Shown: positions 1 through 64,000 of the stretch, piece by piece
How positions within the stretch are numbered: the stretch's first letter is position 1
Layout of the letters: each line of letters starts with the position of its first letter
Assembly (NCBI GenBank): GCA_043745355.1
Contig: JAYTSY010000009.1
Span: 17,783-81,782 of the forward strand
Reading direction: 5' to 3'
Length of the DNA: 64,000 nucleotides
Source: a bacterium
Lineage (GTDB): Bacteria > Patescibacteriota > Minisyncoccia > Phycocordibacterales > CAIZLB01
Made by a program: the position numbers and the translations under genes
The notes under the pieces: model-generated
Seen by the model: the letters and a program-made list of their open reading frames with translations, nothing else
Told to the model about the DNA's origin: nothing
The model's database searches: none

Positions 1-57
1 ATTATATATGTATGCTTAAAAATGTCAACAAGCTACCCTTGCTATCTGTGTGATTTG

Positions 58-66
58 TGATATAAT
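58..66 (+). promoter_or_regulatory. candidate extended -10 element (TGATATAAT) upstream of the DGR target gene
   Basis: TGnTATAAT read directly. The same element type recurs before other operons here (2869, 5610, 11991, 53400). No TSS data. Confidence 0.35.
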
Positions 67-102
67 ACTGGGTAGGTAAGGACTTTGAAATATTTGCGAG
101 TG

Positions 103-150
103 CGCCATAGCTAAAAGAAGCTGAATTATCGGCTTTTTCTAGCTATGGCG
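103..150 (+). other. long inverted repeat in the 5' leader of the DGR target gene
   Basis: Perfect 11-bp arms CGCCATAGCTA (103-113) and TAGCTATGGCG (140-150), with further imperfect inner pairing. It lies between the candidate -10 and the ATG at 245. Confidence 0.4.
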
Positions 151-244
151 AAACATCATTATCCTAATAATCTGCGGCGGGTCTGACTTGGTCAGAACGT
201 ACAAAGACTGGGATTGAGGGGTGCATTAGCTTGGCAAAACCAAC

Positions 245-1024
245 ATGAGTAATCAAACTGCAGCTGCAATCGCGGCTTTCGTTAACAGCATCAATTGGGA
301 GCACAAAGGGCTTGACCTTCAAGCCATCATCGAGGCGGGGAACCAAGGTAAACTCCGCGGTCCTTCGACCGACTGGCTTGTGAATCGTGGTTGGGAAAAA
401 GAAACTGAAACGAAGTCCATTAGTCCGAAATCTTTGACCACCCTGCTCGACCCTGTCGGCACGGTCAAGGTCCCGGCCACCACGACTCCGTTCGTCGCCA
501 AAGACCATTTTGTCGTGAACACGGACGCCGATGCTCCCGTGAAGATCTACGAAGTGTGGAACGGATTCAAAACCCGTTTTCTTCAGGGCGATGGCAAGAT
601 CGAGAAGCCGATCGGCGATTCTGATCTCCGTTATGCTCGTCTGAAGAAGCGTTCGACGGACACCTCTATCCTCGAAGAACTCGGTGGCGGGAAGAAGACG
701 CGGACGACGCTCACTGAAGTGTGGAGCCAGATGCTGAAGCACCCGAAAGGCGAGAAGGGAACCCTCCTCGTCAACGGTAACGCCAACATCTTCTACGTCG
801 AAACCGAAGTGATCCTTCCCGAAGAGGAACATCTCGCTTACGTGAACGAAGAAGATAAGAAAGTCGTTCTCTGTGCGGTCTACGTGTTCTGGAGCGGCGG
901 CGGTGGCTGGTTCGTCGGTGCCTACTCTGTTCTCTACGCCAATGGTTGGTTCGTTGGCGACCGGGTGTTCTCTCGCAATTCAGAACTCGAATCCTCGGAA
1001 CCTGTGGCTCCGGCGCAAGCCTGA
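245..1024 (+). CDS. DGR target (variable) protein; the C-terminal about 40 aa are encoded by the VR, likely a CLec-type fold
   Basis: 259-aa ORF. Its 3' end (864-978) is the VR copy of the TR. VR peptide is YVFWSGGGGWFVGAYSVLYANGWFVGDRVFSRN. I recognise no N-terminal domain and see no obvious signal peptide. Confidence 0.85.
   Translation: MSNQTAAAIAAFVNSINWEHKGLDLQAIIEAGNQGKLRGPSTDWLVNRGWEKETETKSISPKSLTTLLDPVGTVKVPATTTPFVAKDHFVVNTDADAPVKIYEVWNGFKTRFLQGDGKIEKPIGDSDLRYARLKKRSTDTSILEELGGGKKTRTTLTEVWSQMLKHPKGEKGTLLVNGNANIFYVETEVILPEEEHLAYVNEEDKKVVLCAVYVFWSGGGGWFVGAYSVLYANGWFVGDRVFSRNSELESSEPVAPAQA
864..978 (+). repeat. DGR variable region (VR)
   Basis: Hand alignment to 1337-1451 (offset 473): 115 positions, no indels, 22 mismatches, all opposite TR adenines. 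Confidence 0.95.
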
Positions 1025-1046
1025 TTCTTTGGCTCTTGGACACTTT

Positions 1047-1080
1047 GACCCTCGGTTCGCAATCTGCGGATCGGGGGTCA
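1047..1080 (+). terminator. possible hairpin terminator after the DGR target gene
   Basis: GACCC...GGGGTC pairing followed by a T-rich run (attttctatattt). The stem is imperfect. Confidence 0.3.
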
Positions 1081-1336
1081 TTTTCTATATTTAAAATATT
1101 GATATACTATTTTTGAAATCATGTGTTACACAACGGTCAAGACTTTTGTGTCATGGTCTTAGGATATTTTTTGCGAGAATTGTATTGGGTAAGCCTTGTG
1201 CAAGAGTGTGAAAAATATTTTTAAAAAATAATAAGAATTGGTATGCGGAGCTGGTGGACTTATATGTCCCGAATAATATTCAACCTGTCATGATTTGGGG
1301 GGTGGTGCAACAGATGGCTTCGCATACGAGAGTGGT

Positions 1337-1451
1337 TCGTTCTCTGTGCGGTCAACGTGAACTGGAACGACGGCAATGGCTGGAACGTCAATACCAACTC
1401 TGTTCTCAACACCAATGATTGGAACGATGGCAACCAGGTGTTCTCTCGAAA
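1337..1451 (+). repeat. DGR template repeat (TR)
   Basis: Non-coding copy of the VR with 31 adenines, of which 22 are substituted in VR. In the VR frame it is rich in AAC/AAT codons (NWNDGNGWNVNTNSVLNTNDWNDGNQ). Confidence 0.95.
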
Positions 1452-1456
1452 CTGTT

Positions 1457-1810
1457 TTATTTCTCCTCTGCTTTTGGCTGGGGAGTTTTTGTTAGTAGCC
1501 CCTTTTTCCATCCGCCGAGTTGTCGGCCTATCTCCTCAAGCCTTGAGAGAAAATCTGAATATTTAGCAGTGGGTATGAGCTTGTTCTCCCATGCAAGTTG
1601 AGCAAAAAACTTTACGACATCAAATTTTGTTACTGCTCTGTTAAGTAGAGGAATTTTGTGTTCGAGGGGAAGATAGCTGAGACAAAACATCAATTCGATA
1701 CAATCTAAAAAAGCCTGTTCAATTTTGTTTCCAATTCCATACCGCTCAACTTTCGGAAAATCACGATACAGTGTGAGCCAGAAACGATATGTCTCCTTCG
1801 CTTTGAGGAT
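1457..1810 (-). CDS. avd: Avd-like accessory variability determinant (four-helix bundle); start codon unresolved
   Basis: The minus-strand frame is open from 1825 to the stop at 1457-1459. It translates as ..VILKAKETYRFWLTLYRDFPKVERYGIGNKIEQAFLDCIELMFCLSYLP...LEEIGRQLGGWKKG, matching the Avd / 23S-IVS four-helix-bundle pattern. There is no ATG/GTG/TTG upstream of 1693, so an ATC at 1808-1810 is one possible start. Confidence 0.7.
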   Translation of the reverse strand: MLKAKETYRFWLTLYRDFPKVERYGIGNKIEQAFLDCIELMFCLSYLPLEHKIPLLNRAVTKFDVVKFFAQLAWENKLIPTAKYSDFLSRLEEIGRQLGGWKKGLLTKTPQPKAEEK

Positions 1811-1844
1811 TACCTGTGGTAATTCTCAAGGGGGGGGTAGTATT

Positions 1845-2876
1845 ATGATTCATATGAATTGTAGTTACCAAGATATCATATCTATTCAGAATCTGTGCGA
1901 AGCATGGTGTGAATTCGTGCGAGGTAAGAAATCAAAAAAGGATGTTGCGGAATTTTTTCTTAATTTATCACAAAATATTTTTATGCTTCACGAGGAACTG
2001 GCAAGCAAGACGTATATTCATGGTGCTTATGAAGCTTTTAATATCTCGGATCCAAAACCGAGAAATATTCACAAAGCGACAGTAAGAGACAGGTTGCTCC
2101 ACCATGCCATCTATAAAATTCTGTATCCGTATTTCGACAAGAAATTCATATATGATTCTTATTCATGCAGGAATATGAAAGGAACGCACAAGGCAGGAAA
2201 ACGTTTCTTAGATTTTGCCAGAAAGGAATCGCTAAACAATAAACGTACATGTTGGGTGCTTAAATGCGACATAAGGAAATTCTTTGCTTCGGTGGATCAG
2301 AGTATTCTCATCAAAATATTGAGACGATATATTTCTGACGAAAATACAATCTGGCTTATTGAGAAAATATTGGAAAGTTTTTCAAGCACAGGAGAGACGA
2401 TAGGATTGCCACTCGGCAATCTGACATCACAGCTATTGGTCAATATTTATATGAACGAGTTCGACCAGTGGGTGAAGCATGTTATGAAATTAAAATATTA
2501 TATACGCTATGCTGATGACTTCGTAATTCTAAGTCGTGACAAACATTACTTGCATGAATTGACCCCAAAAATCGCATATTTCTTGAACGAATATTCAGGA
2601 CTGTCGCTTCACCCTAAGAAGGTGTCTATTAATACATTTGCCTCCGGTGTCGACTTCCTCGGCTGGATTCATTTTCCTAACCATCGCGTCTTGCGCACTA
2701 CCACCAAACGCCGAATGTTCAACAATATAATAGAAAAACAGGGGAAGAAAGAAACCATCCAGTCATATCTCGGACTTCTACGTCACGGCAATAGTGGAAA
2801 ACTACAAAAAGAAGTTAAAAATATTTCAAATAATTTTGCACAGTCGCAAGTTAAAAACAGCGATAGTTTGATATAA
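1845..2876 (+). CDS. DGR-type reverse transcriptase
   Basis: RT motifs include IGLPLGNLTSQLLVNIYMNEFD (DGR-typical LGxxxSQ) and YIRYADDFVILS (YxDD). The ATG at 1845 follows a G-rich RBS (aagggggggtag). ORF-track codons 1725-1844 are antisense to avd and probably not translated. Confidence 0.9.
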   Translation: MIHMNCSYQDIISIQNLCEAWCEFVRGKKSKKDVAEFFLNLSQNIFMLHEELASKTYIHGAYEAFNISDPKPRNIHKATVRDRLLHHAIYKILYPYFDKKFIYDSYSCRNMKGTHKAGKRFLDFARKESLNNKRTCWVLKCDIRKFFASVDQSILIKILRRYISDENTIWLIEKILESFSSTGETIGLPLGNLTSQLLVNIYMNEFDQWVKHVMKLKYYIRYADDFVILSRDKHYLHELTPKIAYFLNEYSGLSLHPKKVSINTFASGVDFLGWIHFPNHRVLRTTTKRRMFNNIIEKQGKKETIQSYLGLLRHGNSGKLQKEVKNISNNFAQSQVKNSDSLI

Positions 2877-2921
2877 TAAACTCACAAATCGCACCTTTCA
2901 CAAAAGGTGCCTGACCCCAAC
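2869..2921 (+). promoter_or_regulatory. conserved promoter and palindrome leader, copy 1 (TGATATAAT, then GCACCTTT-CACA-AAAGGTGC, then CTGACCCCAA)
   Basis: About 50-nt element nearly identical to 5610-5662. The extended -10 overlaps the RT stop codon. The perfect 8-bp inverted repeat lies just downstream of the expected TSS. Confidence 0.5.
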
Positions 2922-3695
2922 ATGTCCCTCAACCTCCTCCAGCATCTCAATCATCTCGGTCTCTCGTCCAAAGAAATTGAAGTATATGAATTTCTCCTTG
3001 CGGTAGAAGCAGCATATCCAATGGAAATAGCCAAAGAAACGAGAATGAAGCGCTCAACGGTGTATGTCATTCTCGATTTGCTCAAGAAAAAAGGATTGGT
3101 CCGAGAAGTTCAGAGAGGAAAGCGTTTCGTGTACATATCAGAGGAGCCGGAACGCATTAGATTTCTTCTTGAAAAACTCAAACTTGAAACGGAGGATCAA
3201 ATAAAAAGCTTGGATCAAATCATCCCGCAGCTCAAGGCTACTGTTCGCAAAAAAGGCGAAGCACCCATCATAAAGTTTTTTGAAGGTGAAAAGGCCGTAC
3301 AAAATTCTATGGAAGAATTGGTAGCAAATCCAAAATTTCGATCCGAACTTGATTACGGGGTTTTTTCTCTCGAATTGATCTATAAATTATTTAAATCAAG
3401 AAATTTAAAAAAATATATCGATTTCAGGCTTACAACTAACAAACTTTTCAAAGTTATTTATACTGCTGAGGAGGGGGAAATTGCGGCGGGTATAGATGGA
3501 CAAGAAGCAATTAAAGTTGATCATGGAGAATATCCATTTTCATGTGACATCAGTGTATTCGAAGACGAGGTCCGTTTTCATATGTTGGGCAAGACAATTT
3601 ATGGCATTTTGATAAAAAACCCAGAGTTGGCAGGGACTTTAACTAGTTTGATTAAGTTGGCAGCGGGGAATGCTCAAATCCCACAGAGTAAATAA
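2922..3695 (+). CDS. TrmB-like winged-helix transcriptional regulator
   Basis: N-terminal LGLSSKEIEVYEFLL...STVYVILDLLKKKGLV HTH pattern, with a C-terminal domain shared with three paralogs in this window. The ATG at 2922 is preferred over the GTG at 2907, which lies inside the leader hairpin. Confidence 0.7.
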   Translation: MSLNLLQHLNHLGLSSKEIEVYEFLLAVEAAYPMEIAKETRMKRSTVYVILDLLKKKGLVREVQRGKRFVYISEEPERIRFLLEKLKLETEDQIKSLDQIIPQLKATVRKKGEAPIIKFFEGEKAVQNSMEELVANPKFRSELDYGVFSLELIYKLFKSRNLKKYIDFRLTTNKLFKVIYTAEEGEIAAGIDGQEAIKVDHGEYPFSCDISVFEDEVRFHMLGKTIYGILIKNPELAGTLTSLIKLAAGNAQIPQSK

Positions 3696-3873
3696 TTATT
3701 TAAAACGTCTAAGTCTTACTAAACATCTAATTACATTAGATATACTCATAAATAGATAATATCTAGTATATTTTAGAGCAGTATTTTAAATACATCTAAT
3801 ATAAATTGACACTTTTTAACATTAACATAGTATTAACACCAGAAAAGGTCATTGACAAAGGAGGGCATATCGC

Positions 3874-3939
3874 CAGAGCGTAGCTTGCTGTGTGGTTGGA
3901 CAAAGATCCAACTAAACACGCATAGCAAGCTACGCTCTG
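3874..3939 (+). other. 66-nt near-perfect hairpin in a G+C-richer leader upstream of the SPFH gene; candidate structured RNA or attenuator
   Basis: 16-bp perfect outer stem CAGAGCGTAGCTTGCT / AGCAAGCTACGCTCTG, then GTGT/ACAC and GTTGGA/TCCAAC inner stems. TTGACA-like boxes lie upstream at about 3816 and 3852. Confidence 0.35.
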
Positions 3940-4043
3940 TGAGCGCAAGTAAGTCAGTCTGTTGGCTTCCTGTTTAGGGAAGAGAGATACGAGAAGCATT
4001 TAGGCTAATCGGCTCTCTAATAGACGGCACTACGCGCTCCGTT

Positions 4044-5453
4044 ATGCGCTTTCAACAAAACAAGTATATGAAGACACTTATCGTGTTTCTGTGGATCGCG
4101 GCTTTAGCCGTATCGGTCACCCTCAATTCGTGGGTGCTCGTCAATCCTATCGTCGGACCTCACCTGGCTGCGCAAGCGGTAAATGGTGGTGACAATGAGT
4201 TCATCGCGAGTCATGCCTATCAGGGTGGTACTCGCGCCCTCGTGTCCCTCGAGTTCTGGGCGAGCCTTGCCATTTTTCTGATCCCCCTCGGGGTGACGAT
4301 GTGGTATCGGCGCGTGCAAATCAACAAAGTTATGCAGAGGGTTGGCGCGGCTATGCTCCTTCTCCTCATGCTTAACCTAGGTGGTTGCATGAAAGCCTAC
4401 AAGACGCCTCAATATGTCGAGGTCAAGCCCTCGCAAACGGCGTTTTTTATCCCGCTCGTTGGTGACAACAAAGCGGGGCAGGCAAAGTTTGACTCGAAGA
4501 CCTATGAAGCGTTCAAGAAGATTGGAGTAAAGAGACTTGAAGTTCCTCAGGAATGGCTGCCGACTGGACGAATGGAAAATAACGGCAAGTGGGTGCCCTC
4601 GGCCCGTGTGGTCATCGTCGATCGTTCCTCGGTCACGCGTGAATGGACAAAGAGCCTCCATAGTGGAAGCAAAAGCATTGACCAAGCGGTCAGTGTCGAG
4701 TCGCAAGACTCTGTTAACTTCTCGCTCGGCTTCAAGGTGACGGCCTACATCGCCGAAGAGGATACTTCAACGTTCCTCTACTACAATGCCTCTCGCGTCA
4801 AGGAAGATGCGTCTGGTCGTTGCGAAGTCGTCGGTCTCGACGAAGTGATGGACACTGAAGTCCTCTCGCGTCTCCAAAAAGTGGCTGCGCGTGAGTTCGG
4901 CCAATATCCGATGGACGTCGCACGGACCAAAAAGGCGGAGGTCTATGCCGTGATTGACACGGAAGTGATCCCGTTCTTCAAGGAACGTGGTATTACGATC
5001 ATGACGATCGCTCAGCTCGGCGGTTTGAGCTACGACAACATCAAGATCCAAGAAGCGATTGATAAGACAGTCATGGATCAGCAGGAGAAAGTCAGTGCTT
5101 TGGCTGCGTTCGACGCTCAACAAACGAAGAATAAAACCATCAAGCTGTCTGCCGAAGCCGAAGCTGCCGCAACGCTTACCAAAGCGGAAGGTGAAGCCAA
5201 AGGCAAACTCGCAGTGCAAAAAGCAATCGCTGAAGGTATCACTGCCGTCAACGAGGCGACCAAAGCTTCCGGTAGCAGCGAGGTGTTCTTCAAGCTCAAA
5301 GAGCTGGAGGTCCAAATGGAGTTCGCCAAGGCGAGCAAGGGAAATGTGCCGGCGATTCTCATCACCGGCGAGAACAAAGGCGGGTCAGGAACGAACTTCC
5401 CGCTCTCACTACCTCCTGATGTGTTGAAGAACAGTCAGACTCCCGCGAAGTGA
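4044..5453 (+). CDS. SPFH/band-7-like membrane or lipoprotein with a coiled-coil C-terminus
   Basis: C-terminal half resembles prohibitin/HflK-type SPFH plus an Ala/Glu/Lys coiled coil. There are N-terminal TM segments. An internal lipoprotein-type signal (MQRVGAAMLLLLMLNLGGC) begins at the ATG at 4332, so the start is uncertain (4044, 4068 or 4332). Confidence 0.6.
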   Translation: MRFQQNKYMKTLIVFLWIAALAVSVTLNSWVLVNPIVGPHLAAQAVNGGDNEFIASHAYQGGTRALVSLEFWASLAIFLIPLGVTMWYRRVQINKVMQRVGAAMLLLLMLNLGGCMKAYKTPQYVEVKPSQTAFFIPLVGDNKAGQAKFDSKTYEAFKKIGVKRLEVPQEWLPTGRMENNGKWVPSARVVIVDRSSVTREWTKSLHSGSKSIDQAVSVESQDSVNFSLGFKVTAYIAEEDTSTFLYYNASRVKEDASGRCEVVGLDEVMDTEVLSRLQKVAAREFGQYPMDVARTKKAEVYAVIDTEVIPFFKERGITIMTIAQLGGLSYDNIKIQEAIDKTVMDQQEKVSALAAFDAQQTKNKTIKLSAEAEAAATLTKAEGEAKGKLAVQKAIAEGITAVNEATKASGSSEVFFKLKELEVQMEFAKASKGNVPAILITGENKGGSGTNFPLSLPPDVLKNSQTPAK

Positions 5454-5525
5454 TTCGCACACAAGGTCTCATAAACCAAAGATGGTGGTAAACCACCCGG
5501 TCTGAAGGATGGCCGCAAACCTTCG

Positions 5526-5559
5526 CCCCGCATCTTGATCGATGCGGGGTTTCTTTTTT
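5526..5559 (+). terminator. rho-independent terminator
   Basis: CCCCGCATC / GATGCGGGG stem followed by TTTCTTTTTT. Confidence 0.8.
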
Positions 5560-5609
5560 ACAAATTATTTATTTTGTGTGTACAAAATCATGTGAAGCTG
5601 CATTTATTT

Positions 5610-5662
5610 TGCTATAATAAAAACACAAACCGCACCTTTAACAAAAGGTGTCTGACCCCAAT
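5610..5662 (+). promoter_or_regulatory. conserved promoter and palindrome leader, copy 2 (TGCTATAAT, then GCACCTTT-AACA-AAAGGTG, then TCTGACCCCAA)
   Basis: Near-identical to 2869-2921 and placed directly before the pilB ATG at 5663. Confidence 0.5.
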
Positions 5663-7438
5663 ATGTTTATCGATCCTGTACAAATGAAAAAACTGGTATC
5701 AGACTCGGGACTTGTTTCCCAAGCTGATATTGCTGTTGCTGAAAAGGCGCTCGCCAAGGCAGAAAAAGACGGCAAGAAATTAAATCTCGGCGAAGCTCTG
5801 ATGGCGGGAGGGAAGATGACCGAAGATGATTATCGTCGCATGCAGGCGTATCTCATGGGGATTCCGTTCGTCGATCTCAAAACCCAGAAGTTGGATTTTG
5901 AAGTGCTCTCACTTATTCCTGAGCCGATCGCTCGGAGCCATAACATCGTTGCCATAAAAAAGAAAGCAGACACATTGGAAGTTGCCATGCTCGACTCCGA
6001 TGACCTCTCCGCTATAGATTTCATCAAGAAAAAAACAGGACTCAAGATTTTGCCACGCATGACAAATACTGAGTCAATGAAAGCAGCATTGATTCAATAT
6101 CAAAAAAGTCTCAAAGCCGATTTCGGAGATATTATCCAGCAGGAAGCAGCGACACTCAAAATGGTGGCGCAGGACGGTGCTGTTCCTGGTGAAGAAGCAT
6201 CAGCAGACGATCTCAAAAAAATGGCGGAAGATTTGCCAGTGGTACGAATCGTTGACACACTTTTAAAGCACGCTGCACTTCAGGGCGCATCTGATATTCA
6301 TATTGAACAAACAGAATTTGAAGTGGTGGTGCGATATCGTATCGACGGAATCCTCCGTGACGCAATGATTTTGCCGAAGAGTGCTGGGTCAAGTATCACT
6401 GCTCGTATCAAGGTACTTTCCAATTTGAAACTTGATGAAAAACGACTGCCACAAGACGGACGATTCCGCATCGAACTCAATGGTGAAAAGATTTCATTCC
6501 GTGTTTCTATTTTGCCCACGTACTTTGGTGAAAAAACTGTTATGCGACTCCTTCGTGAAAATGTTTCAGGATTCAGTCTTGAGGGATTAGGTTTTCACGG
6601 ACCTGCACTTGAGATAGTACACGGAGGTACCAACATGTCAGAAGGTATGATGCTCACAACTGGTCCAACAGGTTCTGGAAAAACGACGACACTTTATACG
6701 GTGCTCGATATCATCAATCAGCCAGACGTAAATATTTCAACCGTTGAAGACCCGGTTGAATATCAAATGAAGCGCGTGAATCAAACGCAGGTGAAGCCTG
6801 AAATCGGATTCACATTTGCGTCAGGTCTCCGCTCGCTTCTTCGACAAGATCCGGATGTCATTATGGTCGGAGAAATTCGAGACAATGAAACGGCATCACT
6901 CGGTATCAATGCTGCGCTCACTGGTCACCTCGTACTTTCAACACTTCACACCAACTCCGCTGCAGGAGCAATTCCTCGTCTAATTGATATGAAGTGCGAG
7001 CCGTTTCTCCTCGTATCTACGCTGAAGATCATCATTGCGCAACGATTGGTGCGACGACTTTCTGACTCAAAAGAAAAGTATTTTCTCAGCAAAGATGAGC
7101 TGGCGCTTATTGAAAAGAAGATCGACATGAACCGTGTGCTCAAATCATTGCGAGACGAAAAGATTGTCGATCCTAAACTCGAATGGGAAAAGATTCCGTT
7201 TTATAAACCAAAGGCAAGTATTGAAACAGAAGACGGATATCACGGTCGCGTCGGTATCCATGAAGTATTGAAAATGAGTTCCGCAATCAAAGAGCTCGTC
7301 ATCAAAGGAGGAACGTCCGATGAGATTCAAGAGCAAGCGCGCAAAGAGGGGATGCTTACGATGATTGAGGATGGTATTTTCCAGGCGGTACAGGGATTGA
7401 CCAGTATCGAAGAAATTCTTCGAGTGGTTTCAGAATAG
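5663..7438 (+). CDS. pilB: type IV pilus assembly ATPase PilB (GspE family)
   Basis: Walker A GPTGSGKTTTLY, plus Asp/His boxes and an N-terminal GspE-N-like domain. ATG at 5663 preferred over the GTG at 5648. Confidence 0.92.
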   Translation: MFIDPVQMKKLVSDSGLVSQADIAVAEKALAKAEKDGKKLNLGEALMAGGKMTEDDYRRMQAYLMGIPFVDLKTQKLDFEVLSLIPEPIARSHNIVAIKKKADTLEVAMLDSDDLSAIDFIKKKTGLKILPRMTNTESMKAALIQYQKSLKADFGDIIQQEAATLKMVAQDGAVPGEEASADDLKKMAEDLPVVRIVDTLLKHAALQGASDIHIEQTEFEVVVRYRIDGILRDAMILPKSAGSSITARIKVLSNLKLDEKRLPQDGRFRIELNGEKISFRVSILPTYFGEKTVMRLLRENVSGFSLEGLGFHGPALEIVHGGTNMSEGMMLTTGPTGSGKTTTLYTVLDIINQPDVNISTVEDPVEYQMKRVNQTQVKPEIGFTFASGLRSLLRQDPDVIMVGEIRDNETASLGINAALTGHLVLSTLHTNSAAGAIPRLIDMKCEPFLLVSTLKIIIAQRLVRRLSDSKEKYFLSKDELALIEKKIDMNRVLKSLRDEKIVDPKLEWEKIPFYKPKASIETEDGYHGRVGIHEVLKMSSAIKELVIKGGTSDEIQEQARKEGMLTMIEDGIFQAVQGLTSIEEILRVVSE

Positions 7439-7453
7439 TTTATATATTTTTTG

Positions 7454-8668
7454 ATGAAATTTTTATACACTGCAAAAAAATCGACAGGGGAAACATTTAC
7501 TGCTGAATTAGAGGCGGCAGATAAGGGTGAATTTTACCGTGAGCTTCGCAAGTCCGGCAACACCCTCGTCACTGTAGAAGAAAAGAAAAAAGGATTTGGG
7601 ATCAACATGGAGATCAATCTCGGGTTTCTCAGTCGAATCAAAACGATGGACAAAATTACGTTTGCTCGAAATGTCGGCGGTATGCTTGAAGCAGGTCTCG
7701 CACTCTCGCGTGCAATCACTGTCGTTGAGCGTCAAACCAAGAACAAGAAACTCAAAAAGATCTATCAAAGTATTAACGAGAATATCAGTGCAGGAAAAAC
7801 TTTTCACGATTCGCTCGCCGAAGAACCGAAAGTTTTTTCCGATTTGTTTGTATCTATGGTCAAAGCAGGAGAGGAGGGTGGAACTCTCTCGGAATCTCTA
7901 AAGAATCTCGCCCTTCAGATGGAGAAGACGTACATTATCCAAAAAAAAGTAAAAGGGGCGATGATCTACCCGGGCGTTATCCTTTCGGTCATGTTTGTTA
8001 TCGGTATCATCATGATGATTGTGGTGGTGCCAAGTCTCGCAAAAACTTTTGCTGACTTGAAAACGCCCCTCCCGACAAGTACAAAAGTAGTGATTGCAGT
8101 TTCAGGATTTGCATCGAACCACTATATTTTACTTTTTCTCATAATCATCGCAGTGGTCACGTGTTTCATATACGCTTTGCGCACAAAAATCGGCAAACGT
8201 GTCGCCGATTTTGTTTCTCTACACGTTCCTGTTATCAGTACTATCGTCAAAGAAAGCAATGCGGCGCGTACCACCCGCACACTTTCGTCACTTCTCTCAT
8301 CAGGAGTTGATCTTCTGATGGCGGTACGAATCACTGGAGAAGTATTGCAGAACTCATATTATAAGAGCGTCTTGAAGCGCACGGAAGCAGTTGTTGAAAA
8401 GGGAGACCCTATTTCTACTATTTTTACACAAGAGGAAAAGTTATATCCAATATTTGTCGGCGAGATGATGAGTGTGGGAGAGGAAACAGGGAAACTTGCC
8501 ACCATGCTTGTGGGCGTCGCCAGTTTCTATGAAAATGAAGTGGAACAAAAAACAAAAGATATGTCTACAATCATCGAGCCATTCCTCATGGTTATTATCG
8601 GTGCGGGTGTAGGGTTCTTTGCTGTGTCGATGATTACTCCGATGTATTCGGTGATGAATAATATATAA
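7454..8668 (+). CDS. pilC: type IV pilus platform protein PilC (GspF family)
   Basis: Two GspF-type repeats and three TM regions. Follows pilB directly. Confidence 0.9.
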   Translation: MKFLYTAKKSTGETFTAELEAADKGEFYRELRKSGNTLVTVEEKKKGFGINMEINLGFLSRIKTMDKITFARNVGGMLEAGLALSRAITVVERQTKNKKLKKIYQSINENISAGKTFHDSLAEEPKVFSDLFVSMVKAGEEGGTLSESLKNLALQMEKTYIIQKKVKGAMIYPGVILSVMFVIGIIMMIVVVPSLAKTFADLKTPLPTSTKVVIAVSGFASNHYILLFLIIIAVVTCFIYALRTKIGKRVADFVSLHVPVISTIVKESNAARTTRTLSSLLSSGVDLLMAVRITGEVLQNSYYKSVLKRTEAVVEKGDPISTIFTQEEKLYPIFVGEMMSVGEETGKLATMLVGVASFYENEVEQKTKDMSTIIEPFLMVIIGAGVGFFAVSMITPMYSVMNNI

Positions 8669-8672
8669 AGTT

Positions 8673-9155
8673 ATGATAATGGATTTCTCAACTAGCAAAA
8701 AAAATGATATCGCAGGGTATACATTACTCGAATTGCTCGTGGTGATTGCAATTGCAGCGCTCATTGTCACGATCACAGCGCTAGCCTTTTTGGGACTTTC
8801 AAGTTCTCAGTCCCTCGAAAAAGATACGGATGTTGCGCAATCATATTTAGAGAAAGCTCGCTTGCAAGCGGTTAACTCAAATAATTTTTCAGAGTTTGGT
8901 ATCAAGGTAGCAACAACATCTATTACTATATTTCAAGGCACTTCATTTGCTACCGCAACTTCTACTTCGGTGTATAATTTATCACCAAAGGTGCAGGTTA
9001 AGACTATCTCACTTTCAAATAACGGCACTGAGTTTTATTTCAATAAAATAACGGGAGAACCTAACGCGACGGGGACGATTACATTTACTTTGACGAACGC
9101 AAGCAGTACAAAATCCATTGTCATCTATGGTACGGGACTTTCGGAAACACAATAA
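8673..9155 (+). CDS. prepilin-type N-terminal cleavage/methylation domain protein (pilin or pseudopilin)
   Basis: N-terminus ..AGYTLLELLVVIAIAALIV (class III signal with a Glu at +5). Confidence 0.8.
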   Translation: MIMDFSTSKKNDIAGYTLLELLVVIAIAALIVTITALAFLGLSSSQSLEKDTDVAQSYLEKARLQAVNSNNFSEFGIKVATTSITIFQGTSFATATSTSVYNLSPKVQVKTISLSNNGTEFYFNKITGEPNATGTITFTLTNASSTKSIVIYGTGLSETQ

Positions 9156-9158
9156 TAT

Positions 9159-9665
9159 ATGATCCGCACATTGAACAAGAAAACAAAAAATACATCTTCG
9201 GGGCTGAGCCTGGTGGAAGTCATTGTGGGTGCTGCGATTATCGGCACATCTGTTATTTCGATTGTCGGTATTTATGGCGGCCTGACAAAATTGTCGTATC
9301 GAAATACCCCACGTGTGCAGGCCGCCATGCTTGCAGAAGAGGGAACGGAGGCACTGAAGACCATGCGAGACTCAGGATGGACATCACAAATTGCATCGCT
9401 TACGGTAGGATCAACTTACCGGTTGGCATGGACAGGAGGCAGTTGGAAAGCAACAACGTCATCGGCACTTATCGACAATGCATTCGATCGGACGTTTGTC
9501 TTATCTGATGTCAATCGAGATTCAGTCACCTTTAATGTTGTAACGAGTGGTGGGGTGCTAGATACAAGTACCAAGAAAGCTACTGTGACTGTTGCGTGGC
9601 GTGATGACGGTGCGACCACCACCAAATCCTTAGAAACGTATTTATTTAATACATTCAGTAATTAA
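9159..9665 (+). CDS. prepilin-type pilin-like protein
   Basis: N-terminus ..SGLSLVEVIVGAAIIG. Confidence 0.75.
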   Translation: MIRTLNKKTKNTSSGLSLVEVIVGAAIIGTSVISIVGIYGGLTKLSYRNTPRVQAAMLAEEGTEALKTMRDSGWTSQIASLTVGSTYRLAWTGGSWKATTSSALIDNAFDRTFVLSDVNRDSVTFNVVTSGGVLDTSTKKATVTVAWRDDGATTTKSLETYLFNTFSN

Positions 9666-9666
9666 T

Positions 9667-10170
9667 ATGAAAAACAAAGGATTTTCTTTAGTCGAAACAG
9701 TAGTCTATCTCGGGTTACTTATAGTGCTCCTTGTCGCGATCATTGATTCAACTGTGTTGCTCGCAAAGAATTATCGAAACGTTAAGGCGGTACGGTCCAT
9801 CGAAAATTCAGCCATTTCATCGATGGATCGGATGGTACGTGAAATCAGAAACGCTAAAAGTATCGATGGGGCACAAACAACATACAATTCAAGTCCAGGT
9901 TCTCTTAAATTGAATACTACTGATACGAGTGGTACCGCTCAAACGCTTCGTTTTTATCTCTCGGGTGGAAAGGTAATTATGGAACGTAATGGTATTTCAA
10001 TCGGCCAATTGACTACATCAAACGCGGTCGTCTCATCTCTTATTTTCCGAGCAATATCAACGAGTACATCTGATGCAATCAAAATAGAAATATCTATCGA
10101 GAGTGGCACGACGACATCGTATGTCACAAAGAATTTCTACGAGACAGCAATCCTTCGAAATTCATATTAA
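9667..10170 (+). CDS. prepilin-type pilin-like protein
   Basis: N-terminus MKNKGFSLVETVVYLGLLIVLL. Confidence 0.8.
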   Translation: MKNKGFSLVETVVYLGLLIVLLVAIIDSTVLLAKNYRNVKAVRSIENSAISSMDRMVREIRNAKSIDGAQTTYNSSPGSLKLNTTDTSGTAQTLRFYLSGGKVIMERNGISIGQLTTSNAVVSSLIFRAISTSTSDAIKIEISIESGTTTSYVTKNFYETAILRNSY

Positions 10171-10182
10171 TACATACATATT

Positions 10183-11964
10183 GTGAAAAAAAATATCACC
10201 AATCGAAAACGATCAGCACAGCAGGGGCAAGCGGTTATTACTGCAGTTATATTCTTCTTGGTTATTTCCATCATCACAATGGTTGCGGTTGCGACTCCTG
10301 TGGCAAATCAAATTCGAGGGAGCGCCGATTTCATCCAATCGAAGCAAGGATATATTGCAGCCGAAGCGGTTAATGAAGATGCCTTGTATCGATTGAATAA
10401 AGGCAAAACCTTGCCGACAACGATGGTACTGCCGTTTAGCACAGCAACATCTTCTGCAACGGTGACAGACGTGGGTGGCGCGAAACAGATTGTTTCGATC
10501 GGTAATGTCGGATATTTTCAACGACAAGCAAAGACTACATTTTCTCAAGGAGCGGGCGTCTCATTTAGTTATGGACTGCAAGTAGGAAATGGAGGATACA
10601 CAATGTCAGGCGGTGCCGGTATCAATGGAAACGTCTACTCAAATGGCGACATCGTCGGTAGTGGTGGCCCATACATCACCGGCACCGCCATCGTCGCTAA
10701 TGTCTCAAGTCCAACGGCTGATCAATCAAATACAGGATCGACAACACCGCTGTACTCGATGCTTATTGGCGATACGAGCGCGACTCAAGATTTCACACAA
10801 GCATTTACCGTCAGCACCACAAGTCCTGTCACCGAAGTTTCACTTTATATAAAAAAGAATGGGTCACCATCAAATGCGACTGTGCAAATCATGACGAACA
10901 ATAGCGGCCAGCCAAGCACAACGGTGCTCACTTCTATTGCTCTCAGTGCCTCCTCTGTGACAACCAGTTATGGGTGGATACGTGTTGCTTTTGCAACAAA
11001 TCCGAGTCTTGTGGTCGGCACAACATATTGGTTGGTTGTAAATGGTTCAAATGGTACAGCTAATAATTATCAAATTGCTGCAACTGACGCGACATATGGG
11101 GTAGGCAATGCATTGCGAGGAACTATTGGTGGCACATGGAGTGCTCCAGCACCGACCTCGACTCTCGATGCATATTTTAATTTATATTTAGGAGGAGACA
11201 CGGGTTCAATTAGTGGAGTGACTATTGGATCAGGAGGAGTGGGAAATGCTCAAGCTCACACGGTCACGGGTTCAACAGTTGCTGGAACTATTTATTGCCA
11301 AGTCGGCTCGGGCAATAACAAAGCATGTGATACATCACAAGCTGACCCCTCGCCGACGTCATTCCCCGTTTCTGATGCAAACATCGCTCAATGGGAATCT
11401 GACGCCACCGATGGTGGTACTCGTACTGGTAACTGGACAATTGGCGGATCTATAGCAACTTCTTCGGGACCTATGAAAATTGTAGGTGACCTTACGGTAA
11501 ATGCTGGTGGTACTCTCACAGTGACAGGTACATTATATATAACAGGAAACCTAAGCGTCTCGGGTGGCGGAAAGATAGTCCTCAATTCCTCATATGGCGG
11601 AGGAAGTGGTGTTATTGTGGTGGATGGACAAATAAGCCTCACGGGAGGAGGACAAGTGCAAGGAAGCGGTACTACAGGCAGCTATGTGTTGCTTTTGACT
11701 AATAGTAGTTGCCCCTCAGGCTCGGGTTGTGGAAGCTCAAATGCGATAGAAGCCGGTGGAGGAACTGGATCAGTAGTATTGAATGCTCAAAATGGCACTA
11801 TTAATTTCTCTGGAGGCACCGCCGCTAAAGCGGCGGTTGCAAAACGTATGATTATGGGAGGTGGAACGACCATCACATATGATTCTGGCCTCGCAAGCAT
11901 GAGTTTTACCAGCGGTCCATCTGGTGCGTGGAATGTAGATAGTTGGAAAGAGGTCTCACAATAG
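10183..11964 (+). CDS. large Gly/Ser/Thr-rich pilus-associated protein (PilX-like N-terminal anchor, putative tip or adhesin component)
   Basis: N-terminal hydrophobic helix (QAVITAVIFFLVISIITMVAV), then 550 aa of G/S/T-rich, beta-helix-like repeats. Last gene of the pilin cluster. Confidence 0.55.
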   Translation: MKKNITNRKRSAQQGQAVITAVIFFLVISIITMVAVATPVANQIRGSADFIQSKQGYIAAEAVNEDALYRLNKGKTLPTTMVLPFSTATSSATVTDVGGAKQIVSIGNVGYFQRQAKTTFSQGAGVSFSYGLQVGNGGYTMSGGAGINGNVYSNGDIVGSGGPYITGTAIVANVSSPTADQSNTGSTTPLYSMLIGDTSATQDFTQAFTVSTTSPVTEVSLYIKKNGSPSNATVQIMTNNSGQPSTTVLTSIALSASSVTTSYGWIRVAFATNPSLVVGTTYWLVVNGSNGTANNYQIAATDATYGVGNALRGTIGGTWSAPAPTSTLDAYFNLYLGGDTGSISGVTIGSGGVGNAQAHTVTGSTVAGTIYCQVGSGNNKACDTSQADPSPTSFPVSDANIAQWESDATDGGTRTGNWTIGGSIATSSGPMKIVGDLTVNAGGTLTVTGTLYITGNLSVSGGGKIVLNSSYGGGSGVIVVDGQISLTGGGQVQGSGTTGSYVLLLTNSSCPSGSGCGSSNAIEAGGGTGSVVLNAQNGTINFSGGTAAKAAVAKRMIMGGGTTITYDSGLASMSFTSGPSGAWNVDSWKEVSQ

Positions 11965-11990
11965 GAATCTTTAAATATTCGCAGAAATTC

Positions 11991-11999
11991 TGCTATAAT
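11991..11999 (+). promoter_or_regulatory. candidate extended -10 (TGCTATAAT) for tpiA-pgk
   Basis: Read directly, 14 nt before the tpiA ATG. Palindrome GCAGAA-A-TTCTGC lies immediately upstream. Confidence 0.35.
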
Positions 12000-12012
12000 T
12001 GCCTGCATCTGT

Positions 12013-12990
12013 ATGAAAAAAAACAAGAAGCCGCTCATTATCGGTAATTGGAAGACCAACCCCTCAACACTCGAAGACGCAAAGAAGCGATTTGTTGCGA
12101 TCAAGCGCGCTGCAAAGTTTTATCGGAACGTTGATGTGGCAATTTGTCCGCCATTTATATTTATTCCTACTCTCGCTGCATTATCTCGAGACAATATTAT
12201 TAGCGTCGGTGCACAGGATCTTTCTGTCTTCGGAGAGGGTTCAAAAACTGGAGAGATCAGTGCTTCAATGATTGAAACATCTGGATCAAAGTTGGTTATT
12301 CTCGGTCACTCCGAGCGACGGCTGCTCGGCGACACGGATGAGGTGGTTTCAGCAAAGATTTCTCAGGCCCTGAAAACCGATATGACACTTGTCGTGTGTG
12401 TGGGAGAAAAAACACGCGAAGGGGACGATGGAGAATATTTGAATGTTATTAAAAGACAATTGCAGAGCGCGCTTTCGACCGTTGCCCGCAATCAATTTAA
12501 CCAAATCGTTATCGCATACGAGCCGGTATGGGCCATCGGTCGCAAGGATAATGTGGCCATCACTTCACATGATCTCCATCAAATGGTTATTTTCATCAAA
12601 AAGTATCTCAAGGAGTCGTGGGGCGATACTATCTCATCAATTGTCCCGATTTTATATGGTGGATCCGTGACGGCAGACAATGCACAAGATATTTTGTGGA
12701 ACAGTGAAGTGGATGGGCTGCTCGTCGGTCGCGCAAGTTGGGAAGTAGAAACATTCGGTCCGTTACTCGCTGCGGTCGCTGCAAAACAAAAGCCTGTTAT
12801 CCAACTACGGAAGAAGATGAAAAATGTGGTGGCACAGATTCGAGAGAAGAAAAAAAGTGTCAAAAAGTTAGTGAAAAAAGTGGCAAATAAATCTGTGAAG
12901 AAGATTATAAAAAAAGGAGCAAAAAAAGTTGTCAGGAAAACAGTGAAGAAAACTTCAAAAAAGAATGTAGTTAAAAGGAAGAAAAGATAA
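12013..12990 (+). CDS. tpiA: triosephosphate isomerase with a Lys-rich C-terminal tail of about 65 aa
   Basis: PLIIGNWK, ILGHSERR and AYEPVWAIG motifs. The C-terminus is QLRKKMKN...KKVVRKTVKKTSKKNVVKRKKR. Confidence 0.9.
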   Translation: MKKNKKPLIIGNWKTNPSTLEDAKKRFVAIKRAAKFYRNVDVAICPPFIFIPTLAALSRDNIISVGAQDLSVFGEGSKTGEISASMIETSGSKLVILGHSERRLLGDTDEVVSAKISQALKTDMTLVVCVGEKTREGDDGEYLNVIKRQLQSALSTVARNQFNQIVIAYEPVWAIGRKDNVAITSHDLHQMVIFIKKYLKESWGDTISSIVPILYGGSVTADNAQDILWNSEVDGLLVGRASWEVETFGPLLAAVAAKQKPVIQLRKKMKNVVAQIREKKKSVKKLVKKVANKSVKKIIKKGAKKVVRKTVKKTSKKNVVKRKKR

Positions 12991-14117
12991 TGAATATTCA
13001 ATCAATAAAAGATGCAGGTGACATAAGAGGAAAGAGGGTTATCACTCGCCTTGATCTCAATGTACCTATTCAGGATGGCAAGGTCGTTGATGACCTCCGA
13101 ATCCAAAAGAGCTTGGAAACATTGAATTATTTGAAGAATGCTGGAGCAAAAACAATTATTCTCGCACATTTAGAAGGTAAGGGCGGGGCAACGCTTGCAC
13201 CCGTTGCAGAGTATTTGAATACTATTTTTTCCGTAACATTTGTTAAAGACTTTCTCAATAAAGAATCAACAATGACAGTAATTGATTCTATGAAAGATGG
13301 CGATATTGTCCTTTTTGAAAATCTTCGCGTGAGTGAAGGGGAAAAAAAGAATGACCCATCTTTTGCGCTCTATCTCTCACAGTTTGGAGACCTCTATGTA
13401 AATGACGCGTTCTCTGTGTCGCACCGCGCTCATGCCTCTGTTGTCGCGCTTCCTGCACTCTTGCCGCATTATGCGGGTTTTAATTTACTCGAAGAAATTA
13501 ATCATATTAAAGCAGTCTTTCACCCAGAGCGGCCATTTCTATTTATCTTGGGAGGTGCAAAGTTCGAAACAAAAATGCCTCTTATTAAAAAATTCATGAC
13601 ACTTGCGGATCATGTGTTTGTGGGCGGTGCGCTCGCTAATAACTTTTTCAAAGAAAAAGGATTGAACGTCGGCGCCTCACTTGTCTCAGAGGGAAATTAC
13701 AATCTTGTGGAATATTTGAATGATCGGAAATTAATATTGTCGACAGATGTTGTGGTTAAATCCCCAAATGGCGTTGTTGTTAAAAAAGTAGCTGAAATTG
13801 CGGATGAAGACTGCATCGTTGATGTGGGCCCACAGTCAGTTGAAGATCTGAAGCCGGTCATTGCATCTGCAAAATTTGTTTTGTGGAATGGCCCGATGGG
13901 AAATTATGAAGAAGGATTCAAGGACCAGACTGAGGCAATTGCAAAAATAATTGCAGAGACTGGGGTACAATCCGCGATCGGTGGAGGGGATACGACAGCA
14001 ACACTCGCTGCACTTGCATTAGATAAAGATAAAAATATTTTTATATCAACAGGAGGCGGGGCGATGTTGCAGTATCTTTTGGATGAGACGTTGCCGGGGA
14101 TTGAAGCTTTAAAGTAA
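12990..14117 (+). CDS. pgk: phosphoglycerate kinase
   Basis: RLDLNVP..DD.RI, FENLR, and GGGDT motifs. The start overlaps the tpiA stop (TAATG). Confidence 0.93.
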   Translation: MNIQSIKDAGDIRGKRVITRLDLNVPIQDGKVVDDLRIQKSLETLNYLKNAGAKTIILAHLEGKGGATLAPVAEYLNTIFSVTFVKDFLNKESTMTVIDSMKDGDIVLFENLRVSEGEKKNDPSFALYLSQFGDLYVNDAFSVSHRAHASVVALPALLPHYAGFNLLEEINHIKAVFHPERPFLFILGGAKFETKMPLIKKFMTLADHVFVGGALANNFFKEKGLNVGASLVSEGNYNLVEYLNDRKLILSTDVVVKSPNGVVVKKVAEIADEDCIVDVGPQSVEDLKPVIASAKFVLWNGPMGNYEEGFKDQTEAIAKIIAETGVQSAIGGGDTTATLAALALDKDKNIFISTGGGAMLQYLLDETLPGIEALK

Positions 14118-14540
14118 TTCTTTCTTTATTTTCTCAACAACAACCTCTGACTCACCTTCTTTATATGTCTTGCTAGGCCAATGTTTAAAGCCATCCTCAT
14201 TTAGACGAGGAATAACATGAATATGCGCATGCGGCACTATTTGTCCTGCAGCACTTTCATTATTCATAATAATATTCACCCCATCTGCATCCATGCCGTT
14301 TTTAATCGCAATCGCCATCTTTCGTGCGGTGATTGCCATCCGGCAAAATGTCTCATCGGGGGTCGAGTAAACATTTTCAAAATGATCTTTTGGTATTACA
14401 AGCGTATGGCCTGGATTGTTGGGCATAATATCTAAAAATGCGAGAGTTTCATCATCCTCATACACCTTACTAGCAGGTATCTCTCCCGCTACAATTTTGC
14501 AAAAAATGCAGTCAGCCTCTGTAATATGGTCAGTTTTCAT
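14109..14540 (-). CDS. HIT-family (histidine triad) hydrolase
   Basis: CIFCKIVAGEIP... and HAHIHVIPR motifs. The internal Met at 14540 is preferred because the longer ORF would overlap recJ. Confidence 0.85.
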   Translation of the reverse strand: MKTDHITEADCIFCKIVAGEIPASKVYEDDETLAFLDIMPNNPGHTLVIPKDHFENVYSTPDETFCRMAITARKMAIAIKNGMDADGVNIIMNNESAAGQIVPHAHIHVIPRLNEDGFKHWPSKTYKEGESEVVVEKIKKELL

Positions 14541-14567
14541 GTCGACATTGTATGATAGAATCCTTGA

Positions 14568-16283
14568 ATGGCCAACTACTCCGTACGCGAATTTCAAGGT
14601 CAAAACTTCAAAAATGACCTCCTCCAGCATCTTCTTTTTCATCGCGGGTTGATAGAAGAGAGTGAGCAAAGAGAATTTTTATACCCAGATTATGACAAAG
14701 GAAATCACAATCCTCTGAGTCTCGCGGGCATTGTAGATGCAATCGAGCGTATACGAAAAGCAATCAAGGAGAACGAACACATCGCGATCTTTAGTGACTT
14801 TGATGGTGATGGGCTTCCAGGTGCAACAATTCTCTATGATTTCTTCAAGAAGATTTCATATTCTAACTTTGAAAACTATATTCCCCATCGCCATCTCGAA
14901 GGTTTTGGTTTGAACAACGGGGCGATCGACAAGATGGCAAGTAGAGAGACTAAGCTTATTATTACCATTGATTGCGGTATCACCGATGTATCTGAAGTTC
15001 AATATGCAAATTCGCTCGGCATTGATGTGATTATTACGGATCATCATTTGCCAGCAGAGGTGTTGCCAAATGCATTTGCAATTGTTAACCCAAAACGCGC
15101 TGACTGCAGATACCCTGAGAAAATGCTTTGTGGTTCGGGAGTTATTTTCAAAGTGGTACAAGCACTTCTCATTGATGATCGGGCGCGCGCCGAAGGCGCG
15201 CGCATGTTCGATGCTGCAAAGTCGGGATGGGAAAAATGGCTTCTCGATATGGTGGGTATGGCAACGCTTTCTGATATGGTCCCACTTCGGGGAGAGAATC
15301 GGGTGTTTGCATACTATGGACTCAAGGTACTCCGCAAAAGCCCACGACTCGGCATTATGAAATTACTTCGATCTCTCTCGGTTACTCAATCAAATCTTGT
15401 TGAGGATGATATTGGATTTTTGATCACACCTCGCATCAATGCCGCATCACGAATGGGAGACCCAATTGATGCATTCAAAATGTTGACCGCTGATACGGAT
15501 GAAGCCGCGGATCATGCTGTCACGTATCTCAATAAATTAAATGATGAACGAAAGGGAACGGTGGCGGCAATGATAAAGGAAATAAAAAAGAAAGTTGAAG
15601 AGAGAGGATTGCAGGACCTGCCAGTACTTGCCCTCGGTAATCCAAACTGGAAGCCGGCACTTTTGGGACTTGCTGCGACGACGCTTGTGCGTGACTATGG
15701 TCGCGCGGTATTTTTGTGGGGACGAGGTGATGATGGGATTTTGAAAGGATCATGTCGGTCAGATGGTGTGACAAATATCGTGGAGTTGATGCGAAGTGTA
15801 CCGGAGGAATATTTTATAGACAAAGGCGGTCATGCGGGAGCGGGAGGATTTTCACTGACAGAGGAGTATGTGCACGGATTCGCGGATGCGCTCTGCAAGG
15901 CAAAAACTGATCAGGGACAGTCCCCCTTGGCTGAGACGGATATTTTAGTTGACTCACTGCTTCCAGAAAACATCACCTGGGATACATGGTCTGCGATTGA
16001 AAAGCTCGCGCCATTTGGCGAAGGAAATCCAAAGCCATTATTTATGATTGATAAAGTGCCCCTTACGGGTATTAAAACATTCGGTAAAACAGGAAATCAT
16101 TTGGAGATGACATTTGCGGGAGCAAAAGGAAAGAAAATCCCCGCGATACAGTTTTTCTCGGAGCCCTCAGAAAAGATATCAGCCCTTAAAGCGGGTGACC
16201 CCGTGAGTTTGATTGTCACTATGGAAAAGTCGATGTTTAGGAATTTTCCGGAGCTGAGGTTGAAGATTGTTGAGGTTTTGTAA
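14568..16283 (+). CDS. recJ: single-stranded-DNA-specific exonuclease RecJ
   Basis: DHH motifs (IFSDFDGDG, ITDHH) and DHHA1 (GGHAGAGG). Confidence 0.9.
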   Translation: MANYSVREFQGQNFKNDLLQHLLFHRGLIEESEQREFLYPDYDKGNHNPLSLAGIVDAIERIRKAIKENEHIAIFSDFDGDGLPGATILYDFFKKISYSNFENYIPHRHLEGFGLNNGAIDKMASRETKLIITIDCGITDVSEVQYANSLGIDVIITDHHLPAEVLPNAFAIVNPKRADCRYPEKMLCGSGVIFKVVQALLIDDRARAEGARMFDAAKSGWEKWLLDMVGMATLSDMVPLRGENRVFAYYGLKVLRKSPRLGIMKLLRSLSVTQSNLVEDDIGFLITPRINAASRMGDPIDAFKMLTADTDEAADHAVTYLNKLNDERKGTVAAMIKEIKKKVEERGLQDLPVLALGNPNWKPALLGLAATTLVRDYGRAVFLWGRGDDGILKGSCRSDGVTNIVELMRSVPEEYFIDKGGHAGAGGFSLTEEYVHGFADALCKAKTDQGQSPLAETDILVDSLLPENITWDTWSAIEKLAPFGEGNPKPLFMIDKVPLTGIKTFGKTGNHLEMTFAGAKGKKIPAIQFFSEPSEKISALKAGDPVSLIVTMEKSMFRNFPELRLKIVEVL

Positions 16284-16388
16284 AAAGGCCTTGACTGCTA
16301 AATAATTAAATTGTATTGTCTTGATGCAGCTGAAATAGCTTGCTATTAAGGAATAAGCCTTAATAAACTCCAGAAATTGGAGGTTAGT

Positions 16389-16862
16389 ATGCTACATAAG
16401 AAATATAGTCCAATCGTTCTTTCAAAAGCCAACATGTTTGCCTTCTCCCTTGCCGAGCGCGCCATCCGGTACGTTCTTCAGGATGAGATGATTCGTTTAC
16501 TTCATGTCACCATCGATAGTACGGTGTGGACAGAGGAAAAAGATAATCATAATCACAAATCAGAGATTTCTACTTCCGTGCTTTGCCGAGGCCACAAGTT
16601 GATCGAGGTCGAAGCAGAGATTATTCTTTCAAGGTATCTTGATGGCGAGTGGGGCATCACTTCTGGAATTAAGTCTGACAGAATCAGGTTCCCTGGTTGC
16701 AAAGCCCTAAAAGGATTCTGGATTTATTTTTTGACGGGCGGTGATCGTGAAATCGAAAAAATCAAATTAGGCTACGTCTGGCAAGTGGACGTTGAGAGTA
16801 AAAGTTTTAGCTCTCCCCAAGATGATGCTTTGGTTGACGTCAGACGAAAATTGCTGGCGTAA
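16389..16862 (+). CDS. hypothetical protein
   Basis: The ORF has a GGAGG RBS just upstream of the ATG at 16389. I recognise no motifs. Confidence 0.6.
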   Translation: MLHKKYSPIVLSKANMFAFSLAERAIRYVLQDEMIRLLHVTIDSTVWTEEKDNHNHKSEISTSVLCRGHKLIEVEAEIILSRYLDGEWGITSGIKSDRIRFPGCKALKGFWIYFLTGGDREIEKIKLGYVWQVDVESKSFSSPQDDALVDVRRKLLA

Positions 16863-16877
16863 ATCATGTAGGAATTT

Positions 16878-16910
16878 GCGCCGACTCCTCACAGGGTCGG
16901 CGTTTTCTTT
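16878..16910 (+). terminator. rho-independent terminator
   Basis: GCGCCGAC / GTCGGCG stem followed by TTTTCTTT. Confidence 0.75.
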
Positions 16911-16986
16911 ATAGTTTTTCTCAAAAATTGCAATTATGTGTATATATGTGTACTATTGTGTATAGTTGGTTTATAACCAATTATCT

Positions 16987-18045
16987 ATGGAAGACAACCG
17001 ATTAAACAAAAGAATACCGCTATCGCAAGACATTCTGACCAAGATCTCCAAAATAGATCAATTTCAGGGTCTTTGGCAGGGAAGTCTCCGACTCAGTCCG
17101 CAAATTCTCGGGCGTCTCAAAGCGTTCGTCATCATTACTTCGACAGGTGCCTCGACTCGTATTGAGGGGGCAAAGATGACTGACGATGAAATTGCTCGCT
17201 TTTTACGAGGGCTTGGTGCCAAGTCGCCGAAAGGACGCGACGAACAGGAAGTGGCAGGATATGCCGATCTTATCGGCCGTGTTTTTGATAATTGGAAAAC
17301 AATAAAACTCACTGAAGGCTGGATACAGCAGTTCCACAGTATTCTTCTTAACTTCTCAGAGAAGGACAAAAACCATAAGGGCAAATATAAGGATGGCGAC
17401 AATGCTGTCATTATGGAAAATGACAAAAAAGAAGAAGTCGTGCTTTTTAATCCTACCCATTCATATCTTGTAAAGGGAGAAATGCTAGCCGCAATTGAAT
17501 GGACAAATGAACAACTCGAAAAACGTGAAATCCATCCGCTTCTTGTGATTGCAAACTTTATATTTGAATTCCTCGCAATCCATCCGTTTTCTGATGGTAA
17601 CGGCCGAGTAAGTCGTGCTCTTACTAACCTGTTACTTCTTCAGGCAGGATACAGCTATGTGCCTTATGTTTCTCTCGATGAAATTATTGAGCAGACTAAA
17701 GTCGACTATTACCTCGCACTCCGCGCTACCCAAAAGAATCATGGAACTGACCATGAAGATATTGCTCCGTGGATTAATTACTTCCTCACATCGCTCGCGG
17801 AACAGACCGATCGAGCGCACAAGATCATGAATAAAGATCAGCCAGAGAAACTCCTTTCTGAAAAACAGAAAGAGGTATTTCAGCAATTCACCGAAGGGAG
17901 GGAAATGGGAGTGGCAGAAGTCCTCACACTTCTCCAAGGTAGAATTGAAAGAGAAACTATCAAACAAGCATTGTCACGTCTGGTAAAATTAAAACTTCTA
18001 GAGCGTGTAGGGCAAAGTCGAGGGACGAGGTATGTAAAAATATAA
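16987..18045 (+). CDS. Fic-family protein with an N-terminal inhibitory motif and a C-terminal winged helix
   Basis: Fic motif HPFSDGNGRVSR and upstream S-T-R-I-E-G ([ST]xxxE[GN]). The start may be the ATG at 16987 or the TTG at 16966. Confidence 0.88.
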   Translation: MEDNRLNKRIPLSQDILTKISKIDQFQGLWQGSLRLSPQILGRLKAFVIITSTGASTRIEGAKMTDDEIARFLRGLGAKSPKGRDEQEVAGYADLIGRVFDNWKTIKLTEGWIQQFHSILLNFSEKDKNHKGKYKDGDNAVIMENDKKEEVVLFNPTHSYLVKGEMLAAIEWTNEQLEKREIHPLLVIANFIFEFLAIHPFSDGNGRVSRALTNLLLLQAGYSYVPYVSLDEIIEQTKVDYYLALRATQKNHGTDHEDIAPWINYFLTSLAEQTDRAHKIMNKDQPEKLLSEKQKEVFQQFTEGREMGVAEVLTLLQGRIERETIKQALSRLVKLKLLERVGQSRGTRYVKI

Positions 18046-18055
18046 CAAAAACAAA

Positions 18056-18793
18056 ATGCCTGAAAAACAAGTAACAATCTTTTCTGACGGAGCGTCTCGC
18101 GGAAACCCTGGTCGAGGGGGTTGGGGTTCAGTTCTCGTCTATCCAGATTCCCACGACGTGTTGCATGTCGATGAGCTCGGTGGTCGTGAGGACATGACGA
18201 CCAATAACCGCATGGAAATCAGTGCGGTCGCGTATGGTTTGGCACATATGGATGGATTTTATGAAAAATTGAGTGATATTTCATTTGTTATATATACTGA
18301 TTCTAGCTATGTACTAAAAGGTGCAACGCAATGGATCAAGGGGTGGAAAAAGAATGATTGGAAAACTGCGACAAAAGACGATGTCAAAAATAGGGATCTT
18401 TGGGAGATGCTCTCGAATGCGATGGAGGGTAAACGTATTGTATGGAAATTAGTACCTGGGCATGCTGGTGTTCCAGGGAATGAACGATGTGATGTTATTG
18501 CAACAGAACTTGCAGACAAGATAAACTTAGATTTATATAAAGGAAAATTATCTGAATATTCAATAAAAAATATATTAAATATTCCTGATATTACAAAATT
18601 GGAAAAGAAAAAGAAGAGTTCATCTTCGAAGGTTGCCTATTCATATGTCAGTGTGGTTGATGGACACGTGGAGACTCACAAGACTTGGGCAGATTGCGAA
18701 GCAAGGGTTAAGGGGACTAAGGGCGCTCGATTCAAGAAAGTATTTTCTGCGGGTGAGGAGTCAAATCTTAAAAAAGAATTTAGCAATTCTTGA
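18056..18793 (+). CDS. rnhA: ribonuclease HI with a C-terminal hybrid-binding-domain-like extension
   Basis: SDGASRGNPG, TNNRMEI, DSSYV, GHAGVPGNERCD. The C-terminal VAYSYVSVVDGHVETHKTWADCEARVKGTKGARFKKVFS resembles the RNase H1 N-terminal/caulimovirus-type HBD. Confidence 0.85.
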   Translation: MPEKQVTIFSDGASRGNPGRGGWGSVLVYPDSHDVLHVDELGGREDMTTNNRMEISAVAYGLAHMDGFYEKLSDISFVIYTDSSYVLKGATQWIKGWKKNDWKTATKDDVKNRDLWEMLSNAMEGKRIVWKLVPGHAGVPGNERCDVIATELADKINLDLYKGKLSEYSIKNILNIPDITKLEKKKKSSSSKVAYSYVSVVDGHVETHKTWADCEARVKGTKGARFKKVFSAGEESNLKKEFSNS

Positions 18794-18828
18794 GCCAAAT
18801 TTAATATCCACTGCGTATGATGTGAGGA

Positions 18829-20157
18829 GTGAAGAAATCCGATGTCATATTGCTATGTATCATTGCTGTAATATGCAATGTCGAGTTCTTCACAAAAGTA
18901 AGGGATGATGAGTACTTGGCTCGTTCGAAAGGTGTAAAGACAGATATTAGCGTCATCATAATTGAAGAGCCGGATAATCGCGGAGATAATACTCGTGTAT
19001 TAGTAAAAACGGTGAGTCACAATTCAAAAATACTTCTGACAGTGCGAACTGCAGAACTATTGCAGTATGGTGATGAATTAAAGTTGGGTGGCACCTACGA
19101 TCACCCGAAAGTGATCGATAATGCTGATGGAACAAGTTTTGATTATCCAGCATATCTTTCTGGTCAGGGAATTTATTATGTGATGAAGAATCCTGCGGTG
19201 GAAATTGTGGCACATCACCGCGGAAACTGGTTCAAGGAAAAATTACTTGATTTCAAGCACCAGTTTATCGGGAAAATAAATAGTGCATTACCAGAACCTT
19301 ATTCGCTTTTGGCGAGCGGTTTAATCGTTGCTGGAAAGGGAGCGTTGAGCGCAGACCTACAAGATCAGTTCAAACGAGCGGGTGTGATACATATCGTTGT
19401 GCTTTCGGGCTCAAATGTCACCATTGTTGCAGAAGCAATTATGAAAATACTTTCTTCCCTCCCAAAGGTGGTGGGCGCCGGCGCCGGGATTCTCGGAATC
19501 ATAGGCTTTACAGTTGTCGCCGGCGCATCAGCTACGGTTGTTCGTTCTGCAATTATGTCTATCATCGCAATCATCGGCACCGCAGCGGATAAACAATACA
19601 ACGCATTTCGTGCGCTCATTGTCGCAGCGTGCTTAATGATGATTCAAAACCCAGACATATTATTTTTTGATCCATCGTTTCAACTTAGTTTTGCTGCGAC
19701 ACTCAGCCTCATGTTTTTAGGAAAACCCGTTGAACGACGATTGATGAAAATCACTGATCGATTTGGATTACGCAGAGCTATCTCTTGCACGATTGCCACA
19801 CAGATAGGAGTTACACCTCTCATACTGCATCTCTCTGGAGTGTTTTCTGTTGTCGCACTCCCAGTGAACGTTCTTATTCTCCCTTTTGTTCCGTTTACTA
19901 TGCTCTTTGCGTTCATCGTAGGTAGTCTCAGTTTCATTAGTTTGATAATTGCAGCGCCTTTCACTTTGGTTTCATATATATTGCTCCGGTATGAACTGAC
20001 TGTTGTAGATATATTTTCATCGTGGAGTATTTCTGCAATATCCTCTAAACCCATATCTTGGCTTGCTGTTTTCGGCATATACGCTATATATGCTGCTATT
20101 TATCTCTACTTAAACGTCCACCCAAAACAAAATCGAACGAGGGTCTTGTCTCTGTGA
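18829..20157 (+). CDS. comEC: ComEC/Rec2 membrane channel portion (OB/DUF4131-like plus competence domain), lacking the MBL domain
   Basis: FDYPAYLSGQGIYY and GVIHIVVLSGSNVTIV patterns and multiple TM helices. Confidence 0.75.
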   Translation: MKKSDVILLCIIAVICNVEFFTKVRDDEYLARSKGVKTDISVIIIEEPDNRGDNTRVLVKTVSHNSKILLTVRTAELLQYGDELKLGGTYDHPKVIDNADGTSFDYPAYLSGQGIYYVMKNPAVEIVAHHRGNWFKEKLLDFKHQFIGKINSALPEPYSLLASGLIVAGKGALSADLQDQFKRAGVIHIVVLSGSNVTIVAEAIMKILSSLPKVVGAGAGILGIIGFTVVAGASATVVRSAIMSIIAIIGTAADKQYNAFRALIVAACLMMIQNPDILFFDPSFQLSFAATLSLMFLGKPVERRLMKITDRFGLRRAISCTIATQIGVTPLILHLSGVFSVVALPVNVLILPFVPFTMLFAFIVGSLSFISLIIAAPFTLVSYILLRYELTVVDIFSSWSISAISSKPISWLAVFGIYAIYAAIYLYLNVHPKQNRTRVLSL

Positions 20158-20192
20158 AACATGACCATGGTTCGATTTGTCTGAAGCTTTGA

Positions 20193-20786
20193 TTACCCTA
20201 GGTATGATTCAAACCGCGCCTCTATCTTCTTGCCGTTCATATTCTTAAAGAATGCGTCGATATACTTCTTCTTTTCAGATGGAACATAGTCGAGCATGTA
20301 TGAGTGTTCCCACATGTCGAGGGCATAGACTACCTTGAGACCGGTGAGGTGCCCGAAGTGCTGCTCGTCAACCCATGCATTGAGGAGTCGCTTTGTCTCA
20401 GGATCGTAGTACATGATCGCCCAGCCGATGCCACGAGTCATCGCAAGCGCTTTGAATCGTGCGAGTGCTGCATCGAGTGATCCCCATTCTGCAATGATTG
20501 CTTGTGCTAGTTTTCCGTCATCTCTGATATCTGACGCGCCACCTTCCAATTGTTCAAAATAGTATTCATGGTTTCGCATACCATCGAACTCGAATCCAAA
20601 TCGTCGCTGAAGTTCCCCGATCAGGTATGAATTCTTCTCCGCGTCAGCACCAAGTTCGGCAATCTTTTCAATGATGAGGTTGGCATGCTTCACATATCCA
20701 GCGTAGAGCTTGAGGTGCTCAGTGATTGTTTTTTCACTGATGCCATCAAGTGTCCCTAACTCAAATTTTCTTTCTACAAATGACAT
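20193..20786 (-). CDS. sod: Fe/Mn-family superoxide dismutase (divergent)
   Basis: C-terminal ALDMWEHSYMLDY and central NHEYYF motifs. The N-terminal His-rich motif is divergent (ITEHLKLYAGYV). Confidence 0.8.
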   Translation of the reverse strand: MSFVERKFELGTLDGISEKTITEHLKLYAGYVKHANLIIEKIAELGADAEKNSYLIGELQRRFGFEFDGMRNHEYYFEQLEGGASDIRDDGKLAQAIIAEWGSLDAALARFKALAMTRGIGWAIMYYDPETKRLLNAWVDEQHFGHLTGLKVVYALDMWEHSYMLDYVPSEKKKYIDAFFKNMNGKKIEARFESYLG

Positions 20787-20788
20787 AT

Positions 20789-21670
20789 ATGTTTAATTTA
20801 GTTCGTAACCTGATAATGAGGGCAGTATATCATGCAGTCACACCTCTTGTGATGATAGTCCTTTTTGCTTTCTTAATGCTCGCTGAGTGGGATATATATC
20901 AATATGAAGTTTTACCACAGAAGCTTAAAGTCTCGTATCTTGATATTGGACAAGGTGATTCGATTCTCATTCAAACTCCGGCACATCAATCACTGTTGAT
21001 CGATGGAGGACCGCCAAAAGGTAATGTGTTGTCTGCAATCGGAAAAGTACTTCCATTTTATAAACATCATATTGATATGGTTATGCCGACTCATCCTGAT
21101 CAAGATCATATTGCTGGAATCCCAAATGTTATTGATAGATATCATCCGCAACTCATGTTTGAATCAGGAGTGCATTCAGGAACCTGGATCGATACACTGC
21201 TTCAAAAAAATGATATTTCAAGACTGCTTGCAAGAAAGGGAATGAAAATTATTTTTGATAAGGATACATCCATGGAAATATTATTTCCTGATCGTGATGT
21301 TTCGAGTTGGGTGAAGAAAACCAATGATGCGTCAATTGTTTCAAGGTTGGTTTACAAAAATAATTCTTTTTTGTTTACCGGTGACTCGCCGATAAATATT
21401 GAAAAATATTTAGTGCGAATCGGTGCGCTCGTTCACACCGACGTACTCAAGGTCGGCCACCATGGCTCGCGCACCTCGACCAGTCCGGAGTTTGTGGATG
21501 CGCTAACACCATCGATTGCAGTCATATCTAGTGGAAAAAATAATAAGTACGGGCATCCGCATAAGGAGGTGGTGGATATTTTAAATGAGAGAAAGATAAA
21601 AATGTTGAGGACGGATGAGGAGGGGACGATTACAGTTGAGAGCGATGGGAAGAATGTAACAACAAAGTAA
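20789..21670 (+). CDS. ComEC-type metallo-beta-lactamase domain protein (separate gene)
   Basis: LDIGQGDSILIQ, HPDQDHIAG, KVGHHGSRTS, YGHP. The start is uncertain (20789 or 20816); the ORF-track start at 20750 would overlap the sod 5' end. Confidence 0.8.
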   Translation: MFNLVRNLIMRAVYHAVTPLVMIVLFAFLMLAEWDIYQYEVLPQKLKVSYLDIGQGDSILIQTPAHQSLLIDGGPPKGNVLSAIGKVLPFYKHHIDMVMPTHPDQDHIAGIPNVIDRYHPQLMFESGVHSGTWIDTLLQKNDISRLLARKGMKIIFDKDTSMEILFPDRDVSSWVKKTNDASIVSRLVYKNNSFLFTGDSPINIEKYLVRIGALVHTDVLKVGHHGSRTSTSPEFVDALTPSIAVISSGKNNKYGHPHKEVVDILNERKIKMLRTDEEGTITVESDGKNVTTK

Positions 21671-21773
21671 AACGCCCCTGTGGATTAAGTACCAGAGTGG
21701 TGAGACCCTGTAAGGCTATTCCTGCCTAGTTTTGCAGTTTAAAATGAGGTATATGTGTCGGTGTTTAATTTTA

Positions 21774-22067
21774 TTAAAGAGATACAAGAACGCACTTTGA
21801 ACCTGTAACCTTCTCAAGATTTTGCTGAATCTCATTTAGGATATTAGATATCTCTAAATCTTGACCTTTATACTCTTTAAAAACAATAAGCAAACCTTCA
21901 TCCTCGTATATAAAGGCAATTACCCCATTCGAGGTCTGTACGCTATAACCATCAGTTTTTACTGGTTCACAACTTACTACAGTTGGTGTAAATATAGACT
22001 GATATTGATCCTTTTTAATATCGAAATAAACTCCATCAATCCGTTTGATTAAAAAATTCTTTTCCAT
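21774..22067 (-). CDS. hypothetical protein
   Basis: 97-aa ORF with no recognisable motifs. Confidence 0.5.
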   Translation of the reverse strand: MEKNFLIKRIDGVYFDIKKDQYQSIFTPTVVSCEPVKTDGYSVQTSNGVIAFIYEDEGLLIVFKEYKGQDLEISNILNEIQQNLEKVTGSKCVLVSL

Positions 22068-22099
22068 GTATTCAATAATAACATATCTATATTAAGGCA

Positions 22100-22260
22100 C
22101 TCGGATCACTCCGATACTAAATTTTCTTGGCGGAGACAGCGAGATCCGCTCTCGACTAAATTTGTTACACAAATTTGTCTGGGTGCCGCCTCCTTTGCTC
22201 TGGTTCGCTTTGCTTACAACAGAGCTTCAGTCCGGCGTTCGAATCTCACTATCTTAGTGC
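22100..22260. other. hairpin-dense, G+C-richer intergenic segment; candidate unclassified ncRNA
   Basis: Contains the perfect hairpins AAATTTGT-TAC-ACAAATTT and GCTCTG...CAGAGC, plus GGCGG+AGAC...GTCT+CCGCC pairing. No ORF. Strand and family undetermined. Confidence 0.3.
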
Positions 22261-22265
22261 TGCAC

Positions 22266-22303
22266 AAAAAGAAAAAACCGCCATAAAGGCGGATTTCTTT
22301 TTG
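22266..22303 (-). terminator. bidirectional hairpin terminator downstream of rpmB
   Basis: CCGCC-ATAAA-GGCGG stem flanked by an A-run and a T-run. Confidence 0.75.
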
Positions 22304-22336
22304 TGTGCGGGCAATTCGAGCTAAGAAACTTAGGAG

Positions 22337-22579
22337 TTAGATAATCTTCGCTTTCTTCAAAGTAGCAAAAGCACCATTCTTCTGAATAGTTTTGATTGCT
22401 CGAGTAGAGAGTACGAGACTGAAGCTCTTTTTGAGTTCAGGAACATAGATCTTCTTTTTCTGAAGATTAGCGTACTTTCGGACGATGCCTGTAGGGTTGA
22501 ACTGAGTAGCACGAGTCTCGTTAGAGTACCCGCCTCCTCGAATGGAGCCCTTTTTTGTGATTGCGCAGACTTTTGCCAT
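22337..22579 (-). CDS. rpmB: 50S ribosomal protein L28
   Basis: MAKVCAITKKGSIRGGGYS...LVLSTRAIKTIQKNG. The internal Met is preferred over the longer ORF. Confidence 0.9.
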   Translation of the reverse strand: MAKVCAITKKGSIRGGGYSNETRATQFNPTGIVRKYANLQKKKIYVPELKKSFSLVLSTRAIKTIQKNGAFATLKKAKII

Positions 22580-22610
22580 ATGTTCACGCATGTTATCATA
22601 CTGAGTATAT

Positions 22611-23228
22611 TTGGCAACTTTTATGATCGGCATCTTCTCAATTGCAATATTAATCATATCCATCATCGTTCACGAGGTCGCTCACGGCCTTGCGGCTTTG
22701 TCTCAGGGGGATCCGACGGCAAAGTACGCAGGAAGGCTCACGTTGAACCCTATAGCACACATAGACGTTGTCGGGTCAATTATTGTTCCCTTCATGTGCT
22801 ACATACTCGGAGGGGTCATGTTCGGTTGGGCGAAGCCGGTTCCTGTTAATTACTATAACTTCAAAAACCCTCGATTCGGTGAGTTTTTTGTCTCTTTTGC
22901 TGGACCTCTTTCAAATATCATAATTGCCCTTATTTGTGGGCTTATTTTGCGCTTTGTGGGTATGGGATTACCCGAAGCGACCATACAAATATTGGCCACA
23001 ACAGTATTGATTAATCTTGTTTTGGCTATTTTCAATCTCATGCCGGTGCCACCACTTGATGGTTCAAAGATTCTTTTCTCCCTTCTCCCTGATAGTATGG
23101 CTAACTTTAAGCGTTCTTTTGAGCAATACGGTATGTTTCTGACTATTTTCTTCATATTTTTCCTTTGGAAATACATTACCCCGCTCATATATATAGTATT
23201 TGGCGTAATAACAAATATTACACTTTAA
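22611..23228 (+). CDS. M50-family site-2 metalloprotease
   Basis: HEVAHG (HExxH) and NLMPVPPLDG motifs in a polytopic membrane protein. Confidence 0.85.
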   Translation: MATFMIGIFSIAILIISIIVHEVAHGLAALSQGDPTAKYAGRLTLNPIAHIDVVGSIIVPFMCYILGGVMFGWAKPVPVNYYNFKNPRFGEFFVSFAGPLSNIIIALICGLILRFVGMGLPEATIQILATTVLINLVLAIFNLMPVPPLDGSKILFSLLPDSMANFKRSFEQYGMFLTIFFIFFLWKYITPLIYIVFGVITNITL

Positions 23229-23281
23229 TCAACTTCCATTTATTTAGTCGGCAGTCACGTCACGGAAATTAACACACTTTT

Positions 23282-24372
23282 ATGGATACCATTTATTTCA
23301 ATGATACGGATGGTCGGAAGCCAGAGAAACTTACCAATGTAAGTATTACTGATCCAATAACTGATCTTCTTATGACCTTGAAACAAAGACTCGCCTCTTT
23401 GTGGAATGATGACATTGGAAGTATTTATATTGATCAGAACATATCGACTCATGTGGCGTATGTGATAGATATTGTTTCAAAAAAACATAAGTCTGTTTCG
23501 ATATACGTTGACTCCCACGAAGTGTTCTGGATGAAAAATAATATTGAAAACGGTAGTTTATCTCTGGATGATATGTCATATCCAAACTACGCACCTCGCC
23601 ATCAATATCTTTCTAGGCCACATAGTGTAACTATTTTTGATCCAGAAAAGGAATTGCAGATTACTGATGACGGTAGTATTCCCATAATTATTTATACTCA
23701 CGCATCCCGTTTAACAGGACAAGTGTTTCCACTCGAATCAATCTTTAAAAGTATTAAGGAAAAGTATCCAAACGCAGTTTGTATTGCAGACGGTGCTCAA
23801 ACGGTTGGGGGAGAAAAAGTTTATCCTCTTAAATACACAGATGCGTACATTGTTCCCACCTCAAAGTTTATAGGAGCAGAGCTTCACCTCGGAGTTTGTC
23901 TTTTGAGTGATCAATTTAAAAACTTATATCTTATGGATAATGTAATTTATCCATCTGTTAATATTGATATATATAAGAAAGAATTATATTCAACAAACGA
24001 ATGTCTGAATGGATTTGTCGGTATAGATTTTGAGTCACATATCAGAGAGATGAGAGCCTATTTACTTGATGAGTTTTTGAAAGTGGGACTTATATCATAT
24101 GTTTTCGATGTCCAAGATCAAGCTAGTCATATTGTTACATTGAGCGTAGGGGATAAAGCAGTCACAGAATCTTTTGTAAAATCGCTAGAAAAAAACACAA
24201 TATATCTGTATCACATAATCTGAACTTTAGCCTTATAGAACCAGCTGTCCCACTTGTGAGAATTTCAATATCTGTGCGCTCCATAAAAGAAAATATCGAC
24301 ATTCTAGTTTCTGCATGTGAATTGATATTGAAAAATACACCCCATACCAGCAAGCTGGCACGGGGTGCATAA
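23282..24372 (+). pseudogene. class-V aminotransferase/cysteine-desulfurase-like gene with an apparent frameshift at an A7 run (about 24189-24195)
   Basis: The first frame ends at 24223. The family-like C-terminus (NISVSHNLNFSLIEPAVPLVRISISVRSIKENIDILVSACELI) continues in another frame to the stop at 24370-24372. The core is ADGAQTVGG...TSKFIGAE. Confidence 0.5.
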
Positions 24373-24395
24373 AGTGTAGACTGACTGTTATCCCT

Positions 24396-26267
24396 CTACA
24401 CGCGAGAGTTAAGGGTTTTGAACTTCTCCGCGATCTGACGAAGTTCGTCTTGTTCTGGCAGAGGTCGGAAGCAATACCTTGCGGTTGCTTCTCCGAAAAC
24501 CTCCTGCATCAGTTCTAGACGAGGATCTTCCTTGTCGGTGCCCCACTCGATAAAGTCATGTTCTGACTTGTTGAAGAGCGGGTGCTCGGTTGCCCAGTTG
24601 AGACTGACGACCTGTGGATTTCCATATTTCTCTTTCCACAGAGCGAGAGTATCCAAATGGAGCATCCTTTCGTCATGACTTTCGCCAAGGCCGAAAAGAA
24701 CCGATACGCCGAAGGATAGACCAGCCTCGTGAATGAACTCGAAGGCTTTTTCGTTTTGGTTTAACCACGGGATTCCTTTGGAACGGTTTTTGCTGAGAGC
24801 GATTGCAGCTGCTGGATTGATCGTTTCCATTCCAGCATAGATGTAGCACAGTCCGTGCTTCTGCAATCGAATAATCGCACTTTGGACACGATTGTTGGTA
24901 AGGTCAGGTATGGTGAACTGACCGCCAAATTTCATGTAGAAGTTTGATTTTTCCATCAGATCGGCAAGGCGATCCAACTGCTGAGGGCTACCCGTAAGGA
25001 GAATTGAATCCTCCACAAAGGCACTCATCAAACAATTGTTTTCCTCACCGATTTTATTAACCGCACAAAGCTGACGAAACAGACGATCTGCGCCTGTTGA
25101 AGGTTGTTGCATGAGTCCTGCTACCCCGCGGCGCTCGCTACAGAAGTCGCAATCACGCACGCAACCTCTACCTGAATCACTATAGACGTGTGCTGTGTAG
25201 TCCGTCTTGAAGATTGGAAATCGGGAATCTACCCCGAACACTTCAGCAGGGATCGGAAGATTATCTCGGTCAATCGACCTTGATGCGACCACGGTCTCGA
25301 TGTCGTTTGAGTGGTTGATCCAGCCAAGGCACCAGGTGCCGAGAGCTGAAGCAACTTCATCCATGTGCTTATAAATTTCGCTGGGCGACGAACCTTCTTT
25401 TGCAAGACGGCCAATCACTTCTGCGATCTTCAGTGACACATATTCTCCGTCGCCAGAGACAACGATATCGAAAACTGGATCGATCTTCTTTTCCTGCATC
25501 AGCTTCAAGGGTGATGCCTTATGATGCATTGGGGTTTGTCCGTCCATGTAAAATGTTTCATTCACATGTTTGCCCCCTAGCACCACGAGCACCTCGTCTC
25601 CGAAGAGACGCTTTGCTGTTTTTCCAATCTCCAGCGCTCCGGGGAACGACAGAGTCATTGATCCCAGGAAGAGGACATTAGGCTGAATAGCCAGCAGTCG
25701 TTCCTCGAGATGTGAAGCGTTGTCTTCGTAATCGTCAACGAGGATGATTGATTCACCGAGAAGACCGAAGTCTTCCCAGTTGCATTCAAGTTTTCCTTGC
25801 TGAGCTTCTTCTGCCAAGCACCTCATCGCATTTTGTAGCGAAAAAGGTGTTCGACTGTTGAGGCTTTGACGTTCCGTTGATGCTTTGTAGCTTCGTTCCC
25901 AATACGGTGCGGCGATGGCGCAGATGCGCAAGCTGTAGTCGCGATGACGTTTTCCAGCGGAGACAATTTCTTGCCTCTCTGAATTGATCGGCGCGACATA
26001 GACGAGGATCTGCTGGAAATGGAGTGAGGTGTGACTTTCGCCAGGCAGGCTGGTTTCCGTCCACCCTAATCCATACTCCAGATACATCGACACTTTGACA
26101 GCCGATGCCTCGATCACGACGGGCTCGGTAACTTTCTTGCCTTGGAAGACAACTTGTCCGCCGAACTCGTTGTTGATCGGTTCAATGACTGTCTGCCAGC
26201 GGGTGCTGGTAGTGAAATTTGCGGCCATCAGTGAGATGACCACAAGAATTGCGGTTATGGTTTTCAT
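24396..26267 (-). CDS. B12-binding-domain radical SAM protein with an N-terminal signal/TM and a domain of about 190 aa of unknown function
   Basis: CxxxCxxC motif (GCVRDCDFCSERR), preceded by a Rossmann-like LVVLGGKHVNE segment typical of class B rSAM. The N-terminus is MKTITAILVVISLMAANF. Confidence 0.8.
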   Translation of the reverse strand: MKTITAILVVISLMAANFTTSTRWQTVIEPINNEFGGQVVFQGKKVTEPVVIEASAVKVSMYLEYGLGWTETSLPGESHTSLHFQQILVYVAPINSERQEIVSAGKRHRDYSLRICAIAAPYWERSYKASTERQSLNSRTPFSLQNAMRCLAEEAQQGKLECNWEDFGLLGESIILVDDYEDNASHLEERLLAIQPNVLFLGSMTLSFPGALEIGKTAKRLFGDEVLVVLGGKHVNETFYMDGQTPMHHKASPLKLMQEKKIDPVFDIVVSGDGEYVSLKIAEVIGRLAKEGSSPSEIYKHMDEVASALGTWCLGWINHSNDIETVVASRSIDRDNLPIPAEVFGVDSRFPIFKTDYTAHVYSDSGRGCVRDCDFCSERRGVAGLMQQPSTGADRLFRQLCAVNKIGEENNCLMSAFVEDSILLTGSPQQLDRLADLMEKSNFYMKFGGQFTIPDLTNNRVQSAIIRLQKHGLCYIYAGMETINPAAAIALSKNRSKGIPWLNQNEKAFEFIHEAGLSFGVSVLFGLGESHDERMLHLDTLALWKEKYGNPQVVSLNWATEHPLFNKSEHDFIEWGTDKEDPRLELMQEVFGEATARYCFRPLPEQDELRQIAEKFKTLNSRV

Positions 26268-26431
26268 AGAGCTGTATGTGGGTTTCTGCGGGTTTGAGGT
26301 TTCTGAAATCTAAATGAACTATATCATATTTTATACTATATGTCAAAATATGCGTAATATTCGCACTTTTCAGCAAAATATGCTTGCAGGTCTTGCATTC
26401 TCCTCGTTGCTATAGTAATCTATGGTCTCAA

Positions 26432-26851
26432 ATGCCAACATTAAATCAACTTATCAAGCGAAAGCGCTCTAAGACTGCTCGAAAGAGTAAGGCTATTGCC
26501 CTTACTCGAGGTTTCAACGTTCTCAAAAACCGACCAATCTTCTTTGATGCACCATTCAAACGAGGTGTGTGCACAAAGGTAACTACAAAGACTCCTCGTA
26601 AGCCTAACTCTGCTATTCGAAAGATCTGCCGTGTTCGACTTACTAACGGCATGGAAGTTACTGCATACATCCCAGGTGAGGGACACAACTTGCAGGAACA
26701 CTCAGTGGTATTGCTCCGAGGTGGTCGTGTAAAGGACGTAGGAATCCGATATACGGTTGTTCGAGGAAAGCTCGACTGTGCTGGTGTTGAAAAGCGCCGA
26801 AAGCAGCGATCAGCATACGGAACAAAGAAGCCAAAGGTAGCAAAGAAGTAA
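26432..26851 (+). CDS. rpsL: 30S ribosomal protein S12
   Basis: [12 protein letters not shown]...PNSAIRK...GGRVKD. Confidence 0.95.
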
Positions 26852-26960
26852 TCGGGGGGTGACGGACAAATCCATACTATAGAGTAAGTATCCCGCGAAG
26901 CGGCGAGATAACTGAATAAAATCTATAGACATTATTACAGATAATTTAACCAATAAAGAA

Positions 26961-27431
26961 ATGCGAAGAAAAGTAAAAAATCGAAATGTAGCGAAAGCTG
27001 ATTCTAAATATAACTCTGACACAATCGGAAAGTTTATTAACTATTGTATGTGGGATGGAAAGAAGGAGACTGCTACGCGTGTAGTGTACGATTCACTTGA
27101 GGCAATCAAGGAAAAGGCAAAGACAGAGAACCCTATTGAAATATTTGATACTGCAATCAAGAACGCAGGTCCATCAGTTGAAGTACGATCACGACGGGTG
27201 GGTGGTGCAAACTATCAAGTTCCACGAGAAGTACGACCTGAACGACGTACATATCTTGCTATGAAGTGGATCATTGACGGTGCACGAGCAAAAAAGGGAC
27301 AGGCAATGCACTTGAAACTAGCAGATGAGCTCATCGCTGCTTCAAAAAATGAAGGTGAAGCTATCAAGAAGCGAGACAATACTCACAAGATGGCAGAAGC
27401 CAACAAGGCGTTTGCACACTTTGCGTGGTAA
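26961..27431 (+). CDS. rpsG: 30S ribosomal protein S7
   Basis: Typical S7 sequence (VEVRSRRVGGANYQVP). Confidence 0.95.
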   Translation: MRRKVKNRNVAKADSKYNSDTIGKFINYCMWDGKKETATRVVYDSLEAIKEKAKTENPIEIFDTAIKNAGPSVEVRSRRVGGANYQVPREVRPERRTYLAMKWIIDGARAKKGQAMHLKLADELIAASKNEGEAIKKRDNTHKMAEANKAFAHFAW

Positions 27432-27440
27432 TTCACAAAT

Positions 27441-27529
27441 AACAAAAGAGCCTTGGCTCGTTCGCCCCACAACCTTAAGACTCAAGTCTCAAAGGAATGA
27501 TGCGCAAACGTCGCCAAGGCTCTTTTGTT
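27441..27529. terminator. long hairpin between the convergent rpsG and TrmB-like genes
   Basis: Perfect 17-bp arms AACAAAAGAGCCTTGGC (27441-27457) and GCCAAGGCTCTTTTGTT (27513-27529) with a 55-nt loop. An A-run and a T-run flank it. Confidence 0.6.
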
Positions 27530-27540
27530 ATTTATACTGT

Positions 27541-28338
27541 CTATTTACTCAATGCCACCGACTGCCACGAGAGATTGAATATCGTAGTCATCATATTATG
27601 AATATTTTCATCCTCAATGATGGTTCCAATTGCATTCGTCTTTGAGAGATTAACAATCGATACTTTGTTTTTCGCATAGATAACAATTTCGCCAGACATT
27701 GGAAACGTTTCCTTTGGTGCAAAGCGGAGATCTAGCCACACTTTTTTGGAGATATCCCCGTATCGTATCTCATTGAACTTTCTCCCCATTTCATTGTCGA
27801 TGGTGATTCCTCTTGTCGTCACGTTATATTTCTCTTTCTTCTTTACATATTCATCAAAGAAGTCTTTAGGGAGGTATTCCATGAGCTCTGATGCATCTGC
27901 CCAAGCAAGCATCTCGTATGATTTTTTCGTGGAGTAATGATCCTCATATATTTCCATGATACCCTCCACTCCTTCGTAATAGGTTATCTTAGGTTTCTCG
28001 CCAAGCATTCCATGGAGTTCTTTAATATCAGGGAGTATGGCTTTTGCGGTTTCAAATGAGTCTTCCGCCATCTTCACTTTATCCGATGCATACTTGATGA
28101 ATCTTTCTGGTTTCTCGATTTGATAGAAAAGCTTGTTTCGCTTCTCGATCTCATTCACAAGGTTCCTGACTGAGAGGTTGAGGAGGACCTTGTAGACTGT
28201 GCTCCGGTTTAGCTCTGTGTATTCGGCAAGGCGGGAAGGGAATGCTCCTCCTAGCTCCAAAAGGGCTAAATATACAAGAGCTTCCTTGTCGGAAAAGCCA
28301 GTAGCTTCCAGTTTTTTGAGAAAAGCAGGGTTTTTCAT
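27541..28338 (-). CDS. TrmB-like transcriptional regulator (paralog)
   Basis: GFSDKEALVYLALLELG...RSTVYKVLLNL HTH and a C-terminal YYEGVEG domain. Confidence 0.7.
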   Translation of the reverse strand: MKNPAFLKKLEATGFSDKEALVYLALLELGGAFPSRLAEYTELNRSTVYKVLLNLSVRNLVNEIEKRNKLFYQIEKPERFIKYASDKVKMAEDSFETAKAILPDIKELHGMLGEKPKITYYEGVEGIMEIYEDHYSTKKSYEMLAWADASELMEYLPKDFFDEYVKKKEKYNVTTRGITIDNEMGRKFNEIRYGDISKKVWLDLRFAPKETFPMSGEIVIYAKNKVSIVNLSKTNAIGTIIEDENIHNMMTTIFNLSWQSVALSK

Positions 28339-28486
28339 TGCTTAAGCATAAGATATTGCCTATTTTTGTCAATACTAACGAACAAAATAGTCTATATACT
28401 ATAGATATGGCTAATATTAAGACTAATATGTGGTGCATATGTTCACTGGAAAATACAGATATTGAAACATGTGTTATATTTTGCTC

Positions 28487-29605
28487 ATGAAAAAAATAAC
28501 AACAATCATTATCGCAGTTTTGGTCCTTATCGGCGCCATTTGGGGTATATCAAATCTCAGAGAGTCCAACAATGGTCCAGTAACTAAACCTGTCATTACC
28601 ATAGGTGTCACCCTTCCATTGACGGGAGACGTGGCAATGCTCGGCCAGAGCAACAAGAAGGCGATTCTTTTAGCCCAAGCGCAACTTCCAAAGAATGCCA
28701 AGTACGACTATAAGCTTGTGTTTGAGGATGACCAGTTTAAGTTGGCTATAGGAGCAACGACTGCAAATAAACTTATCAGTGTGGATCATGCCTCTGCTCT
28801 CATCTCATTTGGATCACCTGTAGGCAACGTAGTGAGCCCGATCGCTGAACAGAATCATATTACTCACATAAACGACTTCGCATCTGATCCTCATGTAGCG
28901 AGTGGTAACTACAACTTCGTAGATTATACACCCGCATATCAGGACTCAAAAGTATTCATCTCTGAATTGAAGAAACGAAACATCCATACATTGGTATTTT
29001 TCGGTCAGCAGGATAACCCTGGTGTTCATGCCATCATTGAGACATTTCTTCGTGATGCATCAAGCACACCAGAAATTAAAGTACTTTCAACACAGATGTT
29101 TAATTCTGGTACTCGGGACTTCCGGACTGAAATCGCTAACGTAAAAGGTCTTAATCCTGATATCTACGTACTTGAAGCAAGCAGTCCTGAGTTAGAAACT
29201 TTGACGCAGCAATTACGACAGGCAGGGATAAAGACTCCAGTTACCACAATGGAAGCGTTTGAATTCTCACCACAACTCTCATTGTTTGAAGGTATGTGGT
29301 ATGTAAACGGTGCTGATCCAGAATCATGGTTTGTTGATACTTATTCAAAGACGTATGGAGAGACTCCGAAGTTCGGTGCAGCAAATGGATATGATTCATT
29401 CAATCTCATTGTGCAGGCAGCAGAAAAAGCAGGAGATGGAAAGACTGTGCCTTCCAGTACAGAAATTCAGCAGGAGTTAAGTAAAATAAAAGGATTTGAT
29501 GGTGCACTCGGCAAGAATTTGAATGTAGGCGCAGATCATCTCGTCGTATCGAATGCTGTTGTTCGAATGATCAAGGATGGTGTGCCGGTGACAATAGGAA
29601 AGTAG
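28487..29605 (+). CDS. ABC transporter substrate-binding protein, Leu/Ile/Val-binding (type 1 PBP) family, paralog 1
   Basis: Signal anchor followed by IGVTLPLTGDVAMLGQ. Divergent from the regulator at 27541-28338. Confidence 0.8.
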   Translation: MKKITTIIIAVLVLIGAIWGISNLRESNNGPVTKPVITIGVTLPLTGDVAMLGQSNKKAILLAQAQLPKNAKYDYKLVFEDDQFKLAIGATTANKLISVDHASALISFGSPVGNVVSPIAEQNHITHINDFASDPHVASGNYNFVDYTPAYQDSKVFISELKKRNIHTLVFFGQQDNPGVHAIIETFLRDASSTPEIKVLSTQMFNSGTRDFRTEIANVKGLNPDIYVLEASSPELETLTQQLRQAGIKTPVTTMEAFEFSPQLSLFEGMWYVNGADPESWFVDTYSKTYGETPKFGAANGYDSFNLIVQAAEKAGDGKTVPSSTEIQQELSKIKGFDGALGKNLNVGADHLVVSNAVVRMIKDGVPVTIGK

Positions 29606-29611
29606 GCAGTA

Positions 29612-29650
29612 AATAAAAACACCGCCAGAGATGGCGGTGTTTTTATTTTC
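29612..29650. terminator. bidirectional terminator between convergent genes
   Basis: ACACCGCCA / TGGCGGTGT stem flanked by A and T runs. Confidence 0.75.
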
Positions 29651-30482
29651 TCTCAATAATATCCCGCATCGCTTTGTTGTGATCGATCTTTCGGCCGCCA
29701 GCTTTGACGAAACTAAACATGTCTTTGAGGAATCCAGTCATGTTGGAGTTTGTGATCTCAATTGCAACTTCTTCTTTCCAGTTGATGATAAGAGTCGTTG
29801 TTTTGAAGAGCCAGATCTCAGCATCATAATTGAATACATTATCAGGAAAAACATGGTAGTCAGCCATGCGGCCTTCGAGACTTTCAATTGCCCCCTCAAA
29901 CTTTTTTGGATCCCTTTTGATGTCTTCTGCGTATTTTCTGTAAGCACTTTCATTGATCAGTCCATCTAAAATGATCTGGTTTGACTTGATTGCTTCATTG
30001 AATTTTCCAATGAGTGTAGATGATGCCTTTTCAACAATTTCCATGAATGATCTATAGTGCTGGATAGCACGAATGCGCTCATTTTTGTTTTCGGATGCGA
30101 TACGAGCATATGCAGGCACGATCTCTCTCGCCCCGATGTGAATGATGAATTCGTCTTCCCTTGAGACTTTTATCTTTACTCCCTTTTTATCCTTATTTGC
30201 GATCTCGATCTCCCCGAGAGCTTCTTTGAGCTTTTGAGTGAGACGCTCAAGGCTGATTGCTATGTATGATCGCCGTTTACCAATGGATTGATGCTCAACA
30301 AGCCCTTTAGCTATGAGGCCCCGAATAGCATGGTTTATGCCAGTTCTAGAGAGGGAAGTAGCCCTTACAATACCCTGAACATTCCTTGGTTCCTCGAGGC
30401 TATTTAGAATAGCAATCTCCGCCGCAGAGAGATTGAGCATTTTGAGTGAATTATTGTTCCAATCCATGCCAAAAGTATACAT
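29643..30482 (-). CDS. winged-helix (TrmB/MarR-like) regulator (paralog)
   Basis: LSAAEIAILNSL...LSRTGINHAIRGLIAKGLV HTH. Confidence 0.6.
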   Translation of the reverse strand: MYTFGMDWNNNSLKMLNLSAAEIAILNSLEEPRNVQGIVRATSLSRTGINHAIRGLIAKGLVEHQSIGKRRSYIAISLERLTQKLKEALGEIEIANKDKKGVKIKVSREDEFIIHIGAREIVPAYARIASENKNERIRAIQHYRSFMEIVEKASSTLIGKFNEAIKSNQIILDGLINESAYRKYAEDIKRDPKKFEGAIESLEGRMADYHVFPDNVFNYDAEIWLFKTTTLIINWKEEVAIEITNSNMTGFLKDMFSFVKAGGRKIDHNKAMRDIIERK

Positions 30483-30632
30483 ATGACTATAAAATAGTCA
30501 AATAAGAATAACGAATATGCGCTTATAAATATAGCTTTATTTGGGTTTATTGTTCAAAATATAGTATTGACACGACTATATATACGTTGCTTGATATGAT
30601 ATTGAGGTCTTATAAACGTAAATATTAATTAT

Positions 30633-31097
30633 ATGCAAAATACAACCACAGTAGTTAAGGGTATGGAGGGGTTTGAAAAGTTCGCGCCTTTCCTTGCCCC
30701 ACGATCTATTTCTGTTAATACCCCATGCGAAGGCTTTTCAGTCATTCAGCTTGGGCCATTTAATAAAAGATCGGAGGATGATGTTGCCGCAGCGTCTATC
30801 GTTTTGCTTGAAGTCGGAGGAGAGCATCCTCAGCACAAGCATGAGAAGTCTTATGCAACATTTCATTTCTTGTGCGGTAAAGGTCATGTGATCCTCGGGG
30901 ACGACCAAAAAAGAGTTCCGTATACAGCCGGAACAATAATGGATGTTCCCCGCGGAATGCTACATGGGTTTGCTCCGGAAGAAAGCGGAGTAATGCTCTC
31001 AACTCAGAAAGGAGAACCGATCATCGCAGAGAGCGGTGAAACAGATATCGAGTATGTTGATGCACGATGCTTTACAGAACATGGCACGGTACTCTAG
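30633..31097 (+). CDS. cupin-domain protein
   Basis: Cupin-like His cluster (GGEHPQHKHEKS ... MLHGF). Confidence 0.6.
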   Translation: MQNTTTVVKGMEGFEKFAPFLAPRSISVNTPCEGFSVIQLGPFNKRSEDDVAAASIVLLEVGGEHPQHKHEKSYATFHFLCGKGHVILGDDQKRVPYTAGTIMDVPRGMLHGFAPEESGVMLSTQKGEPIIAESGETDIEYVDARCFTEHGTVL

Positions 31098-31131
31098 AAA
31101 GTCTTAAAAATTAAATTAAACATTAAATAAA

Positions 31132-32250
31132 ATGAAGAATTATAAAATACCAGTTATTGTCCTTATTGTGTTAGCTATTGTTGTCGGAGTCTTGTATTCC
31201 AATAACAAAAAAGTTGATACAGCAGGATTGAAAATCGGAGTCATTGCACCACTCACGGGCGATTTCGGCGCGGTGGGTGAAAATGTAGTCAAAGGAATCA
31301 AAGCTGCACAGGCTGTGTATGCAGAGAAGTCAGGGCAAATGATCCCGATCATTGTTGAAGATGATAGTGCAGATGCTGCAAAAGGATTGAGTGCTTACAA
31401 AAAACTGACAGAAGTTGACCGTGTTAATGGTCTCATAAATACATTCACATCAACAATGGATGCAATCTATCAGCCTGTAAGGCAAGCAGAGTATCCGACA
31501 ATGATGGAATTCTTCCAAGCCAACAATGTCGCTGATGATAATGTATTTCAAATGACGCTCGGTAATGACAATGTGTGGGATCGATATGCAAAATATATTT
31601 CAAATTCAAAGTATGATTTGTCTCGGGTAGTGATTGTACATTCAGTTGATGCCGCACAAGCATCGTTTGCTACAGCATTCAATGCTGAGTACAAAAAACC
31701 TGTTACTACTATTGTCGCTTCATCTGATAAAAATGGCTTGCGAGGGGATGCAGCTAAAATTGCTGCACTCAAACCAACAATGGTCATTTTCTTTATGACA
31801 CCTGAGAACGGTGCGATTCTAACAAAAGAAGTGTTGCCACTCATCAGTACGTCGACTCAACTCGTCTATGACATTCAGCTTTACACTGGCCTTACACAGT
31901 ACCAGCAGCAGCTTGGTGGTGATCTCTCTAAAATAAACGGAGCAATCAATATCATGTTCGAAGGCGATAAAACAAGTACTGAATACCAGAAGTTCATTTC
32001 AACATACAAGAAATTGTATCCGAATGAAGAACCCGGCTTCCTCGCTGATTATGGCTATGACTCTTTCATGACTTATGTTCACACATACAATAAAGATAAT
32101 GCAAAATGGGTAGCGAATCTAAAGTCAGACGATGAAAAAGGAGCAAGTGGAGAAGTGAAGTTCGATAAGAATGGAATCCGTATTGTTCCACTTGTAATCA
32201 AGAAAGTGATTGATGGGAAGTCGGTGACGATTGATAGTTTGCCCTTGTAA
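31132..32250 (+). CDS. ABC transporter substrate-binding protein, Leu/Ile/Val-binding family, paralog 2
   Basis: Signal anchor followed by IGVIAPLTGDFGAVGE. Confidence 0.8.
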   Translation: MKNYKIPVIVLIVLAIVVGVLYSNNKKVDTAGLKIGVIAPLTGDFGAVGENVVKGIKAAQAVYAEKSGQMIPIIVEDDSADAAKGLSAYKKLTEVDRVNGLINTFTSTMDAIYQPVRQAEYPTMMEFFQANNVADDNVFQMTLGNDNVWDRYAKYISNSKYDLSRVVIVHSVDAAQASFATAFNAEYKKPVTTIVASSDKNGLRGDAAKIAALKPTMVIFFMTPENGAILTKEVLPLISTSTQLVYDIQLYTGLTQYQQQLGGDLSKINGAINIMFEGDKTSTEYQKFISTYKKLYPNEEPGFLADYGYDSFMTYVHTYNKDNAKWVANLKSDDEKGASGEVKFDKNGIRIVPLVIKKVIDGKSVTIDSLPL

Positions 32251-32312
32251 TCTATTCAGTAAATATATTAAAACAAAGTCGTCGCTCCAAGGCGGCGCCT
32301 TTGTGTTAATAT

Positions 32313-33647
32313 ATGTTTATGGAAAAACCTGAATTATATCGTGATGAACTAGCAGAAAAACTTGTCACTGCTCAAAAAGACAGCCGAAAAGAGATGTTGG
32401 AATCTGCCAAAGAAACAGGCGAGTATCAACAAGCATATGAGTTGCATAAAGGAGAAGTAAAAGAGTATGCAATTGCCCGAATTGATGAAAAGGTAGCTGA
32501 ATTAAAGGCAGAAATTGTTCGGCTGGATAGCATGAGGGATTTTTATACCAAACCTTCAGAACCTGGAGATGCAACGAGTGAAGTGCCGGCCACGGCACTT
32601 GATGTAGAAAGAGAACTTATCGAAATTCCTCAGAAATGTGTCCTTGAGACCTTGGCGACGGGAGAAGAAATACAAGAGGTATTGGCTTGTAGATCCTTGG
32701 TAGCATTTAGGGAACATCTCCGACAGCTCATAGAACATTTGTTAAAGGAAAACGGATTAAATAAACTGGAGTTCATCAAGAGGTTAAAACCTGACAGTGA
32801 GAGTGCTCAGCATGAAATAATGCGAACGGTTCTAAGTAGAATCGTAAGTGGAGATAGGCCTATCAGTATAGGTTCATTCCAGCACCGGCATATATTCAAA
32901 GGATTAGGATTGGATATTTCAGATTTCGCATCAAAAATTGAGTCACTTCAAACCAAAGCTAAACTCGATTTTGATATTGTGGAAAATTTCTTCAAGCCAG
33001 AGCGAGTTGTATTAAATGAATTTGCGGGGTCATTGGATAAAATGGATAGAGTTGATTTTTCATCACTTATTTCTTCCCTTCATCAGTTGGATAACGAGGG
33101 AATGAACCTGCCTGAGATAGAAGGCAGTATTCTCAAGTTTAAACCTACCGAGAGGCAGGTATTAGAGGTGCTCGCAGCAGACACTCTCGGGGAATTCAAT
33201 GAAAGATTATCAGTTTTTATTTCAGGACTTCTTGATGCAAATAATCTTAGTCCAAAAGAATTTGCTGAGGAAATCGGAATAGATCCCTCCATCATTCGAA
33301 ACGTAAGGAATGGATCAAGGCCGATAAGTAGTGGTGCCGAACAGCATAAAAAGTTATTCCTAGGATTAGGTCTTGATATTAGACTTTTTGAATCCAGACA
33401 GAGAAAGTTAATAAATGATGTAAAGTTTGGTGAGCAGAAATTGGAGGATTTCAAGTATTCAGATAGGGACATTAAGCCTTATTTACAATTGGTAGCGGAA
33501 CATTTTTCAGATGTTACTGTTGGAGATTTGGTACGTATCGCTCATTTTATTGACGATACTTTTGAAATGATCGACAAAAACAGTAATGTGTTTGTAGAAA
33601 TCCTGAGTAATGAGTTTCCCGATTTGAAGCGGACTAATAAGCAATAA
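32313..33647 (+). CDS. hypothetical protein with two internally repeated HTH-like segments
   Basis: Repeat pair ..IVSGDRPISIGSFQHRHIFKGLGLDISDF.. and ..VRNGSRPISSGAEQHKKLFLGLGLDIRLF.. Confidence 0.55.
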   Translation: MFMEKPELYRDELAEKLVTAQKDSRKEMLESAKETGEYQQAYELHKGEVKEYAIARIDEKVAELKAEIVRLDSMRDFYTKPSEPGDATSEVPATALDVERELIEIPQKCVLETLATGEEIQEVLACRSLVAFREHLRQLIEHLLKENGLNKLEFIKRLKPDSESAQHEIMRTVLSRIVSGDRPISIGSFQHRHIFKGLGLDISDFASKIESLQTKAKLDFDIVENFFKPERVVLNEFAGSLDKMDRVDFSSLISSLHQLDNEGMNLPEIEGSILKFKPTERQVLEVLAADTLGEFNERLSVFISGLLDANNLSPKEFAEEIGIDPSIIRNVRNGSRPISSGAEQHKKLFLGLGLDIRLFESRQRKLINDVKFGEQKLEDFKYSDRDIKPYLQLVAEHFSDVTVGDLVRIAHFIDDTFEMIDKNSNVFVEILSNEFPDLKRTNKQ

Positions 33648-33706
33648 ATAAATATCATGTTAAAGCGCCGCCGTAAGGCGGCGCTTTATGTTAAAATACC
33701 TCCATC

Positions 33707-34588
33707 ATGGACATCGTTCCACAACTCGTAGCCAACAGTATTATTGCAGGTGCGATATATGCTTTGATTGCACTCGGTTTCAATCTTATCTACGGAGCAA
33801 CTAAATTCTTCAACCTTACTCACGGTGTCCTTGCTGCGATCGGTGGATATACCGTCTATGCACTCATCAAGAAGTTAGGACGGCTTGGGACATCAATTCC
33901 TGAGATCATCATCGCTGCAATTGCGGGTATGGCAGTAGCTGCTCTCATAGGATTCTTGCTGGATAGGTTCATTTATAGACCACTACGAGTACGCAGAGCC
34001 TCACCTATGGTGTTCCTTGTAGCATCGCTCGGAGCATTCACCTGTCTCCAAGCGTTTCTCGCTATCATTTTCACTAGTCAGTTTCAAACACTTTCAAGTG
34101 ACGCAGGAGATATTCAGACCTTCCAAGTATATGGTGCCATATTCACTTCAACTCAGCTCATCATTATTGCGTCAACGATCATTGTCATGATCGGACTCGC
34201 TATCCTCAAGAAAACATTATTCGGTAAATCGATAGAGGCACTTTCAGATGATGAACAAGTTGCAAAGATTGTTGGTATAAACACAGAGAAGGTAATCTCA
34301 ATTGTTTTCATTATCGGCTCTGCGATCGCAGGACTTGCAGGAGTACTTGTTGGCTACGATACGGGACTTGAGCCGACCATGGGCATGTCACTTCTTTTGA
34401 AAGGGGTAGTTGCGTCAATCATCGGTGGCATCGGTAATGTGTATGGAGGAGTACTCGGCGCATTCCTTCTCGGTTTCGTTGAGAACTTCGGCATTTGGAA
34501 GATCTCGGGAGAGTGGAAGGATGCGATCGCGTACGGACTACTTATTATATTTTTACTATTCAGACCACAGGGGATTTTGAGGAAGTAA
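33707..34588 (+). CDS. livH: branched-chain amino acid ABC transporter permease (LivH family)
   Basis: QLVANSIIAGAIYALIALGFNLIYG... is a typical LivH N-terminus. Confidence 0.88.
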   Translation: MDIVPQLVANSIIAGAIYALIALGFNLIYGATKFFNLTHGVLAAIGGYTVYALIKKLGRLGTSIPEIIIAAIAGMAVAALIGFLLDRFIYRPLRVRRASPMVFLVASLGAFTCLQAFLAIIFTSQFQTLSSDAGDIQTFQVYGAIFTSTQLIIIASTIIVMIGLAILKKTLFGKSIEALSDDEQVAKIVGINTEKVISIVFIIGSAIAGLAGVLVGYDTGLEPTMGMSLLLKGVVASIIGGIGNVYGGVLGAFLLGFVENFGIWKISGEWKDAIAYGLLIIFLLFRPQGILRK

Positions 34589-34647
34589 GTTCAGTATTAT
34601 TTTAAATTTTATTTATCTGTATTTAATACGCACGATGGTATAGATAA

Positions 34648-35034
34648 TTGGTGGAAAAAGACTTTGATCAATGGAATCTCGAAAAGAAAAGGGCCGAATA
34701 CTCCAAAGATGATTCTTTTTGGGTTTTGGAAGGAGAAATTTGGTGGTGTAGGTTTGGCCTAAACATCGGAGTTGAAATTGATGGAAAGAATCATATGTTT
34801 GAAAGACCCGCCTTGGTAATCAGAAAATTTAATGACCAAATGTTTTGGATATTACCTCTTAAACATTCGACAAGCACCAATCGGTTTTGCCACAAGCTTC
34901 AAGGAGCCGAAGAGTCACAGGTTGTGTTATCTCAAATCAGAACCGTAAGCTTTAAAAGACTGGTGAGAAAGATGGGAGATGTCGAAAGAGAAGAATTAGC
35001 TTTAATTAAAGAGAAAGTAAAAGCGCTTCTATAA
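34648..35034 (+). CDS. PemK/MazF-family toxin-like protein (solitary)
   Basis: GEIWWCRFGLNIGVEIDGK...RPALVI...ILPL pattern typical of the MazF/PemK fold. TTG or GTG start. Confidence 0.55.
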   Translation: MVEKDFDQWNLEKKRAEYSKDDSFWVLEGEIWWCRFGLNIGVEIDGKNHMFERPALVIRKFNDQMFWILPLKHSTSTNRFCHKLQGAEESQVVLSQIRTVSFKRLVRKMGDVEREELALIKEKVKALL

Positions 35035-35213
35035 AATCGGCACCCCGCTCCATTTTCATGGGGCGGGGTCCTCGGAGCCATACGTCGTATGACTATAATA
35101 TCCATATTGTAGCAGAGAGTGATTAAAAATCAATCAAAAAACGATAAAATAGCTTGTCATTTTTCTCGCAGTAATTTTGTCAAAGCACTCAAAATACCCC
35201 ATAATGAAGCCTA

Positions 35214-36080
35214 ATGGAATACATCCTTCACCTTGGCGTCCTAGTCGCAATCTACGCCGTTCTTGCCCTCTCACTTGATCTCATTGTGGGCTATACAGGC
35301 CTTTTGTCGGTCACTCACGCTGCATTCTATGGCATCGGGGCATATACGACAGCAATACTCCTCACAGGATATGGCGTGAATTTCTTTGTCTCCATTCTCA
35401 TCGGCATGGTCGTCGCAGCAGTCATTGCACTCGGCATCGGATATATCCTCAGTCGATTCAAAGATGATTACTATGCACTCGTGTCTTTCGGATTCAATAT
35501 CATCGTATTTAGCGTGATGCTAAATTGGCAAGATCTTACTCGAGGACCATTAGGCATTCCTGGAATCACAAAGCCGGTACTTTTTGGATTCACATTCGGA
35601 AGCACTGGGCAGTTTCTCCTGCTCACCCTCGTTATTCTCGCTATCATGTACGCAGTTGCACGATTCATTGTTGGTTCATCATTCGGCCGGGTGCTCAAAG
35701 CAATCCGTGAAGATGAAAAAGCAATATCGGTATTTGGATATCACACGCAAGTCTACAAGCTTGTGATCTTTGTGATATCAGCCTCGATGGCAGCTGTCGC
35801 TGGATCACTTTTTGCGTCCTACATCACTTTCATCGATCCATCGACATTCACACTGAACGAATCGATCTTCATTCTCGCTATGATCATTCTCGGTGGTATT
35901 GCCAACGTGCGAGGCGCGATCCTCGGTGCACTTTTCCTCATATTGCTCCCCGAAGTATTGCGATTTGTAGGATTTCCGACTGATGTAGCAGCGCAGATGA
36001 GGCAAGTGGTATATGGCGCCCTTCTCATTGTCCTCATGCTCTATCGACCGCAGGGGTTGGTGGGAGAATATAAACTGTAA
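35214..36080 (+). CDS. livM: branched-chain amino acid ABC transporter permease (LivM family)
   Basis: LSLDLIVGYTGLLSVTHAAFYGIGAY. Confidence 0.88.
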   Translation: MEYILHLGVLVAIYAVLALSLDLIVGYTGLLSVTHAAFYGIGAYTTAILLTGYGVNFFVSILIGMVVAAVIALGIGYILSRFKDDYYALVSFGFNIIVFSVMLNWQDLTRGPLGIPGITKPVLFGFTFGSTGQFLLLTLVILAIMYAVARFIVGSSFGRVLKAIREDEKAISVFGYHTQVYKLVIFVISASMAAVAGSLFASYITFIDPSTFTLNESIFILAMIILGGIANVRGAILGALFLILLPEVLRFVGFPTDVAAQMRQVVYGALLIVLMLYRPQGLVGEYKL

Positions 36081-36092
36081 AATCGAAACGTC

Positions 36093-36860
36093 ATGACAAT
36101 AAATATAAACAGACTCACCACACATCATCTCTCAAAACACTTTGACGGCATCAAGGCTGTGAATGATCTTTCTATTGGTTTTGAACATGGAAAGATAACG
36201 GGTGTCATCGGTCCGAACGGCTCAGGTAAATCAACCCTCATCAATCTCCTCACCGGAATGATCCCGCAGACATCCGGAGAGCTCGCAATCGTTGTCGGAT
36301 CTGAAGAAGTAAAAGTTAAACAAATGCGTGCCAGAGAGACCTCTACGTTTGCGATAACTCGTACCTTTCAGGAAGTAAGGTTGTTTGAGCAAATGAGCGT
36401 GATTGATAATATTCTTGTCGTGGTCACGCGCCGATCATGGGTAGGAGCACTTTTTGAAAAGAATAAACAATATCATCACGCTATAGCTGAGAAGGTTTTG
36501 CAGCGTGTAGGTATCTGGCAGTTCAAAAACAAGCTTGCCATCAATCTCTCGTATGGTCAGCGTAAGTTACTAGAGATCGCAAGGGTTCTTGCTATGCGAG
36601 AAATTGGAAAGGCACAAACGATATTTTTTGACGAACCATTTGCTGGACTATTTCCCGAGATGGTAAAGGTTGTCGTGTCTGTTATTAAAGAGTTACGAGA
36701 TCAAGGTGCGACTATCATACTCGTTGAACACAACATGGATCTCATACGAGAACTGTCTGACTCTGTCATTGTGATGGATTCAGGAGAATTGCTTGCTGAA
36801 GGAGAGCCTACACACGTGCTATCAAAGCCTGAGGTTATAGAAGCGTACTTGGGGGAGTAG
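36093..36860 (+). CDS. livG: branched-chain amino acid ABC transporter ATP-binding protein (LivG family)
   Basis: Walker A GPNGSGKST, signature LSYGQRK, Walker B IFFDEP. Confidence 0.9.
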   Translation: MTININRLTTHHLSKHFDGIKAVNDLSIGFEHGKITGVIGPNGSGKSTLINLLTGMIPQTSGELAIVVGSEEVKVKQMRARETSTFAITRTFQEVRLFEQMSVIDNILVVVTRRSWVGALFEKNKQYHHAIAEKVLQRVGIWQFKNKLAINLSYGQRKLLEIARVLAMREIGKAQTIFFDEPFAGLFPEMVKVVVSVIKELRDQGATIILVEHNMDLIRELSDSVIVMDSGELLAEGEPTHVLSKPEVIEAYLGE

Positions 36861-36946
36861 TCTCATAATTTCTTTGTTCAGAAGATAGCAAGGAAACTTA
36901 ATTTAAGATTGGTGATCGAAAAAGCTTAAACTTAACAATGAGGCAA

Positions 36947-37711
36947 TTATTTCTCTGTAAACTGCCACAAACACATAAACAACGCATCAAGCATTGCGGT
37001 GATAGTCGGTGAATCAACAATGATCGAGTACAGCTCGCCTTCTTTGTGAGAAAAAAGTGCCACTTTCTTTCCGTAGATAATGATCGTTCCATCGAAAGTG
37101 AAACCTTTCGGAAGTAATCGTGTATCACGATGGCTGTCAGGAAGATATTCTTTTGGAATATCACTTTCTTCTCGCCATGGAATAATCATTTTTGTCTTTA
37201 CATCAATTTTCTTTTTGTAGTCCAGAACCTTGCCGATATATTTCGGGAGATATTCGATGAGTCGTGGGTTGGAGATGGTATGGAACTCCTGGATATCTTT
37301 GAGGTGAGGATTATCGTATACGTCATCAAAAACAAGTTTTACCCCTTCTCGCCCAGTATATGTTCGAACATCTGATTCCTTGTCCCCAGAGTTCTTGAGC
37401 GCCATAAGCCTTGGAATGAGGTCGTTGAGTGATGAAACCTTCTCCTCCAGGTCATTTTTGAGTCGGGCAGGGTTTTCAGCAAGGAAATGGAGGACATTGT
37501 TCTTCTTGTACGAGGAGACAAGGTGCTTCTCTTTGAGGGTGTCTAGTATGAGATATACGGTGGCACGGGGGATCTTGGTATTCGCAAATATTGCAAAAGC
37601 CGTATTAAATGACTCCCCGAGAGCCCCAAGAGGCTTCTTTAGCAGGTATATATAGACCTTAGCCTCACCCTCATTCAGGCCATATTGTTGGAGAGATTGT
37701 ATGTTTTCCAT
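36947..37711 (-). CDS. TrmB-like transcriptional regulator (paralog)
   Basis: GLNEGEAKVYIYLL...RATVYLILDTLKEKHLV. Confidence 0.7.
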   Translation of the reverse strand: MENIQSLQQYGLNEGEAKVYIYLLKKPLGALGESFNTAFAIFANTKIPRATVYLILDTLKEKHLVSSYKKNNVLHFLAENPARLKNDLEEKVSSLNDLIPRLMALKNSGDKESDVRTYTGREGVKLVFDDVYDNPHLKDIQEFHTISNPRLIEYLPKYIGKVLDYKKKIDVKTKMIIPWREESDIPKEYLPDSHRDTRLLPKGFTFDGTIIIYGKKVALFSHKEGELYSIIVDSPTITAMLDALFMCLWQFTEK

Positions 37712-37841
37712 AATATTGTCATGTTTTATGACAGCAATAGTATAGCAAAAATAGCTATATACACAAGGATATTTGACATATATATATAAATACTGTCTTG
37801 TTTATATATACCAAACTGTCAAAAAGCCCTAGTATGTGGGT

Positions 37842-38324
37842 ATGAAAAACAAAGGTATAAAAATTGATCATATAATCTCAAAATCCCACTGCCGTATTGA
37901 GGCAATGGCCTGTTTTGATTGTAGTCAATCTGCTCTCTGGGATAGAGCTGGCCACCCTCATAAATTGGCGCCAGCATGCATCAATCTTCGGGATTTTTCA
38001 GCAGGTAGAGATCTTGCAAAGGGAAACCTAGTTTTTGAGATACATACATTTGCTGGCATCCCTCAGACATATAGAGGGAAAGTAACAGACTTTAGGGATG
38101 GTGTCCACTGGGAAATGAGTACTACTCCGCGGACGCTCACGTGGTTGTTTGGATTGCCTCATCGTGTTCGATATCAATTTGGCACAAATTCGATTGGAAG
38201 TAATTTGACCGTATCTTGCGACTATCAACTTCAGGGCGTGTTCACTTTGCCAATCATTCGATCATTGGTGACCAAGACAATGGAAAGAGCAGTAAGGATA
38301 TTGGTTGGGTCAGCGGATAGGTAG
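37842..38324 (+). CDS. hypothetical protein, possibly SRPBCC/START-like
   Basis: The ORF is divergent from the regulator. The fold assignment is a weak impression only. Confidence 0.35.
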   Translation: MKNKGIKIDHIISKSHCRIEAMACFDCSQSALWDRAGHPHKLAPACINLRDFSAGRDLAKGNLVFEIHTFAGIPQTYRGKVTDFRDGVHWEMSTTPRTLTWLFGLPHRVRYQFGTNSIGSNLTVSCDYQLQGVFTLPIIRSLVTKTMERAVRILVGSADR

Positions 38325-38345
38325 TAATAATATAAAAATAATAAA

Positions 38346-39488
38346 ATGAAAAAAACATCATACGCAATAGTTTCCATTATAATTTTAATAGCTATTGTCT
38401 CTATAATAAAAAAAGTCGATGATACGAATGTAAGAAAAAATGAAATCAGAATCGGAGTCATAAGCACACTTACGGGAAATGCTGCGTATTATGGACAGTC
38501 AACTATGCATGGAGCAGAAGTTGCCCGTGCCGAGATGCAGGCAAAGTATCCAAACAAGAAGATAGTGCTTTATCACGAAGATAGTTTGTTTACACCAAAG
38601 GGAGGGATAGACGCGTACAACAAGGTAAAAGATGCGGATAAGGTACAAGCGATCATGGTGCAAGGAAGCAACGTCGCAGTTGCCGTCGAAGCTATTGCAA
38701 ACAAAGACAATATGCTCCAAGTTGATGCGTCCGTACTTGCAAGTTCATATAGAACTCCTGATGACATGTCATTTCGAATGACTCCAGGAGGAGGAAATGA
38801 GATTTCCTTCGCTGTCGATTATCTAGTTCGGAACAACCTGAAGCGAGTTGCGGTTTTGTATTTGAAAAATGAAATAGGGCAGACACTTTCTGGCGCACTT
38901 GCATCAAGCACAGGTATTCAGATTCTGGCTAACGAGGGGTATGCACCAGACACAACTGATTTCAAGACATTGCTCACAAAAATAAATCAGACTCATCCAG
39001 ATGTTATATATATTGCAGGTATTGCTGCTCAAACAGCTACTGTTTTAAAACAATCTGATGAGTTAGGTATCAAATCTAAATTCATGAGTTATCGTGGAAC
39101 AGAAGATCCAGTGCTCCTAAAGAACGCAGGACGACTTGCCGAGGGGATTCTCTACACAAGTGCATATGAAAATGCATTCAACGCGGACTACAGAAAGCCA
39201 AAAGATGTATCGATAGATACATTTATGAAAGAGTATTTAGGGATGTACCATGACGGGGGACTTCCTAATGCATATGCAGCAGAAGCATACGAAGGGACTA
39301 AAATAATCATCGAAGCCCTTTTGAAGTGCGGCGATAACAAGATGTGTCAGAAGGACTATGTATCTTCGATCAAAGACCGTGCAACAGTATTCGGAAATAT
39401 CTCTTTTGATTCTTATGGAGATGTTTCGTACCCATTCTTTATGAAGACTGTGTATGAAGGAGGGTTTAGTGCGGTGGAGCGAAATTAA
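38346..39488 (+). CDS. ABC transporter substrate-binding protein, Leu/Ile/Val-binding family, paralog 3
   Basis: Signal anchor followed by IGVISTLTGNAAYYGQ. Confidence 0.8.
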   Translation: MKKTSYAIVSIIILIAIVSIIKKVDDTNVRKNEIRIGVISTLTGNAAYYGQSTMHGAEVARAEMQAKYPNKKIVLYHEDSLFTPKGGIDAYNKVKDADKVQAIMVQGSNVAVAVEAIANKDNMLQVDASVLASSYRTPDDMSFRMTPGGGNEISFAVDYLVRNNLKRVAVLYLKNEIGQTLSGALASSTGIQILANEGYAPDTTDFKTLLTKINQTHPDVIYIAGIAAQTATVLKQSDELGIKSKFMSYRGTEDPVLLKNAGRLAEGILYTSAYENAFNADYRKPKDVSIDTFMKEYLGMYHDGGLPNAYAAEAYEGTKIIIEALLKCGDNKMCQKDYVSSIKDRATVFGNISFDSYGDVSYPFFMKTVYEGGFSAVERN

Positions 39489-39524
39489 TTTCTCTTATCG
39501 CAACTTTGCGATACAATTGAATTA

Positions 39525-40259
39525 ATGAACTCTTTCTCCCCAGACACACTCCTCGCCCTCTCAAACGTCAGCGTGCAGTACGGCGGTGTTAAAGCACTTG
39601 ATGCGGTGAATGTTGAATTCAAGCAAGGTGAGATTGTCGCCCTTATGGGACCGAATGGCGCAGGTAAATCAACAATACTCAAGGTATTGTTCGGATTAGC
39701 ACCAATTGCTGAAGGCACTGTTCTTTGGAGGGGAAACGTTGTTAATCCAGTTCCACACGAAATGGTTCCATTTGGGGTGACTCTTGTGCCTCAGGGAAAG
39801 CGAGTATTCGGCAAACTAACAGTACGAGAAAACCTTGAGCTAGGGGGTTATGCATTGAAGGATAAGAAACTTATCAACGAAAGGATCGAGGAGGTGCTCG
39901 AGCTCTTTCCCGCGCTTCGAACAAAGCTCAAACAAAAGTCAGGACAACTCTCGGGTGGCCAGCAACAAATGGTCGCTATCGCACGCGGCCTCATCACAGC
40001 TCCGCAGATATTACTTCTCGATGAACCATCACTCGGTCTTGCCCCGAAGGTAGTCAAAGAGGTTTTTGAGAAGATCAAGGAGATAAACGAGAAGAGAAAG
40101 ACATCTATTGTAGTCGTAGAGCATAATTTGAAGTCATTGCTCCCGATCGTTGACCGTGCCTATGTGCTGGATAAGGGAAAGATCATAAAGGAGGGAAGTG
40201 CAAGCTCGATCATTGAGAGCAATTTGCTTCAAAAGGTATTTTTGGGCACTCTCGTATAG
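39525..40259 (+). CDS. livF: branched-chain amino acid ABC transporter ATP-binding protein (LivF family)
   Basis: Walker A GPNGAGKST, LSGGQQQ, LLLDEPS. Confidence 0.9.
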   Translation: MNSFSPDTLLALSNVSVQYGGVKALDAVNVEFKQGEIVALMGPNGAGKSTILKVLFGLAPIAEGTVLWRGNVVNPVPHEMVPFGVTLVPQGKRVFGKLTVRENLELGGYALKDKKLINERIEEVLELFPALRTKLKQKSGQLSGGQQQMVAIARGLITAPQILLLDEPSLGLAPKVVKEVFEKIKEINEKRKTSIVVVEHNLKSLLPIVDRAYVLDKGKIIKEGSASSIIESNLLQKVFLGTLV

Positions 40260-40351
40260 CTAAAGTCTGGACTCATAAAACTATCTGTATTCTTGTGAAA
40301 AATGTAACAATTTTTCACTTGAAATTCAGGTAGAAGGAGTATAATTTGATC

Positions 40352-40702
40352 ATGCTAACGCAGCAAGATCTAATTTTAATAGAGGGAGTCGTCGAGCGAG
40401 TCGTCGAGCGAAAGCTTGATGAAAAGCTGAATGTCGCTTTTGGCGCCTTTGAAAAGAAAATTGATAAAAAGTTTGAAGATTTTGCGATAATGGTTCAGCG
40501 GGAATTTTCTAATATATATAAGCGTTTTGATTCAGTGGATGCACGATTTAACGATATGGACAAACGTTTCGATCGACTTGAAGTTCGTGTTGGCACCCTT
40601 GAAGAATCAATGAAGTTAGGGCTTCGTATTCTCAATCTCCATAATCAAAGAATTGAATCACTCGAAAGTGTCACTAAGACTTTGCAACTTGCAATTGCAT
40701 AA
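40352..40702 (+). CDS. coiled-coil hypothetical protein
   Basis: Heptad-like KRFDS.DARFNDMDKRFDRLE repeats. No other motifs. Confidence 0.5.
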   Translation: MLTQQDLILIEGVVERVVERKLDEKLNVAFGAFEKKIDKKFEDFAIMVQREFSNIYKRFDSVDARFNDMDKRFDRLEVRVGTLEESMKLGLRILNLHNQRIESLESVTKTLQLAIA

Positions 40703-40852
40703 GTAATTCTCATTGCCAACCCGCTAAAATAATGCTATTTTACCCGTACGACATGTAGTCTCCTTTTTCGGTACTTTGTGTCGGTGCATTATTAAAAACC
40801 AGGCCCCAAGCCTAAAGCGACGCAAGTCGCATATTTATTCAATAATTATTTT

Positions 40853-43000
40853 ATGAACAGAGATTATCCGTTAGACAAAGTACGTAACTTCGGTATTATC
40901 GCGCACATTGATGCCGGTAAGACAACAACATCAGAGCGCATCCTTTATTACACCGGCATGTCACACAAGATCGGTGAAGTACACGAAGGTGAAGCGACAA
41001 CCGACTGGATGGAACAGGAAAAAGAGCGAGGTATCACAATTACCGCCGCAGCTATTACTTGTTTCTGGAATCCATCGTACTTGGGCGAGGACAAATCTGG
41101 CATGCACCGATTCAACATTATTGACACTCCTGGTCACGTGGACTTTACGGTAGAAGTAGAACGATCTCTCAAAGTACTCGACGGTGGAGTTGTGGTATTC
41201 GACGGCGTTGCCGGCGTAGAACCACAATCAGAAACAGTGTGGCGTCAGGCTGACAAATATAATGTGCCTCGAGTTTGTTTCATCAACAAGCTGGACCGAA
41301 CTGGCGCATCATTCGAACGATCATTTGCTTCTATTCTCGATCGACTCAACAAAAATGCAGTACGAATGCAACTCCCTATCGGATTCGAAGGTGACTTCGA
41401 AGCAGTAGTTGACCTCCTCACTATGAAGTCATATCACTTTGAAGGTGATATGGGTAGTAAAGTAGTAGAAAAAGAAATCCCTGCTGACATGCTCGCCGAT
41501 GCGACAAAATATCGCGCTGAACTCGTCGAAAAGATCGTTGAATTCAATGATGAGATGATGAACGCATATCTCGAAGGAAAAACAGATTTCACAATTCCTG
41601 AACTCAAAGCCGCACTTCGAAAGGGTGTTATTGCTGGAAAGATTTTCCCCGTATTCACAGGATCAGCTCTCAAGAACAAGGGAACACAGCTCGTGCTTGA
41701 TGCTGTTGTCGACTACCTTCCGTCACCTCTTGATGTGCCACCAGTCAAAGGTATTGATCCAAACACAGGTGATGAAATTCTCCGACATGCATCTGATGAA
41801 GAACCATTTGCAGCGCTTGCATTCAAATTGCAGACAGACCCATTCGTAGGACAACTCACCTTCTTCCGTGTGTACTCAGGTACTATCGAAGCTGGTTCAT
41901 ATATATACAATTCAACAACAGGCAACAAAGAACGACTCGGACGAATCGTACGACTCCAGGCTAACAAGCGTGAAGAAGTAAAAAAAGTGTACGCGGGTGA
42001 AATCGCTGCTGCGGTAGGATTGAAAGAAGCAAAAACATCTCACACATTTTGTGATGAGAACAAGCCGATCATTCTCGATCCTATCAAGTTCGCTGAACCG
42101 GTTGTGTCCCTACGCATCGAACCTAAAACAAAAGCTGATCAGGAAAAAATGGGCGTCGCTTTGAAAAAGCTTGGTGATGAAGATCCAACGTTCCGAATCT
42201 CTTCAAACCCTGAAACAGGCGAAACTATTATTTCAGGTATGGGAGAATTGCATCTTGAAATTATGGTTGATCGTATGAAGCGAGAATTTGCTGTGGAGGC
42301 AAATGTCGGCAAGCCTCAGGTAGCATATCGAGAAACTATTCTCGGTGAAGCAGTAGAGGAATATAAATACATTAAGCAGTCTGGAGGAAAGGGTCAGTAC
42401 GGTCACGTTCAGATCAAATTGAAGAAGCTCCAGCCGTGGGAAGAAGGTAAGAAAATTCCAAAGAATGTGCATCGAGACGACACATTCGAATTCATCGACT
42501 CTATCAAGGGAGGTGCAATTCCAATTGAATTTATCCCAGCTGTTGAAAAGGGAGTACGAGAAGCGATGGAACGAGGTATTGTCGCAGGATTCCCGATGGT
42601 AGATATTTCATGTGAATTGCTTTTCGGATCGTACCACGATGTTGACTCATCTGAAATCGCGTACAAGATTGCTGCATCTCAGGCCTTCCAGGCTGGAGCA
42701 AAGAAAGCTCGACCAGTTATTCTCGAACCTATTATGCGTGTAGAGTGTGTTATGCCAGAACAGTTCATGGGTGATGTCACAGGATCTCTCTCATCAAAGC
42801 GAGGACAGATCGAAGGCATGGAAGATCGAGGACTCAACAAAGTTATCAAGGCAACAGTGCCACTATCTGAAATGTTCGGATACACAACCGACATTCGTTC
42901 TATGACACAAGGCCGTGGATCTATGACTATGGAATTCGATCACTATGATGTCGTGCCGCCAAACGTTGAGAAGACAATTGCCGAATCAAGAGGAAAATAA
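40853..43000 (+). CDS. fusA: elongation factor G
   Basis: [18 protein letters not shown] and full five-domain length. Confidence 0.96.
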
Positions 43001-43036
43001 TTAGGGGTCAGACCCCGTTTGGTTTGCTAAAAAACA

Positions 43037-43091
43037 CAAAAGGTCGGGCGTTTGTATCCGTGTCTGCGACATACATCCGCCTGACCTTTTG
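43037..43091 (+). terminator. long hairpin terminator after fusA
   Basis: CAAAAGGTCGGGCG / CGCCTGACCTTTTG arms (one G-U), preceded by a GGGGTCAGACCCC palindrome at about 43004-43016. Confidence 0.6.
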
Positions 43092-43589
43092 CGTTGTTTA
43101 ATACTGTAAATCTCATGAGTTGACGATTTCTTCATTAAGAGTAATATGAAAACCACTGAGAGCTTGAGCGGAAATTCATTTCCCATCGAGACGTCGAAGT
43201 ATCAGAACTTTACGATGAAAGCAGGTTTCCCTGTAGTGTTAGTTATCGGTCTCGTGAGTTTTGGTGCGCTGACAAGTCCCGAAACTCCGACAGTCGTCGT
43301 GCCAATTGTGAGCAATTCTGTTACGCAGTCCCTATCGCCTATGCCAGCTTCAGGAATCAGTGTACAGACATTTGTCCTCTTGGCGGAATGCTCAGTCAAA
43401 TTTCAACCCGCTGATCCATCGGCGGCATCAACCAGTAACAACGTGCAATCTGATCCTTCCTGGGATTGCAGTTGCAAGACGTCCCTCGAGACGTTCGACA
43501 TTCACAAGGATCCGGGGCGTATGCTCTGGAGGGACAAGTGGCTCGCCCAAATTGGGGCGGGCCGTTTTATTTACTGCTATACTTATTTT

Positions 43590-44348
43590 ATGAACATCAT
43601 CGTCATCGGGGGCACGGGCGGAATGGGTGCAACCCTTATCCAGTTTTTCAACTCCCACCAACATTCAGCCAGGGCAATTGGGCGCAAAACAAAGAATCCA
43701 GGACCACTTCTCAATCAGGCAGATGTCATTGTTCTCTCTGTTCCAAGTACAGCCCTTACGTATGCCGTGAATCTTTTAAAGGAAATTGATATAAATAAAA
43801 AATTAATTGTTTCTCTTGGATCCTGCATGTTGCATGATAAAAAAGTATTAAAGGCTTTAAAAGTTCCCCTTTTACATATACATCAGTTGTTTGGTCCCCA
43901 AGTTTATCCATATAATGGTCACAAAATTGTTTTGTCCGGAGCACTATCTCATCCTTGTGCAAAAAAGATCAAGAGTGCACTTGTCGCATCGGACGTGGAC
44001 GTACTTGTTATGACGGAAGCAAAACATGATCAGGTCATGGCGAACGTTCAAGCCATGTCGCAGTTTTCTACTATATCTATGGCTAAAACATTGAGTGAGT
44101 CAGGTATTTCTCAGAAAGATTTGATGAAAGCTTCGACTATTACTTTTAAAATGAACGCAGGCCTGATGAAACGGATCGCGGAACAAAAATCGGCACTATG
44201 GGCGACCTTACAATTTGAAAATGAATCTGCAGGAAAAGTGCTCGATAAATACCTTAGGAATGTCATTGATATAAGAAAGATGGCCAAAAAGAAAGATTAT
44301 AAAGGATTTGAGAAAATGTTCATTAAAGTGGCTAAATATTGGAAATAA
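43590..44348 (+). CDS. tyrA: prephenate dehydrogenase
   Basis: MNIIVIGGTGGMG (NAD-binding), HQLFGP, KHDQVMANVQA. The start at 43590 follows a terminator-like hairpin. The ORF-track extension from 43146 is not family-like. Confidence 0.75.
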   Translation: MNIIVIGGTGGMGATLIQFFNSHQHSARAIGRKTKNPGPLLNQADVIVLSVPSTALTYAVNLLKEIDINKKLIVSLGSCMLHDKKVLKALKVPLLHIHQLFGPQVYPYNGHKIVLSGALSHPCAKKIKSALVASDVDVLVMTEAKHDQVMANVQAMSQFSTISMAKTLSESGISQKDLMKASTITFKMNAGLMKRIAEQKSALWATLQFENESAGKVLDKYLRNVIDIRKMAKKKDYKGFEKMFIKVAKYWK

Positions 44349-44366
44349 ATAATTGTCATAATTAAC

Positions 44367-44654
44367 ATGAACGAATTAGATAGTTTGAGATCGAATATCG
44401 ACAGAATTGATAAACAAATAATTCTTTTATTGGCAGAGCGCAAGGCCACGGTCCAAAGTGTGAGCGAATACAAGATCAAAAATGACATTGAGACTTTCCA
44501 ACCAGATCGTGAAAGGGAACTTTTTGAAAGAATGGATATTCTGGCAGATCAAAATGGACTGGAGACTCAATTCGTGCGTCAATTGTTTTCTTTGATTACT
44601 CAGCAATCAAAAAAGATGCAAGAAGATTTGAAAAAAGATGTAAGAGTTTGCTAA
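44367..44654 (+). CDS. chorismate mutase (AroQ class)
   Basis: LRSNIDRIDKQIILLLAERKATVQSV..K......PDRE pattern. Confidence 0.8.
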   Translation: MNELDSLRSNIDRIDKQIILLLAERKATVQSVSEYKIKNDIETFQPDRERELFERMDILADQNGLETQFVRQLFSLITQQSKKMQEDLKKDVRVC

Positions 44655-44714
44655 TCTTTGCGCGTATCCCCAATAGGTGTATATTTAAGATAATTAAAAA
44701 TTCATTAAAACTTT

Positions 44715-45476
44715 ATGATGAGCTCAAAATACATATTGGCTTTAACTCTAGGTGTTGTAATGCTTGTCACAGTCGGAATCTCCGGGGTTTGGTATAACCG
44801 CTATATAGAAAGTTTTCGAGGGGATAACCTTGCCGCTGTCGGAAAGGCTAAAAAGCCACCAACAACTTCTCCTTATCAAAATAATGCACAGTGTTTTGAT
44901 GGTAAGGGTGCTAAGGCCAATAGTAACGGAGTTACCTTTGAGGGTCATGATTGGGGAATTACCTATTTCGCTGGTGCTGGTGATATAAGAATTGACAATA
45001 AACGTACGCAATGTGCCATGGAGCGCAATGAAAAAACTGGGGCATTTTATTATCCGAAGGATAGTCAAGGTAAAAAACAGTGTATAAGTTACCCAAAAGG
45101 TAGTGTCAACGGTGGCGTAGGGTATAGTGAAAAGGGTTCCGTTTCAGGAGAGTATTTGAGAGATATTGATACAAGTGGATATATTGGGGCATATCCTCTT
45201 GATAAAAATTTGCAGGCTTCTGGGCAGCTAGGAATAGATCCGAAAAAGGGCTCCGCGAATAATTACAAAGTAAAAGATCAATGTATAAATGTCTGCGGCT
45301 CTAACTCGGATGGTGTCACCGTCACTATTTCCGCTAAAATTATTGATCGCGGTCCAGGCAAGGGGCATACAATTGATGTGTCAGAAGGACTTGTCAAAAA
45401 GATGAAAAAACGCCTCCAAGTAGAGCCAGATAAGGTGGATGTCCAACTGGGTGAATGCATGAGTGGAACAAGTTAA
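44715..45476 (+). CDS. secreted or anchored protein with a possible RlpA-like double-psi beta-barrel C-terminus
   Basis: N-terminal TM. The C-terminal VTVTISAKIIDRGPGKGHTIDVSEG resembles DPBB proteins. Confidence 0.4.
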   Translation: MMSSKYILALTLGVVMLVTVGISGVWYNRYIESFRGDNLAAVGKAKKPPTTSPYQNNAQCFDGKGAKANSNGVTFEGHDWGITYFAGAGDIRIDNKRTQCAMERNEKTGAFYYPKDSQGKKQCISYPKGSVNGGVGYSEKGSVSGEYLRDIDTSGYIGAYPLDKNLQASGQLGIDPKKGSANNYKVKDQCINVCGSNSDGVTVTISAKIIDRGPGKGHTIDVSEGLVKKMKKRLQVEPDKVDVQLGECMSGTS

Positions 45477-45491
45477 AATAGTATTACACAC

Positions 45492-45522
45492 AAAAATAGC
45501 CCTCATTTAAGGGCTATTTTTG
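45492..45522 (+). terminator. rho-independent terminator
   Basis: TAGCCC / GGGCTA stem with a flanking A-run and TTTTT. Confidence 0.7.
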
Positions 45523-45672
45523 CGCACAGGGTAGTTTGACTTATATACCTAAAAGTGGTATAATTCAGTTAGATCCATATGTGTGAGTCCGATTACGGAC
45601 TATACAGTGGAAAGATTTAAACCCGACACGTTTCGGCGAAGCCAAAACGTGTCACAAGACCAAGGAGGTCAT

Positions 45673-46395
45673 ATGCAGTTCTTCAAAATGTTAGTGTTGG
45701 TCGTTACAGTAGTCGGTTCGGCGCTCGGTGAGGATTCCTATAGGGTTACGGTAGGATCCACGCCAGCTCAAATCGAGTACCCAGCCGTCGCGCTTCCCGG
45801 AAATGAGTCTATGGCAATCGCCGTCGTCAAGTTGAAGAAGGAGTCGGGATGGCCGTTGGCTGTTGCGTTTGCAGATGCGAAAATGGCCTTAGAGGTCGGC
45901 AACACTGCCGTCATGGAGGTGTCGCAGTTCGTCAAGACTGCCAGCCTCAAGGACGGAGCATCTACCGTGGATGTGATGTGGACAAAAAAGATTTCATCCA
46001 CCACCGCGACTCCCGAGAAAAAACAGTCGAAGGCTTTGGTCGGAGGTTGGAAGATCGCGGGCAAAGTGCTTTTGCGGGTTGAGATTCCACCGTTCAAGCG
46101 CGAGGGATACTCTCTCGTACGTCTTGGTAACGGTAACTACGGAGTTCACCAGCAGGCAGTGTGCTTTGGCAATCCGCCAAAATTGGGCGATCTCGTCGAG
46201 GTGACCAACCTTGAAATCTTGCTCGGTGCGCAAGAAGAGGGCGTCAGTTGGATGACTCACGTCCAAGTGAACGTGGCAATCTGCGGTAAAATCGTCAAAG
46301 GCAAGGCGGATCGGGATACTCGCGTGCTCAAATCGAATGACGCATTGTCCGTCCGATTCGTGCCAGAAAGTGAGTTGGGCGAACAAAAAAAATAA
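45673..46395 (+). CDS. secreted hypothetical protein (G+C-richer than its surroundings)
   Basis: AAGGAGG RBS before the ATG at 45673. Signal peptide MQFFKMLVLVVTVVGSALG. No recognisable domain. Confidence 0.65.
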   Translation: MQFFKMLVLVVTVVGSALGEDSYRVTVGSTPAQIEYPAVALPGNESMAIAVVKLKKESGWPLAVAFADAKMALEVGNTAVMEVSQFVKTASLKDGASTVDVMWTKKISSTTATPEKKQSKALVGGWKIAGKVLLRVEIPPFKREGYSLVRLGNGNYGVHQQAVCFGNPPKLGDLVEVTNLEILLGAQEEGVSWMTHVQVNVAICGKIVKGKADRDTRVLKSNDALSVRFVPESELGEQKK

Positions 46396-46407
46396 AAAAC
46401 AGTTGGC

Positions 46408-46433
46408 GGGGCGGCTCAAATTTGAGCCGCCCC
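46408..46433. terminator. bidirectional terminator between convergent genes
   Basis: Perfect 13-bp palindrome GGGGCGGCTCAAA / TTTGAGCCGCCCC. Confidence 0.8.
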
Positions 46434-46451
46434 TAATTATTTTTATATTTT

Positions 46452-48902
46452 TTATTTATTTATTTTATCTTTCCTACGAATGATAAGGGTCCATATCATG
46501 ATGTATAGAAACACTACTGCGCTCACGATCCATCCCAACCAAACACTTTTTGGAGTTTTAAATTCTAATGCGAATGAACTGGTTGCAAAGGTCAGCATAT
46601 ATGTAGGACTGACAAGGTACACAGTGTCTTTCTGGTTAGTCCTCAGCCACTCGGGAAAGTAACTTCTTTTTATCGTCACTGGTTGAGGACTTTGGTACGA
46701 AATTGGCAGTTCAATATTCATATGGTTTTTTGTTGCAATAAGTTTTGCTTCCTCATTTACAGCATTTGAATTAATGTGGTGACTTCTTATGAAAGTGATC
46801 ACTTCTTTGAAAGGTTCGTCGGCAGTGATAGTTGGGTCAAAGAAATAAATATTTTTTACAGACGGATCATGATTTATTTTACGGAGGAGAATTTCTACGA
46901 GCGGGTCGGGAGTATTCATAACAAGTATCTTGTGGTTGTCTGCGGCGGCGAAGGCGAGGAGTCTCGCCGCCGCGACATCCACATTCTGGTATAAAGGTTT
47001 TACAATCAACAGGTACGAAAACATATTGATGTCCCTGCTTGTATCAATCATTTGATCGCTCGCTAGTGCAACAACAGTATCCATGTTTTTACCATCCTCG
47101 AAATATTCTTCTTGTAATCGAATGTAATCCAAATCATTGAACCCATGCTCTCTAAAATGTACTGGTGCAAACATGGCGATGGGTTGATATTTTAATACTT
47201 GCGCCTGGGGGATCGATTTCTTGAAGGTAAATATACTAAAATCACCAAGATTTTTGATATTTTGTAATTCTTTCATAGTAGTAAAGTCAGTGTACATCTC
47301 GAGAGATATCGCCAAAAAATTCTGTACTCCGAGGAATCTTGCCCTGTTGAGGTTTTTTTGATCGTGAGTTTCGTAAAAGTTTGTTCTTTTACCAAGAAGG
47401 CTTGGTGATCCCCATAACTCCCAAGTATTAGAAAGAGTATTTCTAAATGGTCCTAAAAATAATGAGGAAATTGATGATTCTCGAAGGTTACTAAAAGTGG
47501 TCATGGCGCCGCCTGTTCCGAGCGCAGCATCAATCACGAATGACATTGGCTGCGAGTGCCGAAGATTCACTTCAACCGTTGCTAATTTTCCATCTTTTGG
47601 AAAATTAGCAACGAGAGAAGGAATATCTTCAGAATCGTAAGAGAGATAATAACCACCGATAAATGGATATGTGTAAGGAGATTTTAGTTCCGGCACATAC
47701 AAACCGAGTACGATGACTGCAAGTACTCCCACGATATAAAATCTATATTTATTTTTTATATTTTTTGATACCCAAAAAAATCCGTAGGGTATGAGAATGG
47801 TACTTAAGAATAAATGGGGTGCCAGCCAGCGAGCAACATGAATCGGAAAGGTGAAGTGAATTGTATCTGCAAACGCAAAGAGGATGATAAGCAAAGTAAA
47901 ACAGTAGAGAGGTAGTGATAATAAAAACATTGGCCGATTCTTTTGATCGAGTGAAGCGGGAAGGGAAAGTACGCCAAGTATTATTAGATACCAATAACGA
48001 AGGAGATACTCAATCGCAGCCCCCGCTTCTGGAATAGAAATGCCGGAGAAATATTCATAATGTGCGATGAGAGGAAAATACCAGCACGCTGCAAGTCCCG
48101 CTCCGACAATATATAAAAGCGCGTATTTTTTAAATGCAGTCCAGATTTTATTTATCACACGAGTATTCTCGGAAGGATATAAAATTTCCGCAATCGCCAT
48201 AAATAAACCCATAAAAATAGAAAAGAATACGATGTGTGCATTTGAAAAGAAGACCCCTGTTAAACATAGGATACTCAGAATATTTTTATATTTTCCTGGT
48301 CTGTCATTTAAAAAAATGAACAACCATAATACAAGCAACACAAAGCCTAAAAGTTGCGAGATCATAGCGGTCCCAATTGTTGATATTGTGCTTAGACCAA
48401 AAGAAAACCAAGTACTAGACATGAATAGGGTGCAAAGAAGGGCAGTAGACCAACAAATGAGATGTGAATCAGTCAGTCTTTTTGCCAGCTTAAATAGTGT
48501 ATAAGGGAGTAAAAATAGTAATATCAATACCACGCACTTTGTGATAGTGAGAAGGCTTAAAAATGGCAGTATATGGCCAACTAGAGCCACTATAAAGTAA
48601 AATAGGGGTGGATAGAACTGAGGAAAGGGCATTCCAGCGTACCAATTCGGTATCCATCCCCAAAGTGAGGGGAAAATGTGTGCCGAGTAATACTCCGTTA
48701 CTGCCTGGTGCGAGGCCCCATCCCATCCTTGGAGGAATGGTGCTGATATAAAGCCCAGGAACATATCAAGCCTAGAAACAACGACAATCATTACCAAAAA
48801 CAAAAAACCTACTAATCGGAGGGTCATAGGGTGTTTTTCAGCCAATTTTGAGAAATACTTCATGAAAAACGTCATATCGTATTCTAAACAATTTATTAAC
48901 AT
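46452..48902 (-). CDS. large polytopic membrane protein; possibly a YfhO/PMT-like glycosyltransferase (function uncertain)
   Basis: About 14 predicted TM helices in the N-terminal 420 aa, then a soluble domain of about 350 aa and a C-terminal TM. No diagnostic motif recognised. Confidence 0.6.
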   Translation of the reverse strand: MLINCLEYDMTFFMKYFSKLAEKHPMTLRLVGFLFLVMIVVVSRLDMFLGFISAPFLQGWDGASHQAVTEYYSAHIFPSLWGWIPNWYAGMPFPQFYPPLFYFIVALVGHILPFLSLLTITKCVVLILLFLLPYTLFKLAKRLTDSHLICWSTALLCTLFMSSTWFSFGLSTISTIGTAMISQLLGFVLLVLWLFIFLNDRPGKYKNILSILCLTGVFFSNAHIVFFSIFMGLFMAIAEILYPSENTRVINKIWTAFKKYALLYIVGAGLAACWYFPLIAHYEYFSGISIPEAGAAIEYLLRYWYLIILGVLSLPASLDQKNRPMFLLSLPLYCFTLLIILFAFADTIHFTFPIHVARWLAPHLFLSTILIPYGFFWVSKNIKNKYRFYIVGVLAVIVLGLYVPELKSPYTYPFIGGYYLSYDSEDIPSLVANFPKDGKLATVEVNLRHSQPMSFVIDAALGTGGAMTTFSNLRESSISSLFLGPFRNTLSNTWELWGSPSLLGKRTNFYETHDQKNLNRARFLGVQNFLAISLEMYTDFTTMKELQNIKNLGDFSIFTFKKSIPQAQVLKYQPIAMFAPVHFREHGFNDLDYIRLQEEYFEDGKNMDTVVALASDQMIDTSRDINMFSYLLIVKPLYQNVDVAAARLLAFAAADNHKILVMNTPDPLVEILLRKINHDPSVKNIYFFDPTITADEPFKEVITFIRSHHINSNAVNEEAKLIATKNHMNIELPISYQSPQPVTIKRSYFPEWLRTNQKDTVYLVSPTYMLTFATSSFALEFKTPKSVWLGWIVSAVVFLYIMIWTLIIRRKDKINK

Positions 48903-48932
48903 GTAGATAGGACGAGGTCCATAAATGATGAT

Positions 48933-48960
48933 TTGACATACCCTAAAAATTTGCTACTAT
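48933..48960 (+). promoter_or_regulatory. candidate sigma-70 promoter for tuf and the S10 operon
   Basis: TTGACA (48933-48938), 16-nt spacer, TGC-TACTAT (48952-48960). It would give a leader of about 200 nt. Confidence 0.4.
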
Positions 48961-49169
48961 CACCTATACGCGTTTAGGCGCCTTTTTTGTCTGGTAACTT
49001 CCGGGATGTTATATATACGAGAACGATACATACTATCGAGTCAACTATAAAAATCACTTCGTAAGCACTACTAACAAATTTTATCAAAAAATAATTAATT
49101 ATAGGGCTTATTTGCTAGCTATAAGGCAATCTCGCGCCTTTATAGGTGGTAAATAACTCTCCAAATCAT

Positions 49170-50366
49170 ATGGCACAAGCAGTATTTGATCGATCAAAGC
49201 CTCACGTAAACGTAGGCACAATCGGACACGTTGACCACGGAAAGACAACTCTTACGGCAGCAATTCTCAATGTATTGCACCGAGCTGGTATGGAGGCAAC
49301 CATTAAGGCTGTCGGCGATATCGACAAGGCTCCTGAAGAAAAAGCTCGTGGAATCACCATTTCTCTTTCTCACAGTGAATATGCAACAGCTGCTCGTCAC
49401 TATGCTCACATTGATGCTCCAGGTCACGCCGACTACATCAAGAACATGATCACTGGTGCCGCTCAGATGGACGGAGCTATTCTCGTAGTAGCTGCAACTG
49501 ACGGAGCAATGCCACAGACACGAGAACACGTTCTCTTGGCTAAGCAGGTAGGTGTGCCAAAGATGGTAGTATTCCTCAACAAGTGCGACATGGTTGATGA
49601 CAAAGACATGATCGACCTCGTAGAAGCTGAAATTCGTGAACTTCTCACAAAGAATGGTTTCGATGGCGAAAATGCTCCTGTTATCAAGGGTTCTGCTCTC
49701 AAGGCGCTCGAAGCTACTGGTGTAGATGATGAGTGGTCAAAGAAAGTTCTCGAACTCGTCACAGCGCTCGATACATATATTCCAGTTCCAGTTCGTGAAA
49801 CTGACAAGCCTTTCCTTATGCCTATTGAAGATATCTTCTCTATCGAAGGACGAGGTACTGTAGTTACAGGACGAATCGAACGAGGTATGTGCAAAGTTGG
49901 TGAAGAAATCGAAATCGTCGGTCTCAAGGATACTGTTAAGACAACTATCACTGGTATTGAAATGTTCAACAAGCAGTTGAACGAAGGTATGGCTGGCGAC
50001 AACGCTGGTATCCTCCTCCGAGGTTTGAAGAAAGAAGATTTGACACGAGGTCAGGTCCTTGCAAAGCCAGGTTCAGTGAAGCCTCATACAGACTTCGAAG
50101 CAGAAGTGTACATTCTCAAAAAGGAAGAAGGCGGACGACACACACCATTCTTCACAGGTTACAAGCCACAGTTTTACGTTCGAACAACGGACGTTACAGG
50201 TGAAGTGACTCTTGCTGAAGGAGTTGAAATGGTTATGCCAGGCGACACTGTTACTTTCAAAGTAAAGCTCGTTGCCCCTATCGCTCTTGAAGACAAATTC
50301 CATTTCGCTATCCGTGAAGGTGGAAAGACCGTAGGTGCGGGTGTAGTAACAAAGATCGTTGCGTAA
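49170..50366 (+). CDS. tuf: elongation factor Tu
   Basis: [18 protein letters not shown]. The ATG at 49170 is preferred over the GTG at 49146. Confidence 0.97.
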
Positions 50367-50393
50367 TCATCTCTAATTACTAAATAGTCCTTT

Positions 50394-50759
50394 ATGGCAA
50401 CAGCTCCTAAAAAGAAAACAACAGCAAAGACATCAAAGGCAGAAGCCGATGCGTCTAGCAAGCTTCGCATCCGAGTGCGGGCGTACGAATCAAAGATCCT
50501 CGATGCGTCTGTAAAGCAGATCATGGATACTGCGCTTCGATACGATGCACAAGTACTTGGTCCGATTCCACTTCCAACTGAGATCAAGAAATATACAGTC
50601 AATCGTTCAGCTTTCATCTATAAAAATGCGCGAGAACAATTTGAGATGCGAGTTCACAAGCGATTGCTTGATATCGTAAATCCCGGAGCAAAAGTGATCG
50701 AGTCACTTACAAACCTCAGCCTACCATCTGGCGTCAACATTGACGTCAAGATGATGTAA
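50394..50759 (+). CDS. rpsJ: 30S ribosomal protein S10 (with a basic N-terminal extension of about 19 aa)
   Basis: KLRIRVRAYESKILD... is the S10 core. Operon position supports the call. Confidence 0.95.
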   Translation: MATAPKKKTTAKTSKAEADASSKLRIRVRAYESKILDASVKQIMDTALRYDAQVLGPIPLPTEIKKYTVNRSAFIYKNAREQFEMRVHKRLLDIVNPGAKVIESLTNLSLPSGVNIDVKMM

Positions 50760-50806
50760 TCATCGCCTCAAGAAACTTACACAGAATTATCCACTATTCA
50801 ACTGTC

Positions 50807-51406
50807 ATGAAATTTATCCTCGGCACAAAACAGAATATGACGCAGCTCTTCGATGAGGAGGGTAGAGTTCATCCTGTGACCGTTCTCAAGACCGCCCCTA
50901 TTGTTGTTACGCAAGTGAAGACAAAAGAAAAAGATGGTTATGAAGCAATGCAGGTTGGCTACGGCGTGAAAAGCGCTAAGCGAATCAACAAAGCACAGAA
51001 GGGTCACTACAAGGAGATGGGCAATTTCCAAACACTTATGGAAGTGACTGGAGTTACCTCACCTGCAGTTGGTGAAAAAGTAGAGAGTTCAATTGAAGCC
51101 GGCGACACTGTCACGGTTTCTGCAATTTCAAAAGGAAAGGGATTCCAGGGTGTCGTCAAGCGACACGGTTTCCACGGAGGTCCACGATCTCACGGTCAGA
51201 AACACTCTGAACGAGAGGCGGGATCAATTGGCTCAGCTGGAGTTCAGCGAGTATTTAAAGGTTTGCGAATGGCTGGGCGTATGGGAGGAGATCGAATCAC
51301 GGTCAAGAATCTTACTGTCGTTGCATTCGATAAAGAAAATGGTGAGCTCTTCATTCGAGGAGCAATTCCAGGTCGACGCGGTACACTCGTAGAAGTACGA
51401 GGCTAA
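50807..51406 (+). CDS. rplC: 50S ribosomal protein L3
   Basis: Sequence and operon position. Confidence 0.95.
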   Translation: MKFILGTKQNMTQLFDEEGRVHPVTVLKTAPIVVTQVKTKEKDGYEAMQVGYGVKSAKRINKAQKGHYKEMGNFQTLMEVTGVTSPAVGEKVESSIEAGDTVTVSAISKGKGFQGVVKRHGFHGGPRSHGQKHSEREAGSIGSAGVQRVFKGLRMAGRMGGDRITVKNLTVVAFDKENGELFIRGAIPGRRGTLVEVRG

Positions 51407-51428
51407 TCTTCTTCTTAATCACACTATT

Positions 51429-52166
51429 ATGGCAACACTCAAAACAACAAAAAAGACAGTAACGAAAATTCCGAAAGAGAAGAAGATTAAGGTTGCGTCA
51501 AATCTCGATGCAACAATCTACGCTCAGGATGGTAAGTCATCTGGAACAATTTCACTTCCACCAGAAATCTTCGGTCTCTCATGGAATGCGGATCTCGTTC
51601 ACCAGGTAGTCACCTCTATGCGCATGGATGCTCGAATCCCTTATGCTCACGCAAAGGATCGAAGCGACGTTCGTGGAGGAGGTAAAAAGCCTTGGAAGCA
51701 AAAGGGAACTGGCCGCGCTCGACACGGATCATCACGATCTCCGATCTGGATTGGTGGAGGTGTTGCACACGGTCCTACAAACGAACAGAACTTTGCTCGA
51801 AAGATCAATAAGAAAATGAAAGCAAAAGCAGTCTTTACCATCCTTTCTCGCAAGATGCGAGACGGTGAAGTCATGTTCGTAAAAGAACTTGCACTCAAGG
51901 CTCCAAAGACAGTTGAGGCACGAGACATTCTCACAAAGCTCGGAACAGTTTCTGGATACGATATGCTTTCAAAGCGACGAAATAACGCAGCGCTCATCAC
52001 AGTTCCAACGCTTGAGAAAAACGTGAAGTTCGGTTTCCAAAATATGAGCAATTTGGAAGTAAGCGAATTGCGAAACTTGAATCCGCTCGCACTTCTTCAG
52101 TATAAATACGTAGTCATCTCATCACCTGAAGAGTCAGTGAAGATGCTTGCTTCTAAAATACAGTAA
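51429..52166 (+). CDS. rplD: 50S ribosomal protein L4
   Basis: Sequence (GGGKKPWKQKGTGRAR) and operon position. Confidence 0.95.
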   Translation: MATLKTTKKTVTKIPKEKKIKVASNLDATIYAQDGKSSGTISLPPEIFGLSWNADLVHQVVTSMRMDARIPYAHAKDRSDVRGGGKKPWKQKGTGRARHGSSRSPIWIGGGVAHGPTNEQNFARKINKKMKAKAVFTILSRKMRDGEVMFVKELALKAPKTVEARDILTKLGTVSGYDMLSKRRNNAALITVPTLEKNVKFGFQNMSNLEVSELRNLNPLALLQYKYVVISSPEESVKMLASKIQ

Positions 52167-52176
52167 TCCAACGACC

Positions 52177-52473
52177 ATGACAAACCTCTCAATTCAAAAA
52201 CACACAAACGCAGTCATCAAAAAACCTCGCATCACCGAGAAGGCAACTGTTGTCACTGAAAAGAATCAGTATGTATTCGAAGTAACTCCTGAAGCTACAA
52301 AGGCATCTGTGATGAAGGCTATCTTTCAGATGTACAAAGTGAAGCCTGTTAAAGTGAACATGGCAATGACTCCTATGAAAAAAGTTCGCGTCCGAGGCAA
52401 AATTGGTTCGAAATCTGCCATCAAAAAAGCGTACATCTATCTCAAAAAAGGAGATAAGATAGACATCGCGTAA
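52177..52473 (+). CDS. rplW: 50S ribosomal protein L23
   Basis: Sequence and operon position. The start at 52177 lies after the rplD stop. Confidence 0.92.
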   Translation: MTNLSIQKHTNAVIKKPRITEKATVVTEKNQYVFEVTPEATKASVMKAIFQMYKVKPVKVNMAMTPMKKVRVRGKIGSKSAIKKAYIYLKKGDKIDIA

Positions 52474-52493
52474 TCCTGCATAATCAAACCATC

Positions 52494-53336
52494 ATGAAAC
52501 GATATAAACCAACAAGCAAATCTAGGCGGAATATGGCAACCATCTCATACCGAGGTGTGATTACTACCAATGAGCCGCACAAGGCACTCACTCATGGTTT
52601 CCGACGTGGTTCAGGGCGAAACAATACAGGTCGTGTTACAACACGACACAAGGGAGGTGGACATAAGCGAATGTATCGAGAAATCGACTTCGTATATGAC
52701 AAGAAGAATATTCCAGCAAAGGTAATGACAGTTGAGTACGATCCAAACCGAACAGCATTCATCGCGCTCGTAAACTATGCTGACGGAGAAAAGCGATATG
52801 TAGTTCTTCCAAAGTCACTGAAACCAGGTGATACATTCCACGTAGGTGAAAAAGTAGAAGTAAAACCAGGTAACCGACTTCCACTCAAGAACATCCCCGT
52901 AGGTACATTTGTATATAATATTGAAGTAAAACCTTTGGGTGGTGCAAAGCTTGTCCGATCAGCTGGTAGCTACGCTGAAGTTATTGCTCAGGACGAAGGA
53001 TATTCTCAGATCAAAATGCCTTCATCAGAAGTGCGCAAGATCAAAGACGAAGCATGGGCATCAGTCGGAGAAGTATCAAACGATGAGAACCGACTTCAGA
53101 ACTATGGTAAGGCTGGACGAAGCAGATGGAAGGGTATCAAGCCTACTGTTCGAGGTACTGCTATGAACGCAGTGGATCACCCACACGGAGGAGGAGAAGG
53201 ACGACAAGGACGAGGACGACGACGCGCGATCTCAGTGTACGGAAAGCCTACAGGAAAAGGCCAGAAGTCACGACGCCCAAAGAAGTACTCAAACAAGTTG
53301 ATTGTTTCGAGACGAAAGGTGGGGAAGAAGCGATAA
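52494..53336 (+). CDS. rplB: 50S ribosomal protein L2
   Basis: Sequence (MNAVDHPHGGGEG) and operon position. Confidence 0.96.
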   Translation: MKRYKPTSKSRRNMATISYRGVITTNEPHKALTHGFRRGSGRNNTGRVTTRHKGGGHKRMYREIDFVYDKKNIPAKVMTVEYDPNRTAFIALVNYADGEKRYVVLPKSLKPGDTFHVGEKVEVKPGNRLPLKNIPVGTFVYNIEVKPLGGAKLVRSAGSYAEVIAQDEGYSQIKMPSSEVRKIKDEAWASVGEVSNDENRLQNYGKAGRSRWKGIKPTVRGTAMNAVDHPHGGGEGRQGRGRRRAISVYGKPTGKGQKSRRPKKYSNKLIVSRRKVGKKR

Positions 53337-53350
53337 TCATAAATAAAAGG

Positions 53351-53401
53351 GGTCAGTCCCCATTTCGCAACTCAAACAAAAGCCCCGAGAGGGGCTTTTT
53401 G
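53351..53401 (+). terminator. tandem hairpins after rplB
   Basis: GGGGTCAGTCCCC, then AAAAGCCCC-GAGA-GGGGCTTTTT. Confidence 0.7.
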
Positions 53402-53408
53402 TTATAAT
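53400..53408 (+). promoter_or_regulatory. candidate extended -10 (TGTTATAAT) for the inserted four-gene block
   Basis: It ends 7 nt before the ATG at 53416, which implies a leaderless or near-leaderless mRNA. Confidence 0.4.
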
Positions 53409-53415
53409 GTGTGAT

Positions 53416-53823
53416 ATGAAAATAAATCAAACACTTATTGACGCGGCTATAGCTTTGATGAAAGAAAAATATCCAAATACTGCAGGGGGAGCTGCTGCTC
53501 TATATACAGAAGATGGAAAAATACTCACAAGTGTCGGTATAGAAAAAGCGCTACATGATTCGGTTAATTTGTGTCATGAGACAGGATCGATTTTGGAGGC
53601 CATAAAATTAGATAAAAAAGTTACCGCTTCGGTATGTGTAGGAAGATTGGGTGTAGATGAACCAGTTTTAATTTATGCACCTTGCGGTATTTGTCAGGAG
53701 CGGCTTAGAATATGGGGCGAAGAGGTTGAAGTTGCGGTTGCAAAAAGTAATGATCCAACAAGGTGGGAGTCAAAGACCCTGAAAGAAGTTCAGCCTTATT
53801 ATTGGGGAAATGTTTTTAAATAA
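53416..53823 (+). CDS. cytidine/deoxycytidylate deaminase-family protein (cdd or blasticidin-S-deaminase-like)
   Basis: Zinc motifs CHETG (H/C-A-E type) and PCGICQE. The start at 53416 is preferred because 53407 lies within the -10 box. Confidence 0.75.
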   Translation: MKINQTLIDAAIALMKEKYPNTAGGAAALYTEDGKILTSVGIEKALHDSVNLCHETGSILEAIKLDKKVTASVCVGRLGVDEPVLIYAPCGICQERLRIWGEEVEVAVAKSNDPTRWESKTLKEVQPYYWGNVFK

Positions 53824-53824
53824 T

Positions 53825-54319
53825 ATGGAAATCAAATCAAAAATGAACTGCGTAGATAATGAGTTTGGAGTTGTATACAGAGATATTGATTCTGTTCTCG
53901 AATTAGGCGACAGGAGGGTCACTGGTGTTCACGCATATTGTTTCTACAATGATAAGTTAGTAATAGTCTATGCCGCAAAGAAAGATACGTGGACTCCACC
54001 AGGTGGAGGGGTGGAAAAAGGAGAAACGGCAGAAGAAGCAGTGATACGTGAAATTAAAGAGGAGTCAAATATGAGAGTGTTACATCATCAGTTTATTGGG
54101 TATCAAGATATTACTGAGCCAAGGGGAGTGATCACTCAAACTCGTTCGTTTTGCATAGTTGAACCATATGGTGATTTTATTGAGGATCCAGACGAGGGTG
54201 ATATAACAGAGATTAAATTAATTGATCCTAAGGATTACAAACAATACTTTGACTGGGGTGAGATAGGTGATCATATTATGGAGAGAGCTTTGGAGTTAAA
54301 GGAAAAATATAAGGATTGA
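53825..54319 (+). CDS. NUDIX hydrolase
   Basis: Nudix box GGGVEKGETAEEAVIREIKEESN. Confidence 0.85.
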   Translation: MEIKSKMNCVDNEFGVVYRDIDSVLELGDRRVTGVHAYCFYNDKLVIVYAAKKDTWTPPGGGVEKGETAEEAVIREIKEESNMRVLHHQFIGYQDITEPRGVITQTRSFCIVEPYGDFIEDPDEGDITEIKLIDPKDYKQYFDWGEIGDHIMERALELKEKYKD

Positions 54320-54452
54320 TATCTTTTCTAAATTAAGCCCAGGTTAAATAATGGCTTGACTTTTCCTTCTCTCTGCGTAGGATTACAACTGAAAGTCACC
54401 TGCGCCAGCGAAAGCTGTGTGCAGGTTTTCGTTTGGGGAGTATACTATCGCC

Positions 54453-55100
54453 ATGATAAGAGTAAATTTATTAATCGATGGAGGTAATTTCTATCATTTG
54501 GTATTGAAGAAATTAGGTATCAATGAAAAGAACTTTGATTTTGATAAGTTTGCAGATTTTCTTGTGGGGACAGAAAGAACCATTTCAGAAATGGGTAAGA
54601 GATACTACGTTGGAACGGTCAGAGAGAAAGAGGGTGACGAGAGGAGTAAAGAAGCTATGGCTAAACAAACTTCTTTTTTCGCCAAGCTCAAAACTACAAA
54701 ATGGGAAATAAAAACAAGTAAATTAAGAACAAGAACAGAAGAAATAAAAATTGACTCAAGAGTACAGAATTATAAGAGCTTGCAAAAGCTCGGAATTACA
54801 TCAATAAAAATAGAAAGACAAAGGGAAAAAGGTATTGATGTTAAATTAGCCACTGATCTCATTGTCGGGGCTGTCGACAATAAGTATGACACTGCAATTG
54901 TGCTTAGTTCTGACGGAGATTTGTTACCAGCGATTGACTGGGTAAGGCATCGCTATCATAAAAAGATCGAATATGTAGGTTTTTCTATTATTGATCCAAA
55001 AAACCCAGATAATCCAACAAAACCACTGTTATCGATGATTCCAAAAACAGATATTCAGAGGACATTAACACACGATGACCTAAAGGCGTTTATTAAATAA
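54453..55100 (+). CDS. NYN-domain (LabA/DUF88-like, PIN-fold) protein
   Basis: LLIDGGNFYH, GIDVKLATDL and VLSSDGDLLPA motifs. Confidence 0.75.
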   Translation: MIRVNLLIDGGNFYHLVLKKLGINEKNFDFDKFADFLVGTERTISEMGKRYYVGTVREKEGDERSKEAMAKQTSFFAKLKTTKWEIKTSKLRTRTEEIKIDSRVQNYKSLQKLGITSIKIERQREKGIDVKLATDLIVGAVDNKYDTAIVLSSDGDLLPAIDWVRHRYHKKIEYVGFSIIDPKNPDNPTKPLLSMIPKTDIQRTLTHDDLKAFIK

Positions 55101-55147
55101 AGATTTGTAATAAATCGCGTGGAAATAGGTCTCTATGGATATATTTT

Positions 55148-55369
55148 ATGCTAAAAACCACCTACGACCCCGAGGCGGAGGCCATTTATATGTTCATAAA
55201 TAAGGCTAAAATCGAAAAAACCCTCTCTTTTAACGATCTCGTTCAAATCGACCTTGATATTAAGGAAAATATCGTGGGAATTGAGGTTTTAGGGGTCTCA
55301 AACGGTCTGATTCGTCACTTTCAAAACATCCAGCTTTTAGGCTCTAAAAACAGGGTCGCGGTCATTTGA
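55148..55369 (+). CDS. DUF2283-like small protein
   Basis: [10 protein letters not shown]...[12 protein letters not shown] pattern. Confidence 0.6.
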
Positions 55370-55384
55370 CACAGTATTTTTTTC

Positions 55385-55393
55385 TGATAGTAT
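55385..55393 (+). promoter_or_regulatory. candidate extended -10 (TGATAGTAT) restarting transcription before rpsS
   Basis: Read directly. It is followed by a leader of about 85 nt containing CTGTAG..GGC / GCC..CTACAG pairing. Confidence 0.3.
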
Positions 55394-55484
55394 GTACCTC
55401 ACAAGCTCTGTAGGGGCTATTATTTTTCGCCCTGACTACAGTAGACGCCCAAACCCGTCGACTTTACCGAGACTTCAAAATTCA

Positions 55485-55826
55485 ATGACCCGATCACTCA
55501 AAAAAGGACCATTCGTCGAAGAGCGACTCTTGCAAAAGATCGCTGGCAAGAAACCCACAGATACTGGGGTTATTAAGACTTGGTACCGACGAAGCCAGAT
55601 CTCACCTGAGATGGTAGGGTTCATTTTTGGAGTATATAACGGCAAGACACACGTAGAAGTGCTCGTAGCAGAAGAAATGGTAGGTCACCGACTAGGCGAA
55701 TTCTCTCCAACACGTAAGTTTATCCGACACGGAGGTAAAATGCAGAAGGAAATTGACCAGGCCAAGAAAGACGGTGAAATCGCTGCTGCCAAGGCTTCTA
55801 AGGTCTCTGTCGAAGCTAAGAAATAA
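55485..55826 (+). CDS. rpsS: 30S ribosomal protein S19 (with a C-terminal extension)
   Basis: [11 protein letters not shown]... is the S19 core. An extra tail of about 20 aa is Lys/Ala-rich. Confidence 0.95.
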
Positions 55827-55852
55827 TCTATTCACATTAATTATTCGCCTTT

Positions 55853-56215
55853 ATGAAAGCATTCCTCAACAACTACAGACAGTCTCCACGAAAGGTTCGG
55901 GTTGTTGCTGATTTAATGCGAGGTAAGAGCGCATCTGAAGCTATGCGTGTTTTGACATTTACTACAAAGCGAGCAGTTGATCCTTTGAAGAAACTCCTTT
56001 CAAGCGCTATAGCTAACGCTAAGAACGCCGGAGTTGATATTGAAACTCTCATTGTAAAGGAAGTGCAGGTAAACACAGGTGTTACCCTCAAGCGAATCAT
56101 GCCTCGAGCCATGGGTTCTGCATCAAAGATCAACAAGCGATCAAGTCACGTGACTATCGTTTTGGGAGAGGCTCAACCTAAGAAAATCGCAAAAGCTAAA
56201 AAAACCACAAAATAA
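55853..56215 (+). CDS. rplV: 50S ribosomal protein L22
   Basis: Sequence and operon position. Confidence 0.95.
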   Translation: MKAFLNNYRQSPRKVRVVADLMRGKSASEAMRVLTFTTKRAVDPLKKLLSSAIANAKNAGVDIETLIVKEVQVNTGVTLKRIMPRAMGSASKINKRSSHVTIVLGEAQPKKIAKAKKTTK

Positions 56216-56216
56216 C

Positions 56217-56942
56217 ATGTCACACACCGTACACCCATTTGCACACCGATTAGGAATCATCAGAGACTGGAAATCTCGAGGTTTTTCAACTGACAGTAAG
56301 TACCGTCAGAACCTCAAAGCTGATATTCTCCTCCACGAATGGCTCGCAAAGAAGCTCCGAGGTATGTACGTTGCCGATATTGAAATGGAGCGATCTGCTA
56401 AAGCGGTTCGAATCATCATCAAGACTTCACGACCAGGTATGATCATCGGCCGAAACGGTGAAGGTGCTACAAAGTTGAAGAATGACATAGCTCTCTTTAT
56501 GAAAAAGCTCAATGAAAAGAGCGCTAAGCAAGTTGTTATCAAATACAAGGGCAAGGCAGAAGAGACAAAGGCTAAACTCGCTGAACTAAATTCTGAAATT
56601 AAAGTTGAGATTGATGAAGTGAAGTCTCCTGAATCAAGCTCAGCTATTGTCGCACAGATGATTGCAGAAGGTCTCGAGAAGCGAATGCCTTTCCGACGTG
56701 TGATGAAGCAAATGGTCGACAAAGTGATGGCAAGTCGAGACGTCAAGGGAGTGCGAATCTTCCTCGGTGGTCGACTTGGCGGAGCTGAAATGGCACGTCG
56801 AGAAGATTTGAAGAAGGGACAGATTCCACTTCAGACATTCCGTGCGGATATTGATTTCGTTCGATACGAAGCTAATCTTCCTTACGGAAATATCGGCATC
56901 AAGGTTTGGATTTACAAGGGCGATATCTTTGCTAAGAAATAA
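56217..56942 (+). CDS. rpsC: 30S ribosomal protein S3
   Basis: Sequence and operon position. Confidence 0.95.
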   Translation: MSHTVHPFAHRLGIIRDWKSRGFSTDSKYRQNLKADILLHEWLAKKLRGMYVADIEMERSAKAVRIIIKTSRPGMIIGRNGEGATKLKNDIALFMKKLNEKSAKQVVIKYKGKAEETKAKLAELNSEIKVEIDEVKSPESSSAIVAQMIAEGLEKRMPFRRVMKQMVDKVMASRDVKGVRIFLGGRLGGAEMARREDLKKGQIPLQTFRADIDFVRYEANLPYGNIGIKVWIYKGDIFAKK

Positions 56943-56948
56943 ACTACC

Positions 56949-57374
56949 ATGTTACTCCCGAAAAAAGTAAAACACCGAAAGTGGCAAACAGGCCGAGTAA
57001 ACATCAAGAAGATTGGTGTTGCGTCTCGAGGTGTTAACCTTGATTTCGGGTCATTCGGCCTCAAGGCTACATCAGCTTTCCGAGTAACATCAAACCAACT
57101 CGAATCTGCTCGAAAGGTAATCGCACGATCAGCCGGAAAGACTGGACGTATTTGGATCCGAGTATTCCCAGATCGTCCATGGACGCAGAAAGCCGCTGAA
57201 GTGGGTATGGGTAAGGGAAAAGGAGATCCACAGGGATACTGTGTAGAAGTGAAGCCAGGTCGAGTACTCTTTGAGGTAGACGGTATCGAAGAAGTGATCG
57301 CTCGAGAAGCACTTCGAAAAGCTGGAAGTAAGCTCCCAGTAAAATACCGAATCATTAGCCGTCACGACGCATAA
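56949..57374 (+). CDS. rplP: 50S ribosomal protein L16
   Basis: Sequence and operon position. Confidence 0.95.
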   Translation: MLLPKKVKHRKWQTGRVNIKKIGVASRGVNLDFGSFGLKATSAFRVTSNQLESARKVIARSAGKTGRIWIRVFPDRPWTQKAAEVGMGKGKGDPQGYCVEVKPGRVLFEVDGIEEVIAREALRKAGSKLPVKYRIISRHDA

Positions 57375-57407
57375 ACCGAATATAAATAACAAATTAAATA
57401 AATTGTC

Positions 57408-57629
57408 ATGTCTGAATTCAAAGGAAAAAACCGAAAAGATCTCGTCAAATCGCTTCTCGAAAAGCGTGATGCTCTTCAGGCATTCCGATTCGGCGTGACA
57501 GGTGGCAAGGCTAAGAATGTGAAGGAAGGCCGAACACTCCGAAAGGACATCGCTCGAATTCAGACTGAACTCACTTCACAAGCACACGCTGACGCAAAAA
57601 CTATAAAAGTTTTGGTAGCTAAAGCATAA
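57408..57629 (+). CDS. rpmC: 50S ribosomal protein L29
   Basis: Sequence and operon position. Confidence 0.9.
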
Positions 57630-57649
57630 ATTTAAATATTATTACCAAT

Positions 57650-57907
57650 ATGAAAACAACAACACCTACAACTACAGCAACAAAAGCACGAACACTCACG
57701 GGCGTTGTTGTTTCTGACAAAATGAAAGACACTATCGTTGTTTCAGTAGAACGATACGTAAAAGTTCCTAAGTACAACAAGTACGTGACAAAGACAAAGA
57801 AATTCAAGGCGCACGATGCTGGAAATACAAAGAAGATAGGGGACAAAGTCGAAATCCTTGAGTGCCGACCTATTTCAAAGGATAAGCATTTCACTCTCGT
57901 AAAATAA
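57650..57907 (+). CDS. rpsQ: 30S ribosomal protein S17
   Basis: Sequence and operon position. Confidence 0.93.
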
Positions 57908-57929
57908 CCAATACATTAATTAAACCGCC

Positions 57930-58301
57930 ATGTTACAACCACGATCAATCATTCAAGTAGCTGACAACACAGGAGCCAAGCTCGTGCGAGTCTTCAAGGT
58001 ACTTGGCGCCGCAGGAAAGCGAACAGCTGAAATCGGCGACATCGTCGTTGTATCAGTACAGAAAGCTGAGCCTCGAAAGGCCGTCAAGAAAAAGGACGTT
58101 CTCCAGGCAGTTGTCGTGCGACAGCGAAAGGCGTTCCGACGCAAGGACGGCTCATACGTTCGTTTCGATGAAAATGCAGTGGTAATCCTCGACAAGGGAA
58201 AAAAAGAACCACTCGCAGGTCGCATCTTCGGTCCTATTCCACGAGAACTCGCGGAAAAAGGCTTCCAGACAATCGCATCACGTGCGCCTGAGATCGTATA
58301 A
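57930..58301 (+). CDS. rplN: 50S ribosomal protein L14
   Basis: Sequence and operon position. Confidence 0.96.
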   Translation: MLQPRSIIQVADNTGAKLVRVFKVLGAAGKRTAEIGDIVVVSVQKAEPRKAVKKKDVLQAVVVRQRKAFRRKDGSYVRFDENAVVILDKGKKEPLAGRIFGPIPRELAEKGFQTIASRAPEIV

Positions 58302-58321
58302 TATTTATTAAAAATACTACA

Positions 58322-58621
58322 ATGAAAATCAAATCAGGAGACAATATTATAGTGATCGCAGGAAAGGACAAAGGCAAGACTGCCAAGGTCCTCAAGGCTA
58401 TGCCAAAGGAAAGCATGCTTCTTGTTGAAGGTATTAACATGCGAAAGAAGCACAAGAAATCAAACAAGCAGGGTGGCAAAGGTCAGATCATTGATTTCGC
58501 TACACCCATCCACGCTTCAAACGTTATGTTTGTAGAAGGGGGCAAGGGAGTACGTGTAGGCAAGAAGCTTGTCGGTGACCGACACGTTCGTGTCAGCCGA
58601 AAGTCAGGAAAGAATTTGTAA
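58322..58621 (+). CDS. rplX: 50S ribosomal protein L24
   Basis: Sequence and operon position. Confidence 0.94.
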   Translation: MKIKSGDNIIVIAGKDKGKTAKVLKAMPKESMLLVEGINMRKKHKKSNKQGGKGQIIDFATPIHASNVMFVEGGKGVRVGKKLVGDRHVRVSRKSGKNL

Positions 58622-58632
58622 TACTGAAATAT

Positions 58633-59184
58633 ATGAAACACATCACTCTCAAAGAAAAAGGAGCATCCGCATACGCAACCCTCAAAGGTACGTACGGTTA
58701 TAAGAATTTGCTCCAAGCTCCTCGAATCACAAAAGTGATTCTTTCTGCAACAACTGGTTCTATCAAAGATCCAAAGAAGAAGGAGCTCGTGGGTGATCGT
58801 CTCACAAAGATTGCAGGTCAGAAGGCGACTCCAACTGCTGCAAAGAAGTCTGTGGCATCTTTCAAGGTACGACAGGGTGACACTGTAGGATGGCAGGTAA
58901 CACTCCGAGGTGAGCGCATGTGGAGTTTCCTCGAGAAACTTGTGAACGTGGCACTACCGCGAACACGTGACTTCCGAGGTATCGAAGTGAAGTCTATCGA
59001 CAATATCGGGAACTATACTCTAGGCTTCAAGGAGCACACAGTATTCCCTGAGACAGCGGACGAGGAGTTGAAAGACGTCTTCGGTTTTGCGGCAGCAATT
59101 GTCACAACGTCGAAAAAGAAGGATGAAACAAAGGCTCTTTTGGAGCATCTCGGCTTCCTTTTCAAGAAGGCCGATAAAAAATAA
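58633..59184 (+). CDS. rplE: 50S ribosomal protein L5
   Basis: Sequence and operon position. Confidence 0.95.
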   Translation: MKHITLKEKGASAYATLKGTYGYKNLLQAPRITKVILSATTGSIKDPKKKELVGDRLTKIAGQKATPTAAKKSVASFKVRQGDTVGWQVTLRGERMWSFLEKLVNVALPRTRDFRGIEVKSIDNIGNYTLGFKEHTVFPETADEELKDVFGFAAAIVTTSKKKDETKALLEHLGFLFKKADKK

Positions 59185-59256
59185 AGTAAATAAGCCATCA
59201 AACTTTGACTTTCGGGTCAAAAATTGATAGCATCACCAAACGTCACACATACAAAA

Positions 59257-59442
59257 ATGGCAAAAACATCAACAATCGCACGATCACTCAAAGCTCCGAA
59301 ATTCGCTAGCCGGGTTGTTCGACGATGTTTCCGATGCGGTCGAAAGCGAGGCTACATGCGAGACTTCGATATGTGCCGTATTTGCTTCCGTGAAGCTGCC
59401 AACGAAGGACGAATCCCAGGTATTAAAAAATCATCATGGTAA
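59257..59442 (+). CDS. rpsZ: 30S ribosomal protein S14, type Z (zinc-binding)
   Basis: 61 aa with CxxC...CxxC (CFRCGRKRGYMRDFDMCRIC). Confidence 0.93.
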   Translation: MAKTSTIARSLKAPKFASRVVRRCFRCGRKRGYMRDFDMCRICFREAANEGRIPGIKKSSW

Positions 59443-59828
59443 CAGACCCTATCTCACAACTCGTCAACAAACTCAAGGTTGCCAACATCGCAGGCAAAGA
59501 GAATATTTCTATTTCATACTCAAAGATGAAGGAGGCAATTCTCGAAGCACTTCAGAGAGAAGGGTTTGTGAAGGGCGTTACAAAGAAAGGTAAGAAGGTC
59601 AATAAATCTATCGAAGCTGATCTCGTCTATGTTGATGACCAGCCAAAGATCAACGATGTACAGTTGATTTCAAAGCAGTCACGACGTGTGTACTACGGAG
59701 CCAAGGAGGTTCACCGAGTACAAAACGGTTTCGGGGCACTCATTATGACAACCCCAAAGGGTGTCATGAGCGACAAAGAGGCAAGAAAGGCTAACGTTGG
59801 GGGCGAAGCTCTCTTTAAGATCTGGTAA
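59436..59828 (+). CDS. rpsH: 30S ribosomal protein S8
   Basis: Sequence and operon position. Confidence 0.95.
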   Translation: MVTDPISQLVNKLKVANIAGKENISISYSKMKEAILEALQREGFVKGVTKKGKKVNKSIEADLVYVDDQPKINDVQLISKQSRRVYYGAKEVHRVQNGFGALIMTTPKGVMSDKEARKANVGGEALFKIW

Positions 59829-59838
59829 TTTTACATAT

Positions 59839-60372
59839 ATGTCACGAACTGGAAAACAAAAAATCGAAATACCGGCAAAAACAGAAGTCACACTTATTGA
59901 TGGTTTGTTTACAGTGAAGGGCCCAAAGGGTGAACTCAAGCGTGAATTCAAGACTGCAATTGAAATCAAAATTGACGGTTCAAATATTACGCTCACTCCC
60001 GTACGAAAGAGCCTTGAGACATCTGCTCTTTGGGGAACATATGCATCTCACATTGTGAACATGATAAAGGGTGTGAACGAGCATTACGTCAAGAAACTTA
60101 TTCTCGACGGTATCGGTTTCAAAGCAGAAGTTGTGGGTAACATGCTCAAGATGGCACTCGGTTTTTCACATCCTGTAAATGTTGAGATCCCCGTAGGTCT
60201 CACTGTCACTTCTGAAAAGAATATTCTTACCGTAAGCGGTGCTGACAAAGAAATGGTCGGACAGTTTACAGCAAAGATTCGTTCACTAAAGAAGCCTGAA
60301 CCATACAAAGGTAAGGGATTCCGATATGAAGGAGAGGTAATCAAGCGAAAGCAGGGTAAGAAGACTGCATAA
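59839..60372 (+). CDS. rplF: 50S ribosomal protein L6
   Basis: MSRTGKQKIEIP... The start lies after the rpsH stop. Confidence 0.94.
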   Translation: MSRTGKQKIEIPAKTEVTLIDGLFTVKGPKGELKREFKTAIEIKIDGSNITLTPVRKSLETSALWGTYASHIVNMIKGVNEHYVKKLILDGIGFKAEVVGNMLKMALGFSHPVNVEIPVGLTVTSEKNILTVSGADKEMVGQFTAKIRSLKKPEPYKGKGFRYEGEVIKRKQGKKTA

Positions 60373-60392
60373 AAAGATAGAAAAAAACTACC

Positions 60393-60737
60393 ATGAAACA
60401 ACACATTATTTCATCAACGAGAGACAGGCGGCGCAAGCGCATCCGCGCGAAAATTTCTGGTACTGCAGAACGACCTCGCCTTTCTATTTACAAATCAAAC
60501 ACTACTATGTACGCACAGCTCATCAATGATGATGCTGGTGTAACATTGGCTGCGGTTTCTACAAAAGGTGTAAAAGGCAACAAGACAGATGCCGCAAAGA
60601 AAGCGGGAGCTGAGCTTGCAAAGTCTGCAATCTTGGCAAAGATAGGCAAGGTAGTCTTCGATCGAGGAGGATTCATTTACACAGGTCGTGTGCGAGCGCT
60701 CGCTGAGGGTGCACGAGAAGGCGGACTTCAATTTTAA
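60393..60737 (+). CDS. rplR: 50S ribosomal protein L18
   Basis: Sequence and operon position. Confidence 0.94.
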   Translation: MKQHIISSTRDRRRKRIRAKISGTAERPRLSIYKSNTTMYAQLINDDAGVTLAAVSTKGVKGNKTDAAKKAGAELAKSAILAKIGKVVFDRGGFIYTGRVRALAEGAREGGLQF

Positions 60738-60748
60738 TACAGAAATAT

Positions 60749-61417
60749 ATGACCGACGAAATTCAAAAAAATAATATTGCAACTAATACTACAGAAGGAC
60801 CATCAACGGCTCCAGCTGCTGTAACTCCTGTTGCCTCAACATTCGCGCCTTCTACTGTAGGTCCTGCGGCTGACGCTGCTCGACGCGGTGGACGAGATTC
60901 TCGAGGCGGACGACCGGGTGGAGATCGACGTAGTGGTCCTCGACGAGAGCCTCGCGCTAAGCCTGAGTTTGACCAAAAGATTATTGACATCCGACGTGTG
61001 ACTCGAGTTTCCTCTGGTGGACGACGATTCAGCTTTGCTGTATCACTCGTTGCTGGTGACCGAAAGGGACGCGTAGGTGTGGGTACTGGCAAGGGAGGTG
61101 ACACAGCGCTCGCTGTGGACAAGGCGGCACGAAGCGCCAAGAAGCACATGATCACGGTGAACCTCACAAAGACGGGAAGCATCGCTCATGAAATCAAAGC
61201 TAAGTACTCATCTGCTCGCGTTGAGATCATGCCTGCTCCGGGAAAGGGAATCGTAGCTGGATCATCTGTTCGAGATGTTATCGACCTTGCTGGAATCAAA
61301 GACATCACTGCAAAGCTCCGATCTGGCACAAAGAACAAATTGAACAATGCTCGAGCCGCTGTAAAAGCACTCAGCATGATCAAGAAACCACGTCAGTCAT
61401 CTTCACATTCAAATTAA
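60749..61417 (+). CDS. rpsE: 30S ribosomal protein S5 (with an Arg/Gly/Pro-rich N-terminal extension of about 60 aa)
   Basis: The S5 core runs from ..IDIRRVTRVSSGGRRFSF. The extension is RRGGRDSRGGRPGGDRRSGPRREPR. Confidence 0.95.
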   Translation: MTDEIQKNNIATNTTEGPSTAPAAVTPVASTFAPSTVGPAADAARRGGRDSRGGRPGGDRRSGPRREPRAKPEFDQKIIDIRRVTRVSSGGRRFSFAVSLVAGDRKGRVGVGTGKGGDTALAVDKAARSAKKHMITVNLTKTGSIAHEIKAKYSSARVEIMPAPGKGIVAGSSVRDVIDLAGIKDITAKLRSGTKNKLNNARAAVKALSMIKKPRQSSSHSN

Positions 61418-61426
61418 AAAACTATC

Positions 61427-61864
61427 ATGCAAATCCATAACCTAAAACGAAAAACACCTAATCAGACAAGTGCTGTTGTTGGACGTGGTGGTAAGCGTGG
61501 AAAAACGAGCGGTCGTGGAGGCAAGGGTCAGACGGCTCGAGCGGGTAACAAGGTGCGACCTGAGATTCGAGATATGATCAAGCGATTGCCAAAGCTCCGA
61601 GGTCACGGCAAGAACTCAAACTTCTCTATCCAAGTGAAGCCACTCTCAATCAATCTCTCTGCACTCAATGCATTCGGTAACAATGACCGAGTGACTCCTA
61701 AAACTCTCGTAGAAAAAGGTGTTTCTTCTCTCTACAAGGGACGATATCCACGAGTAAAAATCCTCGCTGGAGGTGATATTTCTACAAAGCTTATTGTGGT
61801 AGACTGCACGGTATCAGCTGGCGCCAAGGTCAAGATCGAGGCGGCAGGTGGGATGGTAAAGTAG
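61427..61864 (+). CDS. rplO: 50S ribosomal protein L15
   Basis: Sequence and operon position. It follows rpsE after 9 nt, with no L30 gene between them. Confidence 0.95.
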   Translation: MQIHNLKRKTPNQTSAVVGRGGKRGKTSGRGGKGQTARAGNKVRPEIRDMIKRLPKLRGHGKNSNFSIQVKPLSINLSALNAFGNNDRVTPKTLVEKGVSSLYKGRYPRVKILAGGDISTKLIVVDCTVSAGAKVKIEAAGGMVK

Positions 61865-61891
61865 TCGGTCAAACTAAGGGGACAAAACAAT

Positions 61892-63163
61892 ATGAATACA
61901 TTCTTCGAAAAAATAAAACACCTTTTTCAGGACAGAACTCTTCGAAACAGAGTGCTTTTCGTTTTAGGTGCGCTTCTCGTATTCCGATTGATGGCTGTTA
62001 TTCCAATCCCTGGCGTCAATGTCGATGCATTGGCAAAGTTTCTAAATGGTAATCAATTTTTCGGACTTTTGAATATTTTCTCTGGAGGTGGACTTTCAAC
62101 ACTCTCTATTGTGATGCTCGGCGTCGGTCCATACATCACCGCTTCTATCATCATGCAGCTCGTCACTATGATGTCTGATAGCATGAAGCAAATGTATCAG
62201 GAAGAGGGCGAAGCTGGACGCAAAAAGTTTTCACAATATACTCGACTCGTGACGGTGCCTCTCGCTTTTATTCAAGCATTTAGTTTCATCCTCATACTTC
62301 AGCGACAGGGGATCGTAGCAAGCCTCGACACCCTCAACCTCATCACAAACGTGATCGTGATAGTTTCTGGATCAATGCTTCTCATGTGGATCGGTGAACT
62401 CATGACAGAGTTCGGTATCGGTAACGGTCTCTCTATGATCATCTTTGCTGGTATCGTTTCTCGAATCCCTGCTGCCGTTGGTCAGCTCCGTGTAATTTAC
62501 GATCCATCACAACTTCCTACCTATGTGGCTCTCATTGTCGGAGGTCTCGCTATTATCTACGCTGTTGTATTTATCACTGAGGCCGAACGGCCAATTCCAG
62601 TGACTTATGCTAAGCAAGTCCGTGGAGGCAAAATGTACGGAGGCGCTTCGACATATCTTCCACTACGACTCAACCAGGCTGGCGTTATTCCAATCATTTT
62701 TGCTCTCTCTATTTTACTATTGCCACAAATGGTTTTCAGTATCTTAAGTTACACACACAATGCGACTATTGCTCGGATCTCAGTTATGATTACAGACTTC
62801 CTCCAGAACCCATGGCTCTATGCTGCGGCATATTTCGTCCTCGTATTCCTCTTCACATTCTTCTATACAGCGGTGACATTTGATCCACAATCTATCTCTA
62901 CAAACCTCCAGAAGAACGGCGCGTTCATCCCTGGTGTGCGCCCTGGAGATCCTACCTCTCTCTATCTCAGCAAGGTGGTAACTCGAATCACACTCGTCGG
63001 TGCACTCTTCCTCGGTATCATTGCGGTACTTCCACCGCTCGTGCATGCTATCACTGGTATCCAGTCAATCACGATAGGTGGAACTGCGCTTCTCATCGTA
63101 GTCTCAGTTGTTATCGATCTCATCAAGAAAGTGGATGCGCAGTTATCGATGCGAGAGTACTAA
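61892..63163 (+). CDS. secY: preprotein translocase subunit SecY
   Basis: Ten-TM SecY pattern and operon position. Confidence 0.96.
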   Translation: MNTFFEKIKHLFQDRTLRNRVLFVLGALLVFRLMAVIPIPGVNVDALAKFLNGNQFFGLLNIFSGGGLSTLSIVMLGVGPYITASIIMQLVTMMSDSMKQMYQEEGEAGRKKFSQYTRLVTVPLAFIQAFSFILILQRQGIVASLDTLNLITNVIVIVSGSMLLMWIGELMTEFGIGNGLSMIIFAGIVSRIPAAVGQLRVIYDPSQLPTYVALIVGGLAIIYAVVFITEAERPIPVTYAKQVRGGKMYGGASTYLPLRLNQAGVIPIIFALSILLLPQMVFSILSYTHNATIARISVMITDFLQNPWLYAAAYFVLVFLFTFFYTAVTFDPQSISTNLQKNGAFIPGVRPGDPTSLYLSKVVTRITLVGALFLGIIAVLPPLVHAITGIQSITIGGTALLIVVSVVIDLIKKVDAQLSMREY

Positions 63164-63210
63164 TCTGGGTGTACCAAACTAACTAAAATTTAATATGATA
63201 AAATAAACGT

Positions 63211-63825
63211 ATGTCACCACATACGTTTATTTTTATGGGTCGGTCAGGTTGCGGAAAGGGAACACAAGCAAAATTGTTAAAAGAGTATATCGAGTCTCAT
63301 GATGATGAGAAACGAGGTGTTTTGTACGTTGAAACCGGAGACAGGTTTCGTGAGTTCATCAGTCATACTGGATTTTCAAGTAGGCTCGCTTCTGAAATAA
63401 ATAAGACGGGAGGATTACAACCTGCGTTTTTGGCTGTATGGAATTGGTCACATGTATTGATAGATGAACTGAAGGGAGAAGAACATTTGATGCTGGACGG
63501 AACACCTCGAGGTTTTCAAGAAGCCTTGGTATTCGATACTGCGATGACATTTTACGGACGAGTGAAGCCTATCGTTGTGTATGTGGACGTCAGCCGTGAA
63601 TGGTCGTCAGAGAGGCTTCACGAGAGAGCTAGCAAAGAGGGTCGTGTGGATGATCAACATGCAGAGCAGATAGAGAAGCGGCAAAACTGGTTCGATACTG
63701 ATATTATGCCGGCTATAGACTATTTTAAGCTCAATGAGAGGTATCAGTCAGTGCGAGTCAATGGCGAACAGCCTATCGAAAAGGTGCAAGCAGATATCCT
63801 TGCGGCATTGGGGTGGAACGGGTAG
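63211..63825 (+). CDS. adk: adenylate kinase
   Basis: P-loop GRSGCGKGTQ and operon position after secY. Confidence 0.88.
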   Translation: MSPHTFIFMGRSGCGKGTQAKLLKEYIESHDDEKRGVLYVETGDRFREFISHTGFSSRLASEINKTGGLQPAFLAVWNWSHVLIDELKGEEHLMLDGTPRGFQEALVFDTAMTFYGRVKPIVVYVDVSREWSSERLHERASKEGRVDDQHAEQIEKRQNWFDTDIMPAIDYFKLNERYQSVRVNGEQPIEKVQADILAALGWNG

Positions 63826-63838
63826 TATCATCGTAATA

Positions 63839-64000
63839 ATGGTCACTATAAAGACAGCTGAAGATATTGTGAAATTGAGACAAGGAGGCAAGATTCTTGC
63901 CTCTATTTTGCGTGATTTACGGGCATATGCGGCAATAGGGGTGACCTCTCTCCAGATGGAGGATATGGCTCGTAAATTGACTTTGGAGGCCGGCGCGCGC
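63839..64000 (+). CDS. map: methionine aminopeptidase, 5' fragment (runs off the window)
   Basis: MVTIKTAEDIVKLRQGGKILA... is a typical MAP N-terminus. Operon position supports the call. Confidence 0.8.
   Translation, partial: MVTIKTAEDIVKLRQGGKILASILRDLRAYAAIGVTSLQMEDMARKLTLEAGAR

Follow-up and report, generated by a model that had tools for sequence, protein, structure and literature searches.

Genes and features of the cassette

The window, as we call the whole 64,000-nt stretch of DNA that was analysed, carries a DGR with the following components. On the plus strand, a target gene of 259 aa (245-1024), without a Pfam or NCBIfam match in profile searches, contains the VR at its 3' end (864-978), and is followed by the template repeat (TR, 1337-1451) and by the gene of a 343-aa reverse transcriptase (RT, 1845-2876), with its ATG at 1845. 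The RT matched the Pfam RVT_1 profile (E = 3.8e-26) and displays LGNLTSQ, which agrees with the DGR-type motif-4 signature (I/L)GxxxSQ, as well as YADD, which agrees with YxDD. The 22 mismatches between TR and VR all fall on TR adenines (22/22), and the VR lies inside the target ORF; thus, RT motifs, an adenine-specific TR/VR pair and a VR at the target 3' end, all features of a DGR, are present together. Downstream of the target gene, a GC-rich hairpin followed by a T-run (1046-1080, plus strand) has a terminator-like appearance, and possibly corresponds to the hairpin found downstream of VR in other DGRs.

Between TR and RT, on the minus strand, lies the avd body (1457-1825), which consists of 122 open codons (1825 to 1460) and a TAA at 1459-1457, and is immediately preceded by an in-frame TGA (1828-1826). 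A homopolymer tract (1830-1837), G8 on the plus strand and C8 on the minus strand, separates this body from an ATG on the avd strand (1851-1853), the complement of RT codon 3 (CAT), which opens a reading frame through the tract. The minus-strand ORF at 1457-1825, the TR end at 1451 and the RT ATG at 1845 had been reported in a first-pass annotation, and all were confirmed. No second Avd, RT or VR able to act in trans was found in the 64-kb window, and an Rfam scan of positions 1000-3000 (E <= 1) gave no match.

The succession of TR, reverse-strand avd and RT on the TR strand corresponds to the B3 architecture, to which Wu et al. (2018; PMC5758913) assign 90% of their CPR set. A search for RT homologues at E <= 1e-60 returned more than 7,900 sequences, and 76 related loci were classified. 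About 75 related loci from Patescibacteria (CPR) have an antisense avd between TR and RT, with avd and RT placed head-to-head in essentially all related genome loci fetched; the distance from the TR end to the avd stop ranged from -35 to +29 nt in about 60 loci, and 92% of the TR/VR mismatches occurred at TR adenines (about 60 loci). The antisense orientation and the abutment of avd on TR, which the first-pass annotation had regarded as anomalous and possibly as the mark of an inverted gene, are therefore the norm of this family.

The Avd frame and its missing start codon

As a class, Avd accessory proteins are pentamers that bind RT and are required for cDNA synthesis. The 122-codon frame of the window exceeded the cut-off of the Pfam bAvd profile PF22296 (43.9 bits; cut-off 40) and matched NCBIfam NF033474 with E = 1.4e-16 and 60.6 bits, below the equivalog cut-off of 80, profile positions 3-104 being aligned from residue 5 of the window Avd. 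An AlphaFold model (pLDDT 90.8) displayed a bundle of four helices (residues 4-20, 25-49, 54-80 and 86-113), which Foldseek superposed on the Avd of the Bordetella phage (4DWL; TM 0.80/0.90) and also matched to 8UB7; a PDB sequence search with the Avd profile gave no match, the resemblance being found by fold search only. The first-pass annotation was right in taking this ORF for Avd and its N-terminal helix for a part of the fold, and the minus-strand ORF is conserved as a protein, with a dN/dS of ~0.1. Together with this ratio, the agreement of HMMs and predicted fold indicates a real protein under purifying selection, and the ORF represents the avd of a B3-architecture DGR, TR-(avd)-RT, from a Patescibacteria/CPR bacterium.

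The earlier observation that no canonical start precedes TTG 1693 and ATG 1690 was also borne out in the frame 1825-1460. These are the only canonical starts in the avd frame (an ATC is present at 1810-1808), and no ATG, GTG or TTG that could serve helix 1 occurs between the TGA at 1828-1826 and TTG 1693, so that a full-length ORF cannot be expressed from a canonical start within the frame. Initiation at 1693/1690, as taken by public gene calls (P0061, a 77-aa Avd), would cost the protein helix 1 and almost the whole of helix 2. The absence of start codons over 44 codons has a probability of about 0.065 by chance under the codon usage of the window, which is only mildly unlikely; it is meaningful because the start-less part encodes the conserved helices 1 and 2.

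RNA hairpins overlapping both ends of avd

The plus-strand RNA between TR and RT, in which the first-pass annotation had suspected structure, was found to contain two conserved hairpins. The first is a stem-loop in the RT-sense RNA (1803-1829) opposite avd codons 1-8, with the core GAGGAUUACC-UGU-GGUAAUUCUC at 1805-1827. Across the family, 88% of the cells of this stem were paired, double changes occurred at 7 of the 12 pairs, and 16 compensatory cells were counted, while shuffles gave 4.9 (none of 500 as high); only the RT-sense strand accommodates its wobbles, and the fold z-score was -5.2. The second hairpin lies just 3' of TR (1463-1490, plus strand), overlaps the avd 3' end on the opposite strand, and reads CTCCTCTGC-TTTT-GGCTGGGGAG followed by TTTTT on the RT-sense strand. 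A perfect 7-bp stem before TTTT was present in 47 of 68 loci, compared with 22% of shuffles; 48 distinct stem pairs were represented, and in relatives the avd stop codon usually falls between the two arms. This GC-rich stem-loop with a U-run, covarying family-wide, is terminator-like in form, and avd abuts TR because this putative terminator sits right after TR. RNAalifold applied to the whole 400-nt plus-strand spacer recovered the RT-proximal stem and little else; it also paired the G-run with a CUUUCCC segment, a pairing that is invariant, so that covariation is uninformative about it. The ends of avd overlap two RT-sense elements, namely the hairpin after TR and the covarying stem-loop directly upstream of the poly-G tract and the RT start.

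A poly-C tract between an upstream ATG and the avd body

A poly-C tract just upstream of the Avd body, usually C8-C11 (modal lengths C10, C9, C11 and C8), is a family trait, and 61 of the 76 classified loci have a tract of 8 or more. Its location is highly specific: in 569 kb, G/C runs of 8 or more were found 64 times at the avd/RT junction and 4 times elsewhere, and the G8 of the window (1830-1837) is its sole G/C run of 7 or more. On the RT strand this run ends 7 nt upstream of the RT ATG (family range, 4-7 nt), and is likely the Shine-Dalgarno sequence of RT.

Upstream of the tract, the avd-strand frame aligned with the RT codons has an ATG before any stop in 53 of 58 loci, compared with 42% for controls inside RT bodies (binomial p = 5e-15, an optimistic value, like that of any locus count here, since related loci share phylogeny), and these ATGs are complements of RT His codons, so that RT may account for some of their conservation; the other two frames are ATG-opened in 12/116 cases. 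The ATG and avd share a frame in 16/58 of the long-tract and 9/13 of the short-tract loci (Fisher p = 0.008, equally optimistic). In-phase orthologues and database proteins read M...PPPRELPQVILK, of the form M...(T)PP(P)RELPQVILK. An in-frame canonical start is absent in 32/76 loci, and almost all of these 32 have the upstream ATG in frame 1 or 2. Based on these observations, the 5' ends of the divergent avd and RT genes would overlap, avd would start at the avd-strand ATG within or directly beside the first RT codons, and translation from this ATG would have to traverse the poly-C tract before reaching the conserved N-terminus (...PPPR-ELPQVILK...). Many Avd genes of the family would then seem start-less because most assembled genomes were caught out of phase (72% of long-tract loci). 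Such loci are not decayed, since their counts of A and non-A VR/TR mismatches equal those of in-phase loci.

The first-pass annotation had instead proposed initiation at a non-canonical codon such as ATC 1808. In its broader form, this explanation places the start downstream of the tract (ATC 1810-1808, GTA 1813-1811 or TTA 1822-1820), makes the ATG and its phase irrelevant, and leaves the tract only as the ribosome-binding site of RT. It agrees with the short distance between the first profile position and Val5, the Avd HMM beginning just 2 residues before, and with the purifying selection on avd and the active-looking VRs found despite the large out-of-phase share of long-tract loci. The window and a second locus (L040, with a TGA directly before VILK) also have stops immediately before the conserved N-terminus, yet intact bodies, and a weak -10-like element lies immediately before the tract, as part of a weak promoter-like match (TTGGTA-18-CATAAT, 1871-1842, minus strand) that would place the transcription start within the tract and leave the ATG out of the transcript; promoter-like matches in the promoter/terminator scan were no more frequent than expected from shuffles, and are therefore uninformative. 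Against this proposal, no near-cognate codon is kept at a fixed position among orthologues, the Val codon varying among GTA, GTC, GTT, GTG and GCA and the Ile position among ATH, CTT, CTC and GTG; no Shine-Dalgarno sequence precedes the candidate codons, which lie within the arm of a stable hairpin; and the ATG-opened frame, the in-frame ATG of short-tract loci and the in-frame PPPR reading of in-phase proteins are all left without explanation. What orthologues share is the missing start itself, and those in phase point to an ATG beyond the poly-C tract. We therefore consider downstream initiation quite unlikely.

Length polymorphism of the tract

Near-identical genomes differ in tract length, and called Avd lengths shift with it. 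Two loci (L091, C8; L098, C9) showed 5 differences in 2633 nt, of which one is the tract indel and 4 are in VR, and a second pair (L016, C10; L088, C11) showed 19 in 3000 nt (1 in the tract, 14 in VR and 4 others). Within lineages defined by an identical RT protein, more than one tract length occurs (C9/C11/C12, C10/C11/C12 and C8/C10), and over 2591 nt the C8 and C10 members of the last one differ in nothing but the tract. In identical RT backgrounds, the called Avd measured 130 aa with C8 and 93 aa with C10, and 123-124 aa with C10/C11 and 58 aa with C12. The relatives thus combine a mononucleotide tract of ~8 or more, specifically located between start codon and ORF body, with length polymorphism between near-identical genomes and with a gene that is moved in and out of frame, which are features of a contingency locus. 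One-base homopolymer miscalls may be behind individual pairs; differences of 2-3 nt were seen too.

The in-phase state is not enriched among long-tract loci (16/58), which gives no sign of selection favouring the 'on' state. All three phases occur at comparable frequency (frame 0:1:2 = 11:16:23, single-frame counts in long-tract loci), as would be expected if the frame were restored at the RNA or ribosome level, either by slippage of RNA polymerase on C8-C11 or by a +1 shift of tRNA-Pro on CCC-C during poly-proline stalling, every tract length then yielding a low, tuned amount of Avd and drift of the DNA being tolerated. Homopolymers are known sites of transcriptional slippage, C/G runs being poorer substrates than A/T runs, which counts against this explanation, and CCC-C is a known +1-prone site, dependent on m1G37 and EF-P. 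In several lineages the modal C10 exceeds the in-phase C9 by one base, so that a +1 shift would be needed, and the C10/C11 pair described above differs in VR with both members out of phase, indicating either 'on' subpopulations or expression independent of DNA-level phase. Nevertheless, the direction of the required shift is not conserved (frame 1 in 16 loci, frame 2 in 23), so that neither the single shift direction nor the fixed tract length of a programmed frameshift or slippage site is found; length polymorphism is directly observed in the DNA and suffices alone, and the window allele would not be rescued, as a TGA follows its tract in the avd frame. We regard frame restoration at these levels as rather unlikely.

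The allele of the window

In the window, the tract consists of C8 followed by TT, the latter in place of the last two C's of relatives. The ATG at 1851-1853 is one base off the avd frame and leads into an ORF of 30-36 aa (1761-1871; alternative start TTG at 1871-1869). The conserved Arg codon that follows the tract (PPPR-ELPQVILK), CGA in most relatives, is replaced by TGA, so that no tract length, and no slip within the tract, joins the ATG to the Avd body. Several ways around this stop were considered and rejected. An alternative code with UGA as Gly (code 25) is not supported, since 81% of the window is occupied by code-11 ORFs of at least 150 aa, 8 of which terminate with TGA; readthrough of both upstream TGAs reaches the TAA at 1867-1865 without encountering any start codon; and termination-reinitiation after the out-of-frame leader ORF would have to act from a stop ~60 nt into avd, with no start nearby.

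The window allele is probably locked in the off state, and the most likely reading is a recent and permanent inactivation; for the window alone the picture is probably that of an ordinary B3 DGR with a dead avd allele. The suggestion of a decaying gene in the first-pass annotation thus finds some support for this allele (CGA to TGA); its avd body has remained intact, and VR and TR continue to show a purely A-to-N pattern. Recent inactivation and expression by another route are indistinguishable on the basis of three identical assemblies and a nearest relative at about 75% (RT) to 82% (Avd) identity. Two independent Logan assemblies (SRR22198270 and SRR23617272) are base-identical to the window over 81-4415; accordingly, no tract polymorphism was found among the three assemblies of this lineage, and their VR is likewise identical. 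In relatives, VR-only differences between genomes, as expected from ongoing mutagenic retrohoming, are seen.

Errors are frequent in homopolymers of 8-12, and the tract is where several contigs end, so that both the stop codon and the lack of a start might be artefacts of sequencing or assembly. This is very improbable: the three assemblies come from different runs and agree across 4.3 kb, which rules out a one-off error; neither the TGA nor the TT is part of the pure run; differences of 2-3 nt, and not just of 1, separate relatives; and about 70% of independent MAGs, from many studies, are out of phase. The first-pass annotation had anticipated that orthologues might reveal an error whose correction restores an ATG; orthologues do supply the ATG, as in-phase proteins, and the sequencing error itself is not supported.

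Discussion

Our results point, with a probability that we estimate at roughly 60%, to an Avd start located beyond a hypervariable poly-C tract whose length determines the reading frame of avd in a B3 DGR. The tract is hypermutable in length, and its length sets whether the ATG shares the avd frame. Judged from sequence comparisons, it has the appearance of a homopolymer switch that acts on Avd and, through it, on hypermutation; we infer a reversible on/off control of Avd, hence of mutagenic retrohoming. Such a switch could work through slipped-strand mispairing, and slippage of RNA polymerase or a +1 slip of tRNA-Pro on CCC-C would be other routes to frame restoration.

The CPR B3 DGRs described by Wu et al. 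(2018, NAR 46:11; PMC5758913) resemble the window in gene order, in the reverse orientation of avd, in the 3'-terminal position of VR within an upstream target gene, in adenine-specific differences and in taxon; that paper is confined to the architecture, and its text was found to mention neither a homopolymer nor the start codon, so that tract, overlapping starts, phase and hairpins are apparently unreported there. Compared with the DGR of Bordetella phage BPP-1 (mtd-avd-TR-brt), the similarities lie in the Avd fold, the LGxxxSQ and YADD motifs of RT, adenine mutagenesis and a structured TR-RT RNA. In BPP-1, however, avd is co-directional, upstream of TR and provided with an ordinary start, whereas in the window it is antisense between TR and RT; the BPP-1 spacer is non-coding, measures 140 nt and contains a known priming adenosine, whereas that of the window comprises 390 nt and is the antisense of avd. 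BPP-1 is not known to have a homopolymer switch.

Simple-sequence contingency loci with poly-G/C tracts are known in Neisseria, Haemophilus and Campylobacter. They share with avd a mononucleotide G/C tract at least 8 long that falls within an ORF, close to its 5' end, a variable tract length and an on/off frame. In contrast, they switch surface or restriction-modification genes, while here the gene encodes an accessory protein of a hypermutation machine, the tract is at the same time part of the 5' UTR and the ribosome-binding site of the divergent RT gene, the hosts are CPR, and the loci are known from assemblies. Poly-G/C contingency tracts have recently been described in phages as well (PMC12633550). 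Recoding at slippery homopolymers (prfB-type +1 shifts, tRNA-Pro on CCC-C, dnaX and IS slippage) is similar in that a run lies between start and body and the annotation looks frameshifted; programmed sites use one fixed shift and a conserved length, whereas avd tracts are polymorphic in length and would need +1 and -1 shifts in different loci. Our literature search yielded nothing relevant linking DGR or Avd with homopolymers, phase variation, slippage or frameshift, and thus we found no earlier report of a homopolymer switch on a DGR Avd.

The regulation of DGR activity is, to our knowledge, largely unknown, and a considerable proportion of the known DGRs belongs to CPR bacteria. Were the tract to act as a switch, the many CPR Avd annotated in truncated or start-less form, like the 77-aa call of the window, would be accounted for, and annotation would be corrected by placing the start inside the RT 5' end and allowing for tract phase; likewise, the reconstitution of CPR DGRs for directed evolution would have to set the tract length and retain both RT-sense hairpins overlapping avd. 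The on/off state could be scored from metagenomic reads and related to VR diversity, the tract then being a simple, sequence-readable regulator of targeted hypermutation. More tentatively, and at somewhat less than even odds, the comparisons suggest that hypermutation itself may be phase-variable across a very large clade of CPR/Patescibacteria DGRs: a tract between overlapping divergent starts would turn translation of Avd, an accessory protein that is essential, on and off and might also tune that of RT through the same G-run, with most cells off and rare switchers on, the window representing a lineage broken in the off state.

The DGR cassette and its Avd protein

The window carries a complete DGR cassette on its plus strand, comprising a target open reading frame (245-1024) that holds the variable repeat (VR, 864-978), the template repeat (TR, 1337-1451), whose 22 mismatches to the VR (22/22) all fall at TR adenines, and a reverse transcriptase (RT) gene (1845-2876) with an RVT_1 match and the motifs LGNLTSQ and YADD. 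The target gene region (1-1000) has a GC content of 0.51, higher in its VR half, and the TR is also GC-rich; the RT and its neighbours (2001-4000) have 0.37-0.39. Directly 3' of the RT, on the same strand, lies a TrmB/MarR-type winged-helix regulator gene (2907-3695), a position occupied among relatives by ParA-like, GatC or other genes. The accessory gene, avd, is on the minus strand, its frame open from 1825 to 1460 between an upstream in-frame stop (TGA, 1828-1826) and its own stop (TAA, 1459-1457); no second Avd was found in the window.

The avd frame scores above the Pfam bAvd threshold, corresponds from residue 5 to positions 3-104 of the NCBIfam Avd profile and, with 40 homologues as input, is predicted (pLDDT 90.8) to form four helices (4-20, 25-49, 54-80 and 86-113); the model superposes on the Bordetella phage Avd (4DWL, TM 0.80/0.90) and on the Avd of the DGR RNP structure 8UB7. 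Since dN/dS across the family is about 0.1, with synonymous sites near saturation, avd is a genuine coding gene in this family. The first-pass annotation had pointed out that the frame has no start codon for helix 1, and this was borne out: its only canonical starts are TTG 1693 and ATG 1690, and the public gene call (P0061, 77 aa), which uses that internal start, loses helix 1 and nearly all of helix 2. Window positions 81-4415 recur without a single base change in two Logan assemblies from other runs. A stretch of 44 start-free codons has a chance probability of about 0.065, alone only mildly unusual.

We fetched 80 genome loci with relatives of this Avd, nearly all from Patescibacteria/CPR MAGs. 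RT and avd are head-to-head in essentially all of them, with aligned starts usually about 20-60 nt apart; in about 60 loci the end of the TR falls between -35 and +29 nt of the avd stop, with the VR about 430-520 nt upstream, and 92% of TR/VR mismatches overall fall at TR adenines. This is the architecture B3, TR-(avd)-RT, found in 90% of the CPR set of Wu et al. (2018; PMC5758913). Given these loci and the published B3 type, the antisense orientation of avd and its abutment on the TR, which had been read as an anomaly and a possible inversion, are already known biology, and inversion was ruled out.

A homopolymeric tract at the avd/RT junction

The lack of an avd start extends across the family and is linked to a homopolymer: when the interval from the upstream stop to residue 12 was classified in 76 loci, 32 lacked an in-frame canonical start, and nearly all of these 32 have an ATG in another frame with an open path into a poly-C tract. 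The tract encodes the 'PPP' of the conserved N-terminal motif PPPR-ELPQVILK and is C8-C11 in most loci (mode C10); its complement, a poly-G run on the RT strand, stops 4-7 nt short of the RT ATG. It is site-specific, with 64 G/C runs of 8 or more at the avd/RT junction versus 4 elsewhere in 569 kb of flanks; across its 64 kb the window has no G/C run of 7 or more other than its G8 (1830-1837).

With the candidate start frame set independently, as the avd-strand frame codon-aligned with RT, 53/58 loci have, upstream of the tract, an ATG that comes before any stop, versus a control rate of 42% at sites inside RT bodies (p = 5e-15); the remaining two frames have an ATG-opened path in 12/116. Such an ATG either is the complement of an RT His codon or adjoins the RT ATG directly (CAT followed at once by ATG in L099, the closest relative of the window), so the 5' ends of avd and RT overlap or touch. 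The ATG shares the avd frame (in phase) in 16 of 58 long-tract loci versus 9 of 13 with short or interrupted tracts (Fisher p = 0.008), and in-phase database proteins read, for example, MAHPNKDYITPPRELPQ and MLNNITPPRELPQ. Initiation at a non-AUG codon downstream of the tract, such as the ATC at 1808 proposed in the first-pass annotation, could dispense with the upstream ATG; it is less likely, since neither a Shine-Dalgarno sequence nor a conserved near-cognate codon was found, a hairpin arm holds the candidate codons, and the conserved ATG frame would be left without explanation.

Several loci depart from the usual tract. Those with a short or interrupted tract (L084/L092, L009, L048, L051 and L081; e.g. 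ACCACCCCCC) in most cases keep the ATG in frame and look locked on. At the tract position, L043 has poly-G (poly-Gly, in frame; about 3980-3995), L075 an out-of-phase (CA)n dinucleotide repeat (THTHTHT; about 2030-2065) and L072 a C16 run (about 3955-3975). A related sublineage (L122-L124, RT lineage P0228) has no junction homopolymer (C3); differences within it fall in a cluster 11-16 nt 5' of the RT start and in the VR. Many database Avd homologues of the clade are called at 77-113 aa (P0015, P0018, P0042, P0043, P0061 and others) from internal Met codons, e.g. MKETY, presumably a systematic annotation problem owing to the out-of-phase tract.

Tract length differs between near-identical strains

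Near-identical contigs from different samples differ almost wholly in the tract and VR: L091 (C8) and L098 (C9) are distinguished by 5 changes in 2633 nt, of which four are in the VR and one is a tract indel, and L016 (C10) and L088 (C11) by 19 in 3000 nt, of which 14 are in the VR, one is a tract indel and 4 lie elsewhere. We also compared contigs encoding exactly the same RT protein, grouped as RT lineages. Tracts were C9, C11, C11, C12 and C12 in lineage P0125; C10, C10, C11, C11 and C12 in P0139; C11, C11 and C12 in P0126; and C8 and C10 in P0232, the sole difference in 2591 nt; in P0217 all three were C9, and the 14 positions at which two members differ all lie in the VR. To judge from these alignments, the tract is hypermutable in length. 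Two further contigs each of P0139 and P0232 end in the tract. Four contigs from different samples (L110, L111, L120 and L121) stop exactly inside it, as expected if lengths are mixed within samples or if the run sequences poorly.

Gene calls of Avd change in length with the tract (130 vs 93 aa; 123-124 vs 58 aa). Loci that are out of phase show no sign of decay, having as many A and non-A TR/VR mismatches as in-phase loci. In a rival mechanism, RNA-polymerase slippage, or +1 slippage of tRNA-Pro on CCC-C, could restore the avd frame; this would account for the lack of enrichment of the 'on' state and for the VR differences that persist between two out-of-phase strains.

The avd allele of the window

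On the avd strand the window reads ATG(1853-1851) AAT CAT AAT ACT A-C8-TT-GA-GAA, and L099 reads ATG CTA AAT AAT ATT A-C9-GA-GAA, in frame. The ATG of the window misses the avd frame by one base, the final two tract positions are T, and the conserved Arg codon of the PPPR motif (usually CGA in relatives) is TGA. As TGA follows the tract in the avd frame, neither a change in tract length nor a slip inside it can join ATG and body. In this genome TGA is a true stop codon, and there is no second Avd in the window, so the allele is probably locked off, seemingly the reverse of the short-tract loci, through C-to-T changes at the tract end. The suggestion of a decaying accessory gene is thus partly upheld, although the 122-codon body is intact; given that body and a purely A-to-N VR/TR pattern, any inactivation must be recent. 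Avd may still be made here through some other expression route.

RNA hairpins overlapping avd

Folding the plus-strand segment between TR and RT, a check proposed earlier, revealed a conserved structure. An RT-sense stem-loop at 1805-1827, GAGGAUUACC-UGU-GGUAAUUCUC, lies directly 5' of the G-run; 88% of cells are paired across 24 distinct sequences (25-55% in slid controls), both sides change in 7/12 pairs, and 16 cells are compensatory versus 4.9 in shuffles (0/500 as high). Its wobble pairs are compatible with the RT-sense strand only, window 1780-1860 folds at -30.4 kcal/mol on the plus strand (z = -5.2) versus -14.9 kcal/mol on the minus strand, and the eight avd codons at the stem have reduced synonymous divergence. 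RNAalifold (alignment A4, columns 174-180 with 420-426) pairs the poly-G (1830-1837) with a conserved CUUUCCC about 245 nt upstream (about 1584-1590, +), antisense of invariant Avd Trp-Glu codons, and an alternative local fold pairs it with CUCCUUC (1795-1800 region); all columns of both are invariant or G-U, which precludes a covariation test.

Immediately 3' of the TR, also RT-sense, is a terminator-like hairpin (1463-1490) with a GC-rich stem and U4-5. At this TR/avd-stop junction (L003-L082) the hairpin is conserved and its stems covary, with 48 distinct stem pairs, and 47/68 loci have a perfect 7-bp stem against a rate of 22% in shuffles; GGGAGUUUU, read on the opposite strand, encodes the conserved 'KTP' at the Avd C-terminus. 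The two arms usually flank the avd stop of relatives. This loop stop is AAA (Lys) in the window, whose Avd is a few residues longer (C-terminus ...PKAEEK, 1457-1475, -), and this loss is why the TR and the stop are separated by only about 5 nt (typically 10-20 nt in the family). The hairpin suggests either a TR RNA transcribed and terminated as a discrete unit or a DGR RNA element in the hairpin itself; as candidate functions, the two hairpins may terminate such a TR RNA, take part in priming or RT binding, or control RT translation.

Discussion

Our best reading is that avd is translated from the upstream ATG through the tract, which behaves like a contingency-locus homopolymer. Reading from this ATG would have to cross the tract, whose length would put Avd in or out of frame, and retrohoming with it; the likeness to contingency loci lies in a length-variable homopolymer setting the Avd frame in this clade. 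The length polymorphism is seen at the DNA level; switching within populations and an effect on Avd synthesis are inferred. In the searchable literature we found no report of this family-wide combination: divergent, overlapping starts of avd and RT with a hypervariable poly-C/G tract between them, frame-dependent Avd, and strains differing only in tract and VR. The cassette type is known and the copy in the window is an ordinary member of it, probably crippled; the apparently new part is the tract as a family-wide feature.

Follow-up and report, generated by a model that had tools for sequence, protein, structure and literature searches.

The TGM of Thermococcales (TATCAC-N5-GTGATA) is bound by TrmB/TrmBL1/Tgr downstream of the promoter, and lacO1 is the classical roadblock operator. 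At the RNA level, the ompA 5' UTR and the aprE/ermC leaders of B. subtilis are 5'-proximal stabiliser or regulatory hairpins, where classical stabilisers have 5' tails of less than 7 nt. The locus described here lies in a 64-kb stretch of DNA (the window), and its host is an uncultivated ultrasmall bacterium of the CPR/Patescibacteria type. As with the TGM and lacO1, an inverted repeat of ~17-18 bp is found just past a core promoter and before a TrmB-like gene, with half-sites one helical turn apart. It differs from the TGM in its bacterial promoter of the sigma-70-type extended -10 class, its unrelated sequence, and its status as a predicted site, while the element that orthologues of this regulator conserve is another dyad, located at another promoter. 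Similar to ompA and aprE/ermC, a short stable stem-loop is located near the 5' end with a single-stranded stretch before the AUG. In contrast to these leaders, the predicted 5' tail is longer (7 nt), and most messages of this Shine-Dalgarno-independent organism are leaderless. ROSE and fourU thermometers and Shine-Dalgarno-sequestering hairpins also include a leader hairpin with an AAGG/GGTG string, whereas here a Shine-Dalgarno sequence was found in 4 of 64 genes, the string (AAGGTG in the stem) is 12-14 nt from the AUG, and neither the AUG nor the linker is paired. REP/BIME or IS200/IS605-type repeats (Y1 transposases) are likewise short perfect palindromes in more than one copy, but here the two copies share orientation, promoter-to-ATG context, and homologous flanks, and no Y1 transposase is encoded in the window.

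The repeat is part of a 61-nt block present at 2864-2924 (copy 1) and 5605-5665 (copy 2) of the plus strand. The two copies align without gaps at 53 of 61 positions (49 of 56 over the span first pointed out, 2869-2924 against 5610-5665), which bears out the claim of an earlier note that a TrmB-like regulator gene and pilB share a near-identical leader. Outside the block, similarity is at chance level (p=0.27 for 128 nt upstream and p=0.20 for 120 nt downstream). Copy 1 precedes the gene of a TrmB-like winged-helix regulator of 257 aa (2922-3695, plus strand; Pfam PF01978, E=2e-11, with support from the orthologue alignment), and its first 13 nt overlap the final codons and the stop codon (2874-2876) of a DGR reverse transcriptase gene. 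Copy 2 is in an ordinary intergenic region, 3' of an intrinsic terminator (5525-5550, plus strand) that divides the partner gene downstream of the regulator from the pilB promoter. The pilB gene (5663-7438, plus strand) encodes a T2SSE ATPase with an MshEN domain and is the first of a pilB-pilC-pilin operon. A second perfect dyad, ATTTTGT-GTGT-ACAAAAT (5571-5588, plus strand), was found upstream of the pilB -35 and has no equivalent at copy 1.

Both copies are laid out in the same order: an extended -10 box (TGnTATAAT), a perfect dyad or hairpin (G)CACCTTT-N4-AAAGGTG, a C-rich linker of 11-12 nt, and the ATG. The extended -10 boxes reported earlier were recovered as TGATATAAT (2869-2877) and TGCTATAAT (5610-5618), both on the plus strand with a weak -35, and they predict transcription starts at about A2884 and A5625. 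The dyad is positioned much as had been described, just downstream of the predicted start and immediately before the TrmB-like gene and pilB; it has a symmetry of 7-4-7 or 8-4-8 and extends from +8 to +27 relative to the start predicted from the extended -10 box. Its perfect inverted repeat also stood, while the spacer given as four or five nucleotides is N4 in both copies, as a pattern search with N5 returned no match. Copy 1 reads GCACCTTT-CACA-AAAGGTGC (2891-2910, plus strand; 8 bp with a loop of 4), and copy 2 reads GCACCTTT-AACA-AAAGGTGT (5632-5651, plus strand), with seven Watson-Crick pairs and a closing G-T (G-U in RNA). The linkers from hairpin to ATG, CTGACCCCAAC (2911-2921) and CTGACCCCAAT (5652-5662), are on the plus strand and predicted to be single-stranded, and the C-rich, G-poor CTGACCCCAAC is atypical against the A/T-rich start regions of the genome. 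Alignments with 16 regulator orthologues and with pilB orthologues support ATG 2922 and ATG 5663 as the start codons, rather than GTG 2907 and GTG 5648, which are in frame. An N-terminal extension from these GTGs, which are within the 3' arm, was rejected as the orthologues begin at the ATG.

Within the window, which covers less than 10% of the genome and to which the copy counts refer, exact CACCTTT-N4-AAAGGTG occurs at two sites only (2892-2909 and 5633-5650), and AAAGGTGnCTGACCCCAA has two exact matches where 0.05 were expected at up to three mismatches. With as many as 11 substitutions allowed, neither the window nor any fetched locus had a third copy of the 38-nt leader, and no further block was present in an additional ~1.2 kb upstream and ~0.75 kb downstream of the window. 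Logan contigs that include the locus were 100% identical to the window, and hence provided no population signal. The block was absent from all seven orthologous regulator loci (L004, L005, L014, L016, L017, L019, and L020) and all five orthologous pilB loci (L009-L013), and a search of the 200 nt that precede the regulator in seven orthologous loci found no CACCTTT/AAAGGTG half-sites. Most of the regulator and pilB genes in these loci are leaderless or have short leaders, with either an extended -10 box 6-10 nt from the ATG, as in many genes of the window, or an unrelated short leader. These simpler promoters at both genes suggest that the cassette took their place.

The possibility of a dispersed motif was rejected: among 185,579 species genomes, the only matches of CACCTTTNNNNAAAGGTGNCTGACC were a pair of terminator palindromes in a single Binatia MAG (GGGGTCAGGCACCTTT...AAAGGTGCCTGACCCC), which were judged to be chance or unrelated. 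A longer pattern had no matches in JGI metagenomes, viral contigs gave none, and blastn against phages and plasmids found no match. A mobile hairpin (REP, MITE-like, or IS200) was also rejected, with two copies in one context and none in public collections. Similarly, an intrinsic terminator, including one of the reverse transcriptase gene, was rejected due to the lack of a U tract, the stem being followed by CTGACCCCAA; terminator scoring at the block returned a weak score on the minus strand of copy 2 only, where no gene converges. With two promoter-linked copies only in 64 kb and no U tract, the motif is not the generic terminator or dispersed repeat that the earlier note had considered. 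As a separate observation, Y1-transposase-associated palindromes adjoin pilB in one of the relatives (L013).

The best reading of the sequence comparisons would be that the two operons carry a common promoter-leader cassette through one duplication event, private to the lineage. In the proposed mechanism, a lineage-specific cassette of promoter and 5' leader was duplicated once and would give the TrmB-like gene and the pilB-pilC-pilin operon the same control region. A sigma-70-type extended -10 promoter would start transcription ~7 nt downstream of the box, and the resulting 38-nt leader would include an 18-20 bp dyad (an 8-bp hairpin) followed by the single-stranded linker to the AUG. A dimeric winged-helix factor, for example another TrmB-like paralogue of the genome, would occupy the dyad just past the start site as a roadblock, and both units would be switched together. 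The arrival of the cassette at the regulator may coincide with the DGR insertion upstream. The comparisons show directly the duplication, its limits, its absence from relatives, and the other conserved element beside the regulator. We infer where transcription starts, whether a protein binds, and in which direction regulation would go, and we hold the reading of a once-duplicated cassette with a DNA operator for a factor other than the adjacent regulator tentatively, at somewhat below an even chance.

At least four TrmB-like paralogues are encoded in the window, and two of them have perfect dyads in the same position, TGCTATACT-N5-TGTCAT-N5-ATGACA-N5-ATG (37717-37733) and TGACTAT-AAA-ATAGTCA (30484-30500). 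The order of extended -10, dyad, and ATG is thus a recurring predicted operator layout here. A regulon test, which calls for independent sites with differing flanks, found two sites with homologous flanks and no degenerate copy in 64 kb. The copies diverge by 13%, where none of the seven inter-copy differences falls within the 14 positions of the stem core (p~0.06, our own calculation) and ~23% of the other free positions have changed, a pattern that is only suggestive as support for the dyad. The dyad flanks, CACAAAyCG and CTGACCCCAA, are conserved between the copies to the same extent as the dyad, and since both copies descend from one event, conservation of the dyad cannot count as independent support for binding by a protein. 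This limitation, the shared flank conservation, the change from G-C to G-T at the stem base, and the G+C-rich stem ends are at least equally compatible with an RNA element.

An RNA-level element, in which the 5' hairpin and its C/A-rich single-stranded flanks act on the transcript, is possible, albeit doubtful. Its role may be in mRNA stabilisation, as the site of an RNA-binding protein, or in the translation rate of a leadered message that has no Shine-Dalgarno sequence. The hairpin dominates both leader ensembles (54-55%), with -10.6 kcal/mol in the 41-nt leader of copy 1 (z=-4.0) and -9.0 kcal/mol in copy 2 (z=-3.4), and the conserved block is composed of the promoter and the entire transcribed leader, ending at the AUG. 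G+C dominates the base of the stem, in contrast to the operator-like dyads in the rest of the window, which are rich in A/T. The change of the closing pair from G-C to G-U agrees with an RNA element, but it is the one stem change between only two copies and no compensatory pair was observed. Additionally, neither copy matched a family in Rfam 15 at gathering thresholds or at E<=5, the pilB leaders of relatives have no structure in common, and the single-stranded 5' tail, predicted at 7 nt, is longer than usual in classical 5' stabilisers. The hairpin also leaves the AUG untouched and has no Shine-Dalgarno sequence to hide. The earlier suggestion that it sequesters the ribosome-binding site is not upheld: both copies have MFE and centroid structures that leave the AUG and the preceding 11-12 nt unpaired, and Shine-Dalgarno sequences are hardly used, with a core sequence at 4 of 64 window genes against a background of 11.5%. 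Given this frequency, their absence at both leaders is genome-wide and not leader-specific.

It is unlikely that the resemblance reflects a neutral promoter copy, where one gene acquired the other's working promoter-leader, perhaps because the regulator had lost its original promoter to the DGR insertion. In that case, the hairpin would have no specific regulatory role, and the likeness would come from recent descent only. The block is lineage-specific and conserved in no relative, its divergence is spread over non-essential positions, and the reverse transcriptase stop codon inside the -10 box suggests a junction. However, the block runs from the promoter to both start codons exactly, as a functionally delimited unit, its stem is unchanged against the rate at other free positions, and a perfect 8-bp leader stem is unlikely without selection (z~-4).

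There is a slim chance that the cassette is a lineage-specific RNA-acting leader that makes two otherwise leaderless genes leadered and thereby gives one post-transcriptional signal to the pilus machinery and a stress-linked regulator; in such a leader, the hairpin and C-rich tract would be read by an RNA-binding factor or the ribosome itself.

The model of the earlier note, in which the product of the adjacent TrmB-like gene (2922-3695) would bind the dyad, act as a repressor of its own expression, and control the pilus operon as well, is improbable. The dyad is just past the predicted start site and before the regulator gene, its half-site centres are 11 bp apart in a compatible geometry, and dyads also occur at the promoters of two TrmB-like paralogues in the window. 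The orthologues of the regulator (59-69% identity) argue otherwise, as they retain residues 43-48, KRSTVY, nearly invariant in 17 sequences (the window and 16 orthologues), while their promoters include no such dyad. KRSTVY is no more than the presumed recognition helix, however, and a similar stretch in a paralogue of 25% identity makes this argument weak by itself. No regulator orthologue was linked to pilB in 11 gene maps, and no TrmB gene was found within 4 kb upstream of pilB in the relatives. The genes next downstream of the regulator orthologues are always SPFH-like or Ter stress genes. In the window, this partner is a 469-aa membrane protein (4044-5453, plus strand) with 54% identity to the gene at the same position in L019. 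Of its positional counterparts, only those in L005 and L006 gave Band_7/SPFH Pfam matches that were faint or weak. The clear Band_7 protein of L014 has no detectable similarity to the 469-aa protein.

A different conserved element is found in the gap between regulator and partner (3696-4043, plus strand), which is the candidate operator region of the regulator. On the plus strand, the gap includes GTCTAA at 3707, a perfect dyad ATCTAAT-TAC-ATTAGAT (3725-3741), a dyad TCTAG-N6-TTAGA (3762-3777), ATCTAA-N5-ATTGACAC from 3794, and a promoter TTGACA(3806)-16-TAGTAT(3833). GTCTAA/TTAGAC is the only hexamer shared by all eight such gaps (the window and seven loci), with 13 matches, where shuffles gave an expectation of 1.6 and never more than 7 in 2000 rounds. 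GTCTAA-N5-ATTGACAC recurs among loci with fixed spacing, and the two TCTAR-N5-7-YTAGA dyads of the 64-kb window are both inside the gap. All 8 loci conserve GTCTAA dyads next to the regulator, unlike CACCTTT, and the leader dyad was absent from the gap upstream of the conserved neighbour gene in all eight. The two elements have nothing in common; a candidate resemblance, GTCTGA in copy 2 only (one mismatch and no inverted partner), was unconvincing. Conserved beside the regulator and retained in the window, the GTCTAA element is the better candidate operator. From these patterns of sequence conservation, the adjacent regulator most likely acts on GTCTAA-type sites before its SPFH-like partner gene, and it is probably not the protein that reads the leader dyad.

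Type IV pili are central to the attachment of Patescibacteria to host cells and to their exploitation (PMC11623550, PMC10633639). Literature searches found no work on the control of pilus expression in Patescibacteria and none joining TrmB with CPR or Patescibacteria. A shared control region, as in the preferred reading of a single duplicated cassette, would reveal one input into pilus expression that is specific to the lineage and tied to a regulator gene, and the predicted pilus-regulator link is confined to one species-level lineage. An RNA-acting leader, if true, would represent a translation-control element of a new type, in genomes where leaderless messages dominate. Of more general significance is the group of TrmB-like orthologues with a conserved SPFH-like or Ter membrane-stress partner and a GTCTAA-type candidate site, from which a regulon can be predicted, and the prediction tested, in several CPR genomes.

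A block of 61 nt was found to be shared by 2864-2924, before the TrmB-like regulator gene (2922-3695), and 5605-5665, before pilB (5663-7438), with 53 identical positions and no gaps in the local alignment. The block runs from 5 nt 5' of the TG in the extended -10 box to the ATG, and beyond these limits the likeness was at chance level, both over 128 nt upstream (p=0.27) and over 120 nt downstream (p=0.20). Two near-identical promoter-plus-dyad segments are present as the earlier note had described them. The exact dyad CACCTTT-N4-AAAGGTG, with a spacer of 4 nt in both copies, occurred only these two times in 64 kb, and AAAGGTGnCTGACCCCAA, from the 3' part of the block, had two exact matches where 0.05 were expected. 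A fuzzy search of the window and all fetched loci, with up to 11 substitutions allowed in the 38-nt leader, found no third copy. Unusual for the genome are the 44 nt that separate the -10 box from the ATG, the stable hairpin, and the C-rich linker between hairpin and ATG, CTGACCCCAAy (CTGACCCCAA). The pilB copy sits in an ordinary intergenic region downstream of a terminator (5525-5550). A further perfect dyad, ATTTTGT-GTGT-ACAAAAT (5571-5588), lies just 5' of the pilB -35 region, has no equivalent at the regulator copy, and may be an extra control site specific to pilB.

The gene order that the note had given was borne out by Pfam, which recognized the reverse transcriptase of a DGR (1725-2876), the TrmB-like regulator, and pilB followed by pilC and pilins; an unannotated protein of 469 aa (4044-5453) lies between regulator and pilB. 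Alignment with orthologues begins at the first residue in both cases, so 2922 and 5663 mark the true ATG starts. The DGR (245-2876) also includes a target gene (245-1024) with the variable repeat inside it (864-978), a hairpin (1046-1080), a template repeat (1337-1451), and a bAvd-like gene (1457-1693, minus strand). The two repeats differ at 22 positions, every one of them a template adenine, and the DGR is genuine and complete.

Among 5.8 billion proteins, the nearest regulators were 59-69% identical, and the homologues came from metagenome bins of CPR/Paceibacterota type. The comparison covered the DNA of seven independent orthologous loci (L004, L005, L014, L016, L017, L019, and L020) and gene maps for more. 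Neither the dyad nor either half-site was found in the 200 nt preceding the regulator in any of the seven, and most orthologous regulator loci had a -10 box 6-8 nt from the ATG. Similarly, the leader was missing at all five pilB orthologues (68-74% identity, L009-L013), where TGATATACT or TGCTATACT boxes are followed by a very short or unrelated leader. At L013, an IS200-like Y1 transposase gene is divergent from pilB (2147-2900), and the two AAAAAGGTTTAACCTTTTT palindromes in between are probably transposon-end or REP-like hairpins. The only matches in a scan of genome collections were two terminator palindromes in the Binatia MAG DASPNH01 (GGGGTCAGGCACCTTT-loop-AAAGGTGCCTGACCCC; L007 6567-6604 and L008 1540-1577). 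Their 3' half equals the leader's AAAGGTGCCTGACCCC, most likely a coincidence, given that the pattern used in the search selects for that half. Metagenomes, viral contigs, phages, and plasmids gave no match, and three sequencing runs yielded contigs of the same organism that were 100% identical to the window. The cassette is hence private to this lineage and stems from a single duplication, which is real, sharply bounded, and lineage-specific. That the two copies share the dyad is no independent sign of a regulon.

Downstream of the regulator, every orthologous locus has a gap of 220-370 nt and then a membrane-stress-type gene. This partner is in some loci an orthologue of the 469-aa protein (54% identical in L019) and in others a Band_7 protein or a TerC/TerD/TelA/vWA-TerF cluster; the counterparts in L005 and the further locus L006 show faint Band_7 matches. 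An unbiased hexamer census was made of eight gaps (window 3696-4043; L004 10769-11121; L005 10787-11097; L014 10769-11075; L016 5622-5843; L017 10778-11007; L019 6763-7099; L020 4874-5239). GTCTAA/TTAGAC was the sole hexamer found in all eight, with 13 matches against 1.6 expected from composition-matched shuffles (maximum 7 in 2000), and the second-ranked hexamer was the overlapping ATTAGA. A TCTAR-N5-7-YTAGA dyad occurred in five of the gaps; the only two in the 64 kb of the window, at 3726 and 3762, both lie in the gap, and 3725-3741 is a perfect ATCTAAT-TAC-ATTAGAT. The half-site stands in most loci at a constant 5 nt from the -35 element (GTCTAA-N5-ATTGACAC; ATCTAA-N5-ATTGACAC in the window), where the conserved partner gene, SPFH-like or Ter, has its promoter. 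Residues 43-48 of the regulator, KRSTVY, are near-invariant in 17 orthologues, a point that is weak alone because a paralogue at 25% identity has a similar stretch. Together, the gap element, the conserved partner, and KRSTVY make GTCTAA-type sites the best candidate operator for the adjacent regulator and speak against its binding to CACCTTT-N4-AAAGGTG. The leader of the partner gene is about 200 nt long (3834-4043) and contains a long hairpin (about 3877-3938), and hairpins at the equivalent place in L004 and L014 show apparent compensatory changes. No Rfam family matched this leader, which may represent a structured leader RNA or else a small ORF, as in L005.

The genome is essentially Shine-Dalgarno-independent. 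GGAG, GAGG, or AGGA occurred at -20 to -4 in four of 64 genes, below the 11.5% background, and in no ribosomal protein gene was a core Shine-Dalgarno sequence found; start regions are 72% A+T and 12% G. In many genes, an extended -10 box stands 6-13 nt 5' of the start codon, so that their mRNAs would be leaderless or nearly so. Given this rarity, the lack of an obvious Shine-Dalgarno sequence is the rule here and no special trait of the two leaders. The hairpin dominates both folded 41-nt leaders (-10.6 and -9.0 kcal/mol; z=-4.0 and -3.4), and the AUG and linker are single-stranded in each. The suggestion that the hairpin hides the ribosome-binding site or start codon is contradicted by these unpaired segments and by the genome-wide scarcity of Shine-Dalgarno sequences.

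The readings of the dyad were weighed on two homologous copies. It is tentatively regarded as a DNA operator for a factor other than the adjacent regulator. The window encodes at least four TrmB-like paralogues, and TrmB-like proteins seem to be the chief regulator family of this stretch; three on the minus strand (27541-28338, 29643-30482, and 36947-37711) have perfect promoter dyads (28391-28405, 30484-30500, and 37717-37733, respectively), and each is divergent from a cupin, binding-protein, or transporter-type gene. The dyad lies between the -10 box and the ATG at 30484-30500 and at 37717-37733, the latter being TGTCAT-N5-ATGACA, 5 nt past TGCTATACT; this layout is thus a recurring operator design here. 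An RNA hairpin element is possible but somewhat less probable: the one difference in the stem region turns the closing G-C pair into G-T, which keeps RNA pairing, the stem base is G+C-rich in contrast to the A/T-rich operator-like dyads, and the conserved unit is the promoter with the whole transcribed leader. A neutral promoter copy is unlikely; in its favor, the seven differences within a 56-nt span miss the 14 core stem positions only at p of about 0.06, and the stem is no better conserved than its flanks. Least probable, and not supported, is autoregulation and pilB control by the neighboring TrmB-like protein, as the earlier note proposed, with the dyad at none of the seven orthologous loci, pilB after the regulator in no orthologous locus, no TrmB gene in the 4 kb that precede pilB in relatives, and the GTCTAA-type sites and partner linkage pointing elsewhere.

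The -10 box of the regulator copy contains the stop codon (2874-2876) of the reverse transcriptase gene. The genes upstream of the regulator are different in every relative, and no DGR linkage of its orthologues was found in other genomes. It is plausible that insertion of the DGR cut the regulator off from its own promoter, which a copy of the pilB promoter-leader would then have replaced; the direction of copying is part of this proposal. Promoter-proximal dyads and 5' hairpins are elements of a kind already known. The duplicated promoter-leader very likely places both units under common signals, and the GTCTAA element provides an uncharacterized family of CPR regulators with a candidate operator and regulon.

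Follow-up and report, generated by a model that had tools for sequence, protein, structure and literature searches.

In a small-genome Patescibacteria (CPR) bacterium, a block of liv-type genes separates rpsG from fusA. This block is probably the native liv cluster of the lineage, which would have been relocated by a local reshuffle from the secY/adk junction to the rpsG/fusA junction. Within the window (the whole stretch of DNA analysed here, 64,000 nt), 13,421 bp with 15 ORFs lie between the end of rpsG and the start of fusA (Table 1). Such a split had been predicted from the sequence, and it stands: Pfam searches confirm both flanking genes, and a Logan contig of 14,196 bp (from SRR23617274, an independent assembly), seen in two samples, is 100% identical to positions 26963–41158 of the window and covers both block junctions.

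The genes rpsL, rpsG, fusA and tuf are all on the plus strand and keep the canonical str order, and the contiguity of the str operon is interrupted twice, between rpsG and fusA and between fusA and tuf (spacing of 6,145 bp). The rpsL ORF opens with TTG at 26384, its true start is likely the ATG at 26432 (MPTLNQLI...), and it shares 83–88% identity with its counterparts in two relatives (L081 and L082); the EF-G of the window is at most 84% identical to that of any relative found. Directly 3' of tuf are rpsJ and then the S10 and spc ribosomal genes. The original prediction had missed that a further insert, 6.1 kb long, separates tuf from fusA. No homologues of this second insert are present in the 160 loci collected from relatives, and the window genome has further inserts at M50/rpsL and rplB/rpsS. 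The secY–adk spacer, whose sequence was read directly, is 47 bp long in the window: it is the empty site that is occupied by the liv cluster in relatives.

Table 1. Features of the window (positions counted from its first nucleotide)
Feature	Position	Strand	Evidence or remark
rpsL (ribosomal protein S12)	26384..26851	+	Pfam Ribosom_S12_S23, E 7.6e-33
rpsG (ribosomal protein S7), final gene ahead of block	26961..27431	+	Pfam Ribosomal_S7, E 5.7e-57
97-nt hairpin after rpsG	27437..27533		perfect 21-bp arms (27437-27457, 27513-27533), structured 55-nt loop, T/A runs flanking
b01, TrmB-like regulator, divergent from b02	27541..28338	-	Pfam TrmB, E 2.5e-13
b02, substrate-binding protein (LivJ/K type)	28469..29605	+	Pfam Peripla_BP_6, E 4.6e-35
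20-bp hairpin, 3' of b02	29608..29651
b03, TrmB/MarR-like regulator, divergent from cupin and b05 genes	29643..30482	-	Pfam TrmB, E 3e-5; MarR_2
b04, Cupin_2 protein	30633..31097	+	Pfam, E 5.6e-8
b05, substrate-binding protein	31132..32250	+	Pfam Peripla_BP_6, E 6e-22
Terminator-like hairpin, after b05	32280..32297
b06, 444-aa protein with HTH_3 motif	32313..33647	+	Pfam HTH_3, E 6.8e-5
Terminator-like hairpin, after b06	33669..33683
LivH-type permease	33707..34588	+	Pfam BPD_transp_2, E 4e-42
Solo PemK/MazF-like toxin, between livH and livM	34648..35034	+	Pfam PemK_toxin, E 1.6e-11
LivM-type permease	35214..36080	+	Pfam BPD_transp_2, E 3e-47
LivG-type ATPase	36093..36860	+	Pfam ABC_tran and BCA_ABC_TP_C
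b11, TrmB-like regulator, divergent from b12 and b13	36947..37711	-	Pfam TrmB, E 1.1e-8
b12, hypothetical protein, 162 aa	37836..38324	+	no Pfam family
b13, substrate-binding protein	38346..39488	+	Pfam Peripla_BP_6, E 4.8e-39
LivF-type ATPase	39525..40259	+	Pfam ABC_tran, E 2e-33
b15, 118-aa coiled-coil protein	40346..40702	+	weak coiled-coil matches only
fusA upstream region	40703..40852	+	promoter-like TTGCCA-17-TATTTT with TG at 40713-40741; small hairpin 40799-40830
fusA (EF-G)	40853..43000	+	five EF-G Pfam domains, E down to 9e-61
Second insert, fusA/tuf	43001..49145		PDH_C-domain protein, chorismate mutase, two hypotheticals, 816-aa membrane protein (minus strand)
Predicted terminator hairpin, after fusA	43004..43016
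tuf (EF-Tu)	49146..50366	+	Pfam GTP_EFTU and domains D2, D3
secY	61892..63163	+	tblastn vs relatives, 66-76%
adk	63211..63825	+	tblastn vs relatives, 48-64%

Genes of the block and the importer they encode

The liv core genes encode one transporter (permeases LivH and LivM, ATPases LivG and LivF), which is served by the three substrate-binding proteins, distant paralogues of each other. Every binding-protein gene adjoins a divergently transcribed gene for a TrmB-like regulator: the N-terminal TrmB winged helix-turn-helix (PF01978) is above the curated cutoff in b01 and b11 and slightly below it in b03 (24.2 vs 25.6 bits). The b01 protein, the sole regulator scanned against the NCBIfam TrmB/TrmBL1 equivalog, scores 26 bits (cutoff 650), with only the N-terminal 140 residues aligned. 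The product of the toxin gene also matches a PHROG MazF-like family (E 3e-16), and no ORF of at least 60 aa that might encode an antitoxin is found in the spacers of 59 bp and 179 bp flanking this gene. Two block ORFs have no significant Pfam family; b12 has no match in Pfam, NCBIfam or PHROGs, and b15 shares no similarity with the small ORF that precedes fusA in one relative (L084). The gene identities predicted for the block (liv genes, three genes each for binding proteins and TrmB-like regulators, a cupin and a PemK/MazF toxin) have matching Pfam hits; the predicted number of genes, 14, is one short.

The UrtABCDE urea system is related to LivJHMGF and the other HAAT-family ABC importers (TC 3.A.1.4). 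The block has the makeup of this family: two BPD_transp_2 permeases, two ABC ATPases (one with a BCA_ABC_TP_C tail) and Peripla_BP_6 proteins, all with Pfam scores above gathering. It differs from LivJHMGF in that the operon is broken up by regulator/binding-protein modules and by the toxin gene. The NCBIfam equivalogs for LivH, LivM, LivG and LivF are not reached (136, 171, 174 and 201 bits vs cutoffs of 379, 366, 362 and 441); the four core proteins score about the same with the Urt models, also far below their cutoffs, so the substrate is not assignable by NCBIfam. It is probably amino acids, because CPR bacteria are known as auxotrophs.

The liv cluster in related genomes

More than 100 LivM homologues are listed at 70–83% identity, nearly all of them 288 aa long; where an organism is named among the matches listed, it is mostly a Paceibacterota-type MAG. 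Identities to relatives are 68–79% for LivH, 74–83% for LivM, 68–74% for LivG and 63–74% for LivF. This range of the core (63–83%) parallels the identities of secY, rpsE and adk (48–83%) in those genomes, and its divergence is about that of EF-G and SecY, with maximum identities of 83% for LivM and 84% for EF-G.

The cluster is normally located between secY and adk: this order is found in L167/L168 and L169 (labelled Taylorbacteria), as well as in L170 and L173 joined with L171 (LivM 74–82%). L165 and L174 (LivM 80–83%) likewise have a livF homologue upstream of adk, either adjacent to it or separated from it by a single small gene; in these two, the cluster has a neighbour other than secY on its upstream side. 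In total, livF is upstream of adk in six gene arrangements and secY is upstream of the cluster in four. The internal architecture recurs as well. PemK genes at 30–37% identity separate livH from livM in L162/L163, L169, L170 and L173 and are found immediately upstream of livM in L171/L172, and modules of a TrmB gene (minus strand) and a binding-protein gene (plus strand) are found repeatedly: b01 is ∼41% identical to regulators that occupy the equivalent place next to a binding-protein gene in L165, L167 and L173, and b03 has an orthologue in L162/L163 (60% identity) that adjoins an orthologue of b05 (74–77%).

In the more distant L175/L176 (LivM 71%), the liv cluster is outside the ribosomal array, at a third location, so that it must have moved on more than one occasion. 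A LivHMGF tree with L175 as its root places the window within the group of the secY/adk type, with L170 basal in 77 out of 100 bootstraps and the window basal in six; the window appears to be nested inside that group, with moderate support (77%). Since the nearest relatives found are at 84% in EF-G and 83% in LivM, neither an intermediate nor a recent sister genome is available from which polarity and breakpoints could be read.

The rpsG/fusA junction and other junctions of the array

The liv cluster of the window is found at rpsG/fusA in none of the 160 related loci, and the sole match to a block gene in any rpsG/fusA gap among these loci is an ABC ATPase of 33% identity (L107). In the three relatives closest by EF-G (84%), rpsG and fusA are contiguous (gaps of 93, 107 and 841 bp); the split is thus not shared by the whole lineage. 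The junction is split in 17 out of 53 informative relatives with EF-G identities of at least 62%, versus one out of 87 more distant ones, and the cargo in these split junctions is unrelated or subclade-specific. Insertions are also found at rpsJ/rplC (13 out of 76) and rplB/rpsS (10 out of 57), and none at six other junctions. The rpsG/fusA junction is recurrently invaded in this clade and would be a permissive boundary between transcription units.

Predicted terminators and promoters

Promoters, terminators and operators are given here as predictions at the level of consensus matches. The strong hairpin that had been noticed after rpsG is formed by a perfect inverted repeat of 21 bp, with a folding energy of −49.1 kcal/mol (z = −9.6), and may serve as a bidirectional terminator for the convergent rpsG (plus strand) and b01 (minus strand) genes. 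Its sequence is single copy in the window and is missing from the loci of relatives, where other terminator-like hairpins are found 3' of rpsG (in L081, L082, L083, L004 and L001, with z from −2.3 to −8.0); in the nearest relatives a hairpin is present even where fusA comes directly next. The block had also been predicted to have its own terminators and promoters: terminator-like hairpins are indeed enriched in the block region (23 vs 12.8 ± 4.3 expected), but promoter-like matches are not (36 vs 40.3 expected). The region upstream of fusA appears partly similar to those of L001 and L003. Judged from the sequence, the rpsG hairpin (−49 kcal/mol) and the terminator-like hairpins inside the block would argue against co-transcription of the four str genes as one unit.

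Composition of the block and alternative origins

The block had been read as an accessory island, and it resembles classical genomic islands in being a multi-gene block present at a site in one genome and lacking there in all relatives. Islands often contain a toxin gene and several regulators, and so does this block. A foreign island from outside the clade is nevertheless very unlikely, as the block differs from such islands in its native composition and in a cargo conserved across the clade. Its tetranucleotide distance to the remaining window is within one standard deviation of that of other 13.4-kb segments (0.0112 vs 0.0101 ± 0.0014), its GC content is 41.3% (vs 43.4%) and its GC3 0.411 (vs 0.433 and 0.419), and GC3 and codon usage are like those of other genes (p about 0.6). 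Domain searches find no integrase, transposase or other mobility genes among the block ORFs, no tRNA and no Rfam match was found, and the suggested search for att-like sites gave no direct repeat of at least 14 nt at the borders. The best named homologues are, among the matches listed, mostly from Paceibacterota-type MAGs, at identities equal to those of core genes, and relatives have the same cluster architecture.

An origin within the clade can be pictured in more than one way. The cluster may have been lost from secY/adk and then re-acquired from another Paceibacterium at the permissive rpsG/fusA junction, a course that we regard as possible but unlikely. The junction does take unrelated cargo in relatives, binding-protein and regulator modules are shuffled among them, and L174 (LivM 83%) co-occurs in the same sample; moreover a donor of the same class would share composition and show similar identities, so that the native composition is neutral here. 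However, this course needs two events, without integrase genes or repeats; the liv core genes are no closer than the housekeeping genes to any of the genomes sampled (LivM at most 83%, EF-G at most 84%), and the relatives fall in a similar order whether ranked by Liv or by housekeeping identities. It is still less probable that rpsG-liv-fusA is the ancestral order and that the cluster moved to secY/adk in the relatives: although polarity depends on a moderately supported tree and the cluster is at a third location in L175, the deepest relative sampled, the adk-side location is common to six arrangements (LivM 74–83%) and the secY side to four, and the 160 fusA loci, the contiguous rpsG and fusA of the nearest relatives and the few bootstraps with a basal window speak against it. 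An assembly or binning chimera that joined contigs at rpsG and fusA is hardly credible. The Logan contig starts 2 nt into rpsG and stops 306 nt into fusA, and assembly graphs evidently branch within these conserved genes; but this contig, seen in two samples and free of mismatches to the window, runs unbroken from near-complete rpsG through the entire block to those 306 nt of fusA, so some organism has rpsG-block-fusA regardless of binning.

A probable local move within the ribosomal array

Relocation of the resident cluster thus is the explanation that we favor. The liv cluster would ancestrally have been located between secY and adk inside the ribosomal array of this Paceibacteria subclade, and an order rpsG-[fusA..secY]-[liv]-adk would have changed to rpsG-[liv]-[fusA..secY]-adk, with the orientation kept and the cluster displaced by about 21 kb. 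No mobile-element genes are present, and we infer a local rearrangement, either a tandem duplication with two deletions or a three-breakpoint transposition. The move would be similar to a known swap of adjacent blocks, in which two neighbouring blocks trade places while keeping their orientation, with no mobile element involved; in the present case, neither duplicate remnants nor pseudogenes from such a swap were seen. It may have been tolerated because rpsG/fusA already was a boundary of transcription units, with a terminator hairpin after rpsG and a promoter-like site before fusA: transcription of rpsL-rpsG would stop at the 97-nt hairpin, the liv genes would be read as several small units (each with its own terminators) and fusA from its own predicted promoter.

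A comparable process, 'invasion-separation', has been described for Gammaproteobacteria and Bacilli, in which adjoining translation-gene units become separated by a small number of inserted non-mobile genes (in Salmonella, for instance, str and S10 by bfd-bfr, and rpoBC and str by tusDCB), and in which intrachromosomal duplication/recombination is preferred over long-distance transfer (Brandis, Cao and Hughes 2019, PMC6735719; Brandis 2021, PMC8046335). The block shares with these cases a non-mobile cargo at a boundary between translation-gene transcription units. It differs in several respects: the genome is that of a CPR bacterium, the insert is large (13.4 kb, 15 genes), the junctions (rpsG/fusA, fusA/tuf, rplB/rpsS and secY/adk) fall within canonical operons (str, S10 and spc) instead of between operons, and related genomes carry one and the same cargo at two different junctions of the array.

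Tentatively, one may go further and suppose that in a Paceibacteria subclade the amino-acid importer cluster is kept inside the ribosomal array by selection, with clusters hopping among fixed 'landing-pad' junctions (M50/rpsL, rpsG/fusA, fusA/tuf, rpsJ/rplC, rplB/rpsS and secY/adk) and the hops staying within the array, although we consider this doubtful. A random landing in an array of ∼25–40 kb in a genome of ∼1 Mb has a chance of about 3–4% (based on the 993-kb chromosome of a relative, L005). If such selection does operate, nutrient uptake would be linked to the translation machinery in an auxotroph.

Gene content of the interval between rpsG and fusA

The flanking genes are clearly recognized by Pfam (E-values from 8e-33 to 9e-61 for rpsL, rpsG and fusA; positions are listed in the table below), and the split of rpsG from fusA claimed in the original prediction is confirmed, with a gap of 13,421 bp, whereas its interpretation is supported only in part. 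The interval contains 15 ORFs (b01 to b15), not the 14 genes first counted. Their Pfam assignments agree with the predicted liv importer, binding-protein, regulator, cupin and MazF-like content: three TrmB-like regulator genes (on the minus strand), three Peripla_BP_6 binding proteins, two BPD_transp_2 permeases (LivH and LivM types), two ABC ATPases (a LivG type with a BCA_ABC_TP_C tail and a LivF type), a cupin, a PemK/MazF toxin, a 444-aa HTH_3 protein and two ORFs without significant family matches. It is unlikely that an assembly chimera explains this gene order: a 14,196-nt Logan contig (run SRR23617274) matches positions 26963–41158 at 100% identity and carries nearly all of rpsG, the entire block and the initial 306 nt of fusA, so the arrangement is not the product of one assembler.

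Positions of features in the window
Feature	Position	Comment
Diversity-generating retroelement	245–2876	complete
Retroelement target ORF	245–1024	variable repeat 864–978
Retroelement template repeat	1337–1451	
Retroelement reverse transcriptase	1725–2876	RVT_1, E 5e-26
62-nt repeat, first copy	2864–2925	spans start codon of TrmB-like gene (2907)
62-nt repeat, second copy	5605–5666	spans start codon of PilB/T2SSE ATPase gene (5648)
Type IV pilus or competence genes	5648–8668, 18829–20157	T2SSE with MshEN domain, T2SSF, ComEC
Third insert (M50 peptidase gene to rpsL)	23229–26383	313-aa aminotransferase-V-like ORF, possibly truncated; 623-aa radical-SAM protein, minus strand
rpsL	26384–26851	Pfam
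rpsG	26961–27431	Pfam
Divergent spacers	28339–28468, 30483–30632, 37712–37835	
PemK/MazF-like toxin gene	34648–35034	between livH and livM
Coiled-coil protein gene (b15)	40346–40702	
fusA	40853–43000	Pfam
Second insert (fusA to tuf)	43001–49145	PDH_C-domain protein with long N-terminal extension; chorismate mutase; two hypotheticals (one with GC3 0.60); 816-aa membrane protein, minus strand
tuf	49146–50366	after second insert
Fourth insert (rplB to rpsS, S10 operon)	53337–55391	2.0 kb; four ORFs: 138 aa, NUDIX hydrolase, phrog_7929-like protein, DUF2283; GC3 0.26–0.32
secY	61892–63163	
adk	63211–63825	

The block had been read as an accessory island, a reading at odds with its native composition and codon usage and with the lack of mobility genes, tRNA genes or flanking repeats. 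In tetranucleotide usage it lies at a distance of 0.0112 from the remainder of the window (other 13.4-kb segments, 0.0101 +/- 0.0014), its GC content is 41.3% (versus 43.4%), its GC3 of 0.411 compares with 0.433 in other genes and 0.419 in ribosomal genes (p about 0.6), and the codon-usage distance of its genes equals that of other genes. No integrase or transposase domains were found in the block, and scans of the window gave neither tRNA genes nor Rfam hits; a search of the borders for att-like repeats found no direct repeat of at least 14 nt, and gave only the hairpin that follows rpsG. More than 100 LivM homologues are listed at 70–83% identity (nearly all of 288 aa), so LivM is about as conserved as EF-G; those with names are mostly from Taylorbacteria, Pacebacteria, Paceibacterota or Patescibacteria MAGs. 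By these measures the block is native rather than foreign, and an island from outside the clade is unlikely.

The importer and its regulators

The gene content suggests a single transporter core made up of LivH, LivM, LivG and LivF, served by three binding proteins that probably bind different ligands. The binding proteins are only 25–27% identical to each other and are thus old paralogues; recent duplication of binding proteins or regulators within the block was rejected at this level of identity. Each binding-protein gene is divergent from a TrmB-like gene, either alone or preceded by a small gene (the cupin gene or b12, encoding a 162-aa hypothetical protein), and this module occurs two to five times in relatives' clusters, a pattern that points to one regulator per binding protein. 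The three divergent spacers have in common AT-rich AATAGyTATATAC-like elements and short palindromes (TCTATA-TAC-TATAGA and ATATAGT-N9-ACTATAT); as possible operators, in sequence of low complexity, these are a weak lead. NCBIfam Liv and Urt models match the core proteins equally well, but with scores that fall far short of the cutoffs, and thus assign no substrate. Since CPR bacteria are auxotrophs, amino acids are the likely substrate.

The PemK/MazF-like toxin gene is solo, with no obvious antitoxin. A pemK gene is also found between livH and livM in L162/L163, L169, L170 and L173, while in L171/L172 it immediately precedes livM, but the relatives' PemK proteins are only 30–37% identical to that of the window, while LivM is 74–83% identical. 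Phd-type antitoxin genes are present within the liv clusters of L162 and L164, paired with ParE toxin genes in L162.

The rpsG–fusA junction in related genomes

The best EF-G matches are from MAGs labelled Patescibacteria, Paceibacterota, Parcubacteria or Kaiserbacteria, with top identities of 82% in species-representative genomes and 84% in metagenome contigs, and the relatives have a common backbone of comEC-MBL-M50-rpsL-rpsG-fusA-tuf-rpsJ-rplC. Neither of these two collections includes the genome of the window, although its 87-kb NCBI contig is represented in the protein database; exact look-ups of its rpsG and fusA products gave no record. The synteny comparison called for by the original prediction shows that the split is not universal: the three closest relatives (EF-G 84%) are contiguous, with rpsG–fusA gaps of 107 bp (L081), 93 bp (L082) and 841 bp (L083). 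The next three (L001, L002 and L003; EF-G 80–82%) are split at this junction by cargo unrelated to that of the window, except for one TrmB-like gene in L003 (36% identical to the TrmB-like b11): Lgt, a radical-SAM protein, Lnb_N and a P-type ATPase in L001; a peptidoglycan-binding protein, a beta-CASP nuclease and a SLOG protein in L002; and Fic, the TrmB-like protein, AAA_14/DUF4143 and Bro-N in L003. A subclade of six loci (L015, L017, L018, L102, L103 and L107; EF-G 64–70%) has two cargo genes in common, along with variable others. The junction is split in 17 out of 53 informative relatives with EF-G identity of at least 62%, and in one out of 87 more distant bacteria. Judging from these comparisons, it is a recurrent soft spot for insertion. 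This liv cluster is absent from the junction in the relatives' loci examined, the sole match to a block gene in any of their rpsG–fusA gaps being an ABC ATPase (33% identity) in L107.

L001 (JAZKJG010000002.1, locus 2927–22139) is the closest species-representative genome (EF-G 82%), and its fusA is isolated on both sides: 7.1 kb of cargo lies 3' of rpsG, and no tuf is found within 10 kb downstream of fusA.

The predicted strong hairpin after rpsG was recovered, as a perfect 21-bp inverted repeat with a structured 55-nt loop (−49.1 kcal/mol, z = −9.6). Its arms have no other copy in the window or the 175 other loci, and it was rejected as a repeated element. A GC-rich hairpin with a U-tract also follows rpsG in L081, L082, L083, L004 and L001 (z from −2.3 to −8.0), and in the nearest relatives it is present even where fusA comes next; in L081 and L082 a TGGTAAAAT-like or TGGTAAACT-like element lies 5' of fusA, after the hairpin. 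We infer that rpsG–fusA is already a terminator–promoter boundary in this clade, which would explain why cargo is tolerated there. As for the claim that the block has its own terminators and promoters, terminator-like hairpins do occur at several gene ends, at about twice the frequency in shuffled sequence, but promoter-like matches are not enriched. The hairpins suggest the following transcription units: rpsL-rpsG (ending at the 97-nt hairpin), b01, b02, b03, cupin-b05, b06, livH-PemK, livM-livG, b11, b12-b13-livF-b15 and fusA, where b01 and b03 are TrmB-like, b02, b05 and b13 encode binding proteins and b06 the HTH_3 protein.

The regions upstream of fusA were aligned to find the right breakpoint, and gave weak, partial similarity to L001 and L003 and no similarity to relatives with contiguous rpsG-fusA. 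The coiled-coil gene b15 was considered as native to the fusA side and dropped, as it has no similarity to an equivalently placed small ORF in L084.

Other insertions in the ribosomal array

The array has further splits that the original prediction missed. A second insert, of 6.1 kb, separates fusA from tuf. No homologues of its cargo were found in the 160 relatives' fusA loci, and cargo is likewise present at this junction in about half of the informative relatives. A third insert lies upstream of rpsL, where the spacer is about 0.05–0.33 kb in L004 and L083 and about 0.8 kb in L001. The fourth, within the S10 operon, has clearly low GC3 and so looks compositionally foreign, unlike the liv block. 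Taking a gap of at least 800 bp as an insertion, we observed insertions in the relatives' loci at rpsJ–rplC (13 out of 76) and rplB–rpsS (10 out of 57), and none in the same loci at tuf–rpsJ, rplC–rplD, rplD–rplW, rplW–rplB, rpsS–rplV or rplV–rpsC.

Other features of the window include the retroelement, in which all 22 differences between the variable and template repeats are at template adenines, and a 62-nt direct repeat (87% identical) that looks like a duplicated promoter and leader, as it contains a TATAAT box and a small hairpin. The pilus or competence genes are upstream of the ribosomal array, and comEC-MBL-M50 belongs to the conserved backbone of the relatives.

Liv clusters between secY and adk, and a probable move

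Genomic contexts of LivM homologues reveal another placement. In L167/L168 (LivM 80%) the liv cluster occupies the interval from secY to adk-map within the spc operon, in the order TrmB (minus strand)/binding-protein modules, livH, livM, livG and livF. The same placement is seen in L169 (LivM 78%, labelled Taylorbacteria), L170 (74%) and L173 with L171 (82%), and a livF homologue precedes adk, either immediately or with one small gene between the two, in L165 (80%) and in L174 (83%), which comes from the sample that yielded the window. The window itself has secY and adk separated by an empty 47-bp spacer. In the more distant L175/L176 (LivM 71%) a compact liv cluster is outside the ribosomal array, so the secY–adk placement is a subclade trait and not class-wide.

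Downstream of adk-map, a DUF8128/TraG-like ATPase gene (960–1067 aa) is found in L165, L167, L168 and L169, one or two small ORFs after map and followed by an NDK gene in L167–L169; the window stops short of this region.

These placements are best explained by a move in which the liv cluster and the fusA-to-secY segment exchanged places, from rpsG-(fusA..secY)-(liv)-adk to rpsG-(liv)-(fusA..secY)-adk, with orientation kept; each of the three breakpoints would fall at a junction known to be permissive. As there are no mobility genes or repeats, the most plausible routes seem to be a tandem duplication spanning fusA..liv, after which one copy of each part was lost, or a three-point recombination. 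The reverse polarity, with rpsG-liv-fusA ancestral, is unlikely: in a neighbour-joining tree of concatenated LivHMGF (1,010 columns, rooted on L175), L170 is basal to the window and the others in 77 out of 100 bootstraps, and the window is basal in only six. It is also possible, though we find it rather improbable, that the cluster was lost and then re-acquired from a related Paceibacterium; Liv core identities to the relatives (livH 68–79%, livM 74–83%, livG 68–74% and livF 63–74%) track those of other genes on the same contigs (secY 66–76%, rpsE 79–83% and adk 48–64%). A more novel reading, in which selection holds the importer cluster in the ribosomal array while it hops between fixed landing-pad junctions, is a speculation to which we give little credence.

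Relation to known systems and implications

The nearest description is the 'invasion-separation' of the ribosomal operon supercluster in Gammaproteobacteria and Bacilli, in which small non-mobile gene sets enter between operons, with intrachromosomal duplication or recombination favoured over distant transfer (PMC6735719, PMC8046335). The present case differs in that the boundaries fall within the classical str, S10 and spc operons, the lineage is CPR with a high frequency of such events, the insert is large, and the same cargo is found at two different array junctions in related genomes. The literature searched, of incomplete coverage, contained no report of CPR ribosomal-array insertions or of liv clusters nested there, which is absence of evidence only.

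The contiguous ribosomal-protein block is the standard marker set for CPR placement and contig soundness. Here it is interrupted at a few junctions that recur between genomes, with consequences for binning, annotation by synteny and the extraction of markers. The window provides a concrete example in which one multi-gene cluster occupies either of two junctions within the translation gene array, depending on the related genome, and extends the 'invasion' model to within-operon boundaries in reduced-genome bacteria. It also raises the question of whether uptake of amino acids that these auxotrophs are unable to make is linked to the ribosomal genes by position or regulation; one transporter core with several binding proteins, each with a dedicated TrmB-like regulator, would offer a handle on nutrient sensing in CPR bacteria.
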